Below, one piece after another: positions 1 through 64,000 of a stretch of DNA of 64,000 bases (its first letter is position 1; every line of letters starts with the position of its first letter). A program made the translations under genes and the position numbers. The notes beneath the pieces were generated by a model. It worked only from the letters and a program-made list of their open reading frames with translations, was not told where the DNA came from and did no database searches. Source of the DNA: Vulcanimicrobiota bacterium (GTDB lineage: Bacteria; Vulcanimicrobiota; Vulcanimicrobiia; Eremiobacterales; Eremiobacteraceae); the NCBI GenBank assembly GCA_963812135.1, contig CAWETU010000005.1, positions 160,001 through 224,000 on the forward strand, in the 5' to 3' direction.

Positions 1-152
1 GTCTGCGGATCGCGGACCAGTCCGAGTAAAAAGCGATACAGACGGTGTTCGTAGGCCCGAAACAGCCGTTCGAACGCCGCGCGATCTCCGTTTGCCGTTT
101 GCCGCAGCCACTCGGTCTCGAGTCGGACCTCGGCGTCCTGCGCTGATTGCAT
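1..152 (-). CDS. ECF RNA polymerase sigma factor, N-terminal part (runs off window)
   Basis: Not in the ORF track. Manual translation from ATG at 152 gives MQSAQDAEVRLETEWLRQTANGDRAAFERLFRAYEHRLYRFLLGLVRDPQ, the GDxxAFxxLxxxY pattern of ECF sigma region 2. GAGG RBS upstream. Confidence 0.75.
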   Translation of the reverse strand, partial: MQSAQDAEVRLETEWLRQTANGDRAAFERLFRAYEHRLYRFLLGLVRDPQ

Positions 153-317
153 CGTCCTCGCCTGTCGCGAGCTTCGCCCGGGTATTACGAATGAGTGGCG
201 CAGCGGGCGGGCAGCGGACCACGCCACTCTGCACGATACGTCGCAATGGGGTCTCTACAAGGTTCATCGGCTCAAGGGCTTGCATGGTTAAATGATAGGT
301 ACGAAAGAGGCGATTCC

Positions 318-809
318 ATGAGCGTTCGCGCTGGCAGTTGGCTCTACCGATTCGATGAGACCGCGATCGGCTTCGTACGCGAACACGGAATCCTCGCCTT
401 GCGGATCGCGCTCGCCGTGGTGTTCATCTGGTTCGGTGCGCTCAAGCTGTTCGGCGTCAGTCCGGTGGCGGATCTGGTCGCGCGGACGCTGCCGTTCCTC
501 GCGCCCGATGTCGCCGTCAAAGGCATGGGCGCGCTTGAGCTGCTCATCGGCGCCGGCTTGCTCAGCGGCTGGGCGATCCGCGTGACGATGCTGATCTTCT
601 TCTTGCAGATGCTCGGCACGTTCTTGGTGCTGATCCTCGAGCCCGAGCAATCGTTCCAGCACGGCAACCCACTGTTGCTCAGCGTGCAAGGGGAATTCGT
701 CGTCAAGAATCTCGTGCTGATCGCCGCAGGCATCGTCATCGCAAGCGCCATCACGCCCGCGCGACCCCGCGAACCCGTCGCGCAGATGCTCACCGAAAAG
801 CTCGACTAA
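318..809 (+). CDS. DoxX/YkgB-like membrane protein
   Basis: LRIALAVVFIWFGALK and GEFVVKNLVL motifs, about 4 TM segments. ATG 318 follows an AAGAGG RBS. Confidence 0.8.
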   Translation: MSVRAGSWLYRFDETAIGFVREHGILALRIALAVVFIWFGALKLFGVSPVADLVARTLPFLAPDVAVKGMGALELLIGAGLLSGWAIRVTMLIFFLQMLGTFLVLILEPEQSFQHGNPLLLSVQGEFVVKNLVLIAAGIVIASAITPARPREPVAQMLTEKLD

Positions 810-899
810 AGTCGCCCGAACGCAGGTGCGATGCAAGGGCGGGCCGCGACCCGGAGGGAACGCACAACGCCTGCAGACGATGATAGGGGTGAGAAAACC

Positions 900-2588
900 G
901 TGATTGTCGACCACGACGTCCTGGTGCTCGGCGCCGGTCTCGCTGGTATGCGCGCAGCGCTCGAAGCCGGGCGCAATGGTGCAAATGTAGCCATCGTCAG
1001 CAAAGTCCACCCGGTCCGCAGCCACTCGGGCGCCGCACAAGGCGGCATCAACGCCGCCATCGGCGAGGGCGATTCGTGGGAAATCCACGCGCTCGACACC
1101 ATCAAAGGCTCGGACTACCTCGCGGATCAAGATGCCGTCGAGGTCATGTGCAGCGAAGCGCCCGGTGACATCATCGAGCTCGAGCACATGGGCGTCACCT
1201 TCTATCGCGGTCCGGACGGCAAGCTCGGCACGCGCGCCTTCGGCGGCGCCTCCAAGGCACGCACGTATTTCGTCGGCGACATCACCGGACAAGCGCTGCT
1301 CTACACGCTCTACGACCAGCTGCTCAAAGCCGGCGTCAAAGTGTACGAAGAGTGGTTCGCGACCTCGCTCTATATGGTAGACGGGCAATGTCGCGGCCTC
1401 GTCGCGCTCGACATGATGAATGGCGACCTCTCGCTGCTGCGCGCGAAGGCGGTCATCATCGCCAGCGGCGGCATGGGCCGCGTGTACGAGCCGAGCACCA
1501 ACGCGCTGATCTGCACCGGCGACGGCATCGCGCTCGCCTATCGCGCGGGCGCGCCGGTCATGGACATGGAGATGGTGCAGTACCATCCGACAACGCTCGC
1601 CGGATCCGGCTTCCTGATGACCGAAGCGGCGCGCGGCGAAGGCGCATATCTGCTCAATGCGAACAACGAGCGCTTCATGGAGAGATACGCGCCCAAGATG
1701 AAGGAGCTCGCGTCGCGCGACGTCGTGTCGCGCGCCGAGTGGCACGAGATCCATGAGGGGCGCGGCATCGACGGCAACGTGTTGCTCGACCTGCGCCATC
1801 TCGGACCGGACGTCATCCTGAAGAAACTGCCGCAGATCCACGAGATGGCGCTCGATTTTCTCAATATCGACATGCTCACAACGCCGGTGCCGGTGCGCCC
1901 GGGCATGCATTACATCATGGGTGGCGTGAAAACGGATGCCGGCGCGCGCGTGCCGCTGCCCGGCATGTACGCGGCCGGCGAGTGCGCGTGCGTCAGCGTG
2001 CACGGCGGCAATCGTCTCGGCGCGAACTCGTTGCTCGACACGCTCGTCTTTGGGCGCCACGCGGGCCGCAACTCGGTCGAATACGTCAAAACCGTTTCTG
2101 CGATGCCGTCTGACGCGGTGGGCGAGCAATTCTTGGCCGCCGAGCAAAAGCGCGTGCAAGCCTTGTTGGATCGTCCGACCACCGGTGAGACGCACGCCAA
2201 ACTGCGCTTGGAGCTTGGCACGCTGATGGACGAGAAGGTCGGCGTCTTCCGCGATGAGGCCGGGTTACGCGAGGCGCTCGCAGGCGTGCGCGATCTGCAG
2301 AAACGTTACCAGACGGTCGCGGTGCGCGACAAGGGCCGCATCTACAATCAAGCGCTCACGTTCGCGCTTGAACTTGGCTTCATGCTCGATTGCGCGGAGA
2401 CCACGATCGTCGGCGCGATGGATCGCAAAGAGAGCCGCGGCGCGCATTCGCGGACCGACTATCCGGAGCGCGACGATGCCAATTGGCTCAAGCATATCCT
2501 CATCACGCGGCGCGAAGGCCAAGACCCGGCGCTGAGTTATCTGCCCGTCACCATCACCAAATGGCCGCCGCAGGAGCGTAAATACTGA
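900..2588 (+). CDS. sdhA: Succinate dehydrogenase/fumarate reductase flavoprotein subunit
   Basis: GAGLAG FAD motif, RSHSGAAQGG (covalent FAD His), QYHPT, TEAARGEG, HYIMGG, HGGNRLGANSL, ESRGAH. GTG start at 900 inferred from RBS. Confidence 0.95.
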   Translation: MIVDHDVLVLGAGLAGMRAALEAGRNGANVAIVSKVHPVRSHSGAAQGGINAAIGEGDSWEIHALDTIKGSDYLADQDAVEVMCSEAPGDIIELEHMGVTFYRGPDGKLGTRAFGGASKARTYFVGDITGQALLYTLYDQLLKAGVKVYEEWFATSLYMVDGQCRGLVALDMMNGDLSLLRAKAVIIASGGMGRVYEPSTNALICTGDGIALAYRAGAPVMDMEMVQYHPTTLAGSGFLMTEAARGEGAYLLNANNERFMERYAPKMKELASRDVVSRAEWHEIHEGRGIDGNVLLDLRHLGPDVILKKLPQIHEMALDFLNIDMLTTPVPVRPGMHYIMGGVKTDAGARVPLPGMYAAGECACVSVHGGNRLGANSLLDTLVFGRHAGRNSVEYVKTVSAMPSDAVGEQFLAAEQKRVQALLDRPTTGETHAKLRLELGTLMDEKVGVFRDEAGLREALAGVRDLQKRYQTVAVRDKGRIYNQALTFALELGFMLDCAETTIVGAMDRKESRGAHSRTDYPERDDANWLKHILITRREGQDPALSYLPVTITKWPPQERKY

Positions 2589-3595
2589 TGCAATGGACCG
2601 TCGTCGTCGGCCGGTACAGCCCGCCCGGCGAACCGCAGCCCAAAGGGGAGCCCGGCGGCAAATTCCCGGCGCCGTATCAGAACGCGCCGCCGAAGACCTA
2701 CCAGACGTTCAAGGTGGACTTGCCGGATCACGCGATGGTGCTCGATGCGCTGATCGCGATCCGCGAGTATCAGGACGAGAGCTTGGGCGTGCGCTGCGCC
2801 TGCCGCAGCGCGATCTGCGGTTCGTGCGCGATGTGGGTCAATGGCCACGCGCGCTTGGTCTGCACCAGCAAACTGAGCGAACATTCTCCGGGCGGCAAGG
2901 TCACCGTCGAAGCGCCCCCGTCGATGCCGATCATCAAAGACCTCGTGTGCGACATGTCGGTGTTCTGGAAGAAGAATCGCTCCGTCAAGCCGTTCCTTGA
3001 GAACAAGCTTCCGATACCAGCCGGTGAGGAGTATCGCGTCCCCAACGAGTCGATGGAGAATCTCATCCAAGAGGTGGGCTGCATCTCGTGCGGCGCGTGT
3101 CTCATGGATTGCGAGTCGTTTGCCGTCAACCAAGACTTCACCGGCCCGGCGGCGCTCGCCAAGGCCTACCGCTATACGGCCGACCCGCGCGATGCAGAGA
3201 CGAACGCGCGCTTGGGCCAGTACAGCGAAGCCAACGGCGTGTGGGACTGCACGCACTGCTACGAGTGCGTGCAAGTATGTCCGAAAGGCGTCGCACCGCT
3301 CGACCAGATCCTCAAACTCCGAAAGATGGCTGTGGACGCCGGGTTCACCAACAACACAGGCACGCGCCACGCCGACGCGTTCGCCGAGTCGGTGCGCGAC
3401 AGCGGCCGGCTCAACGAGTTGACCCTCGTGCCCAAATCGCTCGGCTTGTTCAACATCCCGGCGCAGTTCGGGTCGCTGCCCGCGGCGTTCAACCTGTTGC
3501 GCGCCGGCAAGTTGCCCCCCATCATCCATCACAAGATCCCGCATCTCGAGCGGATCAAGAACATCTTCAAGAAGATCGGCGGAAGATTCAAATGA
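2588..3595 (+). CDS. sdhB: Succinate dehydrogenase iron-sulfur subunit (type E-like, C-terminally extended)
   Basis: CRSAICGSC [2Fe-2S] motif plus CISCGACLMDC and CTHCYECVQVCP. Start overlaps the sdhA stop (TGATG). Confidence 0.93.
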   Translation: MQWTVVVGRYSPPGEPQPKGEPGGKFPAPYQNAPPKTYQTFKVDLPDHAMVLDALIAIREYQDESLGVRCACRSAICGSCAMWVNGHARLVCTSKLSEHSPGGKVTVEAPPSMPIIKDLVCDMSVFWKKNRSVKPFLENKLPIPAGEEYRVPNESMENLIQEVGCISCGACLMDCESFAVNQDFTGPAALAKAYRYTADPRDAETNARLGQYSEANGVWDCTHCYECVQVCPKGVAPLDQILKLRKMAVDAGFTNNTGTRHADAFAESVRDSGRLNELTLVPKSLGLFNIPAQFGSLPAAFNLLRAGKLPPIIHHKIPHLERIKNIFKKIGGRFK

Positions 3596-4476
3596 AAGTC
3601 GCGTTCTGGCCAGGCTGCGTCTCCAAAGGCGCGTGCCCCGAACTCTACGTCTCCACCCGCAAGGTGGCTGAGGCGCTCGGCATCGAGCTCGTCGAGCTGT
3701 ACGAAGCGGCCTGCACGGGCGCCGGCGTGCTCAGCGAGCAGAACCCGGCGCTTGCCGATTCGCTCAACGGGCTGACGCTCGCGATGGCCGAGAAAGTCGG
3801 CGCCGACTTGATGACCATCTGCTCGACGTGTCAAGGCGTGCTCAGCAATCACAACTATCATCTGAAGCGCGACCCGCAGCGCCTCCAAGCCGCAAATCTG
3901 GCGATGGCCGACAGCGGGTACGAGTATCACGGCACGACCGAAGTAAAGCATTTGCTGTGGCTGCTCGTCGAAGACGTCGGCCTCGACAAGATCCGATCGC
4001 TCGTCAAGGTCAAGCTCACCGGGCTGAAGATCGCGCCGTTTTACGGCTGCTACATCTTGCGGCCTTCGGAATACCTTGGCTTGAAAGAGCGGCCGGAACG
4101 CTCGACATACCTCGAGCAGCTGATCGAGATCGTCGGCGGCACGCCGGTCGAGTACATGGGCAAAACCAAATGCTGCGGCTTCCCGATGATCATGATGAAC
4201 AAGGACAAGTCGCTGGCGATGGGCGCCAACCACATCCTCGAGGCAAAAGACAAGGGCGCCGATCTCTTGGTGACGCCGTGCCCGCTATGCCATCTGAATC
4301 TGGATGCGCAGCAGCCCGATGCCGCGCGTGTCGTGAAAAAAGTGATCGACACGCCCATCTTCCATTTGCCGCAGCTGCTCGGGCTGGCGTTCGGCTACAC
4401 GCCCGAAGAGCTGCGTTTGAATCATCACGTCGTGCCGACCACGCGAGCGCTCGAAAAGGTCGAGCTCAAAGTCTAG
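3592..4476 (+). CDS. CCG-domain HdrB-like subunit (type E SDH anchor, SdhE type)
   Basis: PGC...CTGAG...CSTC and YGC...CCG...CPLC motifs. ATGA overlap with sdhB; no long TM helices. Confidence 0.88.
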   Translation: MKVAFWPGCVSKGACPELYVSTRKVAEALGIELVELYEAACTGAGVLSEQNPALADSLNGLTLAMAEKVGADLMTICSTCQGVLSNHNYHLKRDPQRLQAANLAMADSGYEYHGTTEVKHLLWLLVEDVGLDKIRSLVKVKLTGLKIAPFYGCYILRPSEYLGLKERPERSTYLEQLIEIVGGTPVEYMGKTKCCGFPMIMMNKDKSLAMGANHILEAKDKGADLLVTPCPLCHLNLDAQQPDAARVVKKVIDTPIFHLPQLLGLAFGYTPEELRLNHHVVPTTRALEKVELKV

Positions 4477-4478
4477 AC

Positions 4479-4502
4479 GTAGCGGTCGAATTTATTCGAC
4501 CG
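4479..4502 (+). repeat. GTAG-type REP-like palindrome, copy 1
   Basis: GTAGCGGTCGAATTTATTCGACCG; near-identical inverted copies at 21516-21539 and 34635-34658. Confidence 0.7.
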
Positions 4503-4513
4503 AGCTTGACGCC

Positions 4514-4544
4514 TTGACCTAAGGTCATTCGCACGTGATATAAT
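4514..4544 (+). promoter_or_regulatory. Sigma70-type promoter for the Uma2 gene
   Basis: TTGACC at 4514, 19-bp spacer, extended -10 TGaTATAAT at 4536-4544. Perfect dyad TGACCT-A-AGGTCA at 4515-4527. Confidence 0.55.
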
Positions 4545-4556
4545 CCGCGTGCCAGC

Positions 4557-5096
4557 ATGCCACGCGAAATCACGTTGCCGGAGGCAAAACCGGCGCTCGA
4601 ATGGGTCAACGGTCGGGTTCTTCAAAAGATGAGCCCGAAGCGCAGGCACGCGGTCGCGCAAGGTCGCTTTTATGCCGCGCTCGACGCATGGGCACAGAAG
4701 GGCCGGCTCGGCATCGTAGGCACCGAATGGCGCTTTCGTGTTCAGCCGCCCGGCGAGGAACGCCGCCCGCTCGTACCCGATGTCGCATTCCTTTCGTACG
4801 CACGCCTGCCATATGAGATCCAGATAGTCACCGACGAACCGAAGGTTGCTCCGGATGCGGTCGTTGAGGTTCTTTCACCCGGCGATCGACGCGCCGACGT
4901 TGAGGAGAAGGTACGCGTCTACCTAGCCGCAGGCACGAGCGTGATCTTTATCGTCGACACCGCGAAAAGAATCGTACGCATCCGCGACATCGATGGCGAG
5001 CGGCTCATCACAGAGGGCGGAGTGATCGAGCACGACGCGCTTCCAGGATTCAGCCTTAGAGCGCGGCGGCTCTTTTCAGTACCCAAACCAAGCTAG
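4557..5096 (+). CDS. Uma2 (DUF820) family putative endonuclease
   Basis: LEWVNG...MSP...H, PDVAF, PDAVVEVLSP, KVRVYLAAG, LPGF motifs. Confidence 0.9.
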   Translation: MPREITLPEAKPALEWVNGRVLQKMSPKRRHAVAQGRFYAALDAWAQKGRLGIVGTEWRFRVQPPGEERRPLVPDVAFLSYARLPYEIQIVTDEPKVAPDAVVEVLSPGDRRADVEEKVRVYLAAGTSVIFIVDTAKRIVRIRDIDGERLITEGGVIEHDALPGFSLRARRLFSVPKPS

Positions 5097-6270
5097 GGCG
5101 CAGCATCAAGCGCTGCGTCCTTTTGGAAGCAATGGTGACCCGCCGGGTGCGACCACATCGAGTCGGTGGTCGCGCTATCGCGGCCCTGAATGTCGCACAG
5201 ACCTGATACTTCGAGCCGCCGTCCGGATAATATTCGAACTTCTGACCTGTGTCGAGATCGGAAATCGTCGCTCCATCTGGCAGAGCGCCGAGCGTGCGGG
5301 GCAGCGTGTGACCTTTTTGTTGCCAGTACGCAGCGATTGACCCTGAAAGCAAGGACAGCCGGTTTACACGGCTCTCATCCAGCGTGAGGTCGCGTTGGCG
5401 AGACGGCGTGCTCGCAGTTGTGAAACTGAGCGGCGAGCGCGTAAAAAGTACTTTGCCAGTACGCAGCGATTGACCCTGAAAGCAAGGACAGCCGGTTTAC
5501 ACGGCTCTCATCCAGCGTGAGGTCGCGTTGGCGAGACGGCGTGCCCGCAGCAGTGAAACCGAGCACGAGCGCTACGACCACCATGGCGGTCGCCGCCCAT
5601 GCGTACGCGCGATCGCGCCATGGCGCGGTTGACTCTGCGCGGACGATACCCAAGTAGTACGAGAACACGCCGGCCGCGACGACGAAGAGTACGAACGCCT
5701 TCCACGCGAAACGCACCGTCAGGTCGCCGGTCAGGAACGTCGTCAAGAACCATACGGCGTCGCCGAGCAGCGTGCACGCTGTGATCACGAGCGCGATGTA
5801 GGTCAACCACTTGCGCACGCCAGATTCCAAAGCTTCCGGCCGCCGGGCGACCTCGCGAGCGATCACGCAGCTGACGAACAGAAACAACGGAAATGCGACA
5901 ATAAGCGAGGCGAGTTGACCTGCGACCGCCGAGCGGAAATACGAGGCGTTTTCCGCGCCATGAGGCGGTATCCGGAAACACGTGATCGACGAACTGATCG
6001 GCAGAACAGCACGAGCGCGACCGTCCAAAATCCCAACGTGATGAACGCCAGCAGATAGAAGAACGCGTCAGCGCAGCTCTCGACGCGCGTGCCGCGCTCC
6101 GGAATCGGCACGGCGAAAGGCGTGCGAGTGCGAGATACACGATGGCGAGCCCAGCTCTCCTTCATAGTAAGCGCGGTCGAGAAGCGCGTCGTATATGCGC
6201 CGCTCGGACCATCCGTTCTGCTTGAGAAGCGCAGACGATCTCGTCGTCGGCGACGCCCTTGCTCAGCGCG
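5093..6270 (-). pseudogene. DUF5671-type membrane protein, frameshifted
   Basis: Fragments in different frames: DAFFYLLAFITLGFW, LASLIVAFPLF..VRKWLTYIALVI, DESRVNRL..I..YW, FEY...YQVCATF, WSHPAGHHCF. Contains an internal duplication. Confidence 0.6.
5320..5544. repeat. Tandem direct duplication, 133-bp period, 92 bp identical
   Basis: 5320-5411 is identical to 5453-5544; similarity continues with mismatches for about 30 more bases. Confidence 0.9.
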
Positions 6271-7198
6271 CGCAGCGCCGGCAGCGTCGCGAACTCCACG
6301 AAGAAAAGCGCGGCGAATCCAGGGTGGCCGGGAGTTCGGACGGTTCGTAGAACCACTCGTACGAAATCGAGCAGCTTGATCAATGAGAACAGAGACGTGA
6401 GCGGTAAGCTGCGCCAACCGCGCGCCTGCGCTACCCAGAGCAAGCCGGCGTTGAGCAGCGACAGATAGCCGAACAGCTGGACCTATCCGTTCGTGACGCA
6501 TGCGCACGCGCCGTGGAGTAGAAGAAGCGAACACCAGCGCGAGGACGCGAGCGCTGCGAACCAGCGCTAAGCAAGAACGAGCAGCACCGCGACGAAGGCG
6601 CCCAGACGGCGGAAGACACGAGCTTCGGGACAAGGGGAAGACGTTCCACGCCGGATACGACGATAGGGACAAGACGCCGGATCCGAGCCCTGCGACTCCC
6701 TCCGCGAAATAGACATACGTTTTCTTGAAGAGCACTTGACTGTAGGCGATAAGCGCAGTTCCTGCGAGCATTCCGATCGTGACGCGACCAATCGGGCTGA
6801 TCCAGTTGATATCGAATCGCGTACTTCAAGAAGAATGCTGTGCCGACGAGCAGGGCGGCGATGCCGATCCAATTGAGCCACTTGCCGCCGATGAGGCGTT
6901 CTATGTCCGTTCCGCTGTCTGCCGATTTTGTGACTGGCTGACGCGTCGGCGGCTGTGAAACTGTTGCCGGATGCGCCTGCGCCGAGGGCGCGACAACGGG
7001 CTGCGGCTGCGGCGCTACAGCAGCGGGGGCAGGCTGGGCCTCCCACGGTGGCGCTTGCCCGGTCGTCGGGGCTACGCCGGTCACTGAGAGCCGTGACACG
7101 TGCTGTTCAATCGCATCGAGTTTCCTGCGCAGCGACGACGTCGACACGAGCGCGAAGAACGATAAGACGATAGGCAACAGCACGATGGCGAAAATCAA
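6271..7198 (-). pseudogene. DUF2339-type membrane protein, frameshifted and truncated
   Basis: DIERLIGGKWLNWIGIAALLVGTAFFLKYA, then continuation in other frames (RVTIGMLAG, FAEGVAGLGSGVL, LLFGYLSLLNAG). Confidence 0.6.
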
Positions 7199-7341
7199 CA
7201 GAACGAAGAGAGATTCGATAAATCGGGGCTCCCTTTGTCAACAAACGTTGCGGAGGCGTCTTCCGTAGTCCTACAGACACGCGCCCTCAGCACCTGGAGC
7301 GCGCCGTCGAAGCGGTGACGCGCACTTGCGCCGTGAACCGA

Positions 7342-8282
7342 ATGCGCCTGAAGCGGAGCGGTTTTCTCAACCTGCTCGCAACGACGCCGCTGCTTCGACC
7401 GCGGTCGGGCAGCACGCTTATGGTTTCGAGACGTCTCTTGCACTTATACGTCAGATCCAGGCACGCGACGACGCCAGCATCTTGCCGGTCTCGCGAACGG
7501 CGCTGTACGATCACGGTCGCGCGACGGACCTCGCGGTCGTCCTCTTTCATGGGTTCACAAACTCGCCGGCGCAATACGCGCTCTTCGCCAAACAGTTGCA
7601 TGCGCTCGGCTGCAACGTGCTCATCCCGCGCTTGCCCGAACACGGCGACATCGACCGGATGACGACGCGTTTAGAGGGGTTAACCGCGGAGCGACTGATG
7701 ATGGCGGCGTCTGAAGCGGTCGATGCCGCGCAGGGACTCGGGCGCCGGATCGTTTTGTCGGGGATCTCGCTTGGCGGCGTGTTGTGCACGTGGCTCGCCA
7801 CGCAGCGCGCCGACATCGATCGAGCCGTTGTCCTCGCGCCTGCGTTCGGGATCGGCCACGTGTTGTATCCGTTGAGCGTCTACGCGGCGGGCGTCATGCG
7901 TGCGATGCCGGCGTCGCGGTACGTCTGGTGGGATCCGGTGTTGAAGGAGAAAATAACGCCCAGTCACGCGTATCCGCGGTATCCGCTTCGCGCGCTCGGC
8001 GAATGCTACAAGATCGGTGAGGAGACGATCGGCGCGCAGCCGCCGTTCCCAGGCAGCCTCCGCACGAACGTGATCTTCGCTCTCAACCCCAACGATCCGG
8101 CGGTCAACAACGACGTCGTCGTGGAGTTGTCCGACCGCTGGCGCGCGACGGGCGAGCTCTCGAGCTCCGTCATGTGGCTGCGCGATGTGCCGGCCATGCA
8201 TGACATCATCGAGCCCGAAAGCCCGCACGAATGCGTCGCCCGATGCTACCCGCCGCTCATCAAGACTATTTTATCGGCGTGA
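7342..8282 (+). CDS. Alpha/beta hydrolase (carboxylesterase-like); N-terminus apparently frameshifted
   Basis: HGFTNSP oxyanion motif, GISLGG nucleophile elbow, late D and H residues. A Tat-like leader lies in another frame from ATG 7342. Confidence 0.75.
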
Positions 8283-9408
8283 AGTCGGCGGGCGGCGAGA
8301 ACATCGCCGCGTCGTCGGGCCCTAGCGCCTTGATGTTCGAGCGGACGGACAACTTGTACATCACGTTTGAAGGACCGCTTCTGCCCGGCATCGCCGGCAT
8401 GCCAGGCATGTTCGCGAACATCGACTGAGGTCCAGGCATGAGCGCGGTTGCGTTTGCCGCCACAGCGCTGCCGCCCTCGACGCGAATCACTCGGTAGACG
8501 TAGAAACGGCCATTGGGATCATCGCCTGCGCTTCTGTGCGAGATGCTCGCGTTGCAACCGGCCCACAGCGCGAGCTTTTCGAGTCCGTTCGGCGGCAAGG
8601 GTAGCGGCTCGGGTCCGTCAGTCACATACTCGATCGCGCTTGCGCGGATCATGCCGTCCTGGCAGGCTCCGTTGCCTTGGCTGACCACTAAGAGATCGGC
8701 GCCTTCGTAGTGGCTCGTCGCCATGTCCTCGATCGTGAGCTGGTCTTTCAAATTCCACGCGGCAGTCGAGAGCAGTTGTCCCGATCCGCCGTCGGTCGCG
8801 ACCGGCGCCGGAGTTTGGGTCGCCGAATCGTCGGAGACTATCGTATATGTCTTGTTCTGGAGATCCAATACGATCGTTTCATGCAGATCGGGTCGCGTGA
8901 TCGTCGCATATTGACCCGGTATTTCGACGCGCGACCAACCATTGTAGAACGCGTATCGCGTCAACACGCCGGGTTGCTGCGGGTGCATCGACTCCTGTAA
9001 CCGCTGCTGCGCCTGTTGTCGCTGCCTTTTCATCTGCGCACTGACGAAGATGCTGCCGACGATTGGGATCTGACTGAGCGCCATATTTTCAAGTGTGGTG
9101 CCGATCGACTGACTCGCGCCCGGCATGCTCGGGCCGTTTTGCCCGGAGGCGGCGTGCTGGATGCGCGCAAGCTCGGAGGCAAACGAACCCGGAGGCGGCG
9201 GCGTGGCATCGCCAGTGAGCGTCCGGTCGATCTGATCAAACATCACACCAGGCACTGCGGCCGGCGCGGCCGGCGTCTGCGATGCGGGCACCGCAGACGC
9301 GGCCGGGGTCGGACTCGGTGCTGCTGCCGCTCTCGCGCTTTGCGCGGCGAGCACGGCGACCGCGACAAGAGCGGCGCAGTACGAGAGGCTATGAAGCAAG
9401 CGGTTCAT
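8266..9408 (-). CDS. Secreted hypothetical protein
   Basis: Signal peptide ending ARA, Pro/Ala linker, beta-rich body, MPGMPAMPG segment. AGGAG RBS. Confidence 0.75.
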   Translation of the reverse strand: MNRLLHSLSYCAALVAVAVLAAQSARAAAAPSPTPAASAVPASQTPAAPAAVPGVMFDQIDRTLTGDATPPPPGSFASELARIQHAASGQNGPSMPGASQSIGTTLENMALSQIPIVGSIFVSAQMKRQRQQAQQRLQESMHPQQPGVLTRYAFYNGWSRVEIPGQYATITRPDLHETIVLDLQNKTYTIVSDDSATQTPAPVATDGGSGQLLSTAAWNLKDQLTIEDMATSHYEGADLLVVSQGNGACQDGMIRASAIEYVTDGPEPLPLPPNGLEKLALWAGCNASISHRSAGDDPNGRFYVYRVIRVEGGSAVAANATALMPGPQSMFANMPGMPAMPGRSGPSNVMYKLSVRSNIKALGPDDAAMFSPPADFTPIK

Positions 9409-9418
9409 CGAGAGCTCC

Positions 9419-9793
9419 TCAGGAGAAGGTGACGGGGACGTTGAGGCTTCCGCCGCTGCCGTCCGAGATCGTGATGTTGCATGTGCCGGCCTTGCCGGTC
9501 GCCGTCACATGGAACACGTTGGTCGATGCCGGATCGGCCGTGACCGTTGCAATTGTGGCATCGGTGGTCGTCGCCGTGAAGAACGTGTTGCCGTTGGTTT
9601 CGGAGGCGGTGAGGGTCGCGGGGCCCTTGTTGCCGGCATTGAACGAGAAACTCGTCGGCGCCGCGGCGATGACCGGCGACGGCGTTGGCGTCGGAATGTT
9701 GTAGAGCTTGTTGAAGAGACCGCTGCCGGTGCAGCCCGCAAGCAGCACAGCGAATGCTGCGGCGACCATGAAGACGTAAGCGGGGCTACGCAT
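9419..9793 (-). CDS. Small lipoprotein with Thr-rich Ig-like domain
   Basis: Lipobox LAGC, PTPTPSP linker, beta-strand pattern. ATG 9793. Confidence 0.8.
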   Translation of the reverse strand: MRSPAYVFMVAAAFAVLLAGCTGSGLFNKLYNIPTPTPSPVIAAAPTSFSFNAGNKGPATLTASETNGNTFFTATTTDATIATVTADPASTNVFHVTATGKAGTCNITISDGSGGSLNVPVTFS

Positions 9794-9983
9794 TTTCTGA
9801 ATCAATCCTTTCTGGGACTTGCCCAGACGTTTGCAATTGAAGGAGCAGGTCGCGCAATTCGTCAGGCTCCGCGATGAGCCACGAACGCATGCATCGCACA
9901 TCGGTCACGCGGCACTTGAGGCTGCCGCCGTTGACGTGGAAGAAGCGCAAGACGAACGCGCTTTCGCCGCCGGTGGTATCGAT
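9786..9983 (-). CDS. Unannotated small protein (about 65 aa), possible non-canonical ATC start
   Basis: Open frame IDTTGGESAFVLRFFHVNGGSLKCRVTDVRCMRSWLIAEPDELRDLLLQLQTSGQVPERIDSENA*. AGGAGAGGAG lies 6 nt upstream of ATC, and the stop overlaps the lipoprotein start. Confidence 0.5.
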   Translation of the reverse strand: MDTTGGESAFVLRFFHVNGGSLKCRVTDVRCMRSWLIAEPDELRDLLLQLQTSGQVPERIDSENA

Positions 9984-10094
9984 GTCGGACTCCTCTCCTA
10001 GGCAAGCGGCATGGCCCTACGGTATCGGGGGGCCGTAAACGGAACGTGAAATCGGCCAAAGTCGAACTCCACGCCGGCGTCGAACCACCGTGTC

Positions 10095-13000
10095 ATGCCC
10101 GCATGTTCGCTCGAGACGCTCGGCACGTTTGCCTTACGAGTGGACGGCCGGCTCGCACCGGCTCCGTCGACCCAAAAAGCGCGCGCGTTGCTCGTTTATC
10201 TGGTGATGCATCGAGGCAGCGACGTCGCGCGCGAGCGGCTCATGGAACTGCTCTGGCCCGACGCCGACCCCGAGCGCGGCCGCGAGAGCTTACGCACCGC
10301 GCTACATTCGATACGGCGCAGTTTGCGCGGCGCCGACGCCGACGCCGACGCGCTGCTGACCGCTAACAAATCCGTGGTGCGTTGGACGCCCGAGACGAAG
10401 CTCGACATCGATCGCTTCGCCGAGCTGGCCGACCACAGTGATCCGGCGTCGCTTTCGGAGGCCCTCGCCGTATATCGCGGTGATTTTCTTGAAGGCGATT
10501 ACGAGAATTGGACGGTTATCGAGCGCGAGCGGCTCTCTGCGCGGTACGAGCGACTCCTTGCCCGTGCGCTCAAGTCGGCGAACGATCCGGAGATCGCGCG
10601 CCGCCTGATCGAGCGAAATCCTTACGAAGAGGAACCATACATCGCGCTGATCGATGCCGAGCTGGCAGCAGGTCGCCGTGCTGTCGCGCAACGCCTGATC
10701 GCGCAATGTCGCGGCGCGCTGGCCGAACTCGGCGAACGCCCCTCGGCGGAGTTTGAGCGCCGGTATGCCGATCTCGAGCGCGCGGTCGCCAAACCAGCCG
10801 ACTCGTTCCGCCTCCCATTCGTGGGCCGCGAGCATGAGTTGGCAGACATCCAACGGCATCTCGACGACGCGGCTCAAGCTCGCGGATCGCTCACCATCGT
10901 CAGCGGCGAACCGGGGATCGGCAAGTCGACGCTGCTTGCGCACGCGGTCGAGTCTGCCATCCGCCGCGGTGTGCGAGTTATCAGCGTCCAGTGCCTGACC
11001 GGCGATCCTCGACCGTTCGGTCCATGGCAAGGCGTCTTCGAAGGCTTGACGAGCCGAAGCTTGCCGGAGTTCGTCAAGCTGGCCGGACGCGATGTCGCCA
11101 GCGAGGTCGCGGATTCGATCGTCGGCGCATTGGACAAGCCTGCAATGCTTGTCATCGACGACGTGCAATATGCGCGCGACGCGGCGCTCGAAGTCACGAT
11201 CCACGTCATGCGACTCGCGAGCGCGACACACGCAGTCGTTGCTGCGACCCGGCCGGAAGGCATCGCGCGTCTCAATGCGGCGCTCGGCGAATTGCGCCGC
11301 ACCGAGTTGGCGGTCGGCGCACTGACCCGGGACGATCTCGTAGCGGGCTTGCAGCGCCTCGCCATCGCCGACGACGACCCACTCCTCGATGCGCTGTATG
11401 GCCGCACAGATGGCAACCCGCTGTACGTGATCAGCTTTCTCGACGAACTCGTGAAGTCGGGAACGCTGCGACGGCACGGTCATCGTTGGGAGATCGACCT
11501 CAAGCGGCCGCTCGAATTGCAACTGCCCAAGTCGCTCACTCGCTCAATCGAAAACCGGTTGCGTTCCCGTGGCGACGTCGCTGCGGGAGTCGCCTGTGCG
11601 CTCGCCCTCGATGCGGACGCCGACATCGACGACGTGGGCAACGCGCTCGGACTCGACGAGACTTCCCGCCTTGATGCGCTTGACGATTTGCTCGCGCTCG
11701 GAGTCGTCGTCGAGCAATCTTCAGGACCGCAGCTGAGCTTCATACACGACGTCGTGCGCGACGTGGCCGCCCTGCTCCTGAGCGCGGCTCGACGAACCCG
11801 TGTGCATCGGGCGTTCGCAGACAGTCTCGCGCGATCGCCGGCACGCAACGCCGCTCTACGGCAAGCCCGTCATCTCGAGGCCGCAGGAGACTTTATGGGG
11901 GCAGCAGGCCTTTATAAGGACGCTGCGATCGAGGCGATGGAGTTGCGAGCAGTTTCCGACGCTAGTGCGCGATGCGACGATGGGTTGCGAATGCTCGCCA
12001 AGGCGGACCGCAGCGAGCCGGTCGAACTCGTGGCAGCCGAGCTGCACCGCGTCAAGGCCGAGAATCTCGTCCGTAACGGCCGTTACAAAGATGCGCTCGC
12101 CCCGGTCGTCGAGTCGGTGCGCATGGCGCGCGCTGCGGGCGATGAACGGGCGCTCATCAAGTCGCTCAATCTACGCTCGACGATCAACATGGAGCTGCCG
12201 CAAATCGATGACATGCTGCGCGATGCGGACGAGGTCGCCACGATCGCCGATCGGGTCGGCGATCACGCTTCCGCGGTCAATGCTGCCGTCAAGCGTTCGT
12301 GGGCTTTCGTGATGCTCGAAGACGGCGATCAGGCGATAGCTCAAGGCGAGAAAGCGCTTGCGTTGGCGGACCGCATCGGCAGCGATCGCGATCGAATGGT
12401 CGCCGCCGATAATCTGATCCGAGCCGCTTCGCTCTGGTGGCATTTCAAAACGGCTGCAGCGGCTTCGACGGTTGCCATCCAGATCGGGCCGCGCGTCGGC
12501 TGGAACGCGGAGGTCGCGAACCTGAGCGCCGCGGCCCGGCTGTGGCTGCTCGTCGGCCGGCTTGAAGTTGCTCGCGGGATGCTCGAGCAGGCGCGCAGTC
12601 ACCCGCAGAGCAGGCTCCGATCCGGTGACGTGCTGCTCTCGATGCCGTTGCACGAGCTACGGGTCGATTTTGTTCTCGCGACGGTGCTGACCGAGCTCGG
12701 ACGCCTCGATGAAGCCCTCGAGGTGGCGGAGCGCTGTGCGAGGCACCCCCTGACCGCCAGCGAGCCGGACATCGACAACACGCTACGCATGGCGCTTCTC
12801 GACATTCTGTGGCGGCGCAACCAGGCCGCCGACCGCAAACGACTACCCGATCTGCTGCGAATCCTTACCGACGTTCGCACGACGACGGGCGTGCTCTTCG
12901 GGGGCAACAGCCCGGAGATCATCCGTGGTATCGTGTCGGTGCGTCTCGGTGTTGCGCAAGCGCCAGAGCTTCTGTCAAAGGCGATCGACCACTCCGAGTC

Positions 13001-13169
13001 TGCCTCTGCCCGCAAGCCCTTTGATTGCGTTCGTGGTTTTGCCAAGCTGGCGGCAGCGGCAGGTGAGGCCGGACTACCCGAGCTTCACGCCCGAAGTGAA
13101 CGTCTCCGTGAGATCTATGCCCGCCGCCACGCGAGCGCCGTTGCAGAACTAGATAAGGTGCTCGCGTGA
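10095..13169 (+). CDS. SARP/BTAD transcriptional regulator with AAA (STAND) ATPase and TPR region
   Basis: RERLMELLWP..LRTALHSIR, YRGDFL..W...ERERL, FVGREHEL, Walker A GEPGIGKS, IDDVQ, TDGNPLY, FIHDVVR, helical repeats. Confidence 0.92.
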   Translation: MPACSLETLGTFALRVDGRLAPAPSTQKARALLVYLVMHRGSDVARERLMELLWPDADPERGRESLRTALHSIRRSLRGADADADALLTANKSVVRWTPETKLDIDRFAELADHSDPASLSEALAVYRGDFLEGDYENWTVIERERLSARYERLLARALKSANDPEIARRLIERNPYEEEPYIALIDAELAAGRRAVAQRLIAQCRGALAELGERPSAEFERRYADLERAVAKPADSFRLPFVGREHELADIQRHLDDAAQARGSLTIVSGEPGIGKSTLLAHAVESAIRRGVRVISVQCLTGDPRPFGPWQGVFEGLTSRSLPEFVKLAGRDVASEVADSIVGALDKPAMLVIDDVQYARDAALEVTIHVMRLASATHAVVAATRPEGIARLNAALGELRRTELAVGALTRDDLVAGLQRLAIADDDPLLDALYGRTDGNPLYVISFLDELVKSGTLRRHGHRWEIDLKRPLELQLPKSLTRSIENRLRSRGDVAAGVACALALDADADIDDVGNALGLDETSRLDALDDLLALGVVVEQSSGPQLSFIHDVVRDVAALLLSAARRTRVHRAFADSLARSPARNAALRQARHLEAAGDFMGAAGLYKDAAIEAMELRAVSDASARCDDGLRMLAKADRSEPVELVAAELHRVKAENLVRNGRYKDALAPVVESVRMARAAGDERALIKSLNLRSTINMELPQIDDMLRDADEVATIADRVGDHASAVNAAVKRSWAFVMLEDGDQAIAQGEKALALADRIGSDRDRMVAADNLIRAASLWWHFKTAAAASTVAIQIGPRVGWNAEVANLSAAARLWLLVGRLEVARGMLEQARSHPQSRLRSGDVLLSMPLHELRVDFVLATVLTELGRLDEALEVAERCARHPLTASEPDIDNTLRMALLDILWRRNQAADRKRLPDLLRILTDVRTTTGVLFGGNSPEIIRGIVSVRLGVAQAPELLSKAIDHSESASARKPFDCVRGFAKLAAAAGEAGLPELHARSERLREIYARRHASAVAELDKVLA

Positions 13170-13173
13170 ACAG

Positions 13174-13545
13174 ATGAACAAGTCAACTCCTGAAGGTTGG
13201 CACAGCATTACGCCTCGCCTCGTCGTTGACGATCCGGCCAAGTTGGTCCAGTTCCTTAAGCGCGCTTTCGGTGCGACTGGAGAGCTCGCGACCGAAACGC
13301 CATCCCAGGTGCGGATCGGCGATTCGATCGTCATGGTGAGCGGTACCGGTCCGCGCGATCCGATGCGCGCCTTCCTGTATCTGTACGTCGATGACGTCGA
13401 TGCAACATATCGGCGGGCAGTGGACGCCGGCGCCGCGTCGCTCGAGCCACCAGAGGACCTGCCGTACGGAGACCGCCGCGCGATGATTGAGGACCCCTGT
13501 GGCAACCGCTGGCAAATTGCAACCTATAAGGGAGTATCTCGTTAG
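13174..13545 (+). CDS. VOC/glyoxalase (PhnB-like) protein
   Basis: PEGWHSITPRL, YVDDVDATY, YGDR..EDPCGNRWQIAT. Confidence 0.88.
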   Translation: MNKSTPEGWHSITPRLVVDDPAKLVQFLKRAFGATGELATETPSQVRIGDSIVMVSGTGPRDPMRAFLYLYVDDVDATYRRAVDAGAASLEPPEDLPYGDRRAMIEDPCGNRWQIATYKGVSR

Positions 13546-13576
13546 GGCGACCTGCTCTGTAGCACAAGTTGTCGCA

Positions 13577-14680
13577 ATGGCCGCGTTGGTCGCATTGCTC
13601 ACCGGTGCGCAGACCGCCGCGCTGGCTGATGCCAAAGCGCAGTGCGGCCCGCCGGTTTCGGTCGCTCCATTTCTCGCGAATGGCTATATGGTTGCGTGGA
13701 GCCATCGGACTGATCGCATCGTGTACGCGAGCCGAAATGCGTCCGGTCTGTACGAATTGCACGTCATCAACCCGGACGGTTCCAACGACGTGCGACTCGG
13801 CGCGAACAACCCAGATATGCCGCGGGGTCACACCGGTTCGCCGAGCTGGGATCCGGACGGGAGCTGGATCGCGTTTTCCGCTGAAAAGCCGAAACATGCG
13901 GGAAGTCATGCCGACGCGATCCCAGGTTTTGGCGGATACTCCGACGTCTGGGTCATCACGCCCGACGGCGCGCACGTCTACCCGCTAACGAACGAGCCGA
14001 ACGACGACAACCATGGCGCGATGATCCCGCGCTTCTCTCCCGACGGCCGCAAACTTGCGTGGACCGCTCGCGTCGCAGCGCCGAGCATCCTGAGCGCGAA
14101 GCGAGCGTTCGGATACTGGGTGCTACGAGTCGCGGATTTCGTCGTCGGCCACGACGGCATCCCATCGCTGCACAATGTCCACGACTATCGTGCAAGCGGA
14201 GACGCATTTTATGAGATGGGCGGTTTTTCGCCGGACGGCCGCACGCTCGTCTTCACAAGCGACTACGCCACCGGCAAATGGTGGGAAAGTCAGATCTATT
14301 CGATCGACCTGGCGACGTCGCGCGTCGCAGCGCTGACGTCATCGAACTACAACGAACATCCCTCCTACACTCCCGACGGTCGCGTGATCTGGATGAGCGA
14401 TACTGACATCCGTCCGCTCGGTGGATTCCTGATGCCGGGCACGGATTGGTGGCTAATGAACGCAGACGGCTCTCATAAGGTACGCTTGTCGTACCTCAAT
14501 GGGCGCGGTCACCCCGAGTTCACCGGCAAGCCCATGTGGGCCGGCACCGTGGCGTGGAGCAGCGATGGCCGCCGCTTTATCGGCGATGTACAGACAAATC
14601 TGTTGACGCAAGCCGGCAAGGCGATTTGGGTCGATCTCTCGTGCCCGTCCGCGGCTCGACCGCTATCGAAGCGCGTGTGA
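13577..14680 (+). CDS. Secreted TolB-like (PD40) beta-propeller protein
   Basis: Repeated WDPDG/FSPDG/YTPDG/WSSDG motifs and a signal peptide. Start uncertain. Confidence 0.8.
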   Translation: MAALVALLTGAQTAALADAKAQCGPPVSVAPFLANGYMVAWSHRTDRIVYASRNASGLYELHVINPDGSNDVRLGANNPDMPRGHTGSPSWDPDGSWIAFSAEKPKHAGSHADAIPGFGGYSDVWVITPDGAHVYPLTNEPNDDNHGAMIPRFSPDGRKLAWTARVAAPSILSAKRAFGYWVLRVADFVVGHDGIPSLHNVHDYRASGDAFYEMGGFSPDGRTLVFTSDYATGKWWESQIYSIDLATSRVAALTSSNYNEHPSYTPDGRVIWMSDTDIRPLGGFLMPGTDWWLMNADGSHKVRLSYLNGRGHPEFTGKPMWAGTVAWSSDGRRFIGDVQTNLLTQAGKAIWVDLSCPSAARPLSKRV

Positions 14681-14684
14681 GCTC

Positions 14685-15803
14685 TCAGGATGTCGTGCGC
14701 GCGAAGCGGATGCTCGACACGAGGATCAATGCCAAGCCAAGCGCGCTCATCGCCAATACTTGGGGCCACAGCGCATCGAGCCCCGCGCCGCGTAGAATGA
14801 TCCCGCGCAAAATCTCCAAGAAGTAGGTCATCGGGATGAATAACCCGATCCATTGCATGACCGTCGGCATGAGTTCGCGCTCGAAGAAAAATCCTGAGAG
14901 CAGAATAGACGGTCCGGTGAGCGCAAACGTCATCAAGATGGCTTGCAGTTGGGTCTGCGCGATCGTCGAGACGAGCAGGCCGAGGCCGAGCGCGGACATC
15001 AGAAAGCACACGCCCAGTGCGAGCAGCAACAGGACGCTCCCCGCGATCGGCACTTTGAAGATGAACACCATCGCCAACAGCACCAGCAAGAAGTCGATGA
15101 ACCCGATCGCCACGTACGGCACGATTTTTCCGAGCATGAGGCCGGTCGACCCGATCGGCGTCACGAGCAGCTGATCGAGCGTGCCGCGTTCGCGTTCGCC
15201 CACGATCGAAAGCGCCATCAAGAAGATCGTGATGAGCTGCATGATCAGCCCGATGAGCCCAGGCACGAGGAAGTTCGCGCTGCGCAGATCCGGGTTGAAG
15301 AGCATGCGCGGGCGGACGTCGATGATCGTCGCGCTCGCCTGTGGATGCAGTTCGAGCGACAACGCCTGCCCGATGAGCCCTGAGGCGCCGTACGCTTGCT
15401 GTGCGATCGATGAATCCGAGCCATCGATAAGCACTTGGATCTGCCCCTGCCGGCCGGCGAGCACGTCGGCTGTGAAATTCGGAGGAATGTCCACCGCAAC
15501 GTGGATCTTGCCCGCCACGATCAGCTTCTCGAGTTCTTGCCGCGACGAAGCACGACGTACGAGATCGAACTGCTGCGATGTGCGCAGCGAATCGAGGGCT
15601 CGAATCGCGAGCGCCCCGCGATCCTCGTCGTAGTACGCAGTTGGAATGTGCTCGACGCGCGTGTTGATCGCATACCCGAAAAGCAGCAGCTGCAAGATCG
15701 GAAGAAACAACGCCAAAGCGAGCGTTGCCCGGTCGCGTACGACGTGCAACACTTCTTTGTAGAGCACAGCGGAGAAGCCGCGTGTATCGAATGGCTGCCT
15801 CAT
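14685..15803 (-). CDS. ABC-2 type exporter permease (YbhR/YbhS-like)
   Basis: KEVLHVVRD, LLFGYAI, VPGLIG, ERERGTLDQLLVTP. Confidence 0.92.
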   Translation of the reverse strand: MRQPFDTRGFSAVLYKEVLHVVRDRATLALALFLPILQLLLFGYAINTRVEHIPTAYYDEDRGALAIRALDSLRTSQQFDLVRRASSRQELEKLIVAGKIHVAVDIPPNFTADVLAGRQGQIQVLIDGSDSSIAQQAYGASGLIGQALSLELHPQASATIIDVRPRMLFNPDLRSANFLVPGLIGLIMQLITIFLMALSIVGERERGTLDQLLVTPIGSTGLMLGKIVPYVAIGFIDFLLVLLAMVFIFKVPIAGSVLLLLALGVCFLMSALGLGLLVSTIAQTQLQAILMTFALTGPSILLSGFFFERELMPTVMQWIGLFIPMTYFLEILRGIILRGAGLDALWPQVLAMSALGLALILVSSIRFARTTS

Positions 15804-16753
15804 GCCGCATTCACCCGTGAGCGCGTGAGCGCGACGAACACGTCTTCCAGCGATGGTTCGATGCGCTCGATCCCCTCGACGCCGGCGTGCGCGCCGCTCA
15901 GATCGGCTTGCAGCCGTTCGGGCGTGCAGTCCGCGGCCACGACGAGATGCAGGTCACGCCCGAAGATCGTCACGTCCTTGACGTATTCGAGGTGTTGCGC
16001 TGCAGAAAACGCCGGCATCACGTCCACGGTATGGACGGCGTAACGGACCGTGCCTGGCGCTTGCACGCCCGGCAGGCGACGCAACTCGTCGAGCGTGCCG
16101 AGCGCGATGAGCTCGCCGCCGAAGATGTAGCCGACCCGCGAGCAGCGTTCGGCTTCATCCATATAATGGGTCGTCACGAACAACGTGACGCCTGTCTCAG
16201 CGAGCTTGAACAGCAAGTCCCAAAGGTCGCGACGCGCGACCGGGTCGATGCCCGCCGTGGGCTCGTCCAAGAACATGACTTTTGGTTCGTGCAAGAATGC
16301 CGTCGCCAGCGCGAGGCGCTGCTTCCAACCGCCGGAGAGCTGGTCCGCCAGCTTATTGCTGTATTGTCCGATGCCGGCGAGCTCGGTGACTTCGCGCTTG
16401 CGCCGCTCGCGCCGCTCTGGATCCAGATTATATGCGCGCGCGTAGAACTCGAGGTTTTCGTTCACCGTCAGGTCGCCGTACAGCGAGAACTGCTGCGACA
16501 TGTAGCCGATCGCTTCGCGGACTTGGTCTCCTTGGCGCTCGATGTCAAAGCCGTCAACGCTGCCCGTGCCGGCGGTCGGACGCACCAAGCCGCACAGCAT
16601 CTTGATCGTGGTGGACTTGCCGCTGCCGTTCGGACCTAAGAACCCGAAGATCGTGCCGCGCGGGACCTCGAAGCTCAGATCACGCACGACGGTCTGGTCG
16701 CCGTAGCGCTTGGTCAGTCCGCGCGCCACAATCGCGGCTCCGGGGTCGCTCAC
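15800..16753 (-). CDS. ABC exporter ATP-binding subunit
   Basis: GPNGSGKST, LSGGWKQR, LDEPTAG, TTHYMDEAE. Confidence 0.95.
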   Translation of the reverse strand: MSDPGAAIVARGLTKRYGDQTVVRDLSFEVPRGTIFGFLGPNGSGKSTTIKMLCGLVRPTAGTGSVDGFDIERQGDQVREAIGYMSQQFSLYGDLTVNENLEFYARAYNLDPERRERRKREVTELAGIGQYSNKLADQLSGGWKQRLALATAFLHEPKVMFLDEPTAGIDPVARRDLWDLLFKLAETGVTLFVTTHYMDEAERCSRVGYIFGGELIALGTLDELRRLPGVQAPGTVRYAVHTVDVMPAFSAAQHLEYVKDVTIFGRDLHLVVAADCTPERLQADLSGAHAGVEGIERIEPSLEDVFVALTRSRVNAA

Positions 16754-17865
16754 AAGCTGACGCTGACCGTGGTGCCCCCGCGCAGCACGCGATCCGGGTC
16801 GTGCACGCGCACTTTGACGCCGAACACGAGATTGGCCCGGTCTTCTGCGGTCTGGACGTCGCGTGGCGTGAACTGCGCTTGCGAGTCGATCGATTCGATG
16901 TGGCCATCGAACGGACGCGTGGGCAGCGCGTCGGAGCGCACGGTCACGTGCTGACCGATATTCGATGCGCCGAGCAGCGACTGCGGCACGTAAATGCGCA
17001 CAAATGGATCGATGAACTCGTCTACGCTGGCCACCGAGGCGCCCGGGGGAACGAGATCCCCAGCACGCAAGTCCAGACTGTTGACGATGCCGTCTGCGGG
17101 CGCGACGACGGCCATCTCTGCGAGTCGCGCCTTCGCCGCCGCAACGCCGGCTTGCGCGCTTGCGACGGCGTCGCGCGCTTGCTGGATCTGGTCGGGGCGT
17201 GCTCCGGCTGCGACGAGCGCGGCGTTTGCCGCCGCCGCTTGGTACGCCTGACGAGCTGCGACGACGCTTTGCGGCACGGAGCCGGTTTGAGCCGCAGCCA
17301 GTTGCGCTTGCGCGGACACGAGCCGTGCGTGCGCCTGGCGATCGGCCGATGCAGCGGCGTCGTATGCTTGCGCCGAGATCGCGCCGCCGCTATAGAGCTG
17401 GCGCGCGCGATTTGCGTCACGCCGCGCTTGGAGCGCGGCAGCGCGCGCCTGATTGGCGTTGGCCGCAGATTCCGTGATCTGATGCGGCGCCGTGATGTAC
17501 GCTTGTTCGTACGCGGCTTGCGCTTGCGCGGCCTGGGCGTCAGCTTTCTCGATATCTTGCTGGCGCGGGCCGGCGAGCAAGTCGTTCAGAGCCGCCTGCG
17601 CCTGCGCGAGCTGGCCTTGCGCTTGGGCCAGCGCCGCTCGCTGATCTTTGGGATCGAAGCGGACGATGGTCTGGCCTTTTCGGACCGTCTGGCCGTCGCT
17701 TGCCAGCACAGCGGTGACCCGACCGCCGACCGTGCTCCCAACGTTTGCCGATTCGGCCTGCAGCGTACCGCTGTACGTCGCCGCGCCGCGGCCGCACGCA
17801 GCAATCGCAGCGCATGCGATCGCGGCAATGATAGTGCGCGCGGCCGTCGATCGTCGCGCGCTCAT
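16750..17865 (-). CDS. HlyD-family membrane fusion protein (YbhG-like)
   Basis: Lipoyl half-motifs, long Ala/Gln coiled coil, AQFTPRDVQT motif. ATGA overlap with tetR. Confidence 0.9.
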   Translation of the reverse strand: MSARRSTAARTIIAAIACAAIAACGRGAATYSGTLQAESANVGSTVGGRVTAVLASDGQTVRKGQTIVRFDPKDQRAALAQAQGQLAQAQAALNDLLAGPRQQDIEKADAQAAQAQAAYEQAYITAPHQITESAANANQARAAALQARRDANRARQLYSGGAISAQAYDAAASADRQAHARLVSAQAQLAAAQTGSVPQSVVAARQAYQAAAANAALVAAGARPDQIQQARDAVASAQAGVAAAKARLAEMAVVAPADGIVNSLDLRAGDLVPPGASVASVDEFIDPFVRIYVPQSLLGASNIGQHVTVRSDALPTRPFDGHIESIDSQAQFTPRDVQTAEDRANLVFGVKVRVHDPDRVLRGGTTVSVSL

Positions 17866-18542
17866 CGTTGGGACCGCACGCTGTGCAGATAGGCGAGTGA
17901 GAAGTCGGTGACATGCGTGGCGATCTGGCGAATGCGCTCGCGCGTCATCTTCAACTGCGGCCATAGCCGAGCAAGCACGGGCCCCGCGTGCGGATAGAAC
18001 ATGATCTGACCGATGATGCTCTGCGCGCACAGGCGCGTCGTATCATGATCCGGCGGAAGGCCGGCGATCGCGCCGACCGTCGCGCGCAAGCGATCGTAGT
18101 TCGGGCGAATCACCTCGTCGACCACTTGCGTCAGCGCCGGCGTCGCCTCCACGAGTTCGTGGCGCATCAGGCGAAACGGCAGCGCAGGCCGGTCGTGGCT
18201 ATACACTCCTTGGAAGATCGCGAGGATCACGGCACGCAGTTGCTCCTCCGGCGGCGCATCGCGCTTGAATATCTCTCGGACCACGGTATGGCCGGCCGCA
18301 CTCGCGACTTGTCGGAGCACTTCGGTGTACAGACCCAGCTTGTCTCGAAAATGATAGTTGACCGACGCGATGTTCACGCCGGCGCGCACGCAGATCTCTC
18401 GCACGGTCGCCGCATGATATCCGCGCTCAGCGAAGATCTCCATCGCCGCCTCGACGAGCTTGGCGCGAGTGGGATCAGTCGGGGAGCGTTCGCCGATCTC
18501 GCGACGCGGCGCGCGCTTTGGGGCGGCAGTGCCGGTGCTCAT
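17862..18542 (-). CDS. TetR-family regulator (CecR/YbiH-like)
   Basis: HTH ATVREIC..VNYHFRDK..LY; heads the HlyD-ABC operon. Confidence 0.9.
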   Translation of the reverse strand: MSTGTAAPKRAPRREIGERSPTDPTRAKLVEAAMEIFAERGYHAATVREICVRAGVNIASVNYHFRDKLGLYTEVLRQVASAAGHTVVREIFKRDAPPEEQLRAVILAIFQGVYSHDRPALPFRLMRHELVEATPALTQVVDEVIRPNYDRLRATVGAIAGLPPDHDTTRLCAQSIIGQIMFYPHAGPVLARLWPQLKMTRERIRQIATHVTDFSLAYLHSVRSQR

Positions 18543-18553
18543 CTCTAACACGC

Positions 18554-18582
18554 ATTTTAAACACCTGTTTGAGGGGTGTCAA
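18554..18582 (-). promoter_or_regulatory. Sigma70 promoter with embedded operator-like dyad
   Basis: TTGACA-17 bp-TAAAAT on the minus strand, with dyad TCAAACA-GG-TGTTTAA at 18557-18572. Confidence 0.8.
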
Positions 18583-19265
18583 GCGATGGCTTGTTCGACG
18601 CTCGTCAAGAACCGTTCCCATGGGGCCTCTCCGACCGCCGCGCCGTCGCGTTGTCCCCACCGGCCGACGACTGCTTGCAGCTCGTGGCTCGGCATGTCGC
18701 GTTCGAGCACGGACAGGCGCTCGTAGCGATCGAGCAGATAGCCGTAGTAGTCATTGGGCGTTCGCATCTCAGCCCGCGGTGTGCGAGCCGTCTGCGCATT
18801 CCAATGGTGCACGATGGTCGCATATACGCCCCACTCCATGTGGCTGCGCAGCAGCAGCAATCGCCACGCTGATAGGTCGTTGCCCGCGACGTTCCACGCA
18901 CCCTTCGGGCACACGATCCCATCGCGAAACTCAACGGCACCGTGGCGCAGTTGGGCTGGGAACACCCGGCATGCGGACGGCCGCGACGGATAGATCCCGC
19001 AGCGGCCGATGCCTCCAAGCTCCATGAGGAAATTGCATTGCTGCCTGCCGTCGGATCCGGGATGCTTCGCCAACACGAGCGAGAACGTGGTCTTGGTGGC
19101 GTCCAGTTTGAATCCGATGCCGGTCGCCTCTTGCTCCTGCGCGATCGTGATGAATTGTTCGGGCGCAAGGCGCATCTGCGTTGCGATGGTCCACACATCG
19201 TGTCCGCTCAGGCTCACGAAGTATTGCCTGCAGCACTCGCCGACGCAGCCTTCACACGGTCGCAT
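18579..19265 (-). CDS. YkgJ-family CxxCxxCC cysteine-cluster protein
   Basis: CEGCVGECC...CNFL...CGIYPSRPSACRVFP...CP. Confidence 0.85.
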   Translation of the reverse strand: MRPCEGCVGECCRQYFVSLSGHDVWTIATQMRLAPEQFITIAQEQEATGIGFKLDATKTTFSLVLAKHPGSDGRQQCNFLMELGGIGRCGIYPSRPSACRVFPAQLRHGAVEFRDGIVCPKGAWNVAGNDLSAWRLLLLRSHMEWGVYATIVHHWNAQTARTPRAEMRTPNDYYGYLLDRYERLSVLERDMPSHELQAVVGRWGQRDGAAVGEAPWERFLTSVEQAIA

Positions 19266-19836
19266 GCGCCACTTGTGCGTACGCGTCTAGTAGATAGCGG
19301 CAGAAATCGGGATACCCGTACGGGCCTTCGTCGGCAGCGCGTGCGACAAACGCGTTCCATGATCCGACGACGCCCTGATACGTCTCGCGTTCGCGCGCTT
19401 GCGCGAGCAAGAGCTCGCGTTCGCGCTCGGCGTCGACGTCGTCGACCGTCCAGTTGCGGCACGAACACACGCCATGCATCACCCTTACCTCGCCCTGATC
19501 CAAATACGAGGGGAAGCTATGGCATGGACCCGGACGCAACGCGCCCAGGCCGCAGCGCGCCGCGTCGTCCATCGCAAAGATCAGAAACGTGCATGCGTGA
19601 GTCGAGTCTGATTTGGCAAGGGCCGCGCGATAACGCGCGCCGGTGCGATCGAGGGAAAAGCTATCTTCGGCCTTGTCGGGTGCGGGTAGCGCGATGGTGA
19701 AGTCCCAGGGCGGCACGAGCAACGTCGTAGAGATCCGATAGATATCGGCGCCGGATGGATAGACGATGGTGTCGCGACAACAGCTCTTGCGCGCGCAACC
19801 CAGCCAACGTTCTTCTTTTGTCTGCATCTGTCTCAT
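19252..19836 (-). CDS. YkgJ-family cysteine-cluster protein (paralog)
   Basis: CARKSCC...CTFL...CGLGALRPGPCHSFP...CSC; overlaps the next gene by 14 bp. Confidence 0.8.
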   Translation of the reverse strand: MRQMQTKEERWLGCARKSCCRDTIVYPSGADIYRISTTLLVPPWDFTIALPAPDKAEDSFSLDRTGARYRAALAKSDSTHACTFLIFAMDDAARCGLGALRPGPCHSFPSYLDQGEVRVMHGVCSCRNWTVDDVDAERERELLLAQARERETYQGVVGSWNAFVARAADEGPYGYPDFCRYLLDAYAQVAHATV

Positions 19837-19865
19837 GTCGCGCGTGCCCGAAACACGCCTACGCG

Positions 19866-20510
19866 CTACTTCGGGGACGCGTTGATCTGCGGAGCGGGAA
19901 GTTGTGGCTGGTACAACCCGATCGTCGTCTTGACGGTGTATTTTGCGCCGGCGGCGACGGTGATGTCTTCGTACTTCACGCCGCCGATGTGCTTGTGAAC
20001 GACATTATCCGGGCCTACTTTCTCGGTGACGACGAGCGGGTTGGCCTTGTCGCCAGCCACCGTTTCGACCCAGCCCCCAGCATGACTGAAGTCAGCGTTC
20101 AACGTCAGCGGCGTGCCCGCCGGCACTTTCATGGATGCGACGCACTCCGTGCCGACCACGGACGGGTTGGCGGTCGCAACCACGCCCGTGGGCAGCGACG
20201 CGGTCAGGAGAACGTCGGCACATATCCATTTGTCTTTAAGCCCGGACGATGCGTTGGAGCTTATCTTCATCTTCGCGGCGTCTTTGGAACCCGCGTCGAG
20301 CGCCGGCATGCTGACATTTTGTATCTTGGGGACGGCGCCGATGTCGACATACAACATACCGCCGGGATACTTGCTCGGCCACTGCCTGAAAAGCGACGCG
20401 TTGGGCGCGACGTTCTGCGGTGCCGGCGGCTGCGAACTCTTCGCGATGCGCGGGAATGCCAGCAGCACCAAAACGAGGATTGCCGCGACGAGAATCAGGA
20501 CGAACTGCAT
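19866..20510 (-). CDS. Exported or membrane-anchored hypothetical protein
   Basis: AAGGAG RBS, hydrophobic N-terminus MQFVLILVAAILVLVLLAFP, beta-rich body with two Cys. Confidence 0.75.
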   Translation of the reverse strand: MQFVLILVAAILVLVLLAFPRIAKSSQPPAPQNVAPNASLFRQWPSKYPGGMLYVDIGAVPKIQNVSMPALDAGSKDAAKMKISSNASSGLKDKWICADVLLTASLPTGVVATANPSVVGTECVASMKVPAGTPLTLNADFSHAGGWVETVAGDKANPLVVTEKVGPDNVVHKHIGGVKYEDITVAAGAKYTVKTTIGLYQPQLPAPQINASPK

Positions 20511-20592
20511 TGCGTTCTCCTTCGCTCCGGGAGTGATGCGACGTTCGACAGTGGAGGGAGCCGACCTCGCGTTTCGGAAGCCTAGGGCCCTT

Positions 20593-21273
20593 ATGCGTAA
20601 TTTGAGATTTGGCCTCATCTTCGCGGCATGCGCTTGCTTCCTCGCACCGGCTCTCGCACTATCCGATTCGACGCCCCCGACGCCGGCTCCGACGCCAACG
20701 CTTCCGGAATTGGCGTCGGAGAACAGGTTCGTGAATGCGGTGACCATTGATTTGCAGTCCCGTTTCGCGACTACCGCGCAAGCCGCCGGAGCCGGCTACT
20801 TCCGCTACACGAATGAGGACAAAACGGGCGCGATCAGTTGGGTCAACACGTCTTATTGGACCAGCGATCCAAAACACCCGGGCCAACTCTGGTACGATGT
20901 GAACGGGCACTTGATCGGCGCAGATTTCACCGTGCTGAAGACCGACACTCCGCCCACGTTGTGGGGTGTGTCCTCATTGCGTTGGCTGACGCAAGAGCAA
21001 CACGTGCACTTCGGCGTGAAGCAGCCGGATGGAAGCATCAAGTTCGGTGGTTTCGGGGAGAGCGGCGCCGCTAGGATCGGTGCGGACTTGGCCAAGCCGA
21101 CTCCGGACGACGTGGTGAAGCTGGGCAGGGCACAAACCGCTAGCCAGGTCGCGTTCGTGTTCCCGTTCCCGGCGATCTGGGATCTGCAGGTGTGGCTCGT
21201 ACCCAATCCGAGCGGGCCGTTCGCGGAGTACAACCCGAACGTCAAGCCGAGCGGCGGCACCAAGGGCATGTAG
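20593..21273 (+). CDS. Secreted hypothetical protein
   Basis: Signal peptide ending ALA, PTPAPTP linker, P.QLWYD..G.LIG and WDLQVW...NPSGPFAEYNP motifs. Confidence 0.78.
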   Translation: MRNLRFGLIFAACACFLAPALALSDSTPPTPAPTPTLPELASENRFVNAVTIDLQSRFATTAQAAGAGYFRYTNEDKTGAISWVNTSYWTSDPKHPGQLWYDVNGHLIGADFTVLKTDTPPTLWGVSSLRWLTQEQHVHFGVKQPDGSIKFGGFGESGAARIGADLAKPTPDDVVKLGRAQTASQVAFVFPFPAIWDLQVWLVPNPSGPFAEYNPNVKPSGGTKGM

Positions 21274-21324
21274 GACCCGAGCGAAGCTCGGGTGTCAGCT
21301 CGAGCGAATGCTCGAGCACAAACA

Positions 21325-21356
21325 AAGAAGCGCGCCGGATGGCGCGCTTCTTCTTT
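21325..21356 (+). terminator. Intrinsic terminator (probably bidirectional)
   Basis: AAGAAGCGCGCC-GGAT-GGCGCGCTTCTT followed by T-rich bases, between convergent genes. Confidence 0.8.
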
Positions 21357-21515
21357 ATTCGGTGGCGGTGCGTCGCTTGCCCGACGCCAGCCAACCGGCG
21401 AGGAGCAAGGCAAATGCCCCGAACGAGGCGACTAATTCCATGAGCCTATTCTAATCGCTACGCGGCCGCCGGCCTATGTGCACGTGTCGAGCGCCCGAAG
21501 CGGCGCGTTGTCCGA

Positions 21516-21539
21516 CGGTCGAATGAATTCGACCGCTAC
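21516..21539 (-). repeat. GTAG-type REP-like palindrome, copy 2
   Basis: Reverse complement is GTAGCGGTCGAATTCATTCGACCG; its TAG is the amtB stop codon. Confidence 0.7.
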
Positions 21540-22786
21540 ATCTGATAGGCGACTTCAGCGTGCTGCGAGACATCCAGCCCGCGCTCTTCTTCTCCCTGCG
21601 AGACGCGCAATGGCACGAAGCGCTCGATCGCTTTGAGGATCAAAAACGTCATCCCACCTGCGTACACCCAGGAAACCGCCACCGCGATCGCCTGCACGGC
21701 CAGCTGACGCGGATTGCCCGCGAACAGCCCGTTGGCGCCGGCGGCGTTGACGGCGACCGTCGCGAACAGCCCGGTCGCCAGTGCGCCCCACGTGCCGCCG
21801 ATCCCGTGGACCGCCCACACATCGAGCGAATCGTCCACGCGGTGCATGCGCTCGCGCCACTGGATAGCCACGTAGCACACGACACCCGCGCCGAAACCGA
21901 TCAGGATCGCGCCAAGCGGCGTCACGAAGCCGCACGCCGGCGTCACCGCCACCAGGCCGGCCACCGCGCCTGCCGCGGCCCCGAGCACGCTGGGATTGCC
22001 CTTGCGCCACCAATGCAGCGTCATCCAGGTGAGCGCGCCCATGGCCGCGGCCAGATTGGTGCCGACGAACGCGCTCGCCGCAAGGCCGTTGGCCGCGAGC
22101 GCAGAGCCCGCGTTGAATCCGAACCAGCCAAACCAGACCAGCGCCGCGCCGAGCACCACGTACGGGATGTTGTGCGGTTCGGTGTTGCGGTCGGGCGCGA
22201 CGCCGATGCGCCGCCCGAGCACGAACGCCGCGACCAAGGCGGACACGCCCGATGTGATGTGCACGACGGTGCCGCCGGCGAAATCGAGCGTCCCAAGGTT
22301 GTTGAGCCAGCCGCCTTGGCCCCAGACCCAGTGGGCGATCGGGTCGTAGACAAACGTGGCCCAGAGCAGCGTGAACAAGACGAACGCCTTGAAGTGCTTG
22401 CGCTCGGCGAAACCGCCGGAGATCAGCGCCGGTGTGATCACCGCGAACATCATCTGGAACACGCAAAAGGCGAGGGCGGGGATCGTCGGCGCGTACGTAT
22501 TTGGCGTCTGGCCGACGCCTTGTAGTCCGAGCCACTGCAGACCGCCGATGATGCCGTGGAAGTAGCCGAGGAAATTAGCGTCCGGACCGAAGGCCAGCGT
22601 GTAGCCCCACAGCGCCCACTGCACGCTCACCAGACAGAGGATGAAGAAACTGTGCATGAGCGTGGCGAGCACGTTCTTGCGGCGCACGAGCCCGCCGTAG
22701 AAAAAACCGACCGCCGGCGTCATGAGCATGACCAAGGCGGCGGAGGCGAGCACCCAAGCGGTGTCGCCGGCGCTGATCGAGTGCAT
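21536..22786 (-). CDS. amtB: Ammonium transporter
   Basis: FYGGLVR.KN, FQMMFA, DFAGG.VVH, WFGWFGFNAGS, DDSLDVWAVHG (twin His). Confidence 0.97.
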   Translation of the reverse strand: MHSISAGDTAWVLASAALVMLMTPAVGFFYGGLVRRKNVLATLMHSFFILCLVSVQWALWGYTLAFGPDANFLGYFHGIIGGLQWLGLQGVGQTPNTYAPTIPALAFCVFQMMFAVITPALISGGFAERKHFKAFVLFTLLWATFVYDPIAHWVWGQGGWLNNLGTLDFAGGTVVHITSGVSALVAAFVLGRRIGVAPDRNTEPHNIPYVVLGAALVWFGWFGFNAGSALAANGLAASAFVGTNLAAAMGALTWMTLHWWRKGNPSVLGAAAGAVAGLVAVTPACGFVTPLGAILIGFGAGVVCYVAIQWRERMHRVDDSLDVWAVHGIGGTWGALATGLFATVAVNAAGANGLFAGNPRQLAVQAIAVAVSWVYAGGMTFLILKAIERFVPLRVSQGEEERGLDVSQHAEVAYQM

Positions 22787-22889
22787 CGGCGCAGGCCCTC
22801 CTTGGGATTACAGTATAGGACCGTCGCGCGCGAATTGCTTTCGACGTTTGTCGAAGAGTGAAGCGCGTATCTTCGACGAACGCCAGCGC

Positions 22890-24473
22890 ATGTCCAACCG
22901 GCAACCCACTGTGCTGGTCGCCGAACCGCTTGCCGCCGAGGGCGTCGCGGTGTTGCGCGATGGCGGCGTCGAGGTGCGCGAGGCCTTCGATCAGACCGCC
23001 GCCGCACTGCGGTCGCAGCTGCGCGACGTCGACGCGCTCATCGTGCGCAGCAAGACGAAGGTCGACGCCGAGATGCTCGCGGGTGCGCCGGCGCTACGCG
23101 TGGTAGGCCGGGCAGGCGTCGGCGTGGACGCGATCGATGTCGCGGCGGCGACCCGCCACGGCATCGTCGTCCTCAACACGCCGGACGCGAGCACGCTGGC
23201 GACGGCCGAGCATACGATGGCGGTTATGCTGGCGCTTTGCAGGCACCTGAGCGCGGGTCACGCCCGCATCCAAGATGGTAATTGGAGCGCAAAGGGACTG
23301 CTTGGCACTGAGCTCGCCGGCAAGACGCTGGGCGTCGTCGGGCTGGGCCGGATCGGCGCTGCGGTGGCAGCCCGCGCCCGTGCCTTCGGGATGACCGTCA
23401 TCGCGCACGACGCGTTCGTCAGCGAGGCGCGCGCCGAAGCGCTGGGGGCCAAGCTCGTCTCGCTCGACGATCTCTTGACGCGTTCGGATTTTGTCACGCT
23501 GCACGCGCCGCTGACCGCGCAGACGCAGGGCATGATCGGCGAACGGGAGATCGCGCTGATGAAGTCGGGCGCGCGGCTCGTCAACTGCGCGCGCGGCGAC
23601 CTGCTCGTTGAGAGCGCGTTGTTGGCTGCACTCGACTCCGGCCATCTGGCCGGCGCGGCGCTCGACGTGGTCCGAGACGAACCGCCGGCTGGCGATGCCC
23701 CGGTCTGGCGGCTGCTGCACCATCCAAAGGTGTTCGCCACTCCTCACCTGGCGGGCTCGACGCGCGAGGCGCAAGCGCGCATCGCTGCAGATCTGTGCCG
23801 CGACGTGCTCGCGGTCTTGCACGGTCAACCGGTGTCGGGCTCGGTCAACGCACCGATCGCGCCGTCGGCCGCGATGCAGCCATTCGTCGAGCTCGCGAAC
23901 GTGCTTGGCCGCGCGTACGCGCAAGTGTCGCGCGAACCGGCGCTGCCCGGATTCTCGCTGACGTTCGAGGGCGAGCTGTCCGATCTCGATCCACGGCCGT
24001 TCGTGGCTGCGTTCTTGGTCGGCTTGCTGCGCGACGTCACCGACCGCCGCGTCTCCGTGGTGAACTCGAGCCAGGTCGCGATCGAATTGGGCATCTCGAT
24101 CGAAACGCTGGCGGCGCCGTGCGAGCGCGGCTTCGCGCGGGCGCTCTCCGTACGCGGCGGCAAAACGTCGCTGGCCGGCACGGTGGTACACGGAGAACAG
24201 TTGCGGCTCGTCGAGATCGACGGCTTTGAGATCGACTTGGTGCCAAAAGGTCATGTCATCGTCACGCGCCACGCCGATGTGCCCGGCATCGTTGGCAAAA
24301 CGGGCACGATCCTTGGCGAGTCCGCGTTGAACATCTCCACGATGAACGTCGCGCGGCGCGATGACGGCGAGGCGCTCATGGTGCTGGGCGTCGATCGCGC
24401 GCCCGGACCGGACGTGCTTGAACTCGTGCGCGGCATCGACGGACTCCACGACGCGCGCAGCATCGAATTGTGA
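22890..24473 (+). CDS. serA: D-3-phosphoglycerate dehydrogenase (type I, ASB and ACT domains)
   Basis: RAGVGVD, GLGRIG, NCARG, TPHLAGST, C-terminal DVPGIVG ACT domain. Confidence 0.93.
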   Translation: MSNRQPTVLVAEPLAAEGVAVLRDGGVEVREAFDQTAAALRSQLRDVDALIVRSKTKVDAEMLAGAPALRVVGRAGVGVDAIDVAAATRHGIVVLNTPDASTLATAEHTMAVMLALCRHLSAGHARIQDGNWSAKGLLGTELAGKTLGVVGLGRIGAAVAARARAFGMTVIAHDAFVSEARAEALGAKLVSLDDLLTRSDFVTLHAPLTAQTQGMIGEREIALMKSGARLVNCARGDLLVESALLAALDSGHLAGAALDVVRDEPPAGDAPVWRLLHHPKVFATPHLAGSTREAQARIAADLCRDVLAVLHGQPVSGSVNAPIAPSAAMQPFVELANVLGRAYAQVSREPALPGFSLTFEGELSDLDPRPFVAAFLVGLLRDVTDRRVSVVNSSQVAIELGISIETLAAPCERGFARALSVRGGKTSLAGTVVHGEQLRLVEIDGFEIDLVPKGHVIVTRHADVPGIVGKTGTILGESALNISTMNVARRDDGEALMVLGVDRAPGPDVLELVRGIDGLHDARSIEL

Positions 24474-25102
24474 CGCTGCTCTTCGTGCGCCACGGCGAAT
24501 CGACGTGGAATGTCGAGGGCCGTTTTCAAGGGCGTCAAGATCCGCCGCTCTCCGAACTCGGCGAGCGCCAAGCGCGCGCGGTCGCGCGACGGCTGGCTGT
24601 GCACGAGCATCCGGCCGCGATCGTCGCCAGTCCGCTCACGCGCGCGCGCAGGACGGCCGAGATCATCGGCGAGGCATGCGGCGTGCCGGTGGCGCTCGAC
24701 GAGCGGCTCGTTGAGATCTCGCACGGGGAATGGGAAGGTCTGCTGCGCTCGGAGATCGCGCGACGCTGGCCGGCAGAACTTGCGCTCTGGCAAACAGCTC
24801 CATGGACGGTCGAATTCCCGCACGGGGAGTCAGTGGCTCGTGTGCGCGCCCGTTTCGAATCGTTCATGCGCGACGCGGCGAGGCATCCTTCCCCCTTGGT
24901 CGTCTGCACGCATGACGTGATCATCCGTCTGGCCCGGTTGTGGGCGGCAGGCGAAGCCGACGACCGATTCGCCTCCCTCAAGGGCGAGAACGCTGCGGTC
25001 ATGGAGATCGAGGTGGGGCCGAGCGGCCCGGCACTCGTGCGTGCGAACGATACTTCCCACCTCGAAGGACTACGCAGCGATTTGGCCCGCCAAGCGCTGT
25101 AG
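24470..25102 (+). CDS. Histidine phosphatase, probable metal-independent phosphoserine phosphatase (PspA type)
   Basis: RHG, RFQG, EISHGEWEG; GTGA overlap with serA. Confidence 0.8.
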   Translation: MTLLFVRHGESTWNVEGRFQGRQDPPLSELGERQARAVARRLAVHEHPAAIVASPLTRARRTAEIIGEACGVPVALDERLVEISHGEWEGLLRSEIARRWPAELALWQTAPWTVEFPHGESVARVRARFESFMRDAARHPSPLVVCTHDVIIRLARLWAAGEADDRFASLKGENAAVMEIEVGPSGPALVRANDTSHLEGLRSDLARQAL

Positions 25103-25140
25103 AGCCGTCCCCGTTGGGTGGCCGGCATTTTTCGGTCATC

Positions 25141-25210
25141 TATTAATTATTTAATTGACAAGGCATCGGCGGCCGTAGTAAAGTAATCGGCAGCTACTAA
25201 TTCCTTAATA
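25141..25210 (+). promoter_or_regulatory. Promoter region of the blaI-M56 operon
   Basis: AT-rich tract, TTGACA at 25155, 18-bp spacer, TAAAGT, then an imperfect dyad TACTA-N6-TAATA. Confidence 0.55.
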
Positions 25211-25226
25211 TGTCGGGAGGTCGCGC

Positions 25227-25613
25227 TTGGCCCGCAAGAAATCCCCGACCCTTACCGAGGCGGAGTTGCGCCTCATGGAAGTGCTTTGGGATAAGCGCTC
25301 TGCGACCGTCGGCGAAGTGCTCGCCGGACTGCCCGAAGAAACCGCGCTCGCGTATAGCACCGTGCTCACCACATTACGCATTCTCGAGACCAAGGGCTAC
25401 GTCGCGCACGCAGAATCGGGGCGCGCCTTTGTCTATCGCCCGCTCGTCGGCCGCGACGAAGCGCGGCGCAGCGCGACGCAGCAACTAGTCCGACGCTTCT
25501 TTGACAATTCACCCGAACTGTTGGCACTCAGCCTGCTCGAGCAAGAGAACATCGACGACCAAGAGCTTCAACGCCTCAAGCGGTTGATCGAACGCAGCAA
25601 GGAGAACTCGTGA
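25227..25613 (+). CDS. BlaI/MecI/CopY family repressor
   Basis: LTEAELRLMEVLW, AYSTVLTTLRILETKG, GRAFVY, RFFDNS. Confidence 0.93.
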   Translation: MARKKSPTLTEAELRLMEVLWDKRSATVGEVLAGLPEETALAYSTVLTTLRILETKGYVAHAESGRAFVYRPLVGRDEARRSATQQLVRRFFDNSPELLALSLLEQENIDDQELQRLKRLIERSKENS

Positions 25614-27892
25614 TGCAGGTGTGGCTGCAACTCGGGGAGACATTCGCGCGCGTCAGCGTCGGCGCGATCCTGAACAGCCTGTGGGAAGCGATCGCGCTCG
25701 CGCTCATCGCGTGGCTCGTGCTGCGCGCCGTGCCGCGTGCCAACGCCTCATTGCGTTATGGCCTGTGGTGCGTCGCGCTTCTTGCCGTGCTCGTCCTGCC
25801 GGTGATCGCCTTGTATGCCGGCTCCGCTCCGCCTGCGGCGGCGGCGCCTAGTGCCGATCCGGCCGTCTTAGTCCCGCAGCGCTTCGCCCAATTCTTGTTC
25901 GCGCTCTGGTATGTGGTGGCCACGATCCTCGTGCTGCGCCTCATCGTGAGCTACGTCCGCCTCCAACAGCTCAAAGCAAGCGCGCAGCCAGTGCCGCCGC
26001 TGTACCAGCATCGCGTGCGACGCTGGCTCGCGGCGACGGGCGGAAAACGCGAGTGCCGGCTGTGCATGTCGGACAAAGTCCCGATGCCGGTCGCGATCGG
26101 CCTGCTCGATCCCGTCATCATCTTGCCGGAGCGTCTGCTCGAGCAGTTATCCGATGACGAGCTCGACCAAGTGGGCCTGCACGAGCTGTCGCACTTGCAG
26201 CGCTGGGACGATTACACCAACGTCTTCCAGAAGATCGCCGAGGCGCTGCTGTTCTTCAACCCAGCCGTCTATCTCATCGGGCGCCAGCTCACGCTCGAAC
26301 GCGAGATCGCGTGCGATGACCGCGTCATCGCGGCGACCGGCAAACCGCTGACCTATGCAGCGTGCCTCACGCGCCTCGTCGAAGCCACCGCGCTGACTCG
26401 CCAAGCGCTGCCGGCGCTCGCCGCACTGTCCACGCGCCGCCAGTTCGCCATCCGCATCGAGCGGCTGCTCGACAAGCACCGCAATGTGTTCCCGCTCGCC
26501 TCGGGCCTCGCCGCGATCGCGGCCTGCTTGGCGATGGCCGGCGCGCTTGCCGTCGCTTCGCGGTTGAGCCCGCTCGTCGCGGTGATTCCGGCCCCCCAGA
26601 GCTTTGGCCCCATGACCGCCACAGCCGCGGCACCCATGGCCCGAGCACCTCGAACGATCGCTGAAATTTTAGTCCTGTCGCGGCACGCGGCGGCTGATGC
26701 CGCCGCCACGGCTGCGGTCCGTCCGGCGATCCTCGTTCGCCGCATCGTCACCGCTGTGCCGCGCGTCGTAAGTGTTGCGCGTTCCAACGCCGTGGGAACG
26801 CGCAACTTCACCATTGTGAGTCACGAGACGATCGAAGTCATCGGGGTTCATGCGTCGCACGTCAAGCAGATCGCGCTTGAGGATATGACAAAGCACTTGC
26901 CTGCGCTTGCGACCTTCAATCTGCGCTTCAAGTCGCTGACGAACGAAGTGTACAAGCTCAAGGTCTTCGTCGATCCCGCGCACATCCACGTGATGCGAGC
27001 ACCCGCGGGCGGCCACGTGCCAGCGCACGATCTGGCTGCCGTCACCGCGGCCTACGCCGCAGACTCCGCGAGGTTTGGGACGGACTCAGTCGCGTACGCG
27101 CATACCTCGGCGCAATACGCGAAAGACGCTGACAAATACGCCAAGGATAGCCAGCCGGTGACGGCCGCTGCCCCGCAGGCCCCGTCGGCCAGCATTTCGG
27201 AGACGGACAACGTCCCCGTCCTTGCTGCCTCGTTGCACGCGCTCCCACCCAACTCGCGCGTGGACGTCATCGAGCAGCTCGCCGCGCATCTCGAAGACGT
27301 GCAAGCGCGCGAAGCGCTCATCGATGCAATGTTGCACGACGCATCCGTCACGGTCAAGTTGCGGGCGGTCGAAGCGCTCGGTGCGGAGGTTCAACAGGTC
27401 GAGGAACAAGCGGCCCTGATCCGCGGACTGCGCGCGTCGGACTCCGTCAGGGTGAAGATCGCGATCATCGGCGCGCTCGAGAGCGCGACGTGCGACCAAG
27501 CCGTGCTGCAAGGCCTCGTGTTCGCCTTCGGCAACGGCCAGCCGCAAGCGGTGCAACTCGCCGCGGTGGACGCTCTCACGAGCGTCGCCGACAATCCGGA
27601 TGGCCAGGCCGCGCTGGTCGCAGCGTTCAACAGCGCGAGCAGCCCGCGCGTGAAGACCAGCATCATCAAAGCGCTCATGGACAACGTGCGTGAGCCGGTC
27701 GTGCGTCGCGCGCTTGCGGCCGCATTGCGTTCCGATCAGCCGATATCGGTGCAGCTGGCCGCCGTGGAGGCGCTGGCGCCGGCGATCGACGACCCTGAAG
27801 TTCGCGCGGTACTCGAAGAGGCGGGCGGATCGGGCAGCGACATCGTGCGCTCGACCATCAAGCGGGCGCTCGCGGAATTCGCGTCACCGTAG
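25610..27892 (+). CDS. M56 (BlaR1-type) metallopeptidase with C-terminal HEAT-like repeats
   Basis: HELSH..R.D, FFNP, ERE.ACD, YAACL motifs; about six helical repeats of roughly 35 aa at the C-terminus. Confidence 0.88.
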   Translation: MMQVWLQLGETFARVSVGAILNSLWEAIALALIAWLVLRAVPRANASLRYGLWCVALLAVLVLPVIALYAGSAPPAAAAPSADPAVLVPQRFAQFLFALWYVVATILVLRLIVSYVRLQQLKASAQPVPPLYQHRVRRWLAATGGKRECRLCMSDKVPMPVAIGLLDPVIILPERLLEQLSDDELDQVGLHELSHLQRWDDYTNVFQKIAEALLFFNPAVYLIGRQLTLEREIACDDRVIAATGKPLTYAACLTRLVEATALTRQALPALAALSTRRQFAIRIERLLDKHRNVFPLASGLAAIAACLAMAGALAVASRLSPLVAVIPAPQSFGPMTATAAAPMARAPRTIAEILVLSRHAAADAAATAAVRPAILVRRIVTAVPRVVSVARSNAVGTRNFTIVSHETIEVIGVHASHVKQIALEDMTKHLPALATFNLRFKSLTNEVYKLKVFVDPAHIHVMRAPAGGHVPAHDLAAVTAAYAADSARFGTDSVAYAHTSAQYAKDADKYAKDSQPVTAAAPQAPSASISETDNVPVLAASLHALPPNSRVDVIEQLAAHLEDVQAREALIDAMLHDASVTVKLRAVEALGAEVQQVEEQAALIRGLRASDSVRVKIAIIGALESATCDQAVLQGLVFAFGNGQPQAVQLAAVDALTSVADNPDGQAALVAAFNSASSPRVKTSIIKALMDNVREPVVRRALAAALRSDQPISVQLAAVEALAPAIDDPEVRAVLEEAGGSGSDIVRSTIKRALAEFASP

Positions 27893-27905
27893 CGCTCTGC
27901 GCACA

Positions 27906-29486
27906 TCACGGGAAGTATTCGACGCTGAGCGTCGGCAATGCGTAGTGCACCTGGTAGAGCGAGCCGACCAATGACTTGCAGCCAAGTTGGGATTGGAGGG
28001 TTTGTTCACCCTCATGCGAGGAGCGGAAGACAAATCCATAGTTGGGTGTGGTGCCTTGCAGCCACTGGCGCACTGGCGCGGTGACGTCGAAGTTGCCGCT
28101 GAATCCTGAGCCTTCAGCGCGCGTATCAAACGTATTGAGGGCGAGCCATGGATCGCCTTGCCACCAGGCGCTCGTGCCCGTGCCGATCTCGGTAATGCAC
28201 GAATAGCCCGCCGCTTCGCTTATCCAGGTTTCCGGCATCCCGTTCGTACCCTTGGCAAGCCACCCGTCGCTGATTGACGGAAGATAGAGCGTGGCTTTCC
28301 AGAGTTTTTTCCCTTTGAGTTTGGAAAGATCGAAAACGACAGCGGCGCGCCACCACTGGCTGTCGTGGTACGCGCAGTTTCCATTATCGTGGCCGTCGTA
28401 CGCATACCCGACGATCATGTCATCATGATCGTCGAAGGAGTTGGTTTCCTTTCCCCCCAGGCAGACGAACCCCGGGTGATCGTGCACGAGAGTTGTGCTC
28501 GTATTGATGTGTTGTGCACTAAGGATTACGGTAGTCGTGCCGACGGTCGTCGACACGCACTTCTGCGTGCTTTCCGGCGATTCGGTAGAGCCCTTGTACG
28601 CGGTGACGACGTAGCATTTCCCCTGCCAAGTGCCGTCGCTTGGTTTGTCCACGCCGTACACGGTGACGTTGGTACCCTGAGCCTGAGTTGCGATCAACGC
28701 ATGCTGGCCGGCGTCGACCCGATAGACCTTGTAGCCGTCGACAGCCGTCGGACAGCCGTTGCAATTGCGCGGCGACCAATCCCAAACCAACGTGAGGAGG
28801 CTCTTGACCGATGCGGCGCACGCCAGCGGGCCGGCCAGCGGCACAGGGAAATGCTGCGAGCAAACGGCGGAATCGCTCGTGTAGTCCAAATTCCTCGGTG
28901 CTGGGATGGCAGGCCCACCTGCGTAGTTGTTGGGCTGCACGAGCGAATATGGCGATGGGGTATGCTGCGGCGGCGCCGTCGCCCGCAAGCCGGTCGCTAC
29001 CGACACCGGCGGAGTGCAAAACGCGGGCGGAAAATCGACGGGAATCGCAAGCGTATTGCCTCCGTACATTTTGAAGGTCGCGTTGAAGACGTGGTGTCCT
29101 TGCATATCGTTCGAATTCTTCAGACCCACGAGGGGCACGTCGACGGCGACGCCGTTGTTCACTGGGATGGCGGGCAGACTCGCGCCGCCAGCCCATGCCG
29201 GGTTCGCGCTATCTTGCACATGAAGGGCGTTGAAGTCGCTGATCGCGGGGCTGGCACCGGTGCCGAAGTTCCGGACTGTCAGGCGAAACGTGATCGCTAC
29301 CTCGCCCCACGCGCACGGGCTCGCGAGGACGTACGGCGGCGTGTAGTGTTCGCTGACCACCAAGTTGGGCACGCCGACCATATACTGCGGCGCGGTGACT
29401 GGAACCGGCTCAGCCAGCGCGGCAGCGGCACTGAGCGAAACAAGCAGCGCGAACATGACGAATTTGACAGACCCAGTCAAAGGCAT
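27906..29486 (-). CDS. Secreted multidomain protein (CARDB-like, FN3-like and DNRLRE-like domains)
   Basis: Signal peptide; PNLVV..TVRNFGTGAS; GYKVYR..YVVTAY..ESPES; FDLS..ATLYL..DVTAPVRQW..NYGF..PTLSVEY. Confidence 0.7.
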   Translation of the reverse strand: MPLTGSVKFVMFALLVSLSAAAALAEPVPVTAPQYMVGVPNLVVSEHYTPPYVLASPCAWGEVAITFRLTVRNFGTGASPAISDFNALHVQDSANPAWAGGASLPAIPVNNGVAVDVPLVGLKNSNDMQGHHVFNATFKMYGGNTLAIPVDFPPAFCTPPVSVATGLRATAPPQHTPSPYSLVQPNNYAGGPAIPAPRNLDYTSDSAVCSQHFPVPLAGPLACAASVKSLLTLVWDWSPRNCNGCPTAVDGYKVYRVDAGQHALIATQAQGTNVTVYGVDKPSDGTWQGKCYVVTAYKGSTESPESTQKCVSTTVGTTTVILSAQHINTSTTLVHDHPGFVCLGGKETNSFDDHDDMIVGYAYDGHDNGNCAYHDSQWWRAAVVFDLSKLKGKKLWKATLYLPSISDGWLAKGTNGMPETWISEAAGYSCITEIGTGTSAWWQGDPWLALNTFDTRAEGSGFSGNFDVTAPVRQWLQGTTPNYGFVFRSSHEGEQTLQSQLGCKSLVGSLYQVHYALPTLSVEYFP

Positions 29487-29554
29487 AGCCCGACCTCTTC
29501 TCAACCCATTTCCCGATGAACGTACGCGAGGCGTCGAAAGTGCCCTTTGCCGGA

Positions 29555-30049
29555 CTACGTCTTGAGGGGCTCGATCCGAACGCGGTCCATCTTGTCACCG
29601 ACCTTGATCTTCTGGACTTTATCAAAGCCCTCGGTGACCTGACCGAAGACCGTGTATTGCCCGTCCAAGAACGGCGCGGGATCCAAACAGATGTAGAACT
29701 GCGAGCCGGCCGAGTTCGGCGACTGCGCGCGCGCCATCGCCACGGTGCCCTGCAAGTGCTTCTGCTTGTTGAACTCCTCGCGCAGATTGTAACCGGGACC
29801 GCCGCGGCCGGTGCCTTCGGGGCAACCGCCTTGCACCACGAAGCCAGGCTCGACGCGATGAAACGTCAGGCCATCATAAAAGCCGGCACGGGCGAGCTTG
29901 ATGAACGCAGCGACGGTTGTCGGCGCATCCTCTGCATAGAACTTGAAGACGATATCGCCGTGCTTTGTGGTGACGCGCGCTTGCAGCGTTTTGGCGTCGC
30001 GCGAAAGCGTCGTCGCCTCATCGGCGGTCGGTGGAACGTGAACTGCCAC
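29555..30049 (-). CDS. Cyclophilin-type peptidyl-prolyl isomerase
   Basis: FYDGLTFHRVEPGFVVQGG, AMAR, SAGSQFYI, LDGQYTVFGQV. Confidence 0.95.
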   Translation of the reverse strand: MAVHVPPTADEATTLSRDAKTLQARVTTKHGDIVFKFYAEDAPTTVAAFIKLARAGFYDGLTFHRVEPGFVVQGGCPEGTGRGGPGYNLREEFNKQKHLQGTVAMARAQSPNSAGSQFYICLDPAPFLDGQYTVFGQVTEGFDKVQKIKVGDKMDRVRIEPLKT

Positions 30050-30106
30050 TGGTAACGCCTCCCTCTATTAAAGGGAATCGGCAGGCGCCGCGCCGCAAAT
30101 GAGGTC

Positions 30107-31936
30107 ATGCTCGGCGGATCGACCCCGTTCCACATGATGTACGCGATGGGAGCGCCCCCGGACGGCCAGGCGAAGCCGCCCAAGGTCGAACTGCGCCGCA
30201 TCCTGCGCTATTTCGCCCCGTACTGGCGCCAGGAAGCCCTGGTGCTTGCCTGCATCCTGATCACGACCAGCCTCGGCCAGTTGCCGCCGCTGTACACCAA
30301 ATGGATCATCGACGACTCGATCGCCAAACGCGACCTCCATTCGTTGTGGGTCTATGTCGGCGCGATGATCGGCGTCTCGCTGCTCGCGGCGGCGATCGGC
30401 GTGTGGCAAGGCTACCTCAACGCCGCGGTCGGCGAGGGCATCATGCGAGACATGCGCGATGCGCTCGTCCAGCATCTGCATCGCATGCCATTGTCGTTCT
30501 TCACCTCGACCAAGACCGGCGAGATCATGAACCGCGTGTCGAGCGACGTCGACGCCATCGACAACGTCGTCACCGGCACGCTCGTCACGATCGTCACCAA
30601 CGTGTTGATGATCGTCACAACGCTGATCGCGATCTTTCTCCTCGATTGGCGGCTCGCGTTGCTCTCGCTCATCGTCGTGCCGCTCATGGTGATCCCGCTC
30701 GGGCCGGTCGGCCGCACGATGTACGCCGTGCGCAAGAAGACGCGCGAACAGCGCGACAAGATCGAGAGCCTCATCCAAGAGACGCTCTCGCTCTCCGGCA
30801 TCACGCTTGTGAAGTCGTTTGTGCGCGAACGCCAGGAGGCGCAGCGCTTCCACGAAGCCGGCACCGACCTGATGAACATGGAGATCCGCTTAGCGCTCGT
30901 GGGCCGATGGTTCATCGCGCTGGTCGGCGCGCTCGTCGTCATCGGTCCGGCGATCATCTGGCTCGGCGGCGGCTGGCTGGCGATCGAGCGCGGCCTGCAA
31001 GTCGGCACGATCGTCGCGTTCGTCGCGTATCTCGCCCGATTGTACGGCCCGGCTGCGTCGCTCGTCTCCGTCCAGGTCCAGGTCGTGAGCGCGGCTGCCG
31101 TGTTCGAACGCATCTTCAATTATTTGGACATGGCGCCCGAGGCCCCGCAACGACCCGACGCGATCTCGCTCACCGATGTGCGCGGCGAGGTCGCGTTCGA
31201 CCACGTCCGCTTCCGCTACATCGAAGATCGCTGGGCGCTCGACGACGTCTCATTCCTCGCCAAGCCCGGTCAGCTGGTCGCGTTTGTCGGACCGAGCGGC
31301 GCCGGCAAAACGACGATCATGAACCTCGTACCGCGCTTTTACGATCCGCAAGAGGGCCGCGTCCTGCTCGACGGGCATGACGTGCGCGATCTCACGCTGG
31401 AATCGCTGCGCGGGAGCATCGGTATCGTCGCCCAAGAAACCTATCTGTTCCACACGACGGTTCGGGAAAATCTACTGTACGGCAACCCGAATGCGAGCGA
31501 AGCAGACCTGATCGCGGCGTGCAAGGCGGCGAACATCTACGACCTCATCGCCTCGCTGCCCGGCGGGTTCGACACGGTCGTCGGCGAACGCGGCCTCAAG
31601 CTCTCGGGCGGCGAACGCCAGCGGGTTGCGATCGCACGCGTGCTGCTCAAGAACCCGCGCGTGCTCATCTTGGACGAAGCGACCAGCTCCCTGGACTCGA
31701 CTTCAGAACAGCTGATCCAAGCGGCGCTCGAGCCGCTCATGCGCGGGCGCACCAGCTTGGTGATCGCGCACCGGCTCTCGACCGTCGTGCGGGCAGACGT
31801 GCTCCACGTCGTCAACGCCGGGCGAATCGTCGAGTCCGGCACGCATCATGATCTTCTCGCGCGCGGCGGCCTCTATGCGGAGCTCTATCGCGCGCAGTTC
31901 AAGGACGGCGCGTTGGAAGGACAGACGATCTCGTGA
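30107..31936 (+). CDS. ABC exporter, fused permease and ATPase
   Basis: TM domain plus GPSGAGKT, LSGGERQR, LDEATS, IAHRLST. Confidence 0.95.
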   Translation: MLGGSTPFHMMYAMGAPPDGQAKPPKVELRRILRYFAPYWRQEALVLACILITTSLGQLPPLYTKWIIDDSIAKRDLHSLWVYVGAMIGVSLLAAAIGVWQGYLNAAVGEGIMRDMRDALVQHLHRMPLSFFTSTKTGEIMNRVSSDVDAIDNVVTGTLVTIVTNVLMIVTTLIAIFLLDWRLALLSLIVVPLMVIPLGPVGRTMYAVRKKTREQRDKIESLIQETLSLSGITLVKSFVRERQEAQRFHEAGTDLMNMEIRLALVGRWFIALVGALVVIGPAIIWLGGGWLAIERGLQVGTIVAFVAYLARLYGPAASLVSVQVQVVSAAAVFERIFNYLDMAPEAPQRPDAISLTDVRGEVAFDHVRFRYIEDRWALDDVSFLAKPGQLVAFVGPSGAGKTTIMNLVPRFYDPQEGRVLLDGHDVRDLTLESLRGSIGIVAQETYLFHTTVRENLLYGNPNASEADLIAACKAANIYDLIASLPGGFDTVVGERGLKLSGGERQRVAIARVLLKNPRVLILDEATSSLDSTSEQLIQAALEPLMRGRTSLVIAHRLSTVVRADVLHVVNAGRIVESGTHHDLLARGGLYAELYRAQFKDGALEGQTIS

Positions 31937-32460
31937 CGCCACAGCAACTCACTCCGATCATCTTCGTCGTGGCCATCCTGCTGGTCATCGGCATTCGTAT
32001 CTGGCGGTCGTCGAAAGAGCAGCGTTTCGCGCCCGGCAGCATGTGGCTCATACCGATCATCTTCGCGGCCTACGTCGTCTGGTTGATCTTTGCGGAGGGC
32101 TATACCGACCTGCTCGACATCGGGCTGATGGCTGTCGCTCTTGCGGTCGGCCTCGCCATCGGCATGTACCAGGGCACGCACACGACGATCCGCGTCGATC
32201 ACACCGCCCACGCGATGTTCGTGAAGATCTCCCCGCTGGGCTCGATGATCTTCATCGGCGTCGTCGTGCTGCGCATCGCCGTCCGGTACTTCACCCTCGG
32301 ACCGGCGATGGCAGCCGGCGCGAGCACGCCGGGAACTTTGACGGCGCACACCCCCGCGAATCTCATCAGCCTTCTGCTCCTCGTGCTCGCCCTGGGCGTG
32401 ATCGCCGGACTGCGCGTGTATTTGCAGCGCTTTTACAACCGCGCGCGAGCGACGCTGTAG
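31933..32460 (+). CDS. CcdC/DUF1453-like membrane protein
   Basis: About 5 TM segments; GTGA overlap with the ABC gene. Confidence 0.6.
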   Translation: MTPQQLTPIIFVVAILLVIGIRIWRSSKEQRFAPGSMWLIPIIFAAYVVWLIFAEGYTDLLDIGLMAVALAVGLAIGMYQGTHTTIRVDHTAHAMFVKISPLGSMIFIGVVVLRIAVRYFTLGPAMAAGASTPGTLTAHTPANLISLLLLVLALGVIAGLRVYLQRFYNRARATL

Positions 32461-32469
32461 CGGTCAGTC

Positions 32470-34041
32470 ATGGCGGCTCGCATTGCGACCTACTCCAAGG
32501 CGACCCTGACGTGCGTCCTCTTGGGGACGATATTGGGTTCGAGCATGGTGTTCATCGACGGAACCGTCGTCAACATCGCGCTGCCCGTCATCCAATCCGA
32601 CCTGCACGCCACGTCGATCGACATGCAGTGGGTGGTCAACGCGTACACGCTCTTCCTCGCCGCGCTGATGATCGTCGGCGGATCGCTTGGCGATTACTTC
32701 GGACGCAAGCGCATGTTCGTCACGGGCACGGTGATCTTCGCACTCGCGTCGGTCTGGTGCGGGTTCGCACCCAACATCAATCAGCTCATCCTCGCGCGCG
32801 GGGTGCAGGGCATCGGCAGCGCGCTGCTCACGCCCGGCAGCCTTGCGATCATCAGCGCGACGTTCGAGGGGCAAGAGCGCGGGCACGCGATCGGCACGTG
32901 GTCCGGCTTCACGGCGATCACCGCCGCTATCGGCCCGGTGCTCGGCGGCGTCATCGCGCAGTACCTATCGTGGCGCTATATCTTCTTCATCAACATCCCG
33001 CTCGCGATCGCCGTCGTCGTGACGTCGCTCGGCATGCCCGAAACCCACGACGACGAGAAGGTCCATCACTTGGACTATGCGGGCGCGCTTCTGGCGACCA
33101 TCGGCCTCGGCGGATTGACGTACGGTCTGATCAACGCGGGCGCCGTCGGATTCGGCAATGCCTCGGTCATCGCGGCGCTCGCGGTCGGCATGCTCGCGCT
33201 GGCTGCGTTCATCGTCGTCGAAGGGCACGCGCGGGAGCCGATGATGCCGTTGACGCTCTTCTCGTCGCGGACGTTTAGCGGCGCGAACTTATTGACGTTT
33301 CTTCTATATGCCGCCTTGGGAGGCGTGCTGTTCTTCGTGCCGTTCGATCTCATCCAGGTCCAGCACTATACGCCGACCGCGGCCGGACTTTCGCTGTTGC
33401 CCTTCATCGCGTTCATGGTGCTGCTGTCGCGCTGGGCCGGCGGCCTCGTGGCGCAGTACGGATCGAAGCTGCCGTTGATCATCGGGCCGACAATCGCCGC
33501 GATCGGTTTCGCGCTGTTCGCCGTGCCCGGTGTCGGCGGCACGTACTGGACGACGTTCTTCCCGGCCGTCGTCGTCCTGGGCCTTGGCATGTCGATCACC
33601 GTCGCGCCGTTGACCACCACGGTGCTCGAGGCGGTCGACGAAGAGCACGTCGGACTCGCGTCGGCGATCAACAACGCCGTGTCGCGCGCGGGCGGATTGT
33701 TCTCGGTCGCGGCAATGAGCCTTGTGGTGCTTTTCGTGTTCAACATGCGCCTCGATGCGGCGATCGTCGCCATGCACGCGCCGCCGCCGCTCACCGCTCA
33801 CGTCACAGCGAAGATGGCGCCGGAACGCGCGAAGCTCGCCGCCGCGCAAGCCCCGCAAGACGTGCCCGCGCAGATCCGCGACGAGCTCAGCGCAGCGATA
33901 TTGACCTCGTACCAAGCGGGTTTTCGGGCGGCGATGATCGCCGGCGCGCTGTTGGCGCTGGCAAGCGCCATCGTCGCAGCGGTGTTCATCGAGGGCAAGC
34001 CACGGCAGAAAATTGGGGTTACCGGGACCAAGATAGCGTGA
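32470..34041 (+). CDS. DHA2-family MFS efflux transporter
   Basis: DGTVVNIALP, GSLGDYFGRKR, GPVLGG, WRYIFFINIP; about 14 TM. Confidence 0.93.
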   Translation: MAARIATYSKATLTCVLLGTILGSSMVFIDGTVVNIALPVIQSDLHATSIDMQWVVNAYTLFLAALMIVGGSLGDYFGRKRMFVTGTVIFALASVWCGFAPNINQLILARGVQGIGSALLTPGSLAIISATFEGQERGHAIGTWSGFTAITAAIGPVLGGVIAQYLSWRYIFFINIPLAIAVVVTSLGMPETHDDEKVHHLDYAGALLATIGLGGLTYGLINAGAVGFGNASVIAALAVGMLALAAFIVVEGHAREPMMPLTLFSSRTFSGANLLTFLLYAALGGVLFFVPFDLIQVQHYTPTAAGLSLLPFIAFMVLLSRWAGGLVAQYGSKLPLIIGPTIAAIGFALFAVPGVGGTYWTTFFPAVVVLGLGMSITVAPLTTTVLEAVDEEHVGLASAINNAVSRAGGLFSVAAMSLVVLFVFNMRLDAAIVAMHAPPPLTAHVTAKMAPERAKLAAAQAPQDVPAQIRDELSAAILTSYQAGFRAAMIAGALLALASAIVAAVFIEGKPRQKIGVTGTKIA

Positions 34042-34111
34042 TTTCGACCGAAAGCGGCCATTCCGCGTCTCGTTCCTCGGCCCAAGTGTGCCGCCTGACG
34101 CTGCTCAGGCC

Positions 34112-34141
34112 TTGATTCGCGGGGCCGCTAAATGCTAAGAT
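34112..34141 (+). promoter_or_regulatory. Putative sigma70 promoter for the zinc-ribbon gene
   Basis: TTGATT-18 bp-TAAGAT with TG extension, about 155 nt upstream of the GTG start. Confidence 0.5.
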
Positions 34142-34298
34142 GACAGAGGTTTTGGAAAGTCTAGGGTCACTGCCAGGGCGTCGAATCAGGAAGAATACTC
34201 CTCTTCGCGATCGTCAGGAAACCAGGACACCGAAACGTTCACTACTGACGTGTGTGTTGTCAGAGTCTGACAATGCACCAAGGGGAGTTTCAAACTTC

Positions 34299-34625
34299 GT
34301 GTATACCGACCAACTTATTACCTGCGTCGACTGCGGCAATCAATTCACGTTTACCGCGGGCGAACAAGAGTTCTACGAACAAAAAGGGTTCCAGAACAAG
34401 CCCAGCCGTTGCCCCGATTGCCGGCAGGCCCGCAAGGCCAGCCGCATGGGCGGCGGTGGCGGTGGCGGCGGCAGCAGCCGCGGCTACGGCGGCGGCGGCC
34501 AGCGCGAGATGTTCAAAGCAACATGCTCGAGCTGCGGCGGCGTCGCAGAGGTGCCCTTCCAACCGCGCGGCGACAAGCCCGTGTATTGCCGCGATTGCTT
34601 CCAAAAGCAACGCTCAGCATACTAA
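34299..34625 (+). CDS. Zinc-ribbon protein (zf-trcl plus CxxC-x17-CxxC) with Gly-rich linker
   Basis: CVDC..F.FTAGEQEFY..KGF..PSRCPDCR and CSSC..VPFQP...PVYCRDC. GTG start after AGGGGAG. Confidence 0.92.
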   Translation: MYTDQLITCVDCGNQFTFTAGEQEFYEQKGFQNKPSRCPDCRQARKASRMGGGGGGGGSSRGYGGGGQREMFKATCSSCGGVAEVPFQPRGDKPVYCRDCFQKQRSAY

Positions 34626-34634
34626 GCGGTTAGC

Positions 34635-34658
34635 CGGTCGAAGAAATTCGACCGCGAC
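34635..34658 (-). repeat. REP-like palindrome, copy 3 (variant)
   Basis: Reverse complement is GTCGCGGTCGAATTTCTTCGACCG. Confidence 0.6.
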
Positions 34659-34666
34659 ATGACAAG

Positions 34667-34699
34667 GAGGCCCGGCATTGCGCTGGGCCTCTTTTCTTT
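34667..34699 (+). terminator. Intrinsic terminator
   Basis: GAGGCCCGGC...GCTGGGCCTC stem followed by TTTTCTTT. Confidence 0.8.
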
Positions 34700-34708
34700 G
34701 AGCAGCTG

Positions 34709-35152
34709 CTATGATTGGGTTTGCAGAGGCTGCCTTGCTCGATTCTGCAGCATCCGTAGGTACCCGCCGAGCAACGCCGCCGCAAGGCCGAGGACGAAGA
34801 GAATCATGTACTCGCCGAGAGACACTGAGGCCTTGCCGGCGACCACGGCCCAGATACCGGTCGCCACACAAAGCCACGAGGACAAAATTCCGTTGAGCAG
34901 TTCGTCGTGCTTAGCGATCCAGGCTGCGACGTAGCCGCCGATCACGGACCCGGCAAAGCCGATCGAACCTGATACGACATAGAGACCGAGATTCGAGTGG
35001 ATGGCTGCGACATAGGCCACCTGCATGTTCGCGGCGTGGACCAGGTCGTATCGAGTAAGCATATAGATCGCGAATGGCAACGACAAGATGTTCGTGGCGA
35101 CAATGTCGACGATGCCGCCCACGAAGACTCCGAGGAGCGAAACCTTCTTCAC
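34709..35152 (-). CDS. Small integral membrane protein
   Basis: About 4 TM segments, GGYVAA..A...ELLNG motif. GTG start at 35152 assumed. Confidence 0.7.
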   Translation of the reverse strand: MKKVSLLGVFVGGIVDIVATNILSLPFAIYMLTRYDLVHAANMQVAYVAAIHSNLGLYVVSGSIGFAGSVIGGYVAAWIAKHDELLNGILSSWLCVATGIWAVVAGKASVSLGEYMILFVLGLAAALLGGYLRMLQNRARQPLQTQS

Positions 35153-35156
35153 GCGT

Positions 35157-35741
35157 CTATCTGCGAAGAGAGCTTTTCGAAATCCTTTGCGGCCTCTGAT
35201 TGGCATCGATCGCAACCGTGCCAGCAGGACGTGCGGCGTTCAAGGGCGCGAGAGCCGACTTTAGTCCCCCTGCGCCGAGCGCGCTAGCCTCCACGTATGC
35301 AAAGGCCCGCTCGAGCTCGGCCTCGTCTTCTGGTGTGAGCTCGTCTTCTGCGGCCTCAAAAATCATGCCATCCTCTTTGGCGATGTGCGCGCGGATGTAC
35401 GACACGTACCCGAGCACAGCGCGTTGGACCGCGCCATCCTGATGAGCGTCAAGCGCTTGTTCCAGGGCGCCGATCTGCGCCCGCCCGTCGACGTGCTCCT
35501 CTGCGAGAAGCGAAGCCATGCCCGCAAGCCGCGGACTGCGCCTCATCATATCGAACAGCGCCTGCTCTTCCTTGCCGTGGTGGTTGGCGTCCGCGTACAC
35601 GCGCACGAACTCAACCGCTGCCCTCAAGAACATGTCGCGCGACGGCCTCACTGTCCGGTCACCGATGACGTCTTCCATGCGCTGGACGACCTGCAAGATG
35701 ACTTGGTGCTCGTCGCGCAGCTGATCGAGCGCGCCGCTCAT
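35157..35741 (-). CDS. Hemerythrin (HHE) domain protein
   Basis: EH, HH.KEE, EH, HI.KED di-iron ligand pattern; ATGA overlap with bcrD. Confidence 0.88.
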   Translation of the reverse strand: MSGALDQLRDEHQVILQVVQRMEDVIGDRTVRPSRDMFLRAAVEFVRVYADANHHGKEEQALFDMMRRSPRLAGMASLLAEEHVDGRAQIGALEQALDAHQDGAVQRAVLGYVSYIRAHIAKEDGMIFEAAEDELTPEDEAELERAFAYVEASALGAGGLKSALAPLNAARPAGTVAIDANQRPQRISKSSLRR

Positions 35742-36529
35742 GCCGCAGCCTTCTCGAGCCGTCGCTTCGCCAGCAGCGCAGCGCCCAGCGCGTTGGCGAT
35801 CTCGGGTTCCTCGGGCACGTTCAATTCCTGACCAAGAGCCTCGACAAGCGCTTTGACCATGCCGCGCTGGCGTGCCATGCCACCGACGAGCGTGATCTCG
35901 GGCTCCACCCCGACACGCTTGAGCAATGCGACGGCGCGCTCGGCGAGCGAATTGTGGATTCCGCGCACGATGTCTTCGACCGAGCGACCCTGGCTCACGT
36001 GGTTGATGATCTCTGACTCGGCGAGCACTGCGCAGATGCTGGAGATAGTCACTGGGTCCTTCCCCCCAAGGCCCAGTTCGCCCGCATCTTCGAGATCGAT
36101 CTCGAGGTAGCGCGAGGCGCGCTCGACAAAACCGCCCGCACCCGCCGCGCATTTGTCGTTGGTCTTGAACTCTTTCACGCGACCGGCCGCGTCCACACGC
36201 ACGGCCCGCGAGCTCTGCGAACCGATGTCGATGACGCAGCGCGTGTTCGGGAACAGATGCGCTGCACCGAACGCGCCGGCGGTGATGTCGGTGACTTGCG
36301 TGTCGCGCTCCAGAAAGCTGGCCCGTCCGAACCCGGTTGTGATGACGTAATCGACATCAGCGCGTGACGCGCCCAGTCCATCTAGCGCCGCCTGGAGCGC
36401 GTTCTCAACCAGATCCTCGAAGGGCGGCCGAGTGCGCGCGATGTGCGAGCCGCGCAGCGTGCCGTCGCGTCCGATGAGCGCCACTTTCGTCGCGCGCGCT
36501 CCGATGTCGATGCCGGCGATGAAACCCAT
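35738..36529 (-). CDS. bcrD: Benzoyl-CoA reductase ATP-dependent activation subunit D
   Basis: AGIDIG, DIGSQ, NDKCAAG, SSICAVLAE (BcrD/BadG-like); ATG 36529 after AAGGAG. Confidence 0.8.
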   Translation of the reverse strand: MGFIAGIDIGARATKVALIGRDGTLRGSHIARTRPPFEDLVENALQAALDGLGASRADVDYVITTGFGRASFLERDTQVTDITAGAFGAAHLFPNTRCVIDIGSQSSRAVRVDAAGRVKEFKTNDKCAAGAGGFVERASRYLEIDLEDAGELGLGGKDPVTISSICAVLAESEIINHVSQGRSVEDIVRGIHNSLAERAVALLKRVGVEPEITLVGGMARQRGMVKALVEALGQELNVPEEPEIANALGAALLAKRRLEKAAA

Positions 36530-36543
36530 GATCGCTCCTTGTC

Positions 36544-37344
36544 CTATGCCGCGCCCGCGGCGGCTTTCGCGAGACCGTGTTCCATTGCGAACACTGCCGC
36601 GCCGATGGCCCCCATGTAGTGCGAGTCGGAGCACACGTTGAGACGCATGCCAAGCCGCTCTTCGAGCGCGCGCACCATGCCGACGTTCAGCGAGACGCCG
36701 CCGGTGAACGTGATCTCCGGCTCCAGCCCGACGCGCCGGACGAGTGCGATGGTGCGTGCCGCGATCGCCCCGTGGATGCCGCCGAGGATGTCGGGCACTT
36801 TCTTGCCTTGCGCGAGGTATGCCATGATGTCGGACTCAACGAACACCGTGCAGACTGTCGAGAGACGGACTGGATTACGCGCCTGGAGCGACAGTTCGCC
36901 GATCGAATCGAGCGGCTGGTTGAGCGCCTCGGCCGCCGTCGCCAGAAAACGCCCCGTGCCCGCCGCGCACTTGTCGTTCATGACGAAATCGAGCACCTCG
37001 CCGTCCAGCACCTTGATCCCCTTGGCGTCCTGCCCGCCCATGTCGATCACCGTCCGCGTTCCCGGGAAAACCGAACATGCGCCCTTCGCGTGACAGCTGA
37101 TCTCAGTGATCTGCAGATCGCCGAACATCACCTTGAAACGGCCGTACCCGGTGCCGACGACGCACAGGATGTCGCTGCGCGACATCCCGCCCGCCTCAAG
37201 CGCCTGTTCGAACGCGCGCTCCGCCGCCCGCGTCACGTTGGACCCGGTGTTGATGAGCGCGCGGGCCGCGATCGCGCGTCGCTCATCCACGATCACGCAC
37301 TTCGTCTGCGTGGATCCGACATCGACTCCGGCTGCGAATGCCAT
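36544..37344 (-). CDS. bcrA: Benzoyl-CoA reductase activation subunit A (short form)
   Basis: [50 protein letters not shown] 37344 after AAGGAGGAG. Confidence 0.8.
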
Positions 37345-37357
37345 GCTCGTCTCCTCC

Positions 37358-38638
37358 TTATGCCGGCGCATGCGTGAGCTTGCGATGGGCGAGCGATTCG
37401 AAGAACGCGTCGATGCGGTTGCGCATCTGCGCCTCCGAGAAATAGCGAGGATCCTCCAGATCCGACTCGACGAGCAGCGTCGACACGCCGCGCTTCGTGA
37501 AATATTCGCGCATGTCGCCCTGGCCCGCTGAGAACAGCCGGCAGCTCTTCACCGAGTGGATCACGAGCGCGTCCGCGTTCCACTCCTCGAGATAACGCTC
37601 GATCTGATCGTAGCGCTGCAAGAAATTGCGGTTGGTGAGGTTCCATTGCAGCAGGTGCTCGGCTATGCTTTCCAGCGGCCGGTCAGGGTCGTGAACGAAG
37701 CCGAATTCCCACAGTCCGCCGACGGTGGAATATGTGGAGGCCACCGCGACGGCGTTCCAGCGCGCGAACATGTCGCGAAACTGTCGCAAATATGGCCACG
37801 GCGGCGGCCCTTCGATGACGAAGCGGACGTCCTCGCGCGGCAGCGGGCCCTGCCCCGCGTCGGCTTTGGCGGCGTATTCTTCATAGGCGGTTTTGAAGAA
37901 CTCGACGCCCGGCTGCGTGCCGCGCAGGCAGTAGAGCGGCGCCATCATCGTCACGGAATCGAAGTAAGCGTCATAGGGCGAGGGCGCGCGTTTTGTGAGA
38001 TGCTTGATCTTCGACCACAGCTCGCCGGTCTGCGAGGATAGGGAAACCGCTTGGCGCAGTTTGTCCTCGTCGAGGCGGCGGCCGGTGATGCCTTCGCAGA
38101 CCTCGATGAGCTGGCGAAGTTGGCGCATGACGTACTCGATGTCGTCGAGCGTCGGACTGCCGGATCGCGTGCGGATGAACGGGATATCGAGGTGGAACGC
38201 AGGCCGCTTCGTGTATTGCGCGAGATGGTCGAACCAATGCAGGTAGACGTTGCATCCGACGTAGTTGCAGAGGAGGAGATCCGGTTCGGGGATCGTCGCG
38301 AACGGCGTCTTGCGCCCTGAGAAATACAGGCCGATATCGGCTTTGACGTACGCGCAGTTGTCGGTCGAGTAGCCCATGCCTTCGGCCGCCTGGATGTGCC
38401 CCAACGATTGCTTCTTGACCGCGAGCTGCAGCGCGTTCACCTCTGGATAGACCGGTAGGATGTCGAACGCGCGCAGCAGCTCGACCGGGTTGCCGCCGAT
38501 CAGCAGGTAGGCGGCCTTTGCGCCGTGGCCTTCCGACGATGCGGTGAGCTCGCGATAGTACTCCGCCATCAGCTCCTTTTGGAGATGGTGCAGGCGGCCT
38601 TGATAATCAGCGGTTTGCACGGCGGCTGACTCCTTCAT
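37358..38638 (-). CDS. bcrB: Benzoyl-CoA reductase subunit B
   Basis: [36 protein letters not shown], matching recalled Thauera BcrB motifs. Confidence 0.87.
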
Positions 38639-39810
38639 GCGAACAGCAGCGATTCCACGAACGTCTCTATTTCGGTCTTGATCTTGTCGAACAGCCACAT
38701 CTTCTCTTCGAACTCGAGGAAGACGTGCGGCACGTGCGCTTCTTGGAGCGCCTTGCGATACAGCACATAGTCGAACAGCGCAGGCTCGCAGAACTTGGCG
38801 GTGAGGACGACGACCGCGTCGGCGCGCTGCGCACGCGCGCGTTCGACCAGCCGCTCGGCCTTCGAATGACCAAGATCGTGCTTGAAGCTCGCGTCGACGC
38901 TGCGCCGCACATAGGCATCGGCCAACCGGGCGAGCGGCCGATCCGCGCCTGCGCCGATGTCTTCCGAAAAGAAACGCCGGCCAAGCAAGAAGTCGTCGTC
39001 AACGATGTAGCAACCAGCGCTCTCGATGGAGGCGATGAGATCGAGCGGCGGCTGCTCGCAGAACGATCCGATCAAAACGATACGGGCACGGTCCTTCGGC
39101 TTGCCGTCACGCTGCGCGAGCTGCTCGAGTGCGGTATCGAGCGTGCGTAAGTGCACGTCCGGCGGGACCACGTGCCCGTAGCGGACGAGCGCGTAGAGCT
39201 CACGCGTGGCGAGCAAGTGCGGCCGCTCACTGCGAAACACGTACAGCGCACGGATCCGCGCGCGGATGGCGTCATACAGCGCGATGCTCGATCGCAAAGC
39301 GTCATCGGACGGAGGCCTGCCGGTGAGCTCGCCCGCCCAGAGCGCGACCCGGGCATACTCTGCGGCGAGATAGTCGACCGCATCCGGAGCGTCGATGCGC
39401 TGCGGGAAGTGGATATAATCGACTTTGGTGTTCGGGAAGTTTCGGGCGTACACGCTGGCGAGGTTCCGGGCAGGGTCGCAGATCGAGTGGAAGACCAGCC
39501 CGTCGAAGTCATCAAGCCGGCCGGTCATGCCCAGTTCGAGCGTGCTCTTGACGATCGAGCAGATGAACGATTGAAAGCGCGCGTCGGCGTGCGCGATCTC
39601 TAACCGGTTGCCGCCGCCGGCCAATCCTACCGGCAGGGCCCCGGCCGCATGGAAGATCTCCACCGGCGAATAGACGGGGAAACAGCCCACGAGCGCCCGG
39701 CCGGGAACTTCGTGTTTCCACGCCTTCGCTTCGGCAAAGTCGAGCGATTCGATCGACTCGACACAGCGCTCGACGGTCTGGTCGAAGGCGGACTCGAGCT
39801 GTACGGCCAT
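38635..39810 (-). CDS. bcrC: Benzoyl-CoA reductase subunit C
   Basis: LDF..A..WK, PVY.P.EI.HAAG.LP, QSFIC.I...LELG, SICD..RNL, GSFCEQPP, FCEPAL. Confidence 0.87.
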   Translation of the reverse strand: MAVQLESAFDQTVERCVESIESLDFAEAKAWKHEVPGRALVGCFPVYSPVEIFHAAGALPVGLAGGGNRLEIAHADARFQSFICSIVKSTLELGMTGRLDDFDGLVFHSICDPARNLASVYARNFPNTKVDYIHFPQRIDAPDAVDYLAAEYARVALWAGELTGRPPSDDALRSSIALYDAIRARIRALYVFRSERPHLLATRELYALVRYGHVVPPDVHLRTLDTALEQLAQRDGKPKDRARIVLIGSFCEQPPLDLIASIESAGCYIVDDDFLLGRRFFSEDIGAGADRPLARLADAYVRRSVDASFKHDLGHSKAERLVERARAQRADAVVVLTAKFCEPALFDYVLYRKALQEAHVPHVFLEFEEKMWLFDKIKTEIETFVESLLFA

Positions 39811-39822
39811 GTCTCGCGCCTC

Positions 39823-40851
39823 CTACTGCGTCGGGATGATGATATTGCGCAAGCCGCGGCCGCTTCTCAGCTCGTCGAGGCCGGCATTGATCTCGTCTAA
39901 CGTGAAACGGCCGGTGACCAACGCTTCGACCGCGATGACTCCGCGGCGAGCCAGATCGATGATCCGCGGATAGTCGACCGGCCTGCAGCCGAGCGAGCCG
40001 CGCACGTCCATCTCGTTGAACATGAGCTTGGCCGCGGCGAGGGTCAGCTCGCGCTCGGAATAGCCGATGACGACAAGCCGGCCGCCCCGTCGCAAGCTGT
40101 CGAAAGCCGTGCGCATGACCTCAGGGTTTCCGATCGCTTCAAAAGCCACGTCGGCGCCGCCGCCGGTCTCGCGCTTCACGGCTTTGGCGATGGACTCGGT
40201 CTTCGAGGCGTCGATGACCGCAGCCGCGCCGAAACGCATGGCTCGCTCGAGCCGCTCCGCTTGCACGTCGACGGCCCAGACCCGCGCGCCGACGGCGGCC
40301 GCGATCTGCACGACGTTCACGCCGACACCACCGCAGCCGAAGACGACGACGCGCTGCCCGGCTTGCACCTCGCCGCGGTTGACGACCGCATGATATGGCG
40401 TTGATACCGCATCGGCGATGAGGCACGCCTCTTCGAGCGGCAGGTCGGTGGGCAGCGGCAGCGGGTCTTTGGCGGGCACGCGGACGTACTCGGCATATGC
40501 ACCGTCGATATGGTTGCCCGGCATGATGCCGCGCTCGCAGATGTTCTCGCGGCCGCGCCGGCACGCGTCGCATGCGCCGCATGTGAGGAGCGCCGGGATG
40601 AGGACGCGATCGCCCTCGTGCCAGTGCTCGACGCCTTCGCCCACCTGCGCCACGATACCCGATGCTTCGTGCCCCAGCACGAGCGGCGGCTTCTGGAACG
40701 TCGGCACGTCGTGATCGATGTAGTGCAGGTCGGTGTGGCATAGCCCGCATGCGGCGACCTTCACGGTGATCTCGCCGCGGCGTGGCGCCGGCACCGGCCG
40801 CTCCTCTAGCGCGAGCGGTTGGTGCGCGCCGTAGAAGACCGCCGCTCTCAT
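39823..40851 (-). CDS. had: Zn-dependent dehydrogenase, probable 6-hydroxycyclohex-1-ene-1-carbonyl-CoA dehydrogenase
   Basis: CGLCHTDLHY, GHE, CGACDAC...C, MPGNHIDG, ADAVSTPY, GCGGVG; operon context. Confidence 0.75.
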   Translation of the reverse strand: MRAAVFYGAHQPLALEERPVPAPRRGEITVKVAACGLCHTDLHYIDHDVPTFQKPPLVLGHEASGIVAQVGEGVEHWHEGDRVLIPALLTCGACDACRRGRENICERGIMPGNHIDGAYAEYVRVPAKDPLPLPTDLPLEEACLIADAVSTPYHAVVNRGEVQAGQRVVVFGCGGVGVNVVQIAAAVGARVWAVDVQAERLERAMRFGAAAVIDASKTESIAKAVKRETGGGADVAFEAIGNPEVMRTAFDSLRRGGRLVVIGYSERELTLAAAKLMFNEMDVRGSLGCRPVDYPRIIDLARRGVIAVEALVTGRFTLDEINAGLDELRSGRGLRNIIIPTQ

Positions 40852-41681
40852 CGGGCTCTTTCGCGGCGTATCGCCGCGTAGTCAGGCGCGCGCTTTTCGA
40901 CGAACGCCTTCATGCCCTCAGCTGTTTCGCTATGACCGAAATGGAGCGCCAGCCATTCGCGCGCGTGACCGATGGTCGCGTACCAGGCCTGGTCTTTCCA
41001 ATAGTTCACCTGCGTCTGCGTGTAGCTCAAGCAGCCAGGGAATTTGGCGAGCAGCTCGTCGCAGAAATCGCGGACCTCAGCGTCGAGCCGGTCGAACGGG
41101 ACCACGCGATTGACCAGTCCCCACTCGAGGGCTTGCTGCGCGGTGATCGGCCGGCACAGGTACAGCATTTCACGCGCGCGACGGTCGCCGATTATGATCG
41201 GCAGCCACTGCGTGGCCCCGCCCGCCGCAACGCTGCCGACGCGCGCGCCGACTTGCCGGAGCGTGACGTGATCCGCAGCGATCGCCAGGTCGCACGCCAT
41301 GTTCATCTCGTTGCCGCCGCCGACCGCCATGCCGTTGAGGCGCGCGATCGTCGGTTTGCCCATGCCGCGCAGCGTATCGATGCAGTCCTGGAACAGCACC
41401 ATGTATTTCCAGAAGTCCTCGGGCTTGCGCAGGTAGCGCTGTTCGTATTCTTTGACGTCGCCGCCGGTGCAGAACGCGGTGCGACCCGCGCCCGTGAGCA
41501 CGACGACGCCGACCTCGTCATCCCACATCGCGGTGCGCAGCGCCTCATACAGATGACGCAACGTTTCGGTCGTGTACGCGTTGTACGACTCCGGGCGGTT
41601 GAACGTGATCGTCGCGACGCGGTCCGCAACCGCGTAAAGGACGTCGGCGGTCTCGGCCGACGGTTGCGTGAGCAGCTTCAT
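40848..41681 (-). CDS. oah: Ring-opening crotonase, 6-oxocyclohex-1-ene-1-carbonyl-CoA hydrolase-like (short)
   Basis: YNAYTT, AFCTGGD.KEY...Y...P..F.KYM.LF, GMAVGGGNE; context between dch and had. Confidence 0.72.
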   Translation of the reverse strand: MKLLTQPSAETADVLYAVADRVATITFNRPESYNAYTTETLRHLYEALRTAMWDDEVGVVVLTGAGRTAFCTGGDVKEYEQRYLRKPEDFWKYMVLFQDCIDTLRGMGKPTIARLNGMAVGGGNEMNMACDLAIAADHVTLRQVGARVGSVAAGGATQWLPIIIGDRRAREMLYLCRPITAQQALEWGLVNRVVPFDRLDAEVRDFCDELLAKFPGCLSYTQTQVNYWKDQAWYATIGHAREWLALHFGHSETAEGMKAFVEKRAPDYAAIRRERAR

Positions 41682-42439
41682 GGAGACACCTCTTCAACGT
41701 CGAACGAGCGCTGGAAAATGGGCTTGCGCCGTTCGAGAAACGCATTGATCCCTTCGGCAGCGTCCAGGGTGGGCAGCAAATCCCGCAGATAGATATGCAG
41801 CGCGTCTTCCGTGGCGGCGGCGCCGAGTGCGCGTTTGCAACAACGCAGCGCATCGGCGGAGAGCGCGAGCAGGGCGTCACACAATGTTTGCGCAGCCTCA
41901 GCAAGCCGCTCGGCCGGCACCGCCTCGCAAACGATGCCCCATAGCTCGGCCGTTGCAGCATCGATGGGACGTCCGGTAAAGATGAGTTCGGCGGCGCGGC
42001 GCTCCCCGATGACCTGAGCCAGCCGTCCGCACGCGATCGGCGGTAGAGCGGCGAGCTTGATCTCAGGCAGCGAGAACGTCGCTCGATGCGAGCAGACGGC
42101 TAGATCGCAGAGCAACACCAACTCGAAGCCGCCGCCGATGGCCGGCGCGCCGACCTTCGCAACGGTGACCGGAGCCGCCACCTCGAAAGCGGCCGCCATG
42201 TCCCCGACGGCATTCAACATCGCGGGCGCGCGGTCGGGCAGATGGTCGGCGATCTCCATGCCCGCGCAGAAGGCGCGTTCGCCCTCGGCCTCGAGCAGTA
42301 CGACGGCGCAATCGTCCAGCTGACGGATTGCCTGGTCGAGGCTTCGCACGTCAGCGATATCGAGCACGTTGAGCGGACCGGCGTGCAGCGTGATCCGGCC
42401 CAAATCGCCCTCGCGTTTGACGGCAATACGATCGCTCAT
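41678..42439 (-). CDS. dch: Enoyl-CoA hydratase, probable cyclohexa-1,5-dienecarbonyl-CoA hydratase
   Basis: P.NVLD, AFCAG..I.DH.P, GGGFEL, PEIKL...PP, YL..L....DA.EG..AFLE.R.P; context. Confidence 0.72.
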   Translation of the reverse strand: MSDRIAVKREGDLGRITLHAGPLNVLDIADVRSLDQAIRQLDDCAVVLLEAEGERAFCAGMEIADHLPDRAPAMLNAVGDMAAAFEVAAPVTVAKVGAPAIGGGFELVLLCDLAVCSHRATFSLPEIKLAALPPIACGRLAQVIGERRAAELIFTGRPIDAATAELWGIVCEAVPAERLAEAAQTLCDALLALSADALRCCKRALGAAATEDALHIYLRDLLPTLDAAEGINAFLERRKPIFQRSFDVEEVSP

Positions 42440-43035
42440 GCGACGACCTCCGTCGCACGCGGCGACGTGATGATGCCGCGCATGAACAGGTCGCACATCT
42501 GACCGGCGATTCCGGCGACATCTGCACTCCCATCAGCGCGATGCCACATGGGAGTCCAGTTCATCATCCCGAAGAGCGCGGCGGTCGCCACGCGTGATGA
42601 GACGGAGGACGGCTGCTCCTGCGCGACCGCGATGACGAGATCCGATGCGCGGGCGAAGTAGCGGCGTCGCCGCTCCTGAATAGCGCCACGGGCCGGGCCT
42701 TCAAGTGAATCTATGCCCCAGAGCAAAACGCGGAACGCTGAGGGGTGCTCGAACACAAAACGCAGGTGGCCGCGAACGAAGGCGCGCAGCTTCGCCTCTG
42801 GCGTCGACGGTGACGCGATCGAGCGATCGAGCGATTCGCTCAATGCGACGAACGCGCGCGTGCAGATCAGTTCGAGGGCGTGCTGCTTGCTGGGGAGATA
42901 GTAATAGAGTCCCGCGATGCTCATGTGGGCGGCTCGCGCGATGTCGCGCATGCTCGCGCCGCCATACCCTCTTCGTGCGAACACCGCCTCGGCGGCATCG
43001 AGCGCCACGCTTAGTCGCCGATCAAATCCCGTCAT
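42436..43035 (-). CDS. TetR-family regulator (KstR2/PaaR-like)
   Basis: SMRDIA..LYYY..SK HTH and GMMNW...W C-terminal motif; ATGA overlap with dch. Confidence 0.9.
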   Translation of the reverse strand: MTGFDRRLSVALDAAEAVFARRGYGGASMRDIARAAHMSIAGLYYYLPSKQHALELICTRAFVALSESLDRSIASPSTPEAKLRAFVRGHLRFVFEHPSAFRVLLWGIDSLEGPARGAIQERRRRYFARASDLVIAVAQEQPSSVSSRVATAALFGMMNWTPMWHRADGSADVAGIAGQMCDLFMRGIITSPRATEVVA

Positions 43036-43055
43036 CCCACGCCTGCGCTTTCGTT

Positions 43056-43105
43056 CGAGCGTTCGTTCGAACTCACCATACGCGATGCGTGGACCGCCTC
43101 ACAAG
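43056..43105 (-). promoter_or_regulatory. Putative promoter and operator of the bcr operon
   Basis: TTGTGA-18 bp-TATGGT on the minus strand, followed by dyad CGAACG-AA-CGCTCG at 43056-43069. Confidence 0.55.
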
Positions 43106-43124
43106 AGGCAGATGAGCGGCTTAT

Positions 43125-43784
43125 CTAATGCAGATGCACTAGGCCGCTCTTGAGCGCCAGCACAACCGCTTCGACGCGCGTGTGGACGCCGAGCTTGGGC
43201 AAGATGTTCTGGACGTGGTTTCGCACGGTGCTGCGCGAAAGGTTGAGCCGCTGGGCGATGTCGTCAGTGCCCACCCCGGCTGCGAGCAGCCGGAGCACCT
43301 CGATCTCCCGACGCGACAGCGTCTCGTTGATGTGGCGCAGCGCGGCGTCGTCGGCGCGTCGCTCCGGGGCCGCCTCGGTCAGGCGCCGCGTCACTTCCGC
43401 GGCCACGCCGGCGAGATGCTTCGCAGACACGCTTTCGGTAAGCACGTGCACGGCGAGCGGCCGCTCGTCCTCGATGGTGACCGTCGTGACGTCCAGCCAA
43501 ACGTCCGACCCGTCTGGGCGGCGGGCAACCATCTCAAAGCGACGCGGTGCCGTCCCTTGCCGGCATAGCGCGACGACCGCGCAATCCGGACCGCACAAAG
43601 GTGCGCCCGCAGGCGTCAAGCCGTGCATCACCTCATGGCAGTGCCTGCCCACGGCTTCTCCAGCTGGCCGACCGAGAAGACGTTCCGCCGCATCGTTCCA
43701 CGACACGACGATACCCGCTTCGTCGATCGCGACGGTCGCCTCGGGGCTGGCGCCTAGCTTCACGCGCATGCGAGCCTGTGCCAC
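43125..43784 (-). CDS. PAS-LuxR one-component regulator
   Basis: WNDAAERLLG PAS motif; LSRREIEVL..IA..L..S..TVRNH..KLG LuxR HTH. Confidence 0.9.
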   Translation of the reverse strand: MAQARMRVKLGASPEATVAIDEAGIVVSWNDAAERLLGRPAGEAVGRHCHEVMHGLTPAGAPLCGPDCAVVALCRQGTAPRRFEMVARRPDGSDVWLDVTTVTIEDERPLAVHVLTESVSAKHLAGVAAEVTRRLTEAAPERRADDAALRHINETLSRREIEVLRLLAAGVGTDDIAQRLNLSRSTVRNHVQNILPKLGVHTRVEAVVLALKSGLVHLH

Positions 43785-43791
43785 TCCCTCT

Positions 43792-44250
43792 TCAAAGATA
43801 GTGGAGCACCAGCATTTCGGCCACGCACGCTGGTTTCACTTCACTTTCGCGCTCGACCGTCGCGAGAATCCGCACGCGCACACCGCGGGGCACTTCGGCG
43901 ACCTCCACGAGTTTGAACGTGACGCGCAGGCGAGACGGGATCAGCACAGGCGCGGGAAAGCGTACACGCTCGAGGCCGTAGATCACGGCAGAAGTGAAAC
44001 CTTCGACCTGCGCGACGGAATGCCAAAACTGCGGAATGAGCGAGAGCGTGAGTAGACCGTGCGCGACGGTGCTGCCGAAGGGACTCATCTTCGCTCGGCC
44101 CGTGTCGACGTGGATCCATTGGGTGTCGCCCGTCGCACGGGCGAAGTCGTCAACGCGGCGCTGATCGATCCCGAGCCACTCACTGGGCGCGAGCGATTGC
44201 CCCGCGAGCGCCTTGAACCCCTCAACGCCGCGAATCGTCGTCACGGGCAC
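43792..44250 (-). CDS. MaoC-family dehydratase
   Basis: FARATGDTQWIHVD, AHGLLTLSL, YGLERVRF. Confidence 0.92.
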   Translation of the reverse strand: MPVTTIRGVEGFKALAGQSLAPSEWLGIDQRRVDDFARATGDTQWIHVDTGRAKMSPFGSTVAHGLLTLSLIPQFWHSVAQVEGFTSAVIYGLERVRFPAPVLIPSRLRVTFKLVEVAEVPRGVRVRILATVERESEVKPACVAEMLVLHYL

Positions 44251-44285
44251 TCGTCCGCGACGGAGAGCGCTTCTTCCTGTGAAGC

Positions 44286-45725
44286 CTAGCCGGACGCCGG
44301 ACCAGGCGTCGGATTCACCGGCAAGAGGATCGGCGCTCGCGGCGTCTGGTTGAAATCGAACTCGCTGAGCAGATTGCCGAGCTGTGACGCGTTCTCACGC
44401 ACATCGGGTCGCCGATCGGGCCGTCCATCGGTGCGCGGGTCGATGCGCGCGGCGTTGAGAAAATCGTCTTCGATGAACTTCAAATAGGCATCGAAGCTCA
44501 GCGTTTGATGATCGATATAGCCGCGCCGCGCGTACGGGCTGATGAGCATGGCGGGCACGCGTAGGCCATAGCCGTTCTGATCAACCTGCGGCGGCGCGAC
44601 GTGATCGTAAAAACCGCCCCAATCATCCCACGCGAGGAAGATCGCGGTGCTGTTCCAATCCGGACTGCGCATGGCAGCGTTGATGACGCCGGTGACATAG
44701 GATTGGCCGGCGCTGACAAGTGCTGGCGGATGCTCGCTCACCGCGCCATCGGGCACGACCCATGATACCGCCGGCAGCGTACCCGCCTTCGCTGCGGAGT
44801 AGAAATTTGAAATGTCCTCGACGTTGCCAAGCTCGCCATCCTGCTTGACCGTGTCGAACCACGGCAGCGGGTTCCAGATCTGCGGTACCTTGCGCGTCTG
44901 CGGCTGCGGCGAACAGAACATTTGGTCGTCGGCGCAGTCGGGTTGCGTGCCCTGCGCGAGGTAGTACGCCCACGAGATGTGGTTCTTGTGCAGCAGGTAG
45001 GTGAGGTCCGTCCACGCATAGTCCGGCTGCGCGCCGCCACCACGGGCGGTCAGACGTTGCGGGCTCTGCAACTCGTTCACACAGCTCATGGGATCGGATG
45101 ATGCGCAGCGCGCGGACCAGCCCGAGACCATGAACAGGTGTTCCGGCAAGCTCCAGGACGAGTTGGGTTCGAACATGTGGTCTTGCAGCACGAAGTCTCG
45201 CGCGTACTGCCAGTAGTTGGGGATCTCGCGCGCGTCGTGATATCCCATCACATCCGGCTGTGCGCCGCCACCACAATTCGGATCGAACGCGCCTCGGCAA
45301 TGGCCTCTCCCACCGCGCTGCTGCTGGGCGATGAAGCCGTCCATCCTTCCGCCGTCCACATCGGCCGCCGAGTTCGACGCTCCGTGCGGCCCGCCGCTGT
45401 TGCGATCCGCGGCGTCGTGGAAGGGCTGCACGCAACCGCCGCGTTGCGGATCCGGCACGCAAGCCGCAAACGTGCCGCTGCCCGTTCTCGGAAGCCCGTC
45501 AGCGCCGGGGTACGTGCCGAAGTAGCTGTCGAACGACCGGTTCTCTTGCATGATGATGATGACGTGCTTGATCTTGTGGATGTCGCCGGGCGCGGCGGTC
45601 GCCGGCTGGCCGTGCAACGGAGCGGCCATCAGCCCGGCGAGCAGCAACATCGCGAAGTAGGCGGACAGCAAAACGCCTTTCCACCGGAACCATGAATAGT
45701 TGAGCTGGGCAACGAGCAAGAGCAT
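44286..45725 (-). CDS. Secreted phosphoesterase (phospholipase C/acid phosphatase family)
   Basis: [46 protein letters not shown]. Start uncertain. Confidence 0.9.
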
Positions 45726-45819
45726 GTCCCTTTTGTTGTACTAGAAATAGGCTCTGTGCCGGGTTAAGCCGGAGTGAGAGGCCCCTGACGCGCGAGTGAG
45801 AGATCGCTCATATAAGACA

Positions 45820-45847
45820 GAGGCCCGGCGCTTTCGCGCCGGGCCTC
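45820..45847 (-). terminator. Perfect 12-bp hairpin, likely terminator
   Basis: GAGGCCCGGCGC-TTTC-GCGCCGGGCCTC; on the minus strand the loop is GAAA and TGTCTTAT follows. Confidence 0.7.
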
Positions 45848-45866
45848 GTCGCTGGTATGACTGGCG

Positions 45867-46376
45867 TCACAGCCAGGTCGGCTTCTTACCGGACGTGTTG
45901 CCGCAGTAGTACATGTGATCTTCGTGTGACACGTACCATGCGTGGATGTCGTAGTGAGGGACTTCGTAGCCGGGATGGCCGTGCGGTTCGAACCAGATAT
46001 CGACGTGATCGATCTTCTGACCCGGGAGCGGCTTCAGCTGTTCATTCCAACTCATGCCGTTTTCAAATGAGGTTTTTGCGACCATGATCTCGGTGAAGAT
46101 GGGCTTGCCATTATACCACCCATAGATCGGGCCGAATGGCAGCGTGCCAGGAACGGCATAATGGAAGCCCATCGTTGGGATGCAGCCCATCACTGGGACC
46201 ACGTTGGCTGGCAACCCAGGCGGGTGAGGCTGACCGGGCGTCATCATCATTTTGTATACTGCGGGTGTCATGCCGGGCGGTAACGCCGGTGGTTTGGCCG
46301 TATCGGCCTTCACTGTCGCTGTGACCAGCACGACGAGCGCGGCTACCGCGAGCGTTTTGAGAAAGGTCGAACGCAT
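45867..46376 (-). CDS. Secreted DUF5602/TTHB210-like protein
   Basis: Signal peptide; CIPTMGFHY, PFGPIYG, GHPG..VPHYDIH. Confidence 0.65.
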   Translation of the reverse strand: MRSTFLKTLAVAALVVLVTATVKADTAKPPALPPGMTPAVYKMMMTPGQPHPPGLPANVVPVMGCIPTMGFHYAVPGTLPFGPIYGWYNGKPIFTEIMVAKTSFENGMSWNEQLKPLPGQKIDHVDIWFEPHGHPGYEVPHYDIHAWYVSHEDHMYYCGNTSGKKPTWL

Positions 46377-46503
46377 TCATATCCTCCCACGTGTAAGTGT
46401 TGAAACATCAGAACCCGACTGACTACAAAAGGTCGTCAGCCGGCATTGGTGCTTTGGATAGTCGTTCGACCCAGGACGCGAATACCCCGCGCTGGTGCGC
46501 GAA

Positions 46504-47340
46504 CTAGTGGCGCGCCGTGAGCACGAACCGTTCAATCGCCAACATTGTCGGATCGCCCGGGCTGCTCAAGCCCTCGATGATGTCCCAGTGCGAGCGGTCG
46601 GCAGGCTCGAGATCCTGGACCGAGTCACCCGCCGCTTTGAGCTGGTCGTAGAGCTGGCGCGCGATGGCTTCGGGTGCCATCGTGTCGAGCCGGCCATGGA
46701 TCACAAGAGACGGCGGCTCGTGACCGCGCAGTCGCGGCTGGATATCGAAACGCCACCATTGCGTGCGGTCAGCGCCGAACGCGGGATCGTAAATGCCTTG
46801 ATAACGCGGATCGAGCGCGCTGACGTCGCTCGATGGATTGATGCCGACGGGCGCGATCGCGACGATGCCGGCGATGTGCGTGCGTGCGACAAACCCGTTG
46901 ACGATAGCGAACCACGCGAGCTGCGCGCCCGCTGAGTGGCCCACGAGGAACGTGCGCGCCGGATCGAATCCGAAATCGCTCGCGCGTCCGGCAAGCCAAC
47001 GTATCGCCGCTGCCACCTTCTCTGCCTGTTGCGCCGCGGGTGTCTGCGGCGCGAGCGGATAGTTGACGATCGCGGCGGCGATCCCACAGCGTGCGAACGC
47101 CCGCCCAAGCTTTTCGTAGTCGCTCTTGTTGCCGCCGACCCATGCGCCGCCGTGGATGTAGATCACAAGCGGACCGCCGCGCGCGCCGTGCGGCAAATAC
47201 AGGTCGAGCGCTTCGAATTCTCGGTCGTCGCCGTATGCGTGGCTCGCCGCGTCGACCTGGTACGCCGCGTTCGGACAAGGCGATGAAGCCGGACCGCTAC
47301 CGATGGCCATCGCGGCGATCCACAGCCACGCCGCGATCAC
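46504..47340 (-). CDS. Secreted alpha/beta hydrolase (HSL-like)
   Basis: HGGAW, GHSAG, HG..D, H motifs; signal peptide. Confidence 0.88.
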   Translation of the reverse strand: MIAAWLWIAAMAIGSGPASSPCPNAAYQVDAASHAYGDDREFEALDLYLPHGARGGPLVIYIHGGAWVGGNKSDYEKLGRAFARCGIAAAIVNYPLAPQTPAAQQAEKVAAAIRWLAGRASDFGFDPARTFLVGHSAGAQLAWFAIVNGFVARTHIAGIVAIAPVGINPSSDVSALDPRYQGIYDPAFGADRTQWWRFDIQPRLRGHEPPSLVIHGRLDTMAPEAIARQLYDQLKAAGDSVQDLEPADRSHWDIIEGLSSPGDPTMLAIERFVLTARH

Positions 47341-48203
47341 GCGCCCGAGACGAAGTGCGCGATCGCCGTCAGCACCGGATCATCCGGATCGCGCGTCATG
47401 TCGACGAGCACACCGCTATAGTCGTGACCGTCAGGCTGGAGGTAGGTCACGTTGTCGTGCGCGCGCGTGAGGTCCGCGACCAGCGCTTGCGACGCGGCAG
47501 CGCTTGAGAGATAGTCGTCCACGCCATGCACCACGAGGAAGCGCGGTTCGCCGCCCTTGAGGAATTGATTGCAGTCGTATTGCTTCCATTGCGAGGGATC
47601 GGCCCCGAACGCCATCGCGTATGAGCGGTAACGCGGATCTGACGGCGCGGCGGCGGCTTGCGACGGCTCGTAGCCCTCGCCTTCAAGCGCGATGACGCCG
47701 GCTATTCCTCCGGCGGGTACTCCGGCTCCCGCCAGGAGCTTTTGATCGACCGCCGCGAGCGTCGCGAGCTGCGCACCGGCGCCGTGGCCCATCACGAATA
47801 CCTTGGTGCGCGCATAGCCTTTTGCGGCCGCTTTGTCGAGCACCCATTTGACAGCTTTGTCGATGTCCGCGGCCTCCGCGTCAGCGCGCGCTTGCGGCGA
47901 GAGCGGATAGTTCAGCGCGACAAACGCGATGCCGCACGCTGCGAACGTCTCGCCGAGCGTGCGATATTGCGACTTGTCGCCGCGCGTCCATCCGCCGCCG
48001 TGCACGAACAGGATCACGGGCTCGTTGCTCGTCGTCGCCGGCAGGTAGGCGTCCAAGGCCTCGAAGTTGGTGTCTGCGCCGTACACCGCGCTCGAGGTCT
48101 GCACCGCGTGCGCGGGCGTCGGGCATGGCGCTGCGCCGACGCGCGTCGCGGTCATCCCCACGACGCCTGCTGCGACGCATACGACGATACCGACATATCT
48201 CAT
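47337..48203 (-). CDS. Secreted alpha/beta hydrolase paralog lacking the catalytic Ser
   Basis: HGGGW, GHGAG in place of GHSAG, HG..D, H. Confidence 0.8.
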   Translation of the reverse strand: MRYVGIVVCVAAGVVGMTATRVGAAPCPTPAHAVQTSSAVYGADTNFEALDAYLPATTSNEPVILFVHGGGWTRGDKSQYRTLGETFAACGIAFVALNYPLSPQARADAEAADIDKAVKWVLDKAAAKGYARTKVFVMGHGAGAQLATLAAVDQKLLAGAGVPAGGIAGVIALEGEGYEPSQAAAAPSDPRYRSYAMAFGADPSQWKQYDCNQFLKGGEPRFLVVHGVDDYLSSAAASQALVADLTRAHDNVTYLQPDGHDYSGVLVDMTRDPDDPVLTAIAHFVSGA

Positions 48204-48261
48204 ACGGTCTATTGTAGCCGTAGTAGGCGCGGCACGGCAAGCGCGCGAATTGGCACGCGCT

Positions 48262-48939
48262 GTGTTCTACTTCGATCCGACCTACTTCATCTACATGTTA
48301 CCCGCATTGCTCTTCGGCATGTGGGCACAGTGGCGGGTGTCAAGCTCGTACAACCGCTACTCGCGGGTGCCCACCGCCAGCGGCATCACCGGCGAGCAGG
48401 CTGCCGCGCTGCTGATGCAACGCACCGGCTACACCTTCGGCATCGCGCACATCCCCGGCATGCTGACCGACTACTACGATCCCAGCAAGAAGACCATGTT
48501 CTTGTCGGAGAGCTCTGTTCAGAACTCGGTCGCTTCGGTGGCGGTCGTCGCGCACGAGTTCGGCCATGGCGCGCAAGACGTCGAAGGCTACATGCCGATG
48601 CGGCTGCGCGGCGCGATCGTGCCGGCCGTCAAGGTCGGCTCCTGGGTCGGACCCATCGTGTTCATCATCGGGCTAGCGCTTTCGATCACCCAGCTCGCGT
48701 GGGCGGGCATCATCTTGTTCAGCGCCGCCGCGGTGTTCGCGATCGTGACCTTGCCGGTCGAGCTCAATGCGAGCCACCGCGCGCTCTACTATCTCAACAG
48801 CTTCGGCATTTTGTCCCGCGATGAGCTCCCGGGCGCCCAGGATGTCCTCGGCGCCGCCGCCCTCACCTACCTGGCAGCCATCGCGCAGGTGGTACTCCAG
48901 CTGATGTACTTCATCAGTTTGCTAAGCCGCCGCCGCTAA
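48262..48939 (+). CDS. Membrane zinc metallopeptidase (YugP-like)
   Basis: LTDYYDP, AHEFGH, TLPVELNAS.RA, AAALTY. Confidence 0.9.
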   Translation: MFYFDPTYFIYMLPALLFGMWAQWRVSSSYNRYSRVPTASGITGEQAAALLMQRTGYTFGIAHIPGMLTDYYDPSKKTMFLSESSVQNSVASVAVVAHEFGHGAQDVEGYMPMRLRGAIVPAVKVGSWVGPIVFIIGLALSITQLAWAGIILFSAAAVFAIVTLPVELNASHRALYYLNSFGILSRDELPGAQDVLGAAALTYLAAIAQVVLQLMYFISLLSRRR

Positions 48940-49075
48940 GGCGCTGCCGGCCCCGCCAGCCCCCTGCGCGGAGGCGGGATTCTCCGTACCCCGAGACCCC
49001 GAAAGTCCGCGAAACCACCGATTCGGCCAACCCCCTGCGCCCGGTACGATGGGGTCGTAAAGGAGGGCCACGCCC

Positions 49076-49420
49076 ATGTTTCGGTATCCGTCCATCACCG
49101 TCACGTCCTTCGTCGAGCCATTCGACCAGGACTCGGAACTACGCGTCCGCAGCCAGTTCCGCCATCACGTCAAGTTCGGCCGCCGGCTGCACATCATCGA
49201 TCTTGACCAGCTGGATGCTGCTAGCTCGGCCGTCTTCCGCTCGCTGATCATCGCGCTCCGCACGGCACGCCAGGTCGGCGGCGACGTCCGCATCGTCAAC
49301 TCACGGCCAAGCATGCGCCGCGTGCTTGCGCTGACGGGTCTGTCGCGCGTGTTCGGCGTGCACAGCACCGTGCGCGACGCCGTCATGGCGCTGCGCGAAG
49401 AGGCGCTAAAGGCGAGCTAA
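49076..49420 (+). CDS. STAS-domain protein (anti-sigma antagonist-like)
   Basis: IIDL..L..ASSA, GG.VRIV, VLALTGLSRVF; AAGGAGG RBS. Confidence 0.8.
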   Translation: MFRYPSITVTSFVEPFDQDSELRVRSQFRHHVKFGRRLHIIDLDQLDAASSAVFRSLIIALRTARQVGGDVRIVNSRPSMRRVLALTGLSRVFGVHSTVRDAVMALREEALKAS

Positions 49421-50217
49421 GGGGTGCGCTTTGGCCAGCGCGGTTTGCGCTTGTCGAGGAACGCTCTGATGCCTTCGTTCGCGTCGGCCATGAGCGCGTT
49501 GAACGTCATGATCTCCTTGGTGTAGGCGTATGCCTTGCGCTCCGACATATCGATCTGGCGATAGAATGCTTCCTTGCCGATCGCCACGACGTTCGGGCTC
49601 GCATCGGCGACGGCCAGAGCGAGTTCCCGCACCGCGTCCTCGAGCTGAGCGGTGGGCACGGCCTTGTTGATGAGCCCTTGCGCGAGCGCTTCCGATGCGG
49701 GGATCGGCTCGCCGGTGAGCAGCATCTCCATCGCCTTCTTGCGCCCGATGGCGCGCGTGAGCGGCACCATTGGCGTCGAGCAGAACAATCCGATCTTGAC
49801 GCCGGGAGTGGCGAACCACGCGGTGTCCGCTGCGACCGCGAGATCGCACGTCGCGACCAGCTGGCAGCCGGCCGCGGTCGCAGGTCCCTGCACTTGCGCG
49901 ATGACCGGTTGCGGGATCTCGTGGATCGTCTCCATGAGCTCGACGCACAGATCGAAGATGCGCTTGTACTCGATGACCGTGCGGTTGACGAGTTCGCTCA
50001 AGTCGTGTCCGGATGAGAAGATGGTGCCGTTGGCTCGCAGGACCACGGCTTTGATATCGAGATTCTTGCTGACTTCGCGCAGCGCCATGACCAGCTGCAG
50101 CATCAGCGCTTCGGACAGGGCATTGCGCTTTTTCGGCCGGTTTAGCGTGATGTACGCGAACTCGCCGTCAAGCTCGAGCAGGACGTCGGCGGTCGGATTG
50201 GTCAGCATCGTCGCCAT
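49417..50217 (-). CDS. Enoyl-CoA hydratase/isomerase family protein
   Basis: NRP.KRNAL, FSSGHDL, AAGCQLVATCD, GLFCSTP. Confidence 0.9.
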   Translation of the reverse strand: MATMLTNPTADVLLELDGEFAYITLNRPKKRNALSEALMLQLVMALREVSKNLDIKAVVLRANGTIFSSGHDLSELVNRTVIEYKRIFDLCVELMETIHEIPQPVIAQVQGPATAAGCQLVATCDLAVAADTAWFATPGVKIGLFCSTPMVPLTRAIGRKKAMEMLLTGEPIPASEALAQGLINKAVPTAQLEDAVRELALAVADASPNVVAIGKEAFYRQIDMSERKAYAYTKEIMTFNALMADANEGIRAFLDKRKPRWPKRTP

Positions 50218-51887
50218 CAGTTGATACGCTTCTCCCGGCCGGCCCATTCCTTGTCGCGCAGCTTGAACTTTTGGACCTTGCCCGTCGACGTCTTCGGCAG
50301 CGGTCCGAACTCCACCGTTTTCGGGGCTTTGAAATGCGCGATCTTCTCGCGACAAAACGCGATGATATCTTCTGAGGTGGCCTTCGCGCCTGGCTTGAGC
50401 GTCACGAATGCCTTTGGAACTTCGCCCCATTTCTCGTCCGGCACGCCGACGACGGCGGCCTCGAGCACCGCGGGGTGGGCGTAGACGGCGCGCTCGACTT
50501 CGATCGTCGAGATGTTCTCGCCACCGCTGATGATGATGTCCTTGGCGCGATCGCGCAGCTCGATGTAGCCGTCAGGATGCATGACGCCGAGGTCGCCCGA
50601 GTGGAACCAGCCGCCGCGAAACGCTTTGTCGGTCGCCGCCTGATCGTTGAAGTAGCCCTTCATGACATTGTTGCCGCGCATGACAACTTCGCCCATGGTC
50701 GACGCGTCAGCGGGCACATCGTTCATCTGGTCGTCCACGACGCGCAATTCGGGCGCGTGGATGAATCCCACGCCTTGGCGCGCCTTGAGCCGCGAACGTT
50801 CTTCGGAATCGCGGTCGTCCCACTTGCTCTGCCACTCGCTCACCGTATGCGGTCCGTACGTCTCCGTCAGGCCGTAGGCGTGGGTGAGGGTGGCTCCCAT
50901 GGACTCGATGCGCGCGATGACAGTCGGCGGCGGAGGTGCGCCCGCAGTCACGATGCGCAACTGCCGCGGGAACTTGTAATCTTTGCTCGGCGGTTCGTTG
51001 GCGATCATGACCAAGACAGTCGGCGCGCCGCACAGATGCGTCACGCCTTCACGCTCGATCAGCTCGAAGATCGCCTTCGCCTCGACCTTCGGCAGCGCGA
51101 TGTGGCGCGCACCGGCCGCCGTCACCGCCCACGTGTAACACCAGCCGTTGCAGTGGAACATCGGCAGCGTCCATAGATAGACGCTTTGTCCGGTGAGCCC
51201 GGCGTGATAGACCTCGCCAAGCGCGTTGAGGTAGGCACCGCGGTGCGTGTACATGACGCCTTTGGGCCGGCCGGTCGTGCCGCTCGTATAGTTGATGGAG
51301 ATCGGATCGTCTTCGTCATCGATCCCGAGATTGAACGGTTCGGGACTACCGCGCGAGATGAACTCCTCATACGTCGCGTTGGAGGGTCGAATAAATTCGA
51401 CCCCTGCGTTGGCCGGTTCGTGGCCGACCCAAATCACGTGCTCGACGTTGGACGCTGCGAGCCCCGGAGCGATGAGCGGCGCGAAATCCGGGTGCGCAAT
51501 GATCGCCTTCGCACCGCAATGCTGGAGGATATAGCCGATCTCATCCGCGCTCAGGCGGATATTGATGGCGACGAGCACCGCGCCGATCTGCGGCACCCCG
51601 AAATGCGCTTCCAGCGCCTCGTCCGAATTGTAGGCGAGCAACGCGACGCGGTCGCCCTTTTCGATGCCGGCGGCGCGCAGCGCGCTGGCCAGCGCATACA
51701 CGCGTCCGCCGACCTGCCCATATGTGTAACGGCGCGCGCCGTCCACCATGCCGTCCTTGTCCGCGAAGACGTGAGCGCTGCGGTCGATGAACGCCAGCGG
51801 CGACAGCAGCGACCGGTTGACGGCCATACCATCCCACTGGTCACGGGACCAGAGCTTTTGAAACGTCGGTCGATCCAGCCCTAACAT
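50217..51887 (-). CDS. Acyl-CoA synthetase (AMP-binding)
   Basis: NYTSGTTGRPKG, LPMFHCNGW, YGLTETYGP, FHSGD, LPKTSTGK. Confidence 0.93.
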   Translation of the reverse strand: MLGLDRPTFQKLWSRDQWDGMAVNRSLLSPLAFIDRSAHVFADKDGMVDGARRYTYGQVGGRVYALASALRAAGIEKGDRVALLAYNSDEALEAHFGVPQIGAVLVAINIRLSADEIGYILQHCGAKAIIAHPDFAPLIAPGLAASNVEHVIWVGHEPANAGVEFIRPSNATYEEFISRGSPEPFNLGIDDEDDPISINYTSGTTGRPKGVMYTHRGAYLNALGEVYHAGLTGQSVYLWTLPMFHCNGWCYTWAVTAAGARHIALPKVEAKAIFELIEREGVTHLCGAPTVLVMIANEPPSKDYKFPRQLRIVTAGAPPPPTVIARIESMGATLTHAYGLTETYGPHTVSEWQSKWDDRDSEERSRLKARQGVGFIHAPELRVVDDQMNDVPADASTMGEVVMRGNNVMKGYFNDQAATDKAFRGGWFHSGDLGVMHPDGYIELRDRAKDIIISGGENISTIEVERAVYAHPAVLEAAVVGVPDEKWGEVPKAFVTLKPGAKATSEDIIAFCREKIAHFKAPKTVEFGPLPKTSTGKVQKFKLRDKEWAGREKRIN

Positions 51888-51893
51888 CGCCGC

Positions 51894-53492
51894 CTACATT
51901 TCGAGAGCCGTGATGTTCCGTACTGCTTCGCGCGACGTACGGACGACGATCCAGGCCACGATCAGGCTGCACCAGACCAGTCCCAGCAAAATCGCCGCCG
52001 CGCCGTCCCAGACGCCATGGAGTCCGACGCGTGACGCGGCCAAGAACGCCCCGCACAACGCCAGGACGAGCAGCCCGCTAAGGAAGGGCATTATCATGCG
52101 CACGCCGCGATTGATCGCGTTCGGGTTCTCCCAATCGAAGGACGGGAAGCGCGTGTCGAACTCCACGCCGTAACAGATCGACGCCGCTGACATCAGCAGC
52201 GCGAACACCACCAGCGAAAGCGTCTCCAGCGCCGAGAAACGATATCCGCCTCCCAGCAAAATCGCCGCGATCACCGAGATGAGCGCCGTCTGCCCGTACG
52301 CGCCGCCGATCTTGGCGGTGAAGATCTGCCGCGGCGTGAGCGGTGAGCTGCGCAGCAGCCAGATGCTCGCATGCTCGAGCGAGAGCGCGGTCATGCCCGG
52401 ATTGAGGCTGTCGAGCACGGCGACGAAGCCGATCTGCATCATGGCGAGCTGCACCGTGAGCGGCAGGAGCGGGCTCTCCACTTGGTGGCCGACCAGCAGG
52501 TAGCCGATGAAGCCGAGCGACGTGATGTGGGCAAACCAGAGCTGCGGCGAGCGGATGAAGGCGCTGATGTCTTTCCAGACTACTGCGGCGACCGGGCTCA
52601 GCTTCGGCGGCACGGTGGCGGCAAGCGCGCTGATGCGTTTGCCGGTCGCCGAACGGCTCCAGCCTTCGACGAAGCCTTGCGAGACGATCGCCAGCGCGAT
52701 CGGGCAGGCGATCAACGCGACCAGCGCGATGTAGCCGAGCCAGCCGAATGTGTTGGCGGCATCGCCGGCGCCGCCGAATGCGAGCAGTTTGCCGAGCCAC
52801 GTGCTGGGCAGCCACGCCGGCGCGCTCGGCAGCTTCAGCGACGTGATATCGCCTTCCATGTGCGCGAATCGCGCGAAGTTGAACAGCCAGAATCCGGTCG
52901 GCAAGGCGGCGCCGATCACCCAGAGCATCTCCTTCGCCAATCGCGGCGGGATGAAGCGCAAGGCGATGATCGTGACGGTTGCGAGTCCGGCATAGAGGAT
53001 GGCCGGGAACAGCGCGAGCCCCGCGATCGCGGCGAGATACGCCCACCATGGTGCGCTAAGCGCGAGCAGGTAGCCCGCGACGAACGGCAGCAAGAAGACG
53101 CCGACGTACACTTCGTTTTGCGCCACGCCGAGCATGAATTTCGCGACCACGAGGCTCGAAGCGCGCACCGGCATCACCAGCAAGATGGGCATGTCGGACG
53201 AGAGGTACATGTCGTTGAGCGCTTGGCCGAACGCGATGAAGAGATCGGTGAACAGGTACACCAAGAACGCCCACGCTGCGACGCTGAACAACAGTCCGGT
53301 GGCGTGCGCGGCCGCAAGCGCCCGCACTCCGATAAACGTGCCGCCGAAGATCATGAGCACCAGCACGCTCGAGGCGATGAACGCCACGAGGTAGATCGAG
53401 CGGCTGCTCCAGTCGCGACGCGAGGTGAGCATCCGGAAGCGGATGAGCCGCGTGGTGAGCAGCCAGGTCTCGGCGATCGCGCCGCGCGTCAT
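51894..53492 (-). CDS. Putative ABC-2 exporter permease
   Basis: Two repeated TM halves (SDMPILL.MP; SLE..SIWLL.SSP), FP.FDWENP; coupled to the ATPase gene. Confidence 0.8.
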   Translation of the reverse strand: MTRGAIAETWLLTTRLIRFRMLTSRRDWSSRSIYLVAFIASSVLVLMIFGGTFIGVRALAAAHATGLLFSVAAWAFLVYLFTDLFIAFGQALNDMYLSSDMPILLVMPVRASSLVVAKFMLGVAQNEVYVGVFLLPFVAGYLLALSAPWWAYLAAIAGLALFPAILYAGLATVTIIALRFIPPRLAKEMLWVIGAALPTGFWLFNFARFAHMEGDITSLKLPSAPAWLPSTWLGKLLAFGGAGDAANTFGWLGYIALVALIACPIALAIVSQGFVEGWSRSATGKRISALAATVPPKLSPVAAVVWKDISAFIRSPQLWFAHITSLGFIGYLLVGHQVESPLLPLTVQLAMMQIGFVAVLDSLNPGMTALSLEHASIWLLRSSPLTPRQIFTAKIGGAYGQTALISVIAAILLGGGYRFSALETLSLVVFALLMSAASICYGVEFDTRFPSFDWENPNAINRGVRMIMPFLSGLLVLALCGAFLAASRVGLHGVWDGAAAILLGLVWCSLIVAWIVVRTSREAVRNITALEM

Positions 53493-54268
53493 ACGCCGGC
53501 CGGTTCGCGAAAAATGTCGGCGATGCGGCGGTCTTCGACGCCGCCGGTGAGATGCAGGAAGACCTCTTCAAGCGTGTCGCGGCCGCGCAGCTCGCGCAGT
53601 TCGGGCACGGTGCCGACTGCGGCGATGCGCCCATGGTCGATGATCGCGACGCGATCGCACAAGCTTTCCGCGATCTCCATGATGTGCGTCGACATCAGCA
53701 CGCCGCCGCCCGCGCGCGTCACCGCGCGCACGATGTCTTTGAACAGGCGCGCGCTCTTTGGATCGAGGCCGACGGTCGGCTCATCGAAGAAATAGATCTT
53801 CGGCTCGTGCAGCAGCGCGGCGCAGAGCGCGACTTTCTGACGCATGCCGTGCGAGAAGCTCTCGAGCAGACCGCCCGCATCAGCGTCGAGCTCGAACAGC
53901 GCGAGCAGCTCGCGGATGCGGCGCTGTTTGCGTTTCGCGTCCATCTCGTAGACGTCGCCGACGAAGTTCAGAAACTCGACCGCGGTGAGCTTGGGATACA
54001 GCGACGGCTCGTCGGGCACGTAGCCGAACAAGCGCTTAGCCTCGACCGGGTGGGTGGTGATGTCGTAGCCGCCGATCGTGGCGCGACCCGAGGTCGGGCG
54101 CAGCAGACCGGTGAGGATCTTGATCGTGGTGGTCTTGCCGGCCCCGTTGGGCCCGAGAAACCCGAAGATCTCGCCCGGCGCGACCGAGAACGAGATGCCA
54201 TCAACGGCAAGCGTATCGCCGTAGCGCTTGGTCAGGCGATCGACGACGACCAACGGGGGGAGAAGCAT
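53489..54268 (-). CDS. ABC transporter ATP-binding protein
   Basis: GPNGAGKTT, FSHGMRQK, DEPTVGLD. Confidence 0.95.
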   Translation of the reverse strand: MLLPPLVVVDRLTKRYGDTLAVDGISFSVAPGEIFGFLGPNGAGKTTTIKILTGLLRPTSGRATIGGYDITTHPVEAKRLFGYVPDEPSLYPKLTAVEFLNFVGDVYEMDAKRKQRRIRELLALFELDADAGGLLESFSHGMRQKVALCAALLHEPKIYFFDEPTVGLDPKSARLFKDIVRAVTRAGGGVLMSTHIMEIAESLCDRVAIIDHGRIAAVGTVPELRELRGRDTLEEVFLHLTGGVEDRRIADIFREPAGV

Positions 54269-54288
54269 ACTCTTAGATTATCGTCAGT

Positions 54289-55461
54289 CTATTGGGGAGG
54301 CCCATGGGCGGCCGGGTGCGGCGTGGCAATATCGTGGCCGTGGCCGGGCCCCGCGGCGCGTACCACGGGCGGTGCGGGCGTCGTCGGTGGAATGGAAGCC
54401 GCCTCGCCCGATAGCAACTGCTGGATGTAGGCGGCATCCGCCCCAGTGGCCGGCTGCGGCACGCCTTGCTCGAGCAGCATGGGGACGGCGCGCCACGATG
54501 TGACGATCGGTCCATGCAAGCTGATCTCGAGGACGGCGCTGCGGGTCTGGATGCCCGGCTGCGTGTCGAAGATGAAGTTGCCGAGCGAGTACGCGATCAA
54601 GCCCCCATGATATGCTTCAACCGGCCCGAGCACGTGCGGGTGCGCGCCGAGCACGATGCTGGCACCCGCATCGATCGCGGCGTGCGCCAAGCGGATATGA
54701 TCCGCGGTCGGGGTGCTGAGCAGCTCCGTACCCCAATGCTCGTAGACGATCACGATGTCGGCATTCGCGTGCGCCATGCGGATCGCGTGCGCCAGCGTGC
54801 GCAAGTATGCGGCCGTGACGTCGCCGGTCGATGGATCGCGTCCGGGCGCCACGCCGGCCGCGTGCGCCGTCGCGCCATAGCCGCGCGGAATGACTTCGGA
54901 CACGCCGAGCAACGCGAAGCGGACGCCGCGGCGTTCGAAAAAGGCCGGCTGCCACGCGAGCGCTGCGTCGTCACCGGCGCCCGCGGTGGCGATGCCGTTG
55001 TCGTGCAGCGTCTGGAGCGTGTCGTCGAGCGCGTTCTTGCCGTAATCGAGGATGTGATTGTTCGCCAGCGTCAGCGCGGCGAATCCGGCGTGCGCGAGCC
55101 CGGCGGCCGCGGCAGGTGTGCCGCGCAGTAGGAATTCTTTGCGCGCTTTGAGGTCCTTGGCAGACTTCGATTTGGTCGGCTTGCCTCGATCGGAGAGCGG
55201 GCACTCGAGATTGCCGACGATCGCGTCGGCCTGGACGAGGGTCGCGTGGGCCTGCTTGAAGGGCGCGTCAGCCCCATCGGTTTGAACGAGCGAGCTCACC
55301 CGCCAGCCGAGCATGACGTCGCCGACCGCGTCGATCTTGACGTCCGTCGTCGTCGCGCGCGCGTTTGTCGCGGTCGAACTCGTTCGACCGGGATTTGGCG
55401 CAACGGCCGATTGAAAGTTGGTGCTGACGAGCAACGCCAGCACTGCAAACGCAAACTGCAT
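54289..55461 (-). CDS. CapA-family metallophosphatase
   Basis: GDVM, NLE, LANNH..DYG, HWG.E, HPHV, YSLGNFIF. Confidence 0.9.
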   Translation of the reverse strand: MQFAFAVLALLVSTNFQSAVAPNPGRTSSTATNARATTTDVKIDAVGDVMLGWRVSSLVQTDGADAPFKQAHATLVQADAIVGNLECPLSDRGKPTKSKSAKDLKARKEFLLRGTPAAAAGLAHAGFAALTLANNHILDYGKNALDDTLQTLHDNGIATAGAGDDAALAWQPAFFERRGVRFALLGVSEVIPRGYGATAHAAGVAPGRDPSTGDVTAAYLRTLAHAIRMAHANADIVIVYEHWGTELLSTPTADHIRLAHAAIDAGASIVLGAHPHVLGPVEAYHGGLIAYSLGNFIFDTQPGIQTRSAVLEISLHGPIVTSWRAVPMLLEQGVPQPATGADAAYIQQLLSGEAASIPPTTPAPPVVRAAGPGHGHDIATPHPAAHGPPQ

Positions 55462-55566
55462 GGACGTCTAAGAGTTTCCGTACCAAGCGAGCGGCTCCCG
55501 CAGGGCGAACGGGGGGCCGCTCACTGAATGATACGTTTGAAAGACGAAATCCGATGAATCGTCCCG

Positions 55567-57354
55567 CTAGAGCAGCGAGCCATTGTCGCCGGCCCCCAAA
55601 AGGAACTTGCGCGCGAAGTACAACGGCGGGTCGCCGTGCGACAGCAGCTCGTCGTGGAACTGGCTGAGTTTGTAGTTGCCTGCTTGCTTGGCTTGATAGT
55701 CGGCGCGCAGTTTCAGGATCATCAATTTGCCGAGGGTGTAGTAGCCGTAGAGCGGATCGCCGGTGCCGCGCACCGCCTCGCGGTAGGAGGGCTCGTGGCC
55801 CATATACGCGTTGGCCGTGAAAAACGCGGTCGCCTGGTCGATCGTCATGCCTTGCGTGTGCTCTTTGATGCCGACGATGTACCGGCAGTCGCGCTGCAGC
55901 GCCAGCGCGAGCTGCATCAATCGGTAGCGCGGGTCGCCATTGCCCAGCCCTTCGTCCACCATCATCTGCTCGTCGTAATGCGCCCAGCCTTCGCCGAACG
56001 CGACGTTCCATTCGACCTTGCGGATGAGGCTCAAGTCGTGCGCCTTGTTGTAGAGATAGTTCGTGTAGTGGCCGGGATACGTCTCGTGCAGCGAAATGAC
56101 GAACAGGCCCGGTCGATTGAAGAACTCCAGATGCTGCTTCTTCTCGGCGGCGGTCCAGTTCGGATCCACAACCGTGACGTTGTAATACGCTTCGGTCGCC
56201 TTGGTCTCAAGCGGACCGGGTGAATTCATCGACGCGAAGGACGTCTGCGCCTGGAATTGCGGCGTCTTTCGGACTTTGGCGATCGGCGCCGCCGGCAGAT
56301 CGATGATGTTCTTCGCCTTGATGAAGGCGACCAGCCCGTTCAGGTCAGCCTGCGCGACCGGGATCAGCTCGTCGTTCGTGGGGTGGTCCTGTTTCACGAG
56401 CGCGATGACCTGTTCCGGCGTCTTGGTGCGGTCGATCGCGCGCGCGGTCGCGACGAACGCGGCTTTGTTCTTCGCAAGATCCGCTTCGCCGACGCGCAGC
56501 AGCGTCGCAAGCGGGATGTCGACCATGTTCTGCCACAGCTCGAGCTTCGAATACGCCGCCGGCCCGATGGCGAACGACCCATGAGCCTTTGGCACGACGT
56601 CCGTGCGCAAGAACGCCGCATAGCTTTTCAACGCGTTGATCGCCGCTGCGTTGCTGGCCTCGAACTGTGCGTGGAGGCCCGCGTCTTTGACGCTGCCGAA
56701 CACGCTGCGCACGTCTTGCGCGAAGAAATCGACCGAGCCGTCGGCGTCCAGCGCATCGGTCGTCGCGACGATCTGCGAGATGTCCGCTGGGCGCAGATTC
56801 TTCTCGCCTTGTGCGAGCATCGCCGGGATCAACTTCTCGCGAGCGATCACCAGCTTGAGCCGGTCGGGCAACGGTGCGAACGCTCTCGACATGATGCCGT
56901 AGACGCCGCCTGCCGCAATGTCGGTGTAGTAGCTCGGACGCTCGCGCCACTGGGGACGATCTGCGAGCCAGAACATGTTCGTTTGGATCGAGGCCTCGAG
57001 GATGCGCTGATCGACTTGGCTGTCGAGCGACATACGGGCCGGATCCAAGCGTTGAAGGTCGGACAGCGTCGCGCGCAGGCTCGCGATCTCCGCGTTTATC
57101 GCCTCAGGCGACACCGGATCGAGCAGCGCATCGTACTCGTGCACGCCGGTCGTCGTCGCGTTCGTGGGCGAGAATTTCCATTCGCCTTGGTAGTAACGCT
57201 CGGCGAGCACGGCAAGCGCCGCATCGCCGGCCGCCGGCACCGGCGTCTCCAGCGCCGCGCTCGGCGCGGGGCTTTGTTGATCGTCGCCCAGCGCGACGAG
57301 CGGCAAGCACAGCGCCGCGGCGGCGACCAGCCCGAAAATGAAACGCTTAGACAT
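55567..57354 (-). CDS. Secreted DUF885-family protein
   Basis: P..AT..G.H.YD, HETYPGH, EGWAHY.E, YTLG, FHD.LL..G. Confidence 0.88.
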   Translation of the reverse strand: MSKRFIFGLVAAAALCLPLVALGDDQQSPAPSAALETPVPAAGDAALAVLAERYYQGEWKFSPTNATTTGVHEYDALLDPVSPEAINAEIASLRATLSDLQRLDPARMSLDSQVDQRILEASIQTNMFWLADRPQWRERPSYYTDIAAGGVYGIMSRAFAPLPDRLKLVIAREKLIPAMLAQGEKNLRPADISQIVATTDALDADGSVDFFAQDVRSVFGSVKDAGLHAQFEASNAAAINALKSYAAFLRTDVVPKAHGSFAIGPAAYSKLELWQNMVDIPLATLLRVGEADLAKNKAAFVATARAIDRTKTPEQVIALVKQDHPTNDELIPVAQADLNGLVAFIKAKNIIDLPAAPIAKVRKTPQFQAQTSFASMNSPGPLETKATEAYYNVTVVDPNWTAAEKKQHLEFFNRPGLFVISLHETYPGHYTNYLYNKAHDLSLIRKVEWNVAFGEGWAHYDEQMMVDEGLGNGDPRYRLMQLALALQRDCRYIVGIKEHTQGMTIDQATAFFTANAYMGHEPSYREAVRGTGDPLYGYYTLGKLMILKLRADYQAKQAGNYKLSQFHDELLSHGDPPLYFARKFLLGAGDNGSLL

Positions 57355-58414
57355 GCACCGCTCCTCTCCGCTGCGCCCGTGTCGTGGCGATGATGATATC
57401 CGCGGCGCGACGCACTTGCTCGGCCGTGACGTCGAGATGCGTCACGGCTCGAAACCGTCCGCTGCCGACGATCTGGCTTACGAGCACGCCGGCACCGCGC
57501 CACGCACTCGTGAGATGCGAGGGATCGATGTGCGCCGCATCGCGCACGCCGAATGGGATGATGTTCGTCTTCACGTCGGCCGGATCGAGCTCGAACTCAC
57601 CGCTGGCCGCCAGAGACTGCGCGAACATCTTCGCGTTGGCGTGGTCTTCGTGCAGCCGTTTGGGCCCTTCGCGTAGCGCGATGAGCGCGGCCGCCGCGAT
57701 CACGCCGGCCTGTCGCATGCCGCCACCCGCCATCTTGCGGACCTTGCGCGCGCGGTCGACGAAGGCGCGGCTGCCGGCGACGGCGGAGCCAACCGGCGCG
57801 CCGAGCCCCTTCGAAAAACAGACGTTGACCGAATCGGCGCGTGCGGCGAGCGCCGCAGGCGTGGCGTTCAGCGCGACCGCCGCGTTGAACAGGCGCGCGC
57901 CGTCGAGGTGCAGCGCGATGCCGTGCCGGCGCGCGACCTCTGCGACCGCCTCGGTGTGCGCGACACTGATCGGCCTGCCGCCACCCCGGTTATGGGTGTT
58001 CTCCAGACAGATCAACGTCGTTGGTGGGAAGTGGGCGTCCTGACCGCGGATGGCGCGCTCGACGTCATCGGGGTCGATCTCGCCGCGCCGATTCGGGACC
58101 GTGCGCAACTGAACGCCGCCGAACGCCGTGGCGCTCGCCGACTCATAGTAGAAGACATGAGCCTCATCGCCGACGATCGCTTCGTCGCCGCGCGCGCAAT
58201 GCGCGAGGACGCTCACCAGATTGCCCATGCTGCCGCTGGAGACGAAGAGCGCGGCCTCTTTGCCCAGCACGGCCGCGGTCTCGCGCTCGAGCTGGTTGAC
58301 CGTTGGATCTTCGCCATAGACGTCGTCGCCGACATCCGCCGACGCCATCGCCGCGCGCATCGCGGCCGACGGCTTGGTGACCGTGTCGCTGCGCAGATCG
58401 ATCAGTTGGTCCAT
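57347..58414 (-). CDS. ltaE: Low-specificity L-threonine aldolase
   Basis: DLRSDTVT, GDDVYGEDPT, ENTHN, HLDGARLFNA, CFSKGLGAP. Confidence 0.95.
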   Translation of the reverse strand: MDQLIDLRSDTVTKPSAAMRAAMASADVGDDVYGEDPTVNQLERETAAVLGKEAALFVSSGSMGNLVSVLAHCARGDEAIVGDEAHVFYYESASATAFGGVQLRTVPNRRGEIDPDDVERAIRGQDAHFPPTTLICLENTHNRGGGRPISVAHTEAVAEVARRHGIALHLDGARLFNAAVALNATPAALAARADSVNVCFSKGLGAPVGSAVAGSRAFVDRARKVRKMAGGGMRQAGVIAAAALIALREGPKRLHEDHANAKMFAQSLAASGEFELDPADVKTNIIPFGVRDAAHIDPSHLTSAWRGAGVLVSQIVGSGRFRAVTHLDVTAEQVRRAADIIIATTRAQRRGAVHV

Positions 58415-60051
58415 TCCCACGAATTCCAAAACGTCGTCACCGCGGGCGCCGGCCGGTAGTTGTGCAGCGAGTTCGCCACGAGATCGTTGCGCCGCGTCCA
58501 CCACAAGAATTGGACCGGCACGTCGGCCGCCAGCAGATTTTGAATGCGGTCGTATGCAGCGCGGCGAGTCGGCAAATCGTAGTGCGTCAGGGCGTCGCGC
58601 TCTGCCGCGTCGATGCGCGGATCGCAGATGAACGAATGGTTGAATGCCCCGCGCTGGTTACACGCCCACAGCGCGATGTCATCGGGGTCGAGCCCGCCGA
58701 TCCAGCCCTCGTATGCGACGTCGAACTTGCCCTGCGAAAGGATGCCGCCGGCGTTCTTGTCGGCGTAGTAGATACTGTGCGCGATGCCCTTCACCGAGAG
58801 ATCGACGCCCAACGATCTGAACTGCTGTTGCAGGATCGCGCCGATGCGTTCGCCATCGTTGGCCTCGCGGTCGAACGAGTAGACCAACTCTAAGCGCTTG
58901 CCTCCCTTGGCGCGATAACCGTCAGCCGCTACCTTCCACCCCGCGCGGTCAAGTGCAGCGGCAGCCGCCTTAGGGTCGTAGGCCGGCGCGGGGACGTGCG
59001 GATCGTACGTGTACAGGTAGGCCGGCTGGTCGCCGATCGCGGGATCGGCGGCGTCGTGCATCACCCGGTGGATGATGTAACGGATGTCGATTCCCATCGC
59101 AAGCGCGCGGCGCACGTTGACGTCGTCCAGCGGCGGATGCGTGACGTTGAACGTCAGATAATAAAACTCATTGAACGGCGTATGCAGCAGCGTCGTGTTT
59201 GGAATCGTCGCCAGCGCAGGTAGCTGATTGACCTGCGCATCGCTGTAGAGGTCGGCCTCGCCGGTCTGCATCATGATGGCGCGCGTGTTCGAGTTTGGCA
59301 CGACGAGATAATCGATCTCTCGCAGTTTCGGCGGTCCACGCCAGTAGTGCGAGTTGGCGACGAGCGTGATGCCGACTTGGGGTACGTACGATGAGACCAT
59401 GAACGGGCCGGTGCCGACCGGTTTGTTGTTATAGGCCGCTCGGTTGATGTCGGGCAGCCCTTGGAGCAGGTGCTTGGGCAGCACCGGCATCGGCGCGAGG
59501 CTCGGCGCGAAGAACGTGGCGACCGCCGGCGCGTACGGCTGCTTGAGATGGACGACGACGGTGTGCGGATCGGGAGCGGTCATCGACGCCACCTGATCCC
59601 AGCCGGTGCGGCTCACGACGTTGTTGGCCGGGTTCATGATAGCGCCGAACGTGAAGACGGCGTCGTCGGCGGTGAACGGGGTGCCGTCGTGCCACAGGAC
59701 GCCGCTGCGCAAGTGGTACGTGATGGTCTTGCCGTCAGCGCTGATGCCGCCATTCTCGCGCGTCGGTATCTTCAGCGCGAGATCCGGCTCGAGTTGGCCC
59801 TTGTCGTTGATGAGGAAGAACCAGCCGCCCCAGAACATCGCCGCATCGCTCGAGGCGGCGCTCGACGAAAGCTCGGGGACGAGCGAGTCGATCGTGCCCG
59901 CGCCCACGATGCGCACGGCTCCCGGGTGTGCCGCGCGATGCTCGCCGGGTTGGGTGTTGGACTCGATCTTCGTACAGGCGGCGACAGCAAGGCACAGCGC
60001 GACGAGCGCCAGCCGCTTCAGCGATTGTTGCGTCAGATCGAATACTCCCAT
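58402..60051 (-). CDS. Peptide ABC transporter substrate-binding lipoprotein (family 5)
   Basis: Lipobox VAAC, NGGISADG.TITYHLR..V.WHDG, PVGTGPF. Confidence 0.9.
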   Translation of the reverse strand: MGVFDLTQQSLKRLALVALCLAVAACTKIESNTQPGEHRAAHPGAVRIVGAGTIDSLVPELSSSAASSDAAMFWGGWFFLINDKGQLEPDLALKIPTRENGGISADGKTITYHLRSGVLWHDGTPFTADDAVFTFGAIMNPANNVVSRTGWDQVASMTAPDPHTVVVHLKQPYAPAVATFFAPSLAPMPVLPKHLLQGLPDINRAAYNNKPVGTGPFMVSSYVPQVGITLVANSHYWRGPPKLREIDYLVVPNSNTRAIMMQTGEADLYSDAQVNQLPALATIPNTTLLHTPFNEFYYLTFNVTHPPLDDVNVRRALAMGIDIRYIIHRVMHDAADPAIGDQPAYLYTYDPHVPAPAYDPKAAAAALDRAGWKVAADGYRAKGGKRLELVYSFDREANDGERIGAILQQQFRSLGVDLSVKGIAHSIYYADKNAGGILSQGKFDVAYEGWIGGLDPDDIALWACNQRGAFNHSFICDPRIDAAERDALTHYDLPTRRAAYDRIQNLLAADVPVQFLWWTRRNDLVANSLHNYRPAPAVTTFWNSWEWTN

Positions 60052-61685
60052 GTGTTCCAGAATTGGGTCACGGCGTGCGCGGGTTTATATCCCTTGAAAT
60101 CCACGCTGCCGATATCGAGACGGCGATAGAACCAGTTGATGATGGCGGGCTGATCGTCTGCGAGACGCTCGGCGATCGTCCAATACGCCTTCTTGCGCGT
60201 CGGGATGTCGTAGTGCGTCAGCGCGATATGCTCTGCCGCATCGATCTGCGGATCGCACAGGTGGTACGTGTTCTGGCCGGCAGGCGGGAACTGATCGCAC
60301 ATCCACAAGGTCGAGTTGTCCGGATCGACGCCGTTGTTCCACGAGTAGAAACCGACGTCGAACTTGCCCCGCTGGAAAATACCGCCGGCGCCATAGCTTG
60401 CGAAGAGCTGCGGCGATAGGTAGTTCTTGATCGTCGCCTCGACGCCGACTTTGCGCCATTGCGCCTGGACGACTTCTTGCAGCTTTATGCTGTCGGCCCG
60501 CCCGGTCGCGCCGGTGAGCTGCAAGCTCAACTTTTCGCCCTTCGCGTTATGGCGAAAGCCGTCGGGGCCCATCTTCCAACCGGCCTGATCCAACAGCTTG
60601 CCCGCCATGACGACGTCGTACGGATACTTCTTGACGTTTGGATCGTAGGCCCAAAGGAACGGAGGTTGGTCGGTGTCCGCCGGGATGTTCACTCCGAGCG
60701 CGACTTTGTTTATCAGTTCATTGCGGTCGGTCGCATAGGTCAGCGCCTGGCGGACGAGCTTGTCTGAAAGTGTCGACACGCTGGTGTTGAACCCGAGCTG
60801 GCCGTACTGCGTGAACGGCGTGAGATAGACCACGGTGCCTGGAATATTCTTGAGCTCCGGGTACTGCGATGCAGAGGCGTTATAGGTGAAGTCGATCTCG
60901 TGCGTCTGCAGTTGCGTGAGCAGCGTGTTCTCGTTAGGGATGATGTGGTATTCGACGCGTTGGAGTTTGGGCGGCCCGCGCCAGTAGTTCGGGTTGGCGA
61001 CCATCGTGATCACGTTGCCCTTCTCCCAGTCCGTGACGATGAAGGGCCCGGTCCCGACTGGCTTGTTGTTGTACGCCACTTGGTTGAGGTTTGGATATTG
61101 CGAGAGCAAGTGCTTGGGCAGGATCGGATATGGATTGGCCGACATCGTGAAGAAGCTCGCGACAAACGGGGCGAACTGCTTCTTCAGATGAACGGTTATC
61201 GTGTACGCGTCCTTCTTGTCGATTCCCGAGATGATATCGTACCCGACGCGGCTGCCGACGTTGTTCGCCGGATTCATCACTTGCTGCCAGGTGTAGATCA
61301 CGTCGTCTGCGGTGAATTCAGGCCCGTCTTGCCACTTGACCCCCTTGCGCAGGTGGTAGGTGATTGAGAGGCCGTCTTTGCTGATGCCGCCGTTGTCGAG
61401 CGTCGGCTCTTCCATGGCGAGCTCGCCGATGAACTTGTTCTGATCGGTCCAGTTGAGCAAGTAGCCGCCCCAGAACATCGAGAGGTCGACCTCGGTCTGC
61501 AAGTTACCGACCACCGGGTTCATGTTATCGGGTTCCGAGTTGTTCCCGATGCGCAGCACCCCGTGGATGGTCCCTTGCGCGGCATTGCCGCCGTTTTGCG
61601 TCGACGTGCTGATCTTCGTGCAGCCGGCGAGCGCGCCGCCGAATAGAGCGGCTGCGAGCATCACGGTGAGATAACGCTGGATCAT
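60033..61685 (-). CDS. Peptide ABC transporter substrate-binding lipoprotein (family 5)
   Basis: Lipobox LAGC, NGGISKDG..ITYHLR..VKWQDG, PVGTGPF. Confidence 0.9.
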   Translation of the reverse strand: MIQRYLTVMLAAALFGGALAGCTKISTSTQNGGNAAQGTIHGVLRIGNNSEPDNMNPVVGNLQTEVDLSMFWGGYLLNWTDQNKFIGELAMEEPTLDNGGISKDGLSITYHLRKGVKWQDGPEFTADDVIYTWQQVMNPANNVGSRVGYDIISGIDKKDAYTITVHLKKQFAPFVASFFTMSANPYPILPKHLLSQYPNLNQVAYNNKPVGTGPFIVTDWEKGNVITMVANPNYWRGPPKLQRVEYHIIPNENTLLTQLQTHEIDFTYNASASQYPELKNIPGTVVYLTPFTQYGQLGFNTSVSTLSDKLVRQALTYATDRNELINKVALGVNIPADTDQPPFLWAYDPNVKKYPYDVVMAGKLLDQAGWKMGPDGFRHNAKGEKLSLQLTGATGRADSIKLQEVVQAQWRKVGVEATIKNYLSPQLFASYGAGGIFQRGKFDVGFYSWNNGVDPDNSTLWMCDQFPPAGQNTYHLCDPQIDAAEHIALTHYDIPTRKKAYWTIAERLADDQPAIINWFYRRLDIGSVDFKGYKPAHAVTQFWNTWEYSI

Positions 61686-61699
61686 GCTGGTGTTGCTCC

Positions 61700-62179
61700 T
61701 TATGGCAGTGAGCGGCGTTTGGACGTCACGACTCCGGAATTCATCCCGCTGATCGTCAAGCCGCCGGCGAAGCGGGCGTGCTCGACCTTCATGCAGCGGT
61801 CGACGACGACGTCGAGCCCGGCTGCGTCGGCGATGCGGATCGCTTCCTCATTGATGACGCCGTACTGGAACCAGATCGCCTTCGCGCCGGCAGCGACCGC
61901 GTCGCGCGCCACCTGCGCGGCTTCTGCCGGTTTGCGGAAGACGTCCACGATGTCGGGCGGGCCGTTCTCGGCGGCGTATGCGGCAAGGGTAGGGTAGCTC
62001 TTGATGCCCTCGATTTCAGTGTAGGCCGGGTTGACCGGCCGCACGTCGAACCCGTGCGTGCTCAGATAACGAAACACGAAATAGCTGGGGCGCAGCGCTT
62101 TCGCGCTCGCGCCAACCATGGCGACGGCGTGCGAACGCACCAGCAGGTCGCGCCGCTGCTCGGGCGTCGTCAGGATCAC
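61700..62179 (-). CDS. CoA-binding protein (YccU-like)
   Basis: AMVGAS, PVNP, DIVDVFR, W.Q.G, DRCMKVEH. Confidence 0.9.
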   Translation of the reverse strand: MILTTPEQRRDLLVRSHAVAMVGASAKALRPSYFVFRYLSTHGFDVRPVNPAYTEIEGIKSYPTLAAYAAENGPPDIVDVFRKPAEAAQVARDAVAAGAKAIWFQYGVINEEAIRIADAAGLDVVVDRCMKVEHARFAGGLTISGMNSGVVTSKRRSLP

Positions 62180-63492
62180 GCGCCGGCCTCGGCGAGCGCC
62201 CCCGAGCGCGCGGCTGCGAGACCGCGCTCGAGATCCCAGATCAGATCGTCCGCGTCTTCCAGTCCGACCGACAGTCGCACCATGTCCGGCGTGATGCCTG
62301 CAGCGACGAGTTCGTCGTCACTGAGCTGTTGATGCGTCGTGGACGCGGGATGGATGACCAAGCTCTTGGCGTCGCCGACGTTGGCGAGATGGCTCCACAG
62401 CTCGAGCGAATCGATGAATCGCACGCCGGCTTCGCGTCCGCCGCGCACGCCGAAGGTGAAGATCGAACCTGCGCCTTGCGGCAGGTAGCGTTGCGCGAGC
62501 GCCCGGTACGGGCTCGACTCAAGACCTGCGAACTTCACCCATGCCACGCCGTCGTGCTTCTCGAGGAACTCGGCGATACGCTTGGCATTGGCAACATGTT
62601 GGCGCATCCGCACGGCGAGCGTCTCGAGTCCGAGGATGAGCAGCCACGCGTTCATCGGCGACATGCAGGCGCCGACGTCGCGCAGCACTTCGAGGCGCGC
62701 GCGGCACAGGAATGCGAACTCGCCGAACGTCTCGCCGAAGCTCATGCCATGGTAGGCCGGGCTTGGGGCGGCGATCAGCGGATGCTTGCCGGCGTTCCAA
62801 TTGAACTTACCGGACTCGACCATGACGCCGCCGATCAGCGTGCCGGTGCCGCTGAGGAACTTGGTGGCGGAGTGCAGCACGATGTCGGCGCCGTGCTCGA
62901 TCGGCCGGCACAAGTAGGGCGACGCGAAGGTGTTGTCGACGAGCAGCGGCAGGCCTTCAGCGTGCGCGGCGTCTGCCAGCGCGGCGATATCCGCGACGTT
63001 GCCAAGCGGATTGCCGATCGTCTCGACGTAGAACGCCTTGCTGTTCGGCCGGATGGCTTTGCGCATCCCTTTGGGGTCGCTGTCCGGCACGAAGGTGACA
63101 TCGATACCCATGCGCTTGAGCGTGACCGCGAACTGCGTGACGGTGCCGCCATAGAGGTTCGACGAAGCGACGATGTGGTCGCCGGCCTGCGCGAGCGTGA
63201 GGATCGCCAGCAGCTGCGCGGCTTGGCCTGACGCGGTCGCGACCGCGCCGAGCCCGCCTTCGAGGCTCGCGATCTTCTCTTCGAACGCGGCGACCGTCGG
63301 ATTGGAGATGCGCGAATAGATCGTGCCGTAGCTGCGCAGTGAGAACAGCTCCCGCGCGTGCTCCGCGGAGTCGAACACGAAGCTCGAGCTCATGTACAGC
63401 GGCGCCGCGCGAGCGCCGGTCGCCGGGTCGGGCGGCGTGCCCGCATGCAGCGCGCGCGTGGAAAAGCCGAATGAGCGGTCCTGATGTTTCAA
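62176..63492 (-). CDS. metY: O-acetylhomoserine/O-acetylserine sulfhydrylase
   Basis: YSRISNPT, ASGQAA, DNTFASP, HSATKF (PLP Lys), ANVGDAKSLVIHPASTTH. TTG start at 63492 assumed. Confidence 0.9.
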   Translation of the reverse strand: MKHQDRSFGFSTRALHAGTPPDPATGARAAPLYMSSSFVFDSAEHARELFSLRSYGTIYSRISNPTVAAFEEKIASLEGGLGAVATASGQAAQLLAILTLAQAGDHIVASSNLYGGTVTQFAVTLKRMGIDVTFVPDSDPKGMRKAIRPNSKAFYVETIGNPLGNVADIAALADAAHAEGLPLLVDNTFASPYLCRPIEHGADIVLHSATKFLSGTGTLIGGVMVESGKFNWNAGKHPLIAAPSPAYHGMSFGETFGEFAFLCRARLEVLRDVGACMSPMNAWLLILGLETLAVRMRQHVANAKRIAEFLEKHDGVAWVKFAGLESSPYRALAQRYLPQGAGSIFTFGVRGGREAGVRFIDSLELWSHLANVGDAKSLVIHPASTTHQQLSDDELVAAGITPDMVRLSVGLEDADDLIWDLERGLAAARSGALAEAGA

Positions 63493-63568
63493 CCGAGGTC
63501 TCCCAACGACGAACAAGGCCCGGGAGCCCGAAAACTTCCATGGACCGGATATTTTTCCTGGAATTCAG

Positions 63569-64000
63569 CTAAACGGCGTCGGTCTGTGCGGCGGGCTTTT
63601 GCTCCAACAAACGCTGCAATTCCGCGGCCGGCAGCGGGGCGCTCAGCAGATGGCCTTGCATCTCATCGCAGCCCAGCTTGCGCAATGCATCGCGCTGGGC
63701 GTGGGTCTCGACGCCGATCGCGACGACCTGCAGCCTGCGGTTGTGCGCCACGGTGATCATCGCGCCGACGATCGAGGCGTCGAAAGAATCGCTCTCGATG
63801 CTGCGTATGAACTGGCGGTCGATCTTCAGCGACGCGACGGGCAGCTGTTTGAGATAGCCGAGCGAGCTGTAGCCGATGCCGAAATCGTCGATCGCGGTGC
63901 GCACGCCCATCGAACCGAGCTGGCGCATGATGCGCACGCTGCGCTTGATATCCGCCATGATGCCGGTCTCGGTGAGCTCGATCTCGAGCGAGCTCGGGTC
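63569..64000 (-). CDS. EAL-domain c-di-GMP phosphodiesterase, C-terminal part
   Basis: EIELTE, IDDFGIGYSSL, LKID, GVET, QG motifs; 5' end lies outside the window. Confidence 0.9.
   Translation of the reverse strand, partial: DPSSLEIELTETGIMADIKRSVRIMRQLGSMGVRTAIDDFGIGYSSLGYLKQLPVASLKIDRQFIRSIESDSFDASIVGAMITVAHNRRLQVVAIGVETHAQRDALRKLGCDEMQGHLLSAPLPAAELQRLLEQKPAAQTDAV

Follow-up and report, generated by a model that had tools for sequence, protein, structure and literature searches.

Does a tight run of nine genes on a bacterial contig, at positions 35157-43035 of the 64,000-nucleotide stretch analyzed here (the window), encode an ATP-dependent enzyme for dearomatizing aromatic CoA thioesters, and how close is it to the systems already known? 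The host is an uncultured soil bacterium represented by a MAG (2.79 Mb, 98% complete), and its taxonomic assignment to the phylum Eremiobacterota agrees with the non-proteobacterial lineage proposed in the preliminary description of this DNA. That description had read the run as a complete benzoyl-CoA dearomatization operon. Our analysis indicates that the operon probably encodes a four-subunit ATP-dependent (class I) dearomatizing aryl-CoA reductase together with enzymes processing the reduced ring. No paper on this operon or enzyme in Eremiobacterota was found, but homologues are already labeled "benzoyl-CoA reductase subunit B" in IMG.

Gene Layout of the Locus

The nine co-oriented genes were confirmed on the minus strand (Table 1). 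After gene starts had been corrected by comparison with homologues, they were separated by 4-nt overlaps or 12-14-nt gaps, the junctions in gene order from TetR being -4, -4, -4, +12, -4, +13, +14, and -4 nt. For the BcrB-like gene, the corrected start codon is an ATG at 38638 that overlaps the stop codon of bcrC, and the hemerythrin start codon overlaps the bcrD stop codon in the same way (ATGA). GGAGG-like sites were present upstream of bcrC, bcrA, and bcrD. The Pfam content of the block (TetR_N/TetR_C_24, two ECH_1, ADH_N/ADH_zinc_N, two HGD-D, two BcrAD_BadFG, and Hemerythrin) scored far above the gathering scores throughout, and the TetR regulator claimed earlier was borne out by both of its domains.

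The co-oriented run may reach upstream to the PAS-LuxR gene, located 89 nt upstream of tetR, and the MaoC gene, both of which are conserved in relatives. TetR is conserved in 17 loci (44-63% identity), and a PAS-LuxR gene lies just upstream of it in 16 of the 17 TetR-carrying Eremiobacterota loci, the exception, L019, giving no match. The MaoC gene adjoins the operon in 19 Eremiobacterota-type loci by tblastn, either upstream or downstream in inverted orientation. A strong terminator-like hairpin upstream of the run may mark the 5' end of the transcription unit, a weak indication since such sites are no more numerous in total than in shuffles, and a weaker stem after orf168 may mark the 3' end. 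For orf168 itself, neither Pfam nor tblastn against the relatives' loci returned a match.

Table 1. Features of the operon and its flanks, with positions in the window.
Feature	Position	Strand	Evidence
Terminator-like hairpin	45820-45847	-	12-pair stem, 11 G-C pairs, T-rich tail; strong
MaoC-like (R)-specific enoyl-CoA hydratase	43792-44250	-	Pfam MaoC_dehydratas 81 bits
PAS-LuxR (GerE) transcription regulator	43125-43784	-	Pfam PAS 50.6, GerE 70.5 bits
TetR-family regulator, at the head of the tight block	42436-43035	-	TetR_N 49, TetR_C_24 82 bits
ECH1, divergent crotonase, candidate dienoyl-CoA hydratase	41678-42439	-	ECH_1 116 bits
ECH2, MenB/BadI/Oah-subfamily crotonase (277 aa), candidate ring-cleaving hydrolase	40848-41681	-	BadI 214 bits (cut-off 468)
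Zn-dependent alcohol dehydrogenase, candidate 6-hydroxycyclohex-1-ene-1-carbonyl-CoA dehydrogenase (Had-like)	39823-40851	-	Top match TIGR03201, 242 bits (cut-off 339)
BcrC/MbdN-like gamma subunit, HGD-D family	38635-39810	-	TIGR02263 323 bits (cut-off 421)
BcrB/MbdO-like beta subunit, catalytic [4Fe-4S] subunit	37358-38638	-	TIGR02260 306 bits (cut-off 487)
Compact ATPase A-like (MbdQ/BcrA-like), 266 aa	36544-37344	-	BcrAD_BadFG 219 bits; TIGR score 181 bits (cut-off 578)
Second, distinct ATPase D-like (BcrD/MbdP-like), 263 aa	35738-36529	-	BcrAD_BadFG 178 bits; TIGR02261 163 bits (cut-off 313)
Hemerythrin-domain di-iron protein, 194 aa	35157-35741	-	Pfam Hemerythrin 59.6 bits
orf168	34709-35215		
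Terminator-like site after orf168	34611-34628	-	7-pair stem, weak

Subunits and Placement of the Reductase

The residues expected to hold the cofactors are strongly conserved. Of the six conserved cysteines of the BcrC-like subunit, Cys84, Cys111, Cys251, Cys267, and Cys341 occur in 71/71 sequences and Cys43 in 70/71. In the BcrB-like subunit, three cysteines, a glutamate, and a tyrosine align to Cys95/128/380, Glu65, and Tyr97 of BzdO. Each ATPase carries two invariant cysteines 39 residues apart, namely Cys135 and Cys174 (ORF numbering) in the A-like protein (73/73 sequences) and Cys162 and Cys201 in the D-like protein (71/71).

The preliminary description had matched the motifs and subunit order to BcrCBAD of Thauera aromatica and BadDEFG of Rhodopseudomonas palustris (TIGR02259-02263). 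The subunit order C-B-A-D is indeed the same, but the family-level match failed, as all four reductase subunits scored below the NCBIfam equivalog cut-offs, and so did all three ring-processing enzymes. The A subunit, with 266 aa, is also far shorter than the 432 positions of the TIGR02259 profile for the Thauera-type A subunit. The most similar solved protein is instead the MBR type (MbdONQP; PDB 9g87, 9gai, 9gal, 9gba), with 349 bits to MbdQ (269 aa), 272 to MbdN, 236 to MbdO, and 155 to MbdP. Both systems combine two HGD-D subunits with a pair of compact ATPases (about 265-273 aa), and of the conserved cysteines five of six in BcrC and all three in BcrB are shared. They differ in that MbdN has a histidine at the position of Cys43, in the gene order (O-N-Q-P in MBR), and in the coupling of the last gene of the window operon to hemerythrin. 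The BzdNOPQ enzyme of Aromatoleum sp. CIB (PDB 8s02; Fuchs et al., 2025, PMC11971306) belongs to the same family, its chemistry is probably the same, and the three-cysteine [4Fe-4S] site, Glu65, and Tyr97 of BzdO have aligned equivalents in the window. However, the similarity amounts to just 121 bits for BzdO and 106 for BzdN, the position equivalent to His131 of BzdO is taken by an invariant tyrosine, and two of the six BzdN cysteine positions are absent from the BcrC-like subunit, which has two other cysteines.

In a BcrB tree of 33 rows, the BCR-like proteins and the HAD-like (2-hydroxyacyl-CoA dehydratase) proteins were split with support of 100/100. The window protein fell into a clade of eight rows (100/98). 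The sister group of this clade (86/91) is MBR-like, with members that reach 318-345 bits against MbdO. The window clade stands beside that group, not inside it, and apart from the HMM-verified BcrB clade, whose representatives (815 and 630 bits) share 40-44% identity with the window BcrB. By sequence, the reductase falls among the tetrameric aryl-CoA reductases of class I, within a clade of its own for which no characterized member was found in the literature.

This placement bears on whether the operon might encode a radical enzyme of the 2-hydroxyacyl-CoA dehydratase type, or some other non-dearomatizing BCR/HAD member, that spends ATP for activation only and not stoichiometrically. The NCBI pipeline names homologues "2-hydroxyacyl-CoA dehydratase family protein," Pfam sees only HGD-D, and the ATPases are compact like HgdC/HadI, the A-like one scoring 212-213 bits to such activators. 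The dehydratases generally have one homodimeric activator, whereas two different ATPase genes are present here. HadBC with its activator HadI (PDB 3o3m, 4eht) shares the superfamily (HGD-D plus an ASKHA-type activator) and the cluster-ligand cysteines, but (R)-2-hydroxyisocaproyl-CoA dehydratase forms a separate clade, with lower scores of 154 bits for HadB and 148 for HadC. Among the NCBIfam models, the top match of both catalytic subunits was benzoyl-CoA reductase (C 323, B 306 bits), against only 181/178 bits for HadC/HadB and 116/128 for BzdN/BzdO, and the neighboring genes are Had-like and BadI/Oah-like. Clustering with the dehydratases had been named at the outset as grounds for rejecting a reductase, and it was not seen because BcrB groups with the BCR/MBR enzymes. 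We regard a dehydratase as the least probable of the explanations considered here, and the class I reductase gene set as supported.

Ring-Processing Genes and Substrate

In the layout given for T. aromatica, had-oah-dch-bcrCBAD-fdx, three ring-processing genes lie directly upstream of the reductase, as in the window (PMC6449761). Relative to that published order, the window has the three genes rearranged and a hemerythrin gene in the place of fdx, so the layout called non-canonical is only mildly so. The names dch, oah, and had used previously are an interpretation, not an observation. ECH1 is a candidate dienoyl-CoA hydratase by its position; with the Dch model (TIGR03189), whose cut-off is 292 bits, it scored 94 and ranked 11th, and another crotonase of the host genome outscored it, leaving "Dch" without specific support. 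"Oah" fared better in part: ECH2 is a MenB/BadI-like crotonase that stayed below the cut-offs for MenB (206/380 bits) and Oah (191/464 bits) as well as BadI, and its closest PDB entries are MenB (182 bits), yet no other protein of the genome comes near it in matching the Oah model (161+29 vs. 70 for the next). Likewise, the Zn-dependent dehydrogenase is the best Had-model match of the genome (241 vs. 111 for the next).

The term "complete" was an overstatement. The operon contains no ferredoxin gene, the genome has only nine ORFs with a CxxCxxCxxxCP motif, none of them near the operon, and no CoA ligase was seen beside the operon in the window or in the flanks of four annotated Eremiobacterota relatives. 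In favor of the proposed reading, a benzoate-CoA ligase family gene (624 bits, cut-off 375) adjoins Liv-type ABC transporter genes elsewhere in the host genome, and BoxB gave no match above the cut-off. Across the phylum, however, this family (called at E ≤ 1e-110) occurred in 5/19 BcrB-positive and 75/282 BcrB-negative genomes (the 75 including the unpublished G230 and G275). It has no association with the operon, which counts against the benzoyl-CoA reductase reading.

An enzyme of the same class could accordingly have a different CoA thioester, aromatic or alicyclic, as its physiological substrate: a benzoyl-CoA with a methyl, hydroxy, amino, or halo substituent, for example, or a ring acid derived from plants or lignin, with the ECH/ADH/ECH set tailored to that ring. 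The absence of the ligase family from 14 of the 19 reductase-carrying genomes speaks for this, as do the missed equivalog cut-offs, the separation of the clade from true BcrB with the methylbenzoyl-CoA reductase type nearest, and the two different modules that accompany one clade, made up of Zn-ADH and BadI/Oah-like proteins in Eremiobacterota but of a BadH-like SDR with Amidohydro_2 in the other phyla. Nevertheless, MBR-type enzymes are reported to accept benzoyl-CoA too, and in one locus of another phylum (L061) the clade reductase adjoins 4-hydroxybenzoyl-CoA-reductase-like genes (alpha 858/995, beta 299/405, gamma 188/258), whose enzyme makes benzoyl-CoA. We consider a substrate other than benzoyl-CoA unlikely, though the strongest competitor; benzoyl-CoA or a close ring-substituted analogue is the most likely substrate.

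Distribution, Hemerythrin, and Host

A search for the same synteny in 23 Eremiobacterota-type loci recovered the order PAS-LuxR/TetR-ECH1-ECH2-ADH-BcrCBAD in 17. A further locus (L015) keeps ECH1-ECH2-ADH-BcrCBAD and ends before TetR, and in the remaining five the contig (1.9-7.3 kb) stops short of these genes. The arrangement is not due to chance, as it recurs in 17-18 Eremiobacterota loci. Beyond Eremiobacterota, the reductase clade is found in Acidobacteriota, Binatia, Chloroflexota, and further MAGs, where the BadH-like SDR follows directly after bcrD (296-303 bits vs. 431), and where 2-oxoacid:ferredoxin oxidoreductase genes lie beside the reductase in two loci (L043 and L058), contexts that favor the proposed reading. 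What is specific to Eremiobacterota is the ECH-ECH-ADH module and a hemerythrin immediately downstream of bcrD.

This hemerythrin is the sole PF01814 match in the host genome. A hemerythrin gene directly follows bcrD in L047 as well as in 17 Eremiobacterota loci, and the ligands H12, H55xxxE59, H83, and H119xxxE123 do not vary among 19 sequences. The HHE domain and the H, HxxxE, H, HxxxE pattern are common to RIC/ScdA/YtfE-type and other hemerythrin-domain di-iron proteins; the window protein has no ScdA_N domain, unlike the RIC/ScdA/YtfE type, and in Acidobacteriota loci of the same clade the neighbor is a ScdA_N plus hemerythrin protein.

The host looks aerobic, which counts against the proposed reading, such an enzyme being O2-labile. 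Two heme-copper oxidase genes are present, and in this 98%-complete genome NarG gave no match above the cut-off, nor was a reaction center or bd oxidase found. The operon might on these grounds be an accessory cassette acquired by horizontal transfer and rarely or never used, with hemerythrin a mere passenger. Its spread is patchy (19/301 sampled genomes of the phylum, about 6%; 10/100 genera; 2/5 other genomes of the host's genus), a Dormibacteraeota-labeled protein nests within the Eremiobacterota clade of the BcrB tree, and no anaerobic respiration marker was found in the host genome. Against this, the nine intact reading frames with their translational-coupling overlaps, the GC content equal to that of the flanks, the strong conservation across the phylum (BcrB 76-93%, ECH2 77-84%), and the invariant cofactor ligands point to purifying selection. 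An idle cassette is therefore very unlikely in our judgment.

Proposed Model

Reasoning from the homologous BzdNO and MBR enzymes, whose structures are solved, we propose the following model for the class I reductase and its partners. The two distinct ATPase subunits would hold a common bridging [4Fe-4S] cluster that takes up a low-potential electron from a putative donor, and ATP hydrolysis would drive the electron into the BcrC/BcrB-like pair. In the BcrB-like subunit, the aroyl-CoA would be bound beside the three-cysteine [4Fe-4S] cluster and its ring reduced to a cyclic dienoyl-CoA. ECH1 may then hydrate the reduced ring, the Had-like Zn-ADH may oxidize the hydrated ring, and the BadI/Oah-like ECH2 may open it hydrolytically, so that (3-hydroxy)pimelyl-CoA would enter beta-oxidation. 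Expression is probably under the control of the TetR and PAS-LuxR regulators. For the hemerythrin, with its translational coupling, the most likely role would be to sense or scavenge O2, or to help repair the O2-labile Fe-S clusters. The locus would thereby represent an ATP-driven enzyme of the anaerobic ring-breaking type, from an unstudied branch of its class, coupled to the sole hemerythrin gene of the genome.

Organization of the operon

The operon probably encodes an ATP-dependent dearomatizing aryl-CoA reductase together with a Had/Oah-type ring-opening module, with benzoyl-CoA or a close analog as the likely substrate. The preliminary description had placed nine co-oriented genes at 35157-43035, and Pfam annotation and a reading of the junctions confirmed this arrangement, with nine consecutive open reading frames on the minus strand. 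Four gene starts were corrected by comparison with homologs, and the hemerythrin start was taken directly from the sequence. With these starts, the successive junctions measured -4, -4, -4, +12, -4, +13, +14, and -4 nt, and the four reductase genes, at 35738-39810, were adjacent (-4, +13, +14 nt). A GGAGG-like site was present upstream of each of bcrC, bcrA, and bcrD, and the hemerythrin start and the bcrD stop had the bases ATGA in common.

Positions and annotation of the operon genes and of other features in the window, the host genome G000, and homologous loci (L) from other MAGs
Feature	Position	Strand	Annotation
TetR-like gene		minus	Pfam TetR_N/TetR_C_24
ECH1 (crotonase)	41678-42439	minus	Pfam ECH_1, 116 bits
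ECH2 (crotonase)	40848-41681	minus	Pfam ECH_1, 190 bits
Zn-ADH	39823-40851	minus	Pfam ADH_N/ADH_zinc_N
BcrC-like		minus	Pfam HGD-D, 239 bits
BcrB-like		minus	Pfam HGD-D, 222 bits
BcrA-like ATPase		minus	Pfam BcrAD_BadFG, 219 bits
BcrD-like ATPase		minus	Pfam BcrAD_BadFG, 178 bits
Hemerythrin gene		minus	Pfam Hemerythrin PF01814, 59.6 bits (gathering score 25.3)
Terminator-like hairpin	45847-45820		12 pairs
Weaker terminator-like hairpin	34628-34611
Zinc-finger protein	34140-34625	plus	161 aa; zf_Tbcl and zf_Tbcl_2
Repressor and peptidase genes	25227-27892	plus	BlaI type (Penicillinase_R); BlaR1/M56, 760 aa, HEAT repeats
Enoyl-CoA hydratase and acyl-CoA synthetase genes	49417-51887	minus	NF006008, 344 bits (cut-off 313); PRK08162 family, 717 bits (cut-off 677)
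Beta_elim_lyase gene	57347-58504
Di-iron oxygenase fragment pattern	G000:C1:977068-978890		PaaA/BoxB-like, 154 bits to BoxB
DctP-chemotaxis fusion	L012:253-2919; L017:256-2922		888 aa
Beta_elim_lyase	L012:11811-13361; L017:11958-13379		473-516 aa
2-Oxoacid:ferredoxin oxidoreductase genes	L043:12781-17269; L058:13581-16628
4-Hydroxybenzoyl-CoA reductase-like genes	L061:8992-12980		alpha 858 (cut-off 995), beta 299 (405), gamma 188 (258) bits
Second Mo-hydroxylase large subunit	L061:155-2449

Co-oriented genes continued further upstream: after a gap of 89 nt came the gene for a PAS-LuxR regulator, 7 nt beyond it that for a MaoC dehydratase, and after another 35 nt that for a phosphoesterase, which tblastn detected beside the operon in no relative. 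A promoter scan of the 89-nt gap 5' of tetR found no minus-strand promoter-like sites, with counts near those of shuffled sequences, and the total number of terminator-like sites in the window, including the two hairpins listed, was not above that of shuffled sequence. MbdR is a TetR-family protein. A relationship of the TetR-like protein in the operon to a solved aromatic-pathway regulator was considered and rejected, as its 23 PDB matches were generic TetR proteins.

Several other genes of the window were recorded. Just past the 3' end of the operon, a convergent gene encodes a protein with treble-clef zinc fingers, and 6 kb upstream, on the operon strand, an enoyl-CoA hydratase gene overlaps an acyl-CoA synthetase gene, a pair that may belong to a separate acyl-CoA pathway. 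A BlaI-type repressor gene is followed by a BlaR1/M56 peptidase gene elsewhere in the window.

Class and subtype of the reductase

As in the class I tetrameric group, two HGD-D catalytic subunits and two different BcrAD/BadFG ATPases were encoded together. The best NCBIfam models of the catalytic subunits were benzoyl-CoA reductase subunit C (TIGR02263; 323 bits, cut-off 421) and subunit B (TIGR02260; 306, cut-off 487), and the ATPases matched BcrA (TIGR02259; 181, cut-off 578) and BcrD (TIGR02261; 163, cut-off 313); none of the four subunits reached these Thauera/Rhodopseudomonas equivalog cut-offs. The catalytic subunits also missed the cut-offs of the 2-hydroxyacyl-CoA dehydratase equivalogs HadB (178 of 750 bits) and HadC (181 of 700) and of the BZD type (TIGR03190/03191; 116 of 454 and 128 of 449), and their benzoyl-CoA reductase scores lay well above those for HadC/HadB and BzdN/BzdO. 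The closest solved structures were the 3-methylbenzoyl-CoA reductase (MBR) subunits MbdQ (269 aa; 349 bits), MbdN (272), MbdO (236), and MbdP (155), followed by HadB/HadC (154 and 148 bits) and BzdO/BzdN (121 and 106 bits). BcrB homologs were automatically annotated by IMG as benzoyl-CoA reductase subunit B.

References for a BcrB tree were drawn from 222 proteins found at E <= 1e-30 among 1.84 billion cluster representatives, 61 full-length matches being labeled with NCBIfam. Two of the 61 passed the BcrB cut-off (P0129, 815 bits; P0126, 630 bits), a dozen had BcrB as the top model below its cut-off, and the remainder were HadB-like. The IQ-TREE analysis comprised 33 rows, namely the window, six clade members, 15 BCR-like, and 11 HAD-like sequences, with the other matches left out, and its reference labels denote NCBIfam scores and PDB matches rather than enzymes from named organisms. 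The 22 BCR-like rows separated from the 11 HAD-like rows with 100/100 support, and the BcrB of the window stood with the former and not with the dehydratases, so the reductase assignment of the preliminary description held. A dehydratase-type enzyme is highly improbable.

Within the BCR-like part, the clade of the window (8 rows, 100/98) had as its sister a clade of 7 rows, with unstarred support of 86/91. This second clade was called MBR-like from the MbdO scores of its members (318-345 bits); the window scored 236 with MbdO and true BcrB scored 221. The BcrB of the window was thus sister to the MBR-like clade and not inside it in the 33-row tree, and true BcrB, including the representatives that pass the cut-off, formed another clade (100/99). 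Based on the NCBIfam scores, the solved-structure matches, and the tree, the reductase belongs to the class I tetramers as delineated in the accessible text of Fuchs et al., 2025 (PMC11971306), and it stands outside both characterized tetrameric types. P0031, a protein from a MAG labeled Dormibacteraeota, nested within the Eremiobacterota BcrB clade beside a Baltobacteraceae protein (100/99), a placement that could reflect horizontal transfer or an error of binning or labeling.

Cofactor residues

In BcrB, numbered from the Met at 38638, Cys95, Cys129, and Cys366 aligned with Cys95, Cys128, and Cys380 of BzdO, Glu66 with Glu65, and Tyr97 with Tyr97, residues which in the accessible text of PMC11971306 serve the aqua-[4Fe-4S] site and thioester binding. 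They were conserved in the clade and in all BCR-like and HAD-like rows examined; being common to reductase-like and dehydratase rows, they show a working cluster site and do not discriminate the type of chemistry. The position of BzdO His131, beside the water ligand, was an invariant Tyr in the clade of the window, Phe in true BcrB rows, and Tyr, Phe, or Val in MBR-like rows.

Six Cys of BcrC were kept in 70-71 of 71 sequences. MbdN had five of them in common with the BcrC of the window and a His at the sixth position, whereas BzdN, DCCP, and HadC had no counterpart to Cys251/Cys267 and instead carried Cys a few residues further on. BcrA Cys135/174 (73 of 73) and BcrD Cys162/201 (71 of 71) were invariant, each pair 39 residues apart, and would supply the two Cys per subunit called for by a putative subunit-bridging [4Fe-4S] cluster. 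The bridging-cluster ligands Cys127/166 of HgdC have this spacing, and the pairs may correspond to them.

Predicted ring-processing enzymes

The Zn-ADH had Had (TIGR03201) as its top NCBIfam match (242 bits, below the cut-off of 339) and was the best match of the genome to the Had model (241 bits, compared with 111 for the next). ECH2, with 277 aa compared with the 360 positions of the Oah profile, belongs to the MenB/BadI/Oah group of crotonases, scoring 214 bits with BadI (TIGR03210; cut-off 468), 206 with MenB, 191 with Oah (TIGR03200; cut-off 464), and 182 with MenB in the PDB; it was by far the best match of the genome to the Oah model. ECH1 is a divergent crotonase whose Dch score (TIGR03189) was 94 bits against a cut-off of 292.5, ranking 11th among the families matched. 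ECH1 thus showed no specific resemblance to Dch; another crotonase of the genome reached 107 bits. None of the three enzymes reached the equivalog cut-offs of Had, Oah, BadI, or Dch.

The Thauera cluster has the order had-oah-dch-bcrCBAD-fdx according to the accessible text of PMC6449761. The operon has the same architecture of three ring-processing genes, CBAD, and a small gene, but its ring-processing genes are permuted and hemerythrin takes the place of fdx.

Conservation and neighborhoods in relatives

In the genome collection, 384 stretches encoded a relative with the clade motifs, and the best 80 of the 384 all came from MAGs. The closest BcrB homologs (80-94% identity) were from MAGs labeled Vulcanimicrobiaceae, Baltobacteraceae, Eremiobacteraeota, or Vulcanimicrobiota, which places the host in Eremiobacterota (WPS-2). 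The best 80 loci comprised 23 of Eremiobacterota type (BcrB 76-86% identical) and 57 from other phyla. The order TetR-ECH1-ECH2-ADH-BcrC-BcrB was kept in 17 of the 23, 16 of which also kept PAS-LuxR; locus L015 kept ECH1-ECH2-ADH-BcrC-BcrB and ends before TetR, and the remaining five were short contigs. Of the 301 genomes sampled from the phylum, 19, among them G000, had a BcrB match at E <= 1e-100. Positive were 14 of the 234 genomes of high quality, 10 of the 100 genera, and, within the genus of G000, 2 of the 5 other genomes. In five BcrB matches, in-frame stops fell in the stretch of the query that precedes the true start and covers the end of bcrC, so they are no sign of broken genes. The GC content of about 64% was uniform along the window. 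Against this background, a transferred cassette that is rarely used, to which the scattered occurrence in the phylum might be ascribed, appears improbable to us, and we retain a dearomatizing reductase operon as the preferred reading.

The 57 other loci (Acidobacteriota, Binatia, 'Deltaproteobacteria', Chloroflexota, Dormibacterota, Verrucomicrobiia) had only BcrCBAD in common. Among ten of them annotated with Pfam and NCBIfam, a BadH-like SDR followed bcrD in six (two were scored, at 296-303 bits, cut-off 431), an Amidohydro_2 protein came next after it in four of these six, and most of the ten carried crotonases, acyl-CoA dehydrogenases, 3-hydroxyacyl-CoA dehydrogenases, or thiolases. Genes for 2-oxoacid:ferredoxin oxidoreductase lay a few genes 3' of bcrD in a 'Deltaproteobacteria' locus (L043) and a Binatia locus (L058), an arrangement reminiscent of the KorAB donor system of Thauera; none was found in the operon of the window. 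In a Dehalococcoidia MAG (L061), the BcrCBAD-like genes and a crotonase were followed by 4-hydroxybenzoyl-CoA reductase-like gamma, alpha, and beta genes with scores below the cut-offs. A further gene for a Mo-hydroxylase large subunit, the second in L061, lay upstream. Neighborhoods of these kinds would be expected for a reductase of the benzoyl-CoA type.

Two Baltobacteraceae-type loci (L012, L017) contained additional genes. Directly upstream of PAS-LuxR, both encode a fusion of DctP (TRAP-type solute-binding) with a methyl-accepting chemotaxis protein, which may be an organic-acid chemoreceptor beside the reductase operon. Just downstream of the operon, both encode a Beta_elim_lyase comparable in length to tyrosine phenol-lyase or tryptophanase; the Beta_elim_lyase gene of the window is shorter than these versions.

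The hemerythrin gene

The hemerythrin gene was the sole PF01814 match of the whole genome. By tblastn, it followed bcrD directly in each of the 17 Eremiobacterota-type loci long enough to include this site and likewise in L047, an Acidobacteria locus, and in L062 and L072 a hemerythrin gene lay upstream of the operon genes on the opposite strand. A local HMM search of the best 80 of the 384 loci found a hemerythrin-domain open reading frame in the fetched flanks of 36, and in 13 loci (12 labeled Acidobacteriota, and L026, labeled Dormiibacterota) it occupied a fixed site some 3-4 kb 5' of bcrC. Four of the proteins were submitted to Pfam (window, L024, L036, L062), and the domain was confirmed in all of them, those of L024 and L036 being of the ScdA_N plus hemerythrin (RIC) type. 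The di-iron ligands H12, H55xxxE59, H83, and H119xxxE123 were invariant in 19 sequences. The recurrence of this partner, at positions that differ between phyla, argues for a functional link between the reductase and the di-iron protein, for which the obvious candidate roles are to sense or scavenge oxygen or to repair Fe-S clusters.

Host genome and physiology

Genome G000 (2.79 Mb, 6 contigs) is 98.4% complete with 0.9% contamination. A search for sequencing runs gave 10 of DNA type and none of RNA. The genome contains a benzoate-CoA ligase family gene (624 bits, cut-off 375), whose neighbors are ABC transporter genes of the Liv type and another acyl-CoA ligase gene. A co-distribution of this ligase family (E <= 1e-110) with the operon was looked for and rejected, the family being present in 5 of 19 BcrB-positive and 75 of 282 BcrB-negative genomes; the 75 include G230 and G275, which are flagged as unpublished. 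This distribution counts against a simple benzoate story. An enzyme of the same kind acting on a different ring substrate is unlikely in our estimate, and benzoyl-CoA or a close analog is preferred, in keeping with the ligase gene in the genome itself.

The aerobic Box pathway was rejected as an alternative, there being no BoxB match above the cut-off and only a PaaA-like match of 154 bits. That match is a PaaA/BoxB-like fragment pattern beside a crotonase gene, about 12 kb from the only 2-oxoacid:ferredoxin oxidoreductase gene of the genome, and may be part of a phenylacetyl-CoA-type cluster. One oxidoreductase alpha gene of this kind was present, and the motif CxxCxxCxxxCP occurred in only 9 open reading frames of the genome, none near the operon.

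Photoheterotrophic use as in R. palustris was rejected for this genome, which at 98% completeness had no Photo_RC match, and denitrifying use as in Thauera found no support in a search for NarG, which gave no match above the cut-off. A bd oxidase was not found in the genome, and two heme-copper oxidase subunit I genes were present. In view of the two oxidases and of the outcome of the searches for a reaction centre, NarG, and a bd oxidase, the host looks aerobic, with no obvious anaerobic respiration, and an apparent aerobe looks an odd home for an oxygen-labile enzyme.

Implications

Class I reductive dearomatization has been characterized in a small number of Proteobacteria, both denitrifiers and phototrophs, as stated in the accessible text of PMC11971306. 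The same enzyme branch occurs in MAGs of Acidobacteriota, Binatia, Chloroflexota, and Dormibacterota. Eremiobacterota is widespread in soils, and very few of its members are in culture. No paper on this operon in Eremiobacterota was found, the literature matches being incidental as judged by their listings. What is new is the occurrence in this phylum, the phylum's own conserved form of the operon, in which a Had-like Zn-ADH and a BadI/Oah-like hydrolase replace the BadH-type set, and the strict translational coupling of the only hemerythrin of the genome to the last reductase gene. If active, this branch would extend the range of soil organisms able to degrade lignin- and plant-derived aromatic acids where oxygen is scarce, and enzymology would gain a fourth subtype for comparison with BCR, MBR, and BZD.

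Tentatively, and as a reading that we consider rather unlikely, this reductase branch may be fitted to oxygen-respiring bacteria, with a co-produced, dedicated hemerythrin (RIC-type in Acidobacteriota) scavenging oxygen or rebuilding Fe-S clusters. If so, soil bacteria that live aerobically or microaerobically, in several phyla that are uncultured, could dearomatize compounds of the benzoyl-CoA type by reduction, needing neither oxygenases nor a classically anaerobic way of life. The recurrent hemerythrin provides a concrete, testable lead on how an oxygen-labile enzyme may work in oxygen-respiring hosts.
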